NCBI GenBank assembly: GCA_002794465.1
Contig: MTSL01000075.1
Location: forward strand, 1 to 22,046
Length of the DNA: 22,046 nucleotides
Source of the DNA: Paramicrosporidium saccamoebae KSL3
Lineage: Eukaryota; Fungi; Cryptomycota
Reading direction: 5' to 3'
The position numbers and the translations under genes were made by a program. The notes below the pieces were generated by a model. The model ran no database searches. It was not told where the DNA came from and saw only the letters and a list, made by a program, of their open reading frames with translations. Positions 1 to 22,046 of the stretch are shown here, piece after piece (the first letter of the stretch is position 1; each line of letters begins with the position of its first letter).

Positions 1-63
1 CCGCCTTTGTGGTGATTCTCCATGAGATATGATAGAAATTACCAAGCTACAGAGAATAAAGGT

Positions 64-636
64 TTAGTCATCAGAGGGGGGCATCTCCTCTTCAATATAT
101 TTTATCAGTTTGACTTTGATTTCAGTCATGGTCAAGGTTGAATTCAGCAATGGATCACTAACGATGGAACATTCTACTAACATGTTCACCATTTCCAATG
201 CACCGCGGATCACACCACACAGAATGTTTGCATAATGTAGACCGCCCTTGACTGCCAACTCGGGCAGTTCCACCATTTCCCCACCTAATCCGTCATTCTC
301 CATACTGATTGTCCATTCTCGACCATCACCCTCCACGGTCACCCCCAGGTTTAGGAATTGTCGGAACGCCACTCGCACCATCTCTCCGCATTCCCGAAAG
401 TCATTGCATCGAAGGGGCGTGCGGGCCAGGAACTCGTCAATCAGACGACAGCCCAGAGAATGTCCCAGCTTGTCCAGATGTTGGTTTACGGCTGCCGGGT
501 CTGTATGGTCCGCTAGCAGCTGCGCAACAAGTGCGCCATATGTGAGCGTGAAAAGGTCACCATTCACCTTGTCACTTCGCTTCCATGCATCCTCTCCCAA
601 CTGTTTCCAATTCTTACTGCTTCCCGAACTCATCAT
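64..636 (-). CDS. BET3: TRAPP complex subunit Bet3 (TRAPPC3), 190 aa; start could be the second ATG at 633
   Basis: Recognisable Bet3 segments: KVNGDLFTLTYGALVAQLL, DKLGHSLGCRLIDEFLA, RCNDFRE (position of the palmitoylated Cys), YANILCGVIRGALEMV, TEIKVKLIKYIEEEMP. Confidence 0.93.
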   Translation of the reverse strand: MMSSGSSKNWKQLGEDAWKRSDKVNGDLFTLTYGALVAQLLADHTDPAAVNQHLDKLGHSLGCRLIDEFLARTPLRCNDFRECGEMVRVAFRQFLNLGVTVEGDGREWTISMENDGLGGEMVELPELAVKGGLHYANILCGVIRGALEMVNMLVECSIVSDPLLNSTLTMTEIKVKLIKYIEEEMPPSDD

Positions 637-747
637 TATTTGTAGTTATGTTACGAATATTCAATTCTGCCATAATGGTTTACCGATGTAAAGAAATGTC
701 AATTAGACCTGTATGTCCACAGACTCGAATCCATTTCAACTCAACCC

Positions 748-844
748 AATCCAAGTTGATCCAACCTATAAATCCAAGTTGGTACAACCTATAAATCCAA
801 GTTGATCCAACCTACAAATCCAAGTCGATCCAACTTACTAATCC
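748..844. repeat. Tandem array, 4 copies of a 23-bp unit (consensus AATCCAAGTTGATCCAACCTATA) plus a partial fifth copy
   Basis: Units start at 748, 771, 794 and 817, each differing from consensus by 0-3 substitutions; AATCC partial at 840. Confidence 0.92.
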
Positions 845-880
845 CCTATATCGCCTACACTTGGCTAACCATACGCATGT

Positions 881-2744
881 TTATGATACAAAACTATGAC
901 CATTGCCATTCTTCAATAAATTTACAAATTGTGGGAAATGACTCAGCTTCTTCTTCAGCTCTGACGGCAGTTGCTGGTCAATGTCAAGCCATGACTGCGA
1001 TCCCTCCTGTCGACGATCGTAAAAGGCTACTCGATTGCGTCGCCCATCAATTAATACCGTTTGGCCATCGGTAAATAGAAGAAGGAATTGCTCCGCGGGA
1101 GATGCTAGACACCAGCCCACATTGGGGAGATATGTCTTGTACGCATACTCGAATGAACGATCGGCCGAGGGGACGCGCGGAGACATGGATGCCATCGACG
1201 TGGAAATGAGTGTACTGATTTGAGGTGCCGTAATCTCGCCTGCATGGGTAGTGCTCTCACGAATAACATATGGAAATGGATGGCATTCCCTTTTCCCCGC
1301 TATCCGCAGTGCTGTCTCACAACACTGTCTGTAGCGAGTCAGACACTCACTAACCACCAATCGGTCTTGGATTGGCGTAATCCGCTCTACCAACAATTCC
1401 TCTATCCTCCTCTCACTGCCATCCGTCCTCCTCAGAACCATCACCCCATTTGATGGAAAATAGTCTACCCGCAATCCTGTATTATATCGGATCTGGAAAT
1501 CATGTGGAGCCGGATTACACATAAGAAAGGCCTTGAGAGTGTCGGCAACAAGCGCTATCTGGGGCGTCTTTGATCGCACCAAACTCACAAATCTCCGTCC
1601 ATACTCATATCTCGCAGATAAGCGAGACGGCATCTCGGCATATCCAACTTGTTCCCTGGGATAGGAATCTTGGTTCCACGGCTTCCGGTAGAGATTAAGC
1701 ACTTTTCCGTCTTGGGAAATGACCAAGACGTCCTCTTCGCTGGTAAAATCAACTGCTAATCGGCCATCAGAAAGTATTTGGACCCATCCATGCCGCGTCC
1801 TCTGTTGTATTGCCTTGCACTGCAGTGTGTTCAGCGGCTCTTTGCTAAAGCGCGGCACTGGCGGCTTCAGGAACGAATGTCTCCTAATCTGCTCCAGCGA
1901 CAATCTCCGTGACGGCTCCAGTACAATCATCCGACCAATCAAGTCCCTCGCCTCGGCGGAAACTCTGTCTGGAATCTGAAATTCTCCCCTACTTACGCGC
2001 GCAAATGTGTCCCTGAGATCGGAGCTCTCAAAGGGTGGTCGACCCACAATCATTGTGTACAACAGACATCCCAACGACCAAATGTCGGCAGCCTTTCCGT
2101 AGGGCCGCTTCAGGATCACCTCGGGGGCCAAATAATTGGGCGTGCCGCACAATGTCTGTTGTTCGCAGTCCCGATTCTCCTCAATCTTTACTGCCAATCC
2201 AAAATCAGCAATTTTCTAAACATTATAAGACGTCGATGAGGTGATACCGGCGTCAGGTCATCAGTCAGCAAAATATTGGACAACTTTAAATCACGATGAA
2301 TAATTCCATGCGAATGAAGGTAGGTGACACCATCCACAATTGCGCAAAATATCCGCCTCACATCTCCCTCTGTTAATTTGGGGCCTCTCCTCACCCGCTG
2401 GTAAAGCTCTCCGCTGGCCAATTCCATCACCAGAAAAACGTGTTCAGCGTCTTCGAAAAAATGCAGCAACTCTAGGACATTTCCATGACGTAGTTGGTAG
2501 TGTATGGCCACTTCGTTGCGGACACGGAGGGAGAGATTGTGGAGACGGATGGTGGACTTGTCCAGCGCTTTGATCGCAACCCGTCGACCAGACACTTGCG
2601 CCTCAAAGACAGTGCCAAATGCACCCTTTCCTATTTGTGCAACGACAGTGTAGTCCTAGCAACATGAAATACCCCACGAATGTGCACCTCTATATGGCTG
2701 GGATAAGAAAAGGGTGCGTCTAAACTGGACCTATTAACCAGCAT
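881..2744 (-). CDS. PLK4: Polo-like kinase 4 (PLK4/SAK)-type kinase, about 599 aa; exons 2744-2688, 2655-2248, 2215-881
   Basis: Two 32-nt GT-AG introns (2687-2656, 2247-2216) join the ORFs into MLVNRSSLDAPFSYPSHIE|DYTVVAQIGKGAFG...HRDLKLSNILLTDDLTP|KIADFGLA...TLCGTPNYLAPE. The C-terminus has cryptic polo-box motifs (LNTLQCKAIQQRTRHGWVQIL; RYEYGRRFVSLVRSKTPQI) and a PB3-like PNVGW...LLFTDGQTVLI, which are typical of PLK4 rather than PLK1/Cdc5. Confidence 0.88.
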
Positions 2745-2886
2745 AACAAAAATGGCGCCAATTTCATCTTATCCCTTCTTATAAAAACTATGCAGACGGA
2801 CCTGCATCTCTTTTAGAGTGGTCATCTATTAGAATTGTTGTGCAGGATATATTCAGCTCGGGTCAGCATGACCGGGATGTGCCGGC
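2745..2886. promoter_or_regulatory. 142-bp divergent promoter region between PLK4 and dolichol kinase, with TATA-like TATAAAAA at 2780-2787
   Basis: Position between head-to-head start codons; AT-rich; TATA-like element on the + strand. Confidence 0.45.
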
Positions 2887-4326
2887 ATGCAGGTCAGTCG
2901 TAGTCACGTCTACAACACTCACAAGATTCCAGCTGTCATCATGGGATGTTTGTTCCTCACATACCAGCTGCAAGCTTTTTTATCACATATCTACACGGGG
3001 TGGAAGGACGCGGCATTAGTGATAGTGTCGCTCACATTTGACTGGGTGGAGGCTGATGAGCCGTTGCCCTTCCTAGGCGACCGCCTCCGGCCCAAGGTTT
3101 CCAGCAGCGCTGGTACAGCCATATCCCTCCTTCTGCTCTTTTCCAAACTTGCAGGTCTTTCTGTAGACTCGGCAATAAGGTCACAATTGACAATCATGCT
3201 ATGTTCCGTGCTTCTTCTTCGATACCGAACCTGGATGACTATTTGCGTCCTGCCAGTGTCGCTTTTCCTTATCAACGCAGCAACATTTCAGGACATCCTA
3301 CCAACAGTGATATTGTTTTGGTTGATATGGCGGCTTCCCAGGGCGTTTTCTGTGGGAGAGGGAATTATTTGCTCTATGCTCATATTCCATGCGGCAGTCT
3401 ACTCTGCATATTTTGTCACTTCTAATACGTCATCTCAATTGACAAGGATTGCAGCGGTAGGAGTTGTTAGTACACTTGCAATCCTAGGTCTACTCTCTCT
3501 AACCGCGAGACGAGTTTCGCCAATCGTGTTCTCTTCTTTATTGATGCTGTCTGGGGGATCCCTTTTGTATCGGTTCGTACAGATCGATAGACTGCTTAAA
3601 GAAGTTGTAGTTTCATCGAGGATTAGCATTTCTCTACGTTGGACGGGATTGCTGTTGTGCATCATCACGTCGACTTCACTGTTTCTAAGTTTTTTCAAAA
3701 CTCCCACACCTTTTCAGCACCAACTTTTGAGGAAATTTTACCATCTCATGGCAGTCATCATGTTCATCCCTCCCCTGATCCATGATGTTGACTGGCTTCG
3801 CTTTGGTCTTGCGATGGCTGCTTGCGTGTTCATTCTGAGCGAGACATTTCGTTTATTCTGCTGTAGCGCCGATTCTCATTTAACGCGAGTGATGAATACG
3901 TTTAGAAATGGATTGGACTCGGGTAATGCCGTACTATCGCATCTTTGGCTACTTTTGGGCTGCGCTATCCCGGTGTTTGCGGTACGGGACACTTGGGAAC
4001 CATCTGCAGCGGCTTCCGGAATCCTTTCTTTGGGAATTCTGGATTCTGCCGCTGCCATATTTGGAATGGGCTTTGGCAAGACACGCTGGCCCGGTAGGGA
4101 AAAGACCATAATGGGCAGCTTTTCCGGGATATTGGCCTATGTAGCTGTGCAATATCTTGTATTCTCGTTACACTCTTTACGAAATCCGGCTACAAACATT
4201 GTGCCATGGTTTATCCAGGGCGTCATATGTGCTGCTTGGGAGGCAATTTCCGACCAGAATGACAATATCACCTTGCCACTGGTTGCGTATATTAGTTGTG
4301 CTCTTATTCCCGCTGTAGATAGCTAG
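2887..4326 (+). CDS. SEC59: Dolichol kinase (Sec59/DOLK), multi-pass membrane protein, 479 aa; 5' end uncertain
   Basis: Hydrophobic throughout, with DOLK/cytidylyltransferase-family motifs: LLRKFYHLMAV, LSHLWLLLGCAIP, GILSLGILDSAAAIFG-x-x-FGKTRWPGREKT-x-x-GS, QNDNITLPL. Confidence 0.87.
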   Translation: MQVSRSHVYNTHKIPAVIMGCLFLTYQLQAFLSHIYTGWKDAALVIVSLTFDWVEADEPLPFLGDRLRPKVSSSAGTAISLLLLFSKLAGLSVDSAIRSQLTIMLCSVLLLRYRTWMTICVLPVSLFLINAATFQDILPTVILFWLIWRLPRAFSVGEGIICSMLIFHAAVYSAYFVTSNTSSQLTRIAAVGVVSTLAILGLLSLTARRVSPIVFSSLLMLSGGSLLYRFVQIDRLLKEVVVSSRISISLRWTGLLLCIITSTSLFLSFFKTPTPFQHQLLRKFYHLMAVIMFIPPLIHDVDWLRFGLAMAACVFILSETFRLFCCSADSHLTRVMNTFRNGLDSGNAVLSHLWLLLGCAIPVFAVRDTWEPSAAASGILSLGILDSAAAIFGMGFGKTRWPGREKTIMGSFSGILAYVAVQYLVFSLHSLRNPATNIVPWFIQGVICAAWEAISDQNDNITLPLVAYISCALIPAVDS

Positions 4327-4375
4327 CAGAATGTGGAGGGAGCAATGCCCATAAAAAATAAAAATTGGTTTAACC

Positions 4376-4382
4376 TGATTGG
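4376..4382. promoter_or_regulatory. CCAAT-box-like element (TGATTGG) about 52 bp upstream of the Rab11 ATG
   Basis: The same 7-mer recurs just upstream of two other start codons (16067-16073, 18306-18312). Confidence 0.4.
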
Positions 4383-4434
4383 GAAAGCGGGACACCGTGG
4401 CTCGTCGTTTGGTTGATTACAGAGCACTTGACAA

Positions 4435-5100
4435 ATGAGCGCCGAAGACGAATACGATTATCTCTTCAAAGGTAGGAATGAGTAGTGTGCGTAATCCATA
4501 GTGGTTCTCATTGGAGATTCCGGCGTTGGTAAATCCAACCTTTTGCTGCGCTTCACCAAGAACGACTTTCTCATGGAGAGCAAGTCGACGATTGGCGTGG
4601 AATTTGCAACCCGCACCCTCAAAGTCTCTGGAAAGACGGTAAAGGCGCAAATCTGGGACACGGCCGGACAGGAGCGCTACCGTGCCATCACGAGCGCCTA
4701 TTATCGCGGGGCCGTGGGAGCACTGCTTGTTTACGATATTACGAAGAAGCAGACCTTTGACAATACGGAGAGATGGCTGGGAGAGCTACGCGAACATGCG
4801 GACGACGATATTGTCATTCTGCTAGTGGGAAATAAGAGCGATTTGCGCCATATCCGGGCTGTCTCGACTGAGGAGGGTGCCTCCTTTGCTGAAAAAAATG
4901 GATTGTTCTTTATTGAGACATCCGCCCTCGATGCCACCAACGTAGACAAGGCCTTTGAGACTATTCTTTCTGAGCGCTACAAAATCATCTCGCAGCGTCA
5001 GTTGGAAGGCGCTGCAGAGCCGTCTGCAGGACCCTCCGCCGGCACCAAGATCAGCATCGCCCCACCCGCCGATGATAAGCCCAAATCGGGCTGCTGCTAA
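4435..5100 (+). CDS. RAB11: Rab11-family GTPase (Ypt31/32, Ypt3), 211 aa; exons 4435-4471, 4502-5100
   Basis: A 30-nt intron (4472-4501, GTAGGA...CATAG) gives [12 protein letters not shown]|[15 protein letters not shown]; [48 protein letters not shown]; C-terminal CC prenylation motif. Confidence 0.96.
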
Positions 5101-5124
5101 TTGAAAGTAATAAAATTTTATCTT

Positions 5125-5598
5125 ATGTCGGGACCATGGGAGCAGCGGATGAGTGCCTCAAGAGGCGTTCCATACTATTTTAACCGAGAGACGGGCGAGT
5201 CCCGGTGGGAGAAGCCGACTACGGAGATGGTAAGGGCATTCCATTTGCTGGTAAAACATTGCGGGTCGCGAAAGCCCTCGTCCTGGCGGCAAGACAAAAT
5301 TACACGCACCCTCGAAGAGGCCTTGTCCATCTTGCAAGGTATTATAACTACACGTCCCCTTATCCTAGGCTACGAGCAGGACATTAAAAGTTCTGCAGAC
5401 CCATTTGCACGTTTCAAGGAACTGGCTAGTGAATATAGCGATTGCAGCAGCGCCAAGCAGGGCGGGGATCTCGGCGAGTTTGGACGCGGTCAGATGCAAA
5501 AGGCATTTGAGGAGGCTGCCTTTGCCCTACAATTAGGCGAGATGAGTGGTCCCGTCACTACAGATTCTGGCGTGCATCTTATTTACCGACCAAAATAA
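5125..5598 (+). CDS. PIN1: Pin1/Ess1 peptidyl-prolyl isomerase (WW + parvulin), about 147 aa; exons 5125-5338, 5369-5598
   Basis: WW domain (WEQRMS...YYFN...SRWEKP); parvulin motifs [41 protein letters not shown]. Removing the in-frame 30-nt GT...CTAG segment (5339-5368) restores the canonical ILQG|YEQDIK helix. The ORF-track start at 5101 is a TTG; the ATG is at 5125. Confidence 0.94.
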
Positions 5599-5599
5599 A
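5594..5599 (+). terminator. Candidate polyadenylation signal AATAAA overlapping the Pin1 stop codon
   Basis: AA-TAA-A, with the stop TAA at 5596-5598. Confidence 0.4.
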
Positions 5600-5643
5600 A
5601 GTAGTAAGGGTATTCTGTGGTGTCCTGTGATAAAGTAGTTTGC

Positions 5644-5851
5644 GTTCAAGGACTAATAATCTTTGTTTCTAGCATGATCTGATGAAAGAGGTAAAGTTCA
5701 AGGAATAATAATCGTTATTTATAGCATGATCCGATGAAAGAGTTGACGTTCAAGGACTAGCAATCTTTGTTTCTAGCATGACCCGATGGAAGAGTTAAAG
5801 TTCAAGGAATAATAATCTTTGTTTCCAACATGATCCGACGAAAGAACTTGC
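5644..5851. repeat. Tandem array, 4 x 52 bp with alternating A/B variants (104-bp higher-order unit)
   Basis: Units start with GTTCAAGGA at 5644, 5696, 5748 and 5800; core TAATAATCTTTGTTTCTAGCATGATCCGATGAAAGAG. Copies 1 and 3 have GGACTA and end TAAA; copies 2 and 4 have GGAATA and end TTGAC/TTGC. Confidence 0.93.
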
Positions 5852-6025
5852 CCTATAAATGGCGGACGATAATTAGTAACAACAGGTCTCGTTAAGCCCG
5901 TGTGGTAATAGTTCCTATGCCGCAAGATATTGCCAGACTCCCCAATACAGTTAACACTAATACTCGCTCGTACATTATAAATCCTTTAGTGCAATCTTCA
6001 ATATCACATTAGTTATGTACTTTAA

Positions 6026-7840
6026 TTAGTCGAGACGGGTGGACGTAATACCCGGCGTGGAGCGTCGTCCCGTGTGTCCAAACACCAGCTCCTCGCCTTT
6101 ACGCCGAATCACGTGTCCCCCGTTGCCGTCAAGGGTGACGAGAATCGCAATCTGTTCCATCAGGGCTGGCTCCATGCGGTGGCCAATCGTGACGGTGGTA
6201 ATGCCTCGTTTCCAGAATTCCTCGTAAATGATCTTTTCGGTGGGCATGTCTACAGCGCTGGTGGCCTCGTCAAGGATGGCAAAATGAGGCGATTCCAGGA
6301 GCACTCGCGCAAGGACCAGCCGCTGCATTTCACCAGGCGAAAGCATCTCCATCCAGCGGGCGCGGGGCCACGACTTGCTCATTCCGCCCGTGCGGAAGGG
6401 CAGTGAGGCCAAATTCACCGCCATAAGAATGCGGCATGCTTCGTCATTGATTCCATAATCATTCTCCAAACCTAACTGTTCCAGCAGAGTTCCCGAATAG
6501 ACAATGGGCTCCTGTGGAGCACACGAGATTTTGGCATTTCCGAGCACTGCCACCCTCCCCCTTGTGGGTCTCCATAAGCGCATCAGAATGCGGACCAGTG
6601 AGGTCTTTCCCGATCCATTGGGTCCAGTAATATACACGTGATTTCCTTGCTCAATGCGCAGATCAAAGTCTTCAATGTGGCATTGCTCGTCAGGACTGAC
6701 AATGTCGAGGCCCGAAAACAGAATAGTAGGGGCCCTGATCTCGCGGTCCTGCGCCGTCTCCCATTGGCGAATATAGTCGCGTTCCTCTGCAAGTCGACAG
6801 AATTCGGCTATCCGAGAAGCGTGCGCCGTCATTGCAGTCACGTGGTTACCAATCTGAACAAAATCACTCAGCTTGCTTATCAGATAGAGCGTAGTAAAGC
6901 TGCCGTGGTTGATAAACTCGGAAATCTCGGCCGGAGTGTACAAGCTAAAGTCGGCCGTGTAGTACAGGATGGCATAATTGAGGACACCGCCCACAAAGGC
7001 AAAAAAGTTGCCAATGCAATTCATCATAAACTGCAGACTCAGCACTAGGGGCAAGTGATCGTATATCTTTGAGAAGGAGCTCTCCACGTCTTTTCGGAAT
7101 CGCGCCCCAGTCCTGCTGAGGAAGATTGGTTCGGATTCGTTTCGCACTGCGGCATGGGAGAAGCGAAAGTCACCCTCAAGATTGTCAAGATGCGCCGTGA
7201 GCTTGACCAGCTTTGGCATAACGAGACGCTGCAAGATAACCCCGACGCCAAAGAAGACATAAATGAGGATGATGGCAAGTAATCCGTTCGTCTTGTAAGC
7301 ATCTCGAGAGTAAATGACGACAAGGACGGGCGAGAGGACAAACTTTTCAATGGTGGTAATCAGAGATGCACAAAACTCGTTTACGTCGGCGGTTATCCGT
7401 TGATCAGGATTATCTACCACTTGATTCAGCCGGTAAAAGGCGCCAGCCCCAAAGTACTTGTCGTTGAGTGCCTCAGTTAGCATCGATCTCAGTAACCTCG
7501 CCAGACATCCGGTACAGTACGACTTTGCGCTAATGTACAGTGACGACATGGTCATGAACACGGTCATGGAATACAGCTGTTTGTAGAACGTCTTGCGTCT
7601 TCCCTCCACAATTAGTCGAAACAAATTTCCCGTTGCAACCCCCAAGTTCCTCGCATTACACTCCAACACTATCGACAGCACCACTAGCAGCACAAAGAAC
7701 AGCTCAATTCGCTCCGTAAACGCCGACTGTTTCCGCCTCTTCATATAGTAGCTCAGTGTCAACCAGGCGGTGAAGGCAACATTTTTGTAGTTGGTACGCC
7801 TTGAATTGACCGGTTTAATTAATTGCTCTTCGCTCCTCAT
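6026..7840 (-). CDS. ABCD4: ABC subfamily D half-transporter, ABCD4-like, about 604 aa (first in-frame ATG 7840; the ORF track starts at GTG 7873)
   Basis: TMD motifs FYRLN..VDNPDQRITADV and LEGDFRFSH; Walker A GPNGSGKTS; signature LSPGEMQRL (ABCD4-type, versus LSGGE in ABCD1-3); Walker B AILDEATSA; TIGHR. Confidence 0.82.
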   Translation of the reverse strand: MRSEEQLIKPVNSRRTNYKNVAFTAWLTLSYYMKRRKQSAFTERIELFFVLLVVLSIVLECNARNLGVATGNLFRLIVEGRRKTFYKQLYSMTVFMTMSSLYISAKSYCTGCLARLLRSMLTEALNDKYFGAGAFYRLNQVVDNPDQRITADVNEFCASLITTIEKFVLSPVLVVIYSRDAYKTNGLLAIILIYVFFGVGVILQRLVMPKLVKLTAHLDNLEGDFRFSHAAVRNESEPIFLSRTGARFRKDVESSFSKIYDHLPLVLSLQFMMNCIGNFFAFVGGVLNYAILYYTADFSLYTPAEISEFINHGSFTTLYLISKLSDFVQIGNHVTAMTAHASRIAEFCRLAEERDYIRQWETAQDREIRAPTILFSGLDIVSPDEQCHIEDFDLRIEQGNHVYITGPNGSGKTSLVRILMRLWRPTRGRVAVLGNAKISCAPQEPIVYSGTLLEQLGLENDYGINDEACRILMAVNLASLPFRTGGMSKSWPRARWMEMLSPGEMQRLVLARVLLESPHFAILDEATSAVDMPTEKIIYEEFWKRGITTVTIGHRMEPALMEQIAILVTLDGNGGHVIRRKGEELVFGHTGRRSTPGITSTRLD

Positions 7841-8020
7841 TACCGGCTGAGTTGCAAAGCGAAAATGCGACACCGCCCTGGAAATCGGAAAAGCACCGAT
7901 AATGCTCTTTTGCTATCGCCAATTATTCGTTATTGCAAGTTCCATTTTTGGTTAATGAACCTGGCTATTATATAAGCGTTAATAAAACAAAGTGACATAA
8001 AGAAGGTGGTGTAGTATTAT

Positions 8021-8137
8021 TATTAGTGTTAATGGGACTGAGAATGGACATGAGTGCAGTATTAGTGAATGCGAGTATGAGAATGCATCCAAGTGCGTTA
8101 TTGATGAATACAAGTATAAGCGAATGCATTATTAATG
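8021..8137. repeat. Degenerate tandem repeat of about 39 bp, 2-3 copies
   Basis: Copies at 8021 and 8060 match at 24/39 positions by hand count (shared TATTAGTG, TGAGAATG, AGTGC). A third copy at 8099 aligns to the second with a 2-nt offset. Confidence 0.4.
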
Positions 8138-8442
8138 AGACGTGGTTAGCCAACTCGTTGTCTGAGGTCTAATAACTTCCATTGGGCACCACGATCTGAT
8201 GGTGAGTCTTGCCCCATAAATGAAGACGATATTTAACAAAAGAAGCTCTTGCTTAAAGTGTCACGATAAGGAGTTCCTGTACGTAGGCTGTTGTATCACC
8301 ACGGGACACTTAATAATAATATCGATGAGTAAGAATGTATTTGGCAAATACTATATATATATACTAGTTAGGGATCAAATCTCCTAGGTGGTACTTACAA
8401 ACTTTACGGTATCTATGGATCAGCAATTCCATACTCTGAATG

Positions 8443-8988
8443 TTATGCTTCATTTGCGACTCCGGTCGGCATTTCATACTTGGGATGTCCAAACTGGCAC
8501 TCGGGGCCAAAGGGGCAGAATCCAGTGAGATAGAGCTGGCACGCCGTGTTCCTCACATGCTTATTTCGGCAGTTTGGCCCGTGCTTACAAAAGCCTCGTG
8601 CGTACCACTGACACTCGCGCGTTTTTGAATTCGGATCCACGTGCAGATACAGACACTCGGGGTTGCTACATTCTCCGTATTTTGTAAAAAACCAGCACTC
8701 TGGCATCTTTTTCAAGTTGTACTCGTGTAGAAATTCACATGCATCACCTTTTTTACATAAACCGCGCAGCCAGTGCTTGCAGACGACCGACTTTTCCTTT
8801 CCACGAGAAGTTGTTGAGTAGGCGTGGCGTTGAGGACAGGCGGCACCGCGAGGACACGTTCCTCGGAGGAAGAAGCGACAGAGCTCGCCAGACAGGGAGC
8901 CGTCAATATCGACACCAAGCCGCTCTTTGACAAAACGCTCAAAGTCCAGGGAAATGTTTTCCGCAGTACTTATGACAAGCTCTTCCAT
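8443..8988 (-). CDS. YTH1: CPSF30/Yth1 (CPSF4) polyadenylation factor, five CCCH zinc fingers, 181 aa
   Basis: Five C-x-C-x-C-x-H fingers, including VCKHWLRGLCKKGDACEFLHEYNLKKMPECWFF; ends GHPKYEMP; no C-terminal CCHC knuckle visible. Confidence 0.93.
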   Translation of the reverse strand: MEELVISTAENISLDFERFVKERLGVDIDGSLSGELCRFFLRGTCPRGAACPQRHAYSTTSRGKEKSVVCKHWLRGLCKKGDACEFLHEYNLKKMPECWFFTKYGECSNPECLYLHVDPNSKTRECQWYARGFCKHGPNCRNKHVRNTACQLYLTGFCPFGPECQFGHPKYEMPTGVANEA

Positions 8989-9151
8989 TGGCCCTCTTCG
9001 GACGCCCCTTGTTCAAAAGTCGTATTTGTATGGCCGGCTCGACTGACTAGTAATAGTACCAACTAGACTGGGTGAGCAACATGAATGGCTATTATAAGTG
9101 ATCCTGATACACTTTTTCAGAAGGTCAGATCCCCATTGCTGTAAAATAATC

Positions 9152-10834
9152 ATGGAACGAGCCAACTGGGGTATGAAAGGGAGGGTGAGCTTTCACGATG
9201 AAGACGACGAAGACATTACAACCATAAAGCGAAAGACACCTACTGATGCCACTACACCCAAATACACTAGACCGGCAGTCAGAAGAAACCGCGGAGTGAC
9301 CCTCACTTCAGACGTTACGCCAGTAGAGCCTATAGACTTTTCCGAAATCCAGGACCGGAACGTGGAGATAATTCTTCCACCTGAGGAAGAAGAAGAAGAG
9401 AGTGACGAAGAAATGAAGAAAAAGGTTATAAATGCTAGACAAGTAAGGGCACAACGTGTTCAAGAAGGGCTTTTGGAAGATTATATTTCACTAGAGGACA
9501 CCACACAGCGACATTTGGATGACTATGACATTGCCACCATGATTAGGCAAGACTCTGGAGATCGTAGACGGCCTCGTCAGATGTGGGAAGACCCAGAGGA
9601 TGAGCCAACGCCGGGTACTGAACCGGTAGAATCTTCCGAAGAGGAGGGGCCGCTAATAGATGACAGCCTGGACATGGAACACTTTGAAAGTCACAATCGT
9701 TCTAGCGGCCGAATCGGTATGGAGGTAGAAGAAGATTCAAAGGTGGACAAGTCGAGTATCCTAAAGATGGACTTTGAGGATGAAGAAACACGAGAATGGG
9801 AGATGCAACAGATTCGAAAAGGAGTCTCATCAGCTGGATCCATGTCAAAGGAGATGCGTAAAACTACCAGACAATTTTCACAGGGGCTGGGTGCGGTACA
9901 GTCGGAAGAAAAGATACTGATTCCATTGGTGTCAATACCGGCAATCATGTCTCGGGTCAACAAGGAGACTGCCGAAATGAATTTAGCCATCGAGAGCTGC
10001 AGGGCAATTATAGCTCAAGTTGAAGCACACCAGACGGAAAGTCAAAGGTCAAGGGCCAACTTTGATCAAATGTGCATTGCTGCCAAAGAACAAGCGGAAT
10101 TTTTTCAAAAATTGCAAAAATTCATTGATTTGTACTCTGAAATGGTGGAAGCTCTAATGCCACTCGTTAATACGCTCGAAGATGACTGGGTCACTACTCT
10201 CCGCTCAGCCGGCGCGGTGGAGGAAAGTGATGTGTTGGAACGACGAGACGAGCTACTATCAACTGTGGATGAAGAGTTTTCAACTGTAGATGGAGTCCTT
10301 GGGCGTTTACGAGAATGGAAGGTTCAATTTGGTGAATCATATGAAAAGGCCTATGTTGACGAGAGCATCCCGGGCCTGTTGGAAATGCATCTAAGGGTGC
10401 GTCTTGTCGGCTGGGACCCGTTGCTAACTCCAGGGAATGTGCATGATTTTGTTGGATTCTGTTTTGGCTCTGTTGAGCTTTCCGATTCAGCAAAGAACAA
10501 GATTTTTACGTCCATGTTTGTTCCCAGGCTGATTAATTTAATTGCAGCAAGCTATTCTCCCTTGATAACACAGAGATCAGAGGGACTGGTGGCAATTATC
10601 AGCTATTTGAAGGCCTCGCTGCCACAAACGTCGCGCATGTTCACAACCTTGAGGGGAATTATTGGAAACCTTTTCGTGGAGGCAGAATTGAAGACTGATG
10701 CTGACGCGAAAATCTTTTTGCATAGTGCTGAGATTGTGGATAACGTCTTAGAGGATGATAACCTAAGGTCAATTTCCACGACAAAGGTTAATGCGCTGAT
10801 GGTGCCCCGAGACGACTCTGTAGAAACTTTATAA
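9152..10834 (+). CDS. Ntr2/GCFC2/PAXBP1-family spliceosome disassembly factor, about 560 aa (ATG 9152; the ORF track starts at GTG 9098)
   Basis: Acidic N-terminus with INARQVRAQR...DYISL and EWEMQQIRKGV (NTR2-type motifs), a coiled-coil, then GCFC-domain-like LREWKVQFGESYEKAYVDESIPGLLEMHLRVRLVGWDPL. Confidence 0.75.
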   Translation: MERANWGMKGRVSFHDEDDEDITTIKRKTPTDATTPKYTRPAVRRNRGVTLTSDVTPVEPIDFSEIQDRNVEIILPPEEEEEESDEEMKKKVINARQVRAQRVQEGLLEDYISLEDTTQRHLDDYDIATMIRQDSGDRRRPRQMWEDPEDEPTPGTEPVESSEEEGPLIDDSLDMEHFESHNRSSGRIGMEVEEDSKVDKSSILKMDFEDEETREWEMQQIRKGVSSAGSMSKEMRKTTRQFSQGLGAVQSEEKILIPLVSIPAIMSRVNKETAEMNLAIESCRAIIAQVEAHQTESQRSRANFDQMCIAAKEQAEFFQKLQKFIDLYSEMVEALMPLVNTLEDDWVTTLRSAGAVEESDVLERRDELLSTVDEEFSTVDGVLGRLREWKVQFGESYEKAYVDESIPGLLEMHLRVRLVGWDPLLTPGNVHDFVGFCFGSVELSDSAKNKIFTSMFVPRLINLIAASYSPLITQRSEGLVAIISYLKASLPQTSRMFTTLRGIIGNLFVEAELKTDADAKIFLHSAEIVDNVLEDDNLRSISTTKVNALMVPRDDSVETL

Positions 10835-11046
10835 TTTTTGTAAATGCTTGCCTGGAAATCAATAAATGACGGTAGAGATGATTCCAGAAAACGTGATGGA
10901 GTTTGTGGTAGAACTCGGGATGAGAGTGTTGAGAACAATCAAAATGTTCCAGACTCCCCTAAATCTGGCATTCACGGCGTCCTATGATTACACTTTACTG
11001 TCCTTCTAAATGTAAGGTTTTATTACAGAGAGCACCGAACGTGTAA

Positions 11047-11598
11047 TCAGGGAGACCCTTCCTTGGAAGGGTTCCTTTTTTCAATTTCACCATGCAGTCT
11101 CGACACTTCTTCCTCAAGTGCCCGAATCCTGTGCCTTGCCTCTTTGTGCTCCTTCAATACTTGGATTACACACGCGATGACCTCTGGCATTGGACTGCCT
11201 ACAGGCGGTCTTGATTCTGGAAGTTCTGCCCGCAGACTCTCCAAGACGACGCCCCAGGCGGCGGACGGACTGCAGTTTGCGGGACACGGCGGCCGTTCTT
11301 CACGTTGTCCCAGGACGGGTCGTGGTTGTTCGCCCCCCACTGGTATGAGAATATGCGGGTATGTACGAATATTAGCTAGAATGTCATTGGAGCTTAATAA
11401 AAGTTACTTGGACGATCGCACAGCTCGGGCCGTAGTGGCGAAATGTACTCGGGGACATTGGTATCCTGCATTTAGTGACAATAAATATATGGATACTGTG
11501 GGACCGAACTGCAAAAGACTGTTTTGCCATTCAAGATTCAGGCCAAGCTCTGACAAAAAGTATTGGGAAGGGCTCTCTGATTCCTTCTTTGTGCTCAT
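11047..11598 (-). CDS. Hypothetical protein, 162 aa, C-terminal coiled coil; exons 11598-11497, 11465-11408, 11375-11047
   Basis: Two AT-rich GT-AG introns (31 nt, 11496-11466; 32 nt, 11407-11376) join separate ORF fragments into one open 489-nt frame. Heptad-like LKEHKEARHRIRALEEEVSRLHGEIEK. Confidence 0.7.
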
Positions 11599-12172
11599 CT
11601 CGAACCCAGGCTGATATAATCATTTCTTATCAGGCTTATGATAGTAGTAATATTGGTAATAGCGGCTCTTTATTGAAGTTTTAATCTGCTGATGTGATAA
11701 ACTGTGAGGTTCGCGGTAAAACCCCCGTTAAATAGTATCCGGCTACGTTTGGCAATCCTGAGGGCTATCCTGCAATCTGGTATCTTAAGGATGGCAGCCT
11801 ACAAAGACATCTCCAACAAATAAATATGCTCGCCCATCAACAGATCCACTGTCCCTGACACAAAATTACTCATTGGCATTATTCAAGATTTCTCCACACT
11901 GACATTATATGACTCCAGCTCTTGATTCACGGAACAGGGCAATTTTAAGCACTACTTGGTGTCAGTTTAGTCTGCTATGGTCCCAATGTCTTGGGGTTTA
12001 TTCCCGCCGGAAGCGTCGGAGAATCCCGGTGCTCGGACCCTGGGAGAAAGAAACTTGCCTTTTCCGTTAAGGACGCACGATGAGTTTATATTTGGCTTCA
12101 TCCTTGTGTTGGTAGCTCATAGATTTTGCAGAAATAGAGGTCACTTTGATCAGTATTCAAGTAGGTGGACAT

Positions 12173-12178
12173 TATAAA
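12173..12178 (+). promoter_or_regulatory. TATA-like element upstream of eEF1B-gamma
   Basis: TATAAA about 30 bp before the ATG at 12208. Confidence 0.4.
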
Positions 12179-12207
12179 GGACGCCACTAGCCGGGGTAAC
12201 CATAATC

Positions 12208-13448
12208 ATGACTGCCTCTACCTTGGTACACTCAGCCTCTCATAACTCATGCATCCATTCTAGAAGCTCTACGGAATTGCTAACAGCCCGAATAATAACA
12301 AAGTTGCCCTTGCCGCAAAGTACGCCAACGTGGAATACGAGTTCCAGGCTGTTGAAATGGGCGAGACCAACAAGACTCCCGAGTACCTCGCAAAGTTCCC
12401 CTGGGGAAAGATCCCCGCCATGGAGACTCCCGAGGGTACCATCTTTGAGAGCAACGCCATTGCCTTCTACGTCGCCTCCAAGAAGCCCGAGCTTGTTGGA
12501 AAGTCCACTTTGGAGCAGTCTTTGATCTTGCAGTTTATCTGCAACTTGGACTGTGAGCTTATTCCTGCCTACCAAAAGGTTTTGTACCCGCTCTTGGGAT
12601 ATATGCCTTATGGGGCTACCCAGTGGACTATGTCCTTGAAGGAGCTCTTGGCCAAGCTCAAGGTCTTTGACACGATCCTCCGTACCCGCACTTTCCTTGT
12701 TGGAGAATCCATCACTATTGCTGACCTCCTCTATGTGAGCATCCTGGCCCCTATTTACACCCACGTTTTGGATGCCTCCATGCGTAGCGATCTTGTCAAC
12801 TTGACCCGCTACTATGTCACCATGGCCAACCAGGTCAATGTTAAGGCTGTTATGGGTGAGATGAGCCTGTGCACCAAGACTGCCGACCCTTCCACGTTCA
12901 AGCCCAATGTTACTGCTGCCAGCACTGACAATGACGACGAAGAGGATGCTCCCGTTGTAAAGCCCAAGGAAAAGAACGCCATGGATCTGTTGCCACCTTC
13001 CAAGTTCAACCTTGAGGAATGGAAGCGTTTCTACTCCAACTGCAAAGAGACTCGCCCCGTCGCCACCAACTGGTTCTGGGAGCACTTTGACCGTGAGGGA
13101 TTCTCCATCTGGCGCGCCGACTACAAGTACAATGACGAGCTTAAGAAGATTTTCATGACCTGCAACTTGGTCACTGGTCTCTTTGCCCGCATGGAGTCGA
13201 TGCGCAGGTATTGCTTTGCCTCTGTGCTCATCCTTGGTGAGGACGACAAGAATGAGATTACCGGATTCTTTGTTATCAGGGGAACTGAGATGCCCGACTT
13301 GATGAAGGACGTGCCTGATTTCGAGTGCTACAACTGGACCAAGATGGACACTGAGGACAAGAAGCAGGTCGAGCTGTTCAACGATTACCTTGCCTGGGAA
13401 GGCGAGCTTGAGGGTAAGACTGTTAACCAAGGAAAGACCTTTAAGTAA
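12208..13448 (+). CDS. EEF1G: Translation elongation factor eEF1B-gamma, 400 aa; exons 12208-12225, 12264-13448
   Basis: A 38-nt intron (12226-12263) gives MTASTL|KLYG...; GST-like N-domain (AKFPWGKIPA, FESNAIAFYVA, RTFLVGESITIAD); EF1G C-domain (NLEEWKRFYSN, WFWEHFD, YKYNDEL, FMTCNLVTG, YLAWEG). Strong C/T-ending codon bias suggests high expression. Confidence 0.96.
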
Positions 13449-13527
13449 ATCTTTGAATAAATGGTTATCCCAGATCGGTACTGATCTGATCAAGTATTAG
13501 TATCTGATTATTACGTTTATTTGCAAA

Positions 13528-14541
13528 ATGACCATATTGCCGTCAGGTGGTATGCATGCTTTGCTTGACCTGGTCAAATCACACAGTCACAATAGTTTGC
13601 CGATCAACCCCACCGGAAAGGAGACAAATGTTAGGGAGCTGGAGGAAGAGCTCTTGTCAGAGAAGCTCCGTTCGGCCAGTTTGCAGGAGAAATGCGACTC
13701 GCTCACGAACAGTGTCTGGACACTGGAACATACTCTGCTGAATGCCACACAAGGCGCAGAGGTGCACACAATGTCAGAGAAGGAGTTGAGAATGGCCCTA
13801 GCGGCAGCACACGTCGACAAGGAGCAGTTGGTTACCTTGGTTGGAAAGTACCAAAAATTGGTGAATGCATATCGAAGCCAGCCCATAACAAGACGATTGA
13901 CAAGCAGTGGGACGGAAGAATTTCCCTCCTATGAGGAATCCACTACAAAATATACGACTCTGAAGGATGACGACTGGCGACGTCGTCCTAGCGGAAGTTC
14001 TTCCTATCTTTATGCGGGTGTGGAAGGACCACCAGATCCCCCGCCGTCCCTCCGTGACAGCTATGGCGGAGGAAAACTTTCCTCTGGTACAATCTCCCCC
14101 GACACTCTCCCTGTCAATACATTGCCTACAACATACATCTTGCCAGCCCTCACACAACTTCTCCGCGGCACTTGGCTCTACAAATACCCACGACGTCAAT
14201 ATGCAAAGCTCATTGCCCAACAGACAATTCCCACGGGACAGCTGAGCTATCGGTATTTTTGGCTACATCCCATGACGGCGGCGTTGATCTGGGCAGCGGC
14301 ACCGGGCGGGGAGGGTAAACAGGTCAGTGTTCTGGATTACTACACCGAGAGGAGGGGAGTGGGGGGAGAGTGTGCTACAGTGGTTGTAATATTGACCGGC
14401 GGGGAGCCATTGGCAGTGGTGCCGGCTACCAACGAAGACTTGGCTACTTGGCTGGACGGCCTCAGTTCATTAATGAAACTGAGGAGGAACAAGGCATGGC
14501 CTGAGAACTTGGCCGTTTGTGCTATTAGACACCCAATGTAG
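13528..14541 (+). CDS. Coiled-coil + Num1/Mcp5/ApsA-type PH domain protein, 337 aa
   Basis: N-terminal heptad region (VRELEEELLSEKL...LVNAYR), a Ser/Pro-rich linker, and a C-terminal TQLLRGTWLYKYPRR...RYFWLHPMTAALIWA that resembles the Num1/Mcp5 PH motif (TQTMIGEYLWKYTRK...RFFWVHPYT..LYWS). Confidence 0.65.
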   Translation: MTILPSGGMHALLDLVKSHSHNSLPINPTGKETNVRELEEELLSEKLRSASLQEKCDSLTNSVWTLEHTLLNATQGAEVHTMSEKELRMALAAAHVDKEQLVTLVGKYQKLVNAYRSQPITRRLTSSGTEEFPSYEESTTKYTTLKDDDWRRRPSGSSSYLYAGVEGPPDPPPSLRDSYGGGKLSSGTISPDTLPVNTLPTTYILPALTQLLRGTWLYKYPRRQYAKLIAQQTIPTGQLSYRYFWLHPMTAALIWAAAPGGEGKQVSVLDYYTERRGVGGECATVVVILTGGEPLAVVPATNEDLATWLDGLSSLMKLRRNKAWPENLAVCAIRHPM

Positions 14542-14576
14542 TAACAAATATAAATATCTATAAAGAGAAACTGAAA

Positions 14577-16037
14577 CTAGTTTGCTATCGACTTGATGAT
14601 CCAAGACGAGTTGGGCCTGGACCGTGCGCGGTCCAACTTGCAATTCACGACGCTAGGAGCAGTGCTCAAGTGCCACATTGAATTTGAAATGATGGCCAAT
14701 TCGTCCTTGATCATTTGTGGTTCTGGCGTAGCCGGAGGGGTGGGCAATTCACTAGCACGGACGTGGGATGTTTTTGCCGGCTTTTGCGTTACAGCTGGCA
14801 CTTGAACTTTTGGTTCTGTCTCCATTGTCTTGGCAGAAGCTTCCATCCGACGAGCATAAAATAGCAAGTAGGCCCTTTGTTTGAGGACAGTGCTGAGACT
14901 GACCTGATGTACGGATGAGTCGTTCATGGAATACCAAAACCCATTACTCGCCTTGACAAACGAATGATAGTGTCCCGAATTACACGTCTGTCCCTCATGA
15001 ACGAGCACTCCATAAAGATCGTAATCTGAACACTCCTGCTTTGGTCCCGTAATGAACGCTCCAATTTCGAGCTCGGTCCCAAATTCAACATGCTTATTTA
15101 TCTTGGAGGCTTCCCCAAATGGTGTCAAATTGAAGCGCTTCAAGTGTACAGTCAGGATATTTGGGGCACGATAAATGCTCATGCTCTTGTCTGCGTCAGA
15201 CAGCTTTCCACAGTGATCACAGCGGTATCTATTTGCCTTGGACAGTCTTTCCGGACGAACAAACTGTTGTAGCCCCCTAGACACAGAATCTGCCTGTCGC
15301 ACCTCCAAGCTCAAATCAAGTAGCGGATCAAAGGTGTGCGAGGTGTGTGTGCAGGTCAAGCAGTGGACTCGACTATGCAAATACCCACCAAACACTTGAT
15401 GGATAAGCGTCGTCTCCTTTACTCGGGCATCCATCTTCTTGACATCATAGCCAGCCAAAAAGTTTTTCTGCATTCCTTCAATGACAAAGCGCAAAAACTC
15501 GTGGGAATCCTCCTGTCTCCCCACGCGCATATGCTTGGCAATCCATTTTAGATGACCAACAGTGCCGTTGGGGGAGATTACCTTGGGGCGATCTGGACTA
15601 TTGACCAAGGCCCGCTTAAAGTGTCGTTCCAGCTCACACACTAGACAGTATCCTTCAACGCGGCACTTTTTTGTATGATCACCAGTCAGCAAGTAGTTTG
15701 CCAAGGGCGGAGTGTATGTTAGGCACTGCATGACCGAGTTGAGGAAACAGGTGTTGCCGAGATTAGAGAGACCTGGCCCGATACTCCCAACCTTGCTCCA
15801 CTGCATCATCCCCTTTATCGCCTCGCTAGCAAACAACTCTTGGCTCGCCTCTTGAAATCCATTCTTGTCAACTACCATCTCGCTAGGCTTTCGCTTTGCA
15901 GAGCTGGCATAACTAAAACTGCTGGCTACAGCAGATTCCTCGTTGAGTGCTTCTCGGAACTGGATGCGTCGTTGAAGGAAGAATGGCAGGTTGTTGCCGT
16001 GGGCCAGTTTCGACTCTAGCTTGACGCCCGTGCTCAT
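14577..16037 (-). CDS. Ubiquitin-specific protease, USP36/USP42-like, about 486 aa (ATG 16037; the ORF track starts at TTG 16070)
   Basis: Cys box GLSNLGNTCFLNSVMQCLTYTPPLANYL; RQEDSHEFLR; TTLIHQVFGG; FDPLLDLSL; APNILTVHLKRF; His box YGVLVHEG..CNSGHYHSFVK; WYSMNDS; AYLLFY. Confidence 0.85.
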   Translation of the reverse strand: MSTGVKLESKLAHGNNLPFFLQRRIQFREALNEESAVASSFSYASSAKRKPSEMVVDKNGFQEASQELFASEAIKGMMQWSKVGSIGPGLSNLGNTCFLNSVMQCLTYTPPLANYLLTGDHTKKCRVEGYCLVCELERHFKRALVNSPDRPKVISPNGTVGHLKWIAKHMRVGRQEDSHEFLRFVIEGMQKNFLAGYDVKKMDARVKETTLIHQVFGGYLHSRVHCLTCTHTSHTFDPLLDLSLEVRQADSVSRGLQQFVRPERLSKANRYRCDHCGKLSDADKSMSIYRAPNILTVHLKRFNLTPFGEASKINKHVEFGTELEIGAFITGPKQECSDYDLYGVLVHEGQTCNSGHYHSFVKASNGFWYSMNDSSVHQVSLSTVLKQRAYLLFYARRMEASAKTMETEPKVQVPAVTQKPAKTSHVRASELPTPPATPEPQMIKDELAIISNSMWHLSTAPSVVNCKLDRARSRPNSSWIIKSIAN

Positions 16038-16066
16038 TTGAAAAGAAAGTGGCCGGGGGTAGTGGG

Positions 16067-16073
16067 CCAATCA
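16067..16073. promoter_or_regulatory. CCAAT-box-like element (CCAATCA) about 30 bp upstream of the USP ATG
   Basis: Context GGCCAATCAG, in the divergent USP/thiolase promoter region. Confidence 0.4.
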
Positions 16074-16263
16074 GAATGATCCGCGTCATAGTTGGGAATG
16101 TCCGTATCTGGTTGTATTTGTATCTACCTTTGTATTAGCACTGGCGCCTGTTGCCGTGATTATGCATGACTGGTAGTCGATGTATATGAACGTGCGTAAA
16201 GACATTGCCGTGCCAAGGTGGCATGGGATATTGCAAAATAAAAAAATTCAAATTATTGTAAAC

Positions 16264-17598
16264 ATGGAACGAGTCAAAGTTGTTGCTTCTCATCTCACGT
16301 CTGGTGGCGCCAGTAGCGTTACAAAAGGTAAGCACTGCACACTAAATTCGACGGTTGTCTAGTGGGGATCAAGTCGCCAGAAGATGTTGTCATTGTAAGG
16401 TATTTGGTGATGGGGTCTGTTTATCCACTTAGCGCATTGAGAACTCCGATTTGCCGGGCCAAGAAGGGAGGTTTCAAAGATATTCCCGCCGAAGAACTTC
16501 TTGCTGCCGTGCTCAAGGCCACTCTCACCAAGACAAAGATTGATCCAAAGTTAATTAACGATGTTGTTATTGGAAATGTGCTCCCACCTGGCGGAGGAGC
16601 CACTACTGCTCGCATGGCTGCTCTTTACGCTGGGTTTGATGAAGAAGACTCCCTGCTAATCTTTTAGAATCCCAGACACTTCGTCAGTCATGACGGTCAA
16701 CAGACAATGCTCTAGCGGCTTACAAGCAGTTGCCACTGTAGCTGCTGCAATCACAAACGGATATTATGATATTGGAATAGCCGGCGGCGTAGAGTCGATG
16801 ACTGCGCATTACGGACCACAAGCACTTAACATGAATGTCAGCGAAAAGATTCTCGCCTACCAGCCTGCAGCTGATTGTCTCCTTCCCATGGGCATGACTT
16901 CTGAGAATGTTGCTGCCAAATTCAACGTCACCAAAGAGAAGCAAGATCTTTTTGCGCTTGACTCGCACAAAAAGGCTGCGGCAGCCCAAGAACGTGGTCT
17001 GTTCAAGGAAGAAATTATCCCTGTAGCGACCGGAGATGGTACGACGCCGGTGGACGCCGACGATGGGATTCGTCGTGAAATCAGCCTGGAGGGCCTGCAG
17101 AAGTTGCGTCCGGTATTTAAAGAAAATGGAACCACTACTGCAGGGAATGCGTCGCAAGTAAGCGATGGGGCAGCGGCAGTTCTTCTGATGAAGAGAAAAA
17201 CTGCAGAAAGGCTCGGCCTGCCTATCCAAGCCAAATTTGTGAGCTATTCCGTGGCTGGAGTTCCGCCGAACATTATGGGCATTGGCCCCGCTGTAGCCAT
17301 TCCTGAAGCCCTGAAACAGGCCTCCCTCAAGACTGGCGATGTTGACATTTTCGAGGTAAACGAAGCCTTTGCTTCCCAGGCCGTTTATTGCATTGAAAAG
17401 CTGAAATTGGATTACAAAAAGGTCAATCCCAAAGGAGGGGCCATTGCGCTTGGCCATCCTCTCGGCTGCACCGGCGCACGCCAAATTGCGACTATTCTTC
17501 CCGAGCTGCGCCGTCAAAAGAAGCGCATCGGTGTCATCAGCATGTGCATCGGAACGGGAATGGGAGCCGCCGCTGTGATTGAGAACGAAATGATATAA
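16264..17598 (+). CDS. POT1: Peroxisomal 3-ketoacyl-CoA thiolase (Pot1/ACAA1 type), 410 aa; exons 16264-16327, 16363-16399, 16433-16633, 16668-17598
   Basis: Three introns (35, 33, 34 nt) give one open frame. N-terminal PTS2 RVKVVASHL; DVVIV|SALRTP; catalytic NRQCSSGLQA, NEAF, GHPLGCTGARQ, SMCIGTGMG. Confidence 0.93.
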
Positions 17599-17924
17599 TG
17601 CTTCGAGGGTTGTTGGTAATATAATTGACGCAAATAATGTAGTAAATATGCTTAGTTGTACGGATGCTGTTACGAGGTTAGCAATAATACCCTTTATTGG
17701 AATTTCTGGGTTGTACTAGTGATACGTGGTGAATCAATTTGTGTTTAAGGGATGATCAGAGGGAAGAATTTGTCCTATAAATGCACCCCGTAAATACGAC
17801 CTGCAAATAAGTTTTGCAAAAACATTACACTTTACAAAATCAAACTCTTTCGTTAGGCATATGCGACGGTAGTGCTTGAACGTAGGTAGACGGGTCCTTA
17901 CGTCGCAACTATCTCACCAATGTG

Positions 17925-18250
17925 TCATTTTCTTTTTGGACTCTTTCTTGATGTGGACACTTTTTCAACGCGAGATTTCCTAGGCTGGACGTTATTAGCC
18001 TGAGCCAATGGTTCATCCATAGATTCTAATGGGCGTTTTTGCCCATATGGCGCGATTGCGACAAATGTTCTCTGCACCCTGTGTAACAATTCGATCAATC
18101 CACTCTCGTTCAGCTGTTCAATCTCTTGCATAGTGGGTAAATTTCCCAGCATTTCGTCTTTAGATACATAAAGCGATGCATATAGTAGCCACTCGATGCC
18201 GTTGTCCATCTTGTCCTACTTGTGCACTATTCTAAAAATACCATTTCCAT
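17925..18250 (-). CDS. Small hypothetical protein, 99 aa with a 26-nt intron (18241-18216), or 94 aa from ATG 18209; basic C-terminus
   Basis: Open frame with amphipathic-helix character and terminal SRKSPKRK; ATG GAA ATG|GTATTT...AAGTAG|GAC joins in frame. No family recognised. Confidence 0.5.
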
Positions 18251-18305
18251 GTTTAGATCCCTCCACTCTGCTAGCCAATGGCGACAAGGATGCACCTACC
18301 ATATT

Positions 18306-18312
18306 TGATTGG
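18306..18312. promoter_or_regulatory. CCAAT-box-like element (TGATTGG, reverse CAGCCAATCA) about 22 bp upstream of the ABCG ATG; a second AGCCAAT at 18273-18279
   Basis: Matches the NF-Y/Hap consensus RRCCAAT, inside an 83-bp divergent promoter. Confidence 0.45.
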
Positions 18313-18333
18313 CTGCAGGGGATACATACTCAT

Positions 18334-20203
18334 ATGATGAACCTAGAACACCGTATTGAAGTGCAGTGCCACAAGCTGTCTCTAAGTGTGAAGCTCCCGG
18401 CCAAGAAGAACCAAACGGGAGCAGAAAAGACTCTATTGAAGGATGTGACTGTTGCATTCAAGCCTGGTCGAATGACTGCCATTATGGGGGCGTCGGGCGC
18501 CGGAAAGACTTCTCTTCTTTCTCTTCTAGTATCTCAAACGAAACCACTAATGCATGTAGGCGGGGGATGCGCCAAAGGGTTCCAAGGTGGAGGGTGCTAT
18601 AGTTGTGAATGGGGCAATCTGTCCCGGTCGGAAAATGAAGAAAATATCTGGCTTTGTGTTCCAGGACGATGTGCTCTATCCCACAATGACCGTGTATGAA
18701 TGCGTTATGATGTCGGCCAAACTTCGTCTCCCCGACAGTATCCCGCTCTCTGAGAAGCAAGCACGCGCAGACGAGATTATCAAGCTCCTTGGCCTCGAAA
18801 AGGCACGCGACACCATCATTGGGACCCCAGAGACAAAGGGCATTTCTGGAGGTGAGAGAAAGAGAACTGCGATCGCGATGGAAATGATTATGAACCCCGA
18901 CATCCTCTTCTTGGACGAGCCCACCTCGGGGTTAGACACATTTGCAGCGTACAATGTGGTAAGCCAGCTGAAGAGTCTTGCCGAAAACGGAAAGACCGTT
19001 GTAGCTACTATCCATCAGCCGGCATCAAAAACATTTAATCTTTTTGATGACCTCCTATTGCTGGCCGAGGGACGCGTAATTTACTACGGACCGACACAGA
19101 ATGTTCTCGAGTATCTGTCCCAGTTGGACTTTGAATGTCCGCAGTACACGAATCCTGCAGACTTTTTGTTCATGGACGTCCTTAATGAATCCGACACCAG
19201 CTCCTACGCCGGTCCCATCAAGGTGGGCGATGTCCACGAATCAACCAATGCAAAGCTGATCAGAGCCTGGAATGCATCGCCTCTAAGCACTCAGCTTGCC
19301 AAAAAGATTGAACTCAACCGCGACCCTGCTGTCTTGGAAAAGATTTTTGCAAATTCACAGAAGGAAAGCAGCTCCACCATGTCCCAACTTTCCTTCCTCA
19401 TTCGCCGGGCTGCTGCCAATGCCATCCGTAACAAAATGGTCATCTTTGTGCGGCTTGCCAAAGCCATTTTTATGGGAATTATGATTGCTTCCATTTACTA
19501 TGACCTGCCGTCAAAGAAGGGCGCTGCCCAGACCCAGAATCGAGCAAGCGCACTCTTTTTCATTTGCACCATTGAAATGTTCTCGTCTGTTGGAAACTCT
19601 CTCTTCCAGTTTGCTGGAGAAAAATCAGTCTTTATCCGCGAGTACGGGAACGGCTACTACGGCCTACTGCCGTATTTCCTGTCCAAATCGGTGCTGGAGG
19701 TACCATTGGGGCTGTTTACTCCCTTTGTCATGGTAAGTATTCTCTATCCGATCACGGGTCTGCGTCCCGGATGGATGCATTTTTTGATTGCCGTAGTGAC
19801 CGCACAGCTAATGTCACTCGTCGGTGCGGCCATTGGATTGCTCCTGGGGGCCGTCTTCCCCAACTTCCAGGCTGCCATGGCCATCATGCCTGCCATCACC
19901 ATGCCTATGATGATCTTTGGTGGTCTTCAAGTCAACATCAAGTCTCTCCCATGGTATTTCAAGCCAATGCCATATCTGTCCCCGGTAAGATGGGCCTTTT
20001 CAGTACTGGCGCAGAACGAACTCGCTGGGCTAAAGTTTGCCGATTGCGCACCCGGTACTCCTTGCAGTGGTGATGCAGCACTGGCCTTTTTCTCCTTGCA
20101 AAATGATCCCAGTATTTCTACTAGTTGGCTGATGCTTGTCTTAATGATAGTGGTATACTCCTTCTTAGGCTTCCTTGCCCTATGGAGAGTCTCTCGGCGC
20201 TAG
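18334..20203 (+). CDS. ABCG (white-family) half-transporter, about 612 aa; exons 18334-18528, 18560-20203
   Basis: A 31-nt intron (18529-18559) joins Walker A GASGAGKTS to FVFQDD, ISGGERKR, LFLDEPTSGLD, TIHQP and NPADF; NBD-then-TMD order with FIREYGNGYY and PYLSPVRWAF. Confidence 0.92.
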
Positions 20204-20212
20204 ATTGGGTTG

Positions 20213-20235
20213 AATAAAAAAACCAGGGCTTTATT
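20213..20235. terminator. Opposing candidate poly(A) signals: AATAAA on + at 20213-20218 and on - at 20235-20230
   Basis: Both lie in or at the edge of the 30-bp gap between the convergent ABCG and Pib1 stop codons; the minus-strand signal overlaps the Pib1 stop. Confidence 0.45.
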
Positions 20236-21304
20236 ATCCCGTGTGGTAGGGGCAGCACTTTCCCCGCTCAAACCAGGCAGTGATGCACTTTTGATGAAAC
20301 TGGCACATGCAATTCAACACGGCAATATGTTGTCCTTCCTCAAAGTCCTCGAAGCAAATGCTGCATTCCCTTGATCCGGCCTCGCCAGTCCAGCGATGGG
20401 TGGTAAATCGGTCGCCCTGGATCGAGCCGCTCCTCTCTGTCTTGTTGATGCATTCATTGACGTGCTCTTGCATCCTCTTGCAATCCCATTTCCTGAATGA
20501 TACAGAACAGACGGGACACGTTTCCAAGGTGACATCGGTGAATTGTGTCTCATTGGGTCGAACATTACTTTTGAATCGCGTTGGTAGCGACAGAGCCGCC
20601 GCAATCCGGGAGAATACGCTCTCGCTGGACGGAGTAGAATTTGGACTCACCATTGGAGCATACATTAGTGGGACAGACGTTGTTATTGGGCCAGGGAGGG
20701 GTCCTACCGCAAGCTCCTCATCAAACCTCAATAAATTTTCATCAACTGATGATGCGGTGGGTGTGGGCGTCCCTGTATGTGACCAATCATCAGCCATCGG
20801 CACTACTGCTGCAACCTTTCTATATTGCATGGTAAATCCCAGTCCACATCGGTCAGCAGGCACCAGCACCGCCTGTTCGTCCTCAACAAGTTCGTCGAGA
20901 CAACTATTACTACATTGTCAGCACAGACAAGGCCGTTACCACATCCGATAGTGGTTCTTATCATCTATGCCCCGCAGATTTGTCAGTCTATTGTTTGAAC
21001 AGTCATTGCAAAATATCCTGCCACACCTCCGACAATGGTGTCTTCTCGTAAACACACTGAAGCGTCGTTGGCATCCAATACAGGCCGCTACCATTGTGTC
21101 GGCAATCCATGACCGACGTCGTGGTGTGCTGTTACTGTGGTGCGGGTGGGTCGGCGAGCTGGGTTCGAATAGTTCTATCAGTGGTACCGGCTCTGGATTC
21201 CGACGACGGTTAGGAACAGCAATGGGCGAGGCAAAGTCTACATGGTCGTGTTTTTCGTCATAAGGCATGTCCTGTAGGTCGGGGTCGAGTCTATTTACAA
21301 ACAT
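20234..21304 (-). CDS. PIB1: Pib1-type FYVE + RING E3 ubiquitin ligase, about 346 aa; exons 21304-20940, 20909-20234; N-terminus may extend further
   Basis: A 30-nt intron (20939-20910, branch-like GCTGAC) completes the FYVE domain (WIAD..CIGC...RRHHCRRCGRIFC...RMC|NSC). Also a UBZ-like CPVC...HVNEC and a Pib1/ZNRF-type RING CSIC...LNCMCQFHQKC...CPYH. Confidence 0.87.
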
Positions 21305-21536
21305 GACTGGGACTGGAGCTTGAATATAATTCACGAATTGAATCTCGCCGTACTGTTCAAAGTACTTCTACTTTGGGTAAATTACCAAAGTCATCTTTTT
21401 GTTTCCGTCAGTGCATCAGTTTCAGTGTATTCATAAGATAATGGTTGTCTGTACATTCAATTTCATACACTATTTATTACTGGCGTGTAATTGCAATCTA
21501 AGTCTAAATTCTCACCGAAACCCCTGGTAGACATTC

Positions 21537-22046
21537 ATGCGTCTTGAACTTGCATTTAACGTCGTCCTTGCCGCCCTCTTGGCGCTCGTCTCTGCCACGG
21601 ACAAGGCTCCCGTTGTTACTGACAAGGTCTTCTTCGACATTACTGTTGGAGGCAAGCCTCTTGGTCGTCTGGTCATTGGTCTCTTCGGACAGGAATGTCC
21701 CAAGACTGTCGAGAACTTCCTTAAATTGACTACTGGCGAAAAGTCTACCGACTCTGAGAAGCTCCATTATAAGGGCTCAGCGTTCCATCGTGTTATTAAG
21801 AAGTTTATGATCCAAGGAGGCGACTTTACTCGTGGGTAAGCAGGATGGGGATGGCTAGATTGGTGTAGTGACGGTACTGGTGGAAAGTCAATTTACGGCA
21901 GCAAGTTTAATGATGAGAACTTTACCCTCAAGCACACTGAACCCGGAATGTTGTCAATGGCCAATGCCGGTACGCGAGATGTATATGATTCTAATTGCAG
22001 GTCCCAACACCAATGGCTCGCAATTCTTTATAACCACTGTGCCCAC
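21537..22046 (+). CDS. PPIB: Cyclophilin B (ER-lumenal PPIase), truncated by the window end; exons 21537-21835, 21869-21969, 22001->22046
   Basis: Signal peptide [20 protein letters not shown]; [34 protein letters not shown]|[17 protein letters not shown]|[12 protein letters not shown]; introns of 33 and 31 nt. Confidence 0.95.

What the first reader, a model, noticed from the sequence alone, without database searches (positions are those of the whole stretch)
881..2744. Minimal PLK4: kinase fused almost directly to the cryptic polo box, with no L1 linker or phosphodegron
Seen: after splicing, the kinase end (IRRHSFL) is only about 10 residues (KPPVPRFSKE) from the first cryptic polo-box motif (PLNT...), and no DSGxx(S/T) motif occurs anywhere. 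Established: animal PLK4 (about 970 aa) has a roughly 300-aa L1 linker holding the autophosphorylated beta-TrCP/Slimb degron that limits centriole number; PLK4 is absent from Dikarya. Inference: this roughly 599-aa kinase is controlled some other way. If the organism is a non-flagellated rozellid or early microsporidian, a centriole-duplication kinase has been kept and possibly repurposed for a non-centriolar MTOC.
Basis: partly seen in the sequence, partly recalled or inferred. Interest (0 to 1): 0.75.

Follow-up and report, generated by a model that had tools for sequence, protein, structure and literature searches.

The report
Linker-less PLK4 kinase in Paramicrosporidium
A parasite of amoebae that has no flagellum still keeps, under strong selection, a stripped-down version of PLK4, the kinase that controls centriole copying in animals. 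This raises the question of what PLK4 does when no centriole is known, but related organisms carry equally short versions, so it is a lineage trait and not a one-off.

Summary
Window 881-2744 (minus strand) encodes a 599-aa protein from three exons separated by two 32-nt introns. It has a complete kinase domain (residues 21-271), ten residues (KPPVPRFSKE), then Plk4-type polo boxes PB1 and PB2, a short disordered stretch, and PB3. No DSG motif occurs anywhere.

The window is 100% identical to Paramicrosporidium saccamoebae KSL3 contig MTSL01000075.1. This organism is a flagellum-less rozellid, also called a short-branch microsporidian. The deposited annotation fuses this gene to the neighbouring TRAPP gene.

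The gene is functional. dN/dS is 0.06 against a 93%-identical metagenomic relative, with no indels and conserved introns.

The interpretation needs correction on three points.
- **Degron:** the DSGxxT degron is missing from every non-animal PLK4 sampled, so its absence here is not special.
- **Linker length:** it forms a continuum. Animals have about 170-510 aa, chytrids 56-180, aphelids and Ambispora 31-40, the Paramicrosporidium clade 10-26, and a syntenic environmental sister clade 5-6.
- **PLK4 in aflagellate fungi:** PLK4-like genes also persist in Basidiobolus, Smittium, Calcarisporiella, Ambispora and, weakly, Neolecta.

Whether the kinase serves an acentriolar spindle-pole organiser or a hidden centriole remnant could not be tested here.

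The parts
2688..2744 (-). Exon 1 (residues 1-19, MLVNRSSLDAPFSYPSHIE)
   Evidence: The ATG is at 2744. The N-terminus aligns with relatives P0001 (MLVQ..) and P0016 (MLGNQ..). Splicing restores the conserved IEDY motif. It is 56/57 nt identical in L012.
2656..2687 (-). Intron 1, 32 nt, GTGCAC...GCTAG
   Evidence: An in-frame TAG lies directly upstream of exon 2, so splicing is required. Position, length and GT..AG are conserved in L012.
2248..2655 (-). Exon 2 (residues 20-155: kinase N-lobe, catalytic loop HRDLKLSN)
2216..2247 (-). Intron 2, 32 nt, GTATCA...TTTAG
   Evidence: Removing it restores LTPKIADFGLA, which is conserved in all homologues. In L012 it has the same position and length but 10/32 mismatches, about the synonymous-site rate.
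881..2215 (-). Exon 3 (residues 156-599 plus stop): DFG, activation loop, kinase C-lobe, junction, PB1, PB2, L2, PB3
   Evidence: A single uninterrupted ORF covers it.
1868..2652 (-). Kinase domain, residues 21-271 (spans intron 2)
   Evidence: Pfam Pkinase 231 bits. Best PDB match is the PLK4 kinase, 231 bits. AlphaFold pLDDT is mostly above 90. dN/dS 0.05.
1838..1867 (-). Kinase-to-polo-box junction, residues 272-281 (KPPVPRFSKE), in place of the L1 linker
   Evidence: Only residues 276-278 have pLDDT below 50. The closest relatives have PPSVPLFTKS and PPPVPLF.. at this position.
1574..1837 (-). Polo box 1 of the cryptic polo box, residues 282-369
   Evidence: Pfam Plk4_PB1 42.9 bits, cut-off 26.4. 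PDB PLK4 CPB E 6e-10. Foldseek gives TM 0.72-0.81 to human and fly PLK4 CPB.
1262..1570 (-). Polo box 2 of the cryptic polo box, residues 371-473
   Evidence: Pfam Plk4_PB2 27.9 bits, cut-off 26.9. Fold match as for PB1. dN/dS of junction plus CPB is 0.06.
1145..1261 (-). L2, residues 474-512: a short, mostly disordered, Ser/Thr-rich stretch (ITAPQISTLISTSMASM)
   Evidence: pLDDT is below 50 at 479-509. The motif is conserved within the Paramicrosporidium clade (sequences).
911..1144 (-). Polo box 3, residues 513-590
   Evidence: Pfam POLO_box at 535-579 scores 19.4 bits, below the cut-off of 23. phmmer aligns it to the C-terminal PB3 of chytrid and animal PLK4s. The AlphaFold model shows a six-strand plus helix polo-box topology at pLDDT about 90. 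dN/dS 0.05.

Best explanation
This is the functional PLK4 orthologue of Paramicrosporidium saccamoebae, in a naturally minimal form: kinase, a 10-residue tether, then PB1-PB2 (cryptic polo box), a short L2 and PB3.

**Shown**
- The kinase has all catalytic motifs and the activation-loop threonine.
- The polo boxes are PLK4-type in both sequence and predicted fold.
- All domains are under strong purifying selection.
- The architecture is conserved across a diverse clade of relatives.
- There is no L1 linker and no recognisable degron.

**Inferred mechanism**
- As in animal PLK4, the PB1-PB2 module homodimerises and docks the kinase on a scaffold at the microtubule-organising centre.
- Each kinase domain hangs on only about 10 residues, so the two catalytic domains of a dimer are held close together. 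Activation-loop trans-autophosphorylation should then follow dimerisation directly.
- Two animal-type controls, L1-mediated autoinhibition and the autophosphorylated beta-TrCP/Slimb degron, cannot operate. Control must come from transcription, partner availability, or phosphorylation of the Ser/Thr-rich L2.

**Inferred role**
- The organism lacks the flagellar toolkit. The most likely job is therefore licensing or duplicating the nuclear-envelope spindle-pole organiser, using PB3 to bind a STIL/Ana2-like coiled-coil partner and/or recruiting gamma-tubulin complexes.
- This organiser could be the microsporidian-type spindle plaque or a small centriole-derived remnant inside it.
For: - **Gene model and junction:**
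- **PLK4 identity:** kinase 231 bits to PLK4 against 191-202 for PLK1-3. Plk4_PB1 and PB2 are above Pfam cut-offs. The C-terminus alone hits only PLK4 CPB chains in the PDB. The AlphaFold model of residues 277-599 (pLDDT 85.9) matches human and fly PLK4 CPB at TM 0.72-0.81, against about 0.35 for the PLK1 PBD.
- **Full-length model:** pLDDT 87.9, with only residues 276-278 disordered at the junction.
- **Function retained:** dN/dS is 0.059 overall (kinase 0.051, junction plus CPB 0.062, PB3 0.051). 178 of 233 differences fall at third codon positions, and there are no indels across 1800 nt against L012.
- **Clade-wide architecture:** P0001-P0006 have 10-26 aa linkers, and about 25 clusters have 5-6 aa. 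Both groups share microsynteny with the window (TRAPP, Rab, CCCH zinc finger, ABCD transporter, Pin1).
- **Organism:** 100% identity to MTSL01000075.1. The published genome paper rules out a flagellated stage, and its table shows 0 hits for IFT122 and ODA1/6/9 in KSL3. An independent survey reached the same view.
- **From my own knowledge, not tested here:** PLK4 drives acentriolar microtubule nucleation in mouse oocytes and early embryos, and PLK4 assemblies act as de novo MTOCs in Xenopus extract. L1 autoinhibits fly Plk4.
Against: - No direct evidence for localisation, substrates or dimerisation.
- I could not search the P. saccamoebae genome for SAS-6, STIL/Ana2, CPAP, CEP135, CEP152/192 or beta-TrCP, so the MTOC it acts on is unknown.
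- Two CPB positions that are nearly invariant elsewhere (consensus R-L in 'RLxPIxQ') are Q287 and C288 here. Scaffold binding may therefore differ.
- PB3 is below the Pfam POLO_box cut-off.
- Inter-domain geometry in the AlphaFold model is uncertain (pTM 0.61).
- Some environmental short-branch microsporidia are reported to have zoospores. Linker-less PLK4 in the wider clade may therefore still serve ordinary centrioles.
Confidence: 0.6

Rival explanations
1. Canonical job in a cryptic centriole. P. saccamoebae, like Basidiobolus or Coemansia, keeps a reduced centriole-like ring in its spindle-pole body without making a flagellum. PLK4 would duplicate it through the usual STIL-SAS-6 route. The short linker would be lineage-specific streamlining of a compact genome.
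For: - PLK4-like genes persist in other aflagellate fungi, including Basidiobolus and the kickxellomycete Smittium. A relative of Smittium, Coemansia, has a nine-microtubule ring in its SPB according to PMC6070874.
- PB3, the STIL-binding box in animals, is conserved under dN/dS 0.05.
- The genome is compact, with 30-32 nt introns.
- Some short-branch microsporidian lineages reportedly have zoospores.
Against: - Published surveys report no flagellum genes in P. saccamoebae. Bass et al. failed to confirm most of its flagellar hits, and found no delta/epsilon-tubulin in Mitosporidium or Amphiamblys.
- No paper in the searchable library describes centrioles in this organism.
- Ito and Bettencourt-Dias found no centriole-assembly orthologues even in Coemansia.
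Confidence: 0.25
2. A role unrelated to the MTOC. The kinase has been co-opted for general cell-cycle, cytokinesis or sporogony signalling, for example partly substituting for PLK1/Cdc5. The polo boxes would then serve only as dimerisation and targeting modules.
For: - PLK4-like genes persist in aflagellate lineages with no known centriole remnant: Glomeromycotina (Ambispora), Calcarisporiella and Neolecta. This shows PLK4 can outlive centrioles.
- The CPB consensus 'RL' is replaced by QC in this protein.
Against: - All three polo boxes and the kinase are conserved at the same low dN/dS, as expected if the ancestral partner network is intact.
- Every documented PLK4 function, canonical or acentriolar, concerns microtubule-organising structures (my own knowledge).
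- Whether the genome also has a PLK1/Cdc5 was not tested.
Confidence: 0.1
3. Artefact: a mis-spliced model, a decaying relic gene, or contamination from the amoeba host or another eukaryote in the assembly.
For: - The deposited annotation is wrong here, giving an 812-aa fusion with TRAPP.
- A PLK4-like transcript exists in an amoebozoan transcriptome, Ceratiomyxa.
Against: - The kinase-CPB junction lies inside one uninterrupted ORF.
- dN/dS is 0.06 with no frameshifts against an independent metagenomic relative.
- Gene order around PLK4 is shared with independent metagenomic contigs whose PLK4s group with this one and apart from those of animals and other fungi.
- The Rab11 gene on the same contig also has an ultrashort intron, 30 nt.
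Confidence: 0.03

Closest known systems
Animal PLK4 / SAK (human PLK4, Drosophila Sak)
   Same: The domain order is the same: kinase, PB1-PB2 cryptic polo box, L2, PB3. The kinase domain is the best PDB match (231 bits). The CPB fold matches at TM 0.72-0.81. The catalytic motifs and activation-loop Thr are kept.
   Different: Animals have a linker of about 170-510 aa carrying DSGxxT at about residue 285-295. Here there are 10 residues and no degron. The protein is 599 aa against about 900-1000. The autoinhibition and self-destruction circuits that reside in L1 cannot exist.
Chytrid and blastoclad PLK4 (e.g. Spizellomyces, Powellomyces, Synchytrium, Paraphysoderma)
   Same: These are the best named full-length hits (45-49% identity over the kinase). 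They also lack the DSG degron. The proline-rich start of the post-kinase segment is similar: chytrid PSLPV.., here KPPVPRF.
   Different: Chytrids keep 56-180 aa between the kinase and PB1 and have flagellated zoospores with centrioles.
Aphelid PLK4 (Amoeboaphelidium occidentale KAI3659895.1, A. protococcarum KAI3629703.1)
   Same: They have a short linker (31-40 aa between Pfam domain edges), no degron and the same three polo boxes. They belong to lineages with a reduced flagellum (pseudocilium) or none.
   Different: The linker is still three to four times longer. They are annotated only as hypothetical proteins.
Uncultured relatives with 5-6 aa linkers (P0016, P0029 from GCA_048222815.1, P0030 and others)
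   Same: The architecture is the same or even tighter. The gene neighbourhood is shared (TRAPP, Rab, CCCH, ABCD, Pin1). They are 37-43% identical.
   Different: The organisms are unknown, and whether they have flagella is unknown. L2 is longer and of low complexity. Plk4_PB2 is often below the Pfam threshold.
PLK1 / Cdc5
   Same: It is a polo-family kinase domain (191 bits) with the polo-box fold in general.
   Different: There is no PLK1-type tandem polo-box domain. Only one sub-threshold POLO_box hit was found, and Foldseek TM to the PLK1 PBD is about 0.35 against 0.72-0.81 for the PLK4 CPB.

Membership tests
PLK4 (SAK/ZYG-1-type polo-like kinase) | N-terminal Ser/Thr kinase domain closer to PLK4 than to PLK1-3 or Aurora | tested here: met
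   PDB phmmer gives PLK4 231 bits, PLK3 202, PLK2 192, PLK1 191 and Aurora A about 180. All the best named database hits are PLK4.
PLK4 (SAK/ZYG-1-type polo-like kinase) | Intact catalytic motifs (VAIK Lys, HRD, DFG, activation-loop Thr before GTPNY) | tested here: met
   VAIKAL, HRDLKLSN, DFG and QQTLCGTPNYLAPE all align with the human and chytrid motifs.
PLK4 (SAK/ZYG-1-type polo-like kinase) | Cryptic polo box made of two tandem polo boxes (PB1, PB2) | tested here: met
   Plk4_PB1 scores 42.9 bits (cut-off 26.4) and Plk4_PB2 27.9 bits (cut-off 26.9). PDB PLK4 CPB E 6e-10. The predicted fold gives TM 0.72-0.81 to 4N7V, 6N45 and 4G7N.
PLK4 (SAK/ZYG-1-type polo-like kinase) | Single C-terminal polo box (PB3) | tested here: met
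   Residues 501-599 align by phmmer to the C-terminal box of chytrid and animal PLK4s. The AlphaFold model shows polo-box topology at pLDDT about 90. Caveat: Pfam POLO_box scores 19.4 bits, below its cut-off of 23.
PLK4 (SAK/ZYG-1-type polo-like kinase) | Long L1 linker with the autophosphorylated DSGxx(S/T) beta-TrCP/Slimb degron. This defines animal PLK4 regulation, not the family as a whole. | tested here: not met
   The tether is 10 residues and no DSG or related motif occurs. The motif is also absent from all non-animal PLK4s sampled.
PLK4 (SAK/ZYG-1-type polo-like kinase) | Acts in centriole duplication with STIL/Ana2, SAS-6 and CEP152/CEP192 | not testable with these tools
   No tool here can search the P. 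saccamoebae genome or proteome. The published flagellar table has a Sas-6 row that is zero in every species, including flagellates, so it is uninformative.
PLK1 / Cdc5 subfamily | C-terminal polo-box domain of two canonical polo boxes forming a phosphopeptide-binding cleft | tested here: not met
   Only one sub-threshold POLO_box hit was found. Foldseek TM to PLK1 PBD structures is about 0.35, with rmsd above 12 A.

The most novel reading that the evidence does not exclude
In flagellum-less short-branch microsporidia, PLK4 works at an acentriolar, nuclear-envelope spindle plaque. If so, licensing MTOC duplication would be an ancestral, centriole-independent function of PLK4. It would have outlived the centriole here and, independently, in several aflagellate fungal lineages (Glomeromycotina, Zoopagomycota, Calcarisporiella, possibly Neolecta). 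The near-complete loss of L1 would mark the disposal of the autoinhibition and self-destruction circuit that counts centrioles. As a by-product, this natural 599-aa PLK4, almost free of disorder, would be a tractable full-length PLK4 for structural work.
Probability: 0.3. Interest if true: 0.8.

Novelty: new variant of a known kind. Interest (0 to 1): 0.55.

Why it matters
Reviews state that among fungi PLK4 and the centriole-assembly genes survive only in chytrids (PMC6070874). No paper in the searchable library mentions PLK4 together with Paramicrosporidium, Rozella, aphelids or Microsporidia.

Three things follow from this gene and its relatives.
- A conserved PLK4 exists in an organism whose genome has been declared unable to build a flagellum. 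That makes the question 'what does PLK4 do without centrioles?' testable in a natural system.
- The beta-TrCP degron and the long L1 appear to be animal additions and not core PLK4 features.
- A compact PLK4 with only about 40 disordered residues is an attractive target for a full-length structure. Such a structure could show how the polo boxes sit against the kinase. In animal PLK4 the roughly 300-aa disordered L1 is an obvious obstacle to this.

The gene is also mis-annotated in GenBank as a fusion with TRAPP, which may have hidden it from orthology surveys.

Tried and rejected
- **Fold search of the full-length model.** Kinase structures (Aurora, PLK1, AMPK) dominated it, so it said nothing about the polo boxes. 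I repeated it with a model of the C-terminal part only.
- **Word-indexed searches with the C-terminal region and with a C-terminal profile.** They returned only 15 and 36 proteins and missed even sequences that were in the query alignment. They cannot be used to claim that Rozella, Mitosporidium or canonical Microsporidia lack PLK4. The exhaustive search found 1150 CPB-bearing representatives but carries no names.
- **Identifying the organism behind GCA_048222815.1 / JBAMKY01 and SRR28640813.** No paper cites them. The flatworm-Mitosporidium and rozellid single-cell papers do not list them.
- **The Sas-6 row of the published flagellar gene table.** I rejected it as evidence because it is zero for all 33 species, including flagellates. 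The delta/epsilon-tubulin rows are swamped by alpha/beta-tubulin hits.
- **A first tree run with Biopython distances** timed out. I replaced it with a numpy Kimura-distance NJ tree with 100 bootstraps. Deep nodes in that tree are poorly supported, so I do not claim that the two linker-less clades are monophyletic.
- **The apparent 14-aa linker in Drosophila busckii Sak** is an artefact of a partial CPB alignment. That protein has DSGIIT at residue 293.
- **Rfam and tRNA scans of the window** found nothing.
Full report
**What is in the sequence.** The feature lies on the minus strand. Reading 2900 down to 840 and assembling exons 2744-2688, 2655-2248 and 2215-881 gives an 1800-nt CDS of 599 codons plus stop. 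Two GT..AG introns of exactly 32 nt interrupt it. The part that matters for the finding needs no splicing. One continuous ORF (881-2197) runs from just after the DFG motif through the end of the kinase, the junction, and all three polo boxes to the stop.

The kinase ends at ..IRRHSFL (L271). Ten residues follow (KPPVPRFSKE), and then PLNT.. (P282) opens the first polo box. Pfam places Pkinase at 21-271 (231 bits), Plk4_PB1 at 281-369 (42.9 bits, cut-off 26.4), Plk4_PB2 at 371-473 (27.9 bits, cut-off 26.9), and a sub-threshold POLO_box at 535-579 (19.4 bits, cut-off 23). There is no DSG tripeptide and no looser beta-TrCP-like, Fbw7-like, KEN or D-box motif.

**Is the gene model right?** Yes.
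- Splicing intron 1 removes an in-frame TAG and recreates the conserved ..IEDY.. start of the kinase.
- Splicing intron 2 recreates ..LTPKIADFGLA...
- The N-terminus MLVN.. matches MLVQ.. and MLGNQ.. in two relatives.
- A JGI metagenome contig (L012) is 86% identical in DNA across the whole gene. It has both introns at the same sites with the same 32-nt length and GT..AG ends, and no indel anywhere in the 1800-nt CDS.
- Ultrashort introns are a property of this genome. The neighbouring Rab11 gene has a 30-nt intron.

**Whose genome is it?** A protein encoded in the window (8443-8988) is found on NCBI contig MTSL01000075.1 of assembly GCA_002794465.1. Window bases 1-18988 are 100% identical to the fetched stretch of that contig. 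MTSL00000000 is the accession of the Paramicrosporidium saccamoebae KSL3 genome (Quandt et al. 2017, PMC5701793).

[quoted passage not shown] Its table shows 0 hits in the KSL3 column for IFT122 and the outer-arm dyneins ODA1, ODA6 and ODA9, where Rozella has hits. Bass et al. 2018 (PMC6282948) reached the same view and place the organism among 'short-branch Microsporidia'.

The deposited annotation merges this gene with the downstream TRAPP-subunit gene into an 812-aa model. That may explain why it has gone unnoticed.

**Is it PLK4 and not PLK1?** Against all PDB sequences the kinase scores 231 bits to human PLK4, 202 to PLK3, 192 to PLK2, 191 to PLK1 and about 180 to Aurora A. The C-terminal 328 residues alone hit only PLK4 cryptic-polo-box chains (E 6e-10 to 3e-8).

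An AlphaFold model of the full protein is confident (mean pLDDT 87.9). Disorder is limited to the N-terminal tip, residues 276-278 at the junction, residues 479-509 (L2) and the C-terminal tip. A separate model of residues 277-599 (pLDDT 85.9) matches human and Drosophila PLK4 CPB structures at ranks 1-11 (E 1e-13 to 2e-10, TM on the target 0.72-0.81).

**Is it functional?** The comparison with L012 (92.7% amino-acid identity) gives 178, 35 and 20 differences at codon positions 3, 1 and 2. Nei-Gojobori dN/dS is 0.059 overall, 0.051 for the kinase, 0.062 for the junction plus CPB, 0.054 for L2 and 0.051 for PB3. Intron 2 has diverged at about the synonymous rate (10 of 32 positions). All catalytic motifs and the activation-loop threonine are present. 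A relic or pseudogene is excluded.

**How unusual is the missing linker?** I measured the distance between the end of the kinase match and the start of the CPB match in 120 homologues and in the best hits of an exhaustive profile search. I checked key cases with Pfam coordinates.

| Group | Linker between kinase and PB1 (aa) |
|---|---|
| Animals | about 170-510 |
| Chytrids and blastoclads | 56-180 |
| Nucleariid Parvularia | 95 |
| Calcarisporiella and Smittium | about 110 |
| A choanoflagellate | 67 |
| Basidiobolus | 58 |
| Ambispora (Glomeromycotina) | about 40 |
| Aphelids Amoeboaphelidium protococcarum / A. occidentale | 40 / 31 |
| This protein | 10 |
| Its closest uncultured relatives (P0001-P0006, 49-68% identical) | 10-26 |
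| Second group of about 25 clusters from ENA, JGI, Logan and NCBI assembly GCA_048222815.1 | 5-6 |

Contigs from both uncultured groups share the window's gene neighbourhood: the TRAPP subunit, a Rab GTPase, a CCCH zinc-finger protein, a peroxisomal-type ABC transporter and Pin1. They are therefore relatives of Paramicrosporidium. In a neighbour-joining tree each group is a 100%-supported clade, separate from animals plus the nucleariid and from the remaining fungi. Deeper nodes are unresolved.

The near-absence of L1 is therefore real, but it is a lineage-wide state at the end of a continuum. It is not a peculiarity of this one gene.

**How unusual is the missing degron?** Not at all outside animals. 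DSGxxT sits 15-25 residues after the kinase in the animal PLK4s inspected: cnidarians (Hydra, Porites), a mollusc (Ostrea), Drosophila, a mammal and two unnamed animal-like sequences. It was found in none of the chytrid, blastoclad, zygomycete, glomeromycete, aphelid, nucleariid, choanoflagellate or uncultured sequences, apart from one unrelated DSGPTT near the C-terminus of Sorochytrium. On this sampling the beta-TrCP/Slimb degron looks like an animal innovation. The claim that this kinase is 'controlled some other way' is true, but it holds for all holomycotan PLK4s.

**PLK4 without flagella is not unique to this organism.** The searches also returned PLK4-like proteins with Plk4_PB1/PB2 domains from these aflagellate fungi:
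- Basidiobolus ranarum (PB1 63.7 bits, PB2 89.5 bits)
- Calcarisporiella thermophila (58 and 71.8 bits)
- Smittium mucronatum (PB1 26.5 bits)
- Ambispora gerdemannii and A. leptoticha
- Neolecta irregularis, weakly (PB1 22.3 bits, below cut-off, plus a phmmer PB3 match)

This conflicts with the review statement that PLK4 and centriole-assembly proteins are found in fungi only in chytrids (PMC6070874). No paper in the searchable library combines PLK4 with Paramicrosporidium, Rozella, aphelids or Microsporidia. The pattern appears to be unreported, though the library does not cover subscription journals.

**How it most likely works.** The following is shown: an intact, selected PLK4 with kinase, CPB and PB3, with no L1, in a genome without a flagellar toolkit.

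The following is inferred from what is established for animal PLK4 (my own knowledge: Slevin 2012 and Park 2014 for CPB dimerisation and scaffold binding; Arquint 2015, PMC4530586, for PB3-STIL; Klebba 2015 for L1 autoinhibition; Holland 2010, Guderian 2010, Cunha-Ferreira 2009 and Rogers 2009 for the degron).
- The CPB dimerises and docks on a scaffold.
- With only about 10 residues of tether, the two kinase domains of a dimer are held next to each other and next to the CPB. Trans-activation should follow dimerisation directly.
- Neither L1 autoinhibition nor autophosphorylation-triggered SCF destruction is available. Control must lie in expression, partner binding or the Ser/Thr-rich L2 (ITAPQISTLISTSMASM). 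L2 is conserved in the clade and is the only sizeable disordered segment.

The most likely target is the nuclear-envelope spindle-pole organiser, either a microsporidian-type plaque or a centriole-derived remnant within it. PLK4 can drive acentriolar microtubule nucleation in mouse oocytes and embryos and in Xenopus extract (my own knowledge: Coelho 2013, Bury 2017, Montenegro Gouveia 2018), so an acentriolar role has precedent.

I put about 0.9 on 'functional, linker-less PLK4 orthologue' and about 0.6 on the mechanism as a whole. I cannot decide between an acentriolar MTOC and a cryptic centriole remnant. None of the tools can search the P. saccamoebae genome for SAS-6, STIL/Ana2, CPAP, CEP135, CEP152/192 or beta-TrCP. 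The published table is uninformative for SAS-6, because that row is zero in every species.

**Caveats.**
- The CPB differs from the near-universal 'RLxPIxQ' consensus at two positions (Q287, C288).
- PB2 passes its Pfam threshold only narrowly, and PB3 is below threshold by Pfam.
- Inter-domain packing in the AlphaFold model is uncertain (pTM 0.61).
- The flagellar status of the uncultured relatives is unknown, and some short-branch microsporidian lineages are reported to have zoospores.
- Amoeboaphelidium strains vary between an immotile pseudocilium and no flagellum. Linker length therefore does not map cleanly onto the presence of centrioles.

**Verdict.** This is a real, selected, minimal PLK4 in a flagellum-less short-branch microsporidian, mis-annotated in the public record. 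Its novelty lies in the architecture (a new variant of a known kinase family) and in the biological question it poses. The absence of the degron is not novel, because that is the general state outside animals. The finding is of moderate to good interest to centrosome-evolution and PLK4 structure specialists.

Noticed in passing
window 64-2744 and 12330-14541 (L007 gene models): The deposited NCBI gene models fuse neighbouring genes. PLK4 is joined to the downstream TRAPP-subunit gene as one 812-aa protein. EF-1-gamma is joined to an Mcp5/Num1-type PH-domain gene as one 756-aa protein.
   Followed up: partly
window 2216-2247, 2656-2687, 4477-4506: Introns are ultrashort: 32 and 32 nt in PLK4 and 30 nt in Rab11, all GT..AG. 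This appears to be a property of the genome.
   Followed up: partly
window 748-844 and 5644-5845: Two intergenic tandem repeats. One has a 23-nt unit in about 4 copies, between the PLK4 stop codon and the TRAPP gene start. The other has a 52-nt unit in about 4 copies, downstream of the Pin1 gene.
   Followed up: no
P0012, P0025, P0157, P0277/P0159, P0085 (not in window): PLK4-like proteins with Plk4 polo-box domains occur in aflagellate fungi: Basidiobolus ranarum, Calcarisporiella thermophila, Smittium mucronatum, Ambispora spp. and, weakly, the ascomycete Neolecta irregularis. This contradicts the review statement that among fungi only chytrids keep PLK4.
   Followed up: partly
P0262 (EukProt EP01112, Ceratiomyxa fruticulosa transcriptome): A 770-aa protein with kinase, Plk4_PB1 (42 bits), Plk4_PB2 (37.6 bits) and a C-terminal polo box comes from an amoebozoan transcriptome. 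PLK4 is usually considered opisthokont-specific. Contamination is not excluded.
   Followed up: no
all non-animal PLK4 homologues: The DSGxxT beta-TrCP degron was found only in animal PLK4s. It was absent from one choanoflagellate, one nucleariid and all fungal and aphelid sequences, which suggests it arose in animals.
   Followed up: partly
window 1201-1233 (residues 484-500) and chytrid homologues: The Ser/Thr-rich L2 motif ITAPQISTLISTSMASM is conserved in the Paramicrosporidium clade. It resembles a chytrid L2 motif (S/F)HPS(S/T)MSTYT, so it may be a conserved phospho-regulatory site (sequences).
   Followed up: no
L001, L008, L010 (5-6 aa linker clade): The gene neighbourhood TRAPP, Rab, PLK4, CCCH zinc finger, ABCD transporter, Pin1 is conserved between Paramicrosporidium and distant uncultured relatives that are only 37-43% identical in PLK4. 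That is unusually stable microsynteny. A large WD40 protein with weak WDR62/IFT122-type hits sits nearby in those contigs.
   Followed up: no
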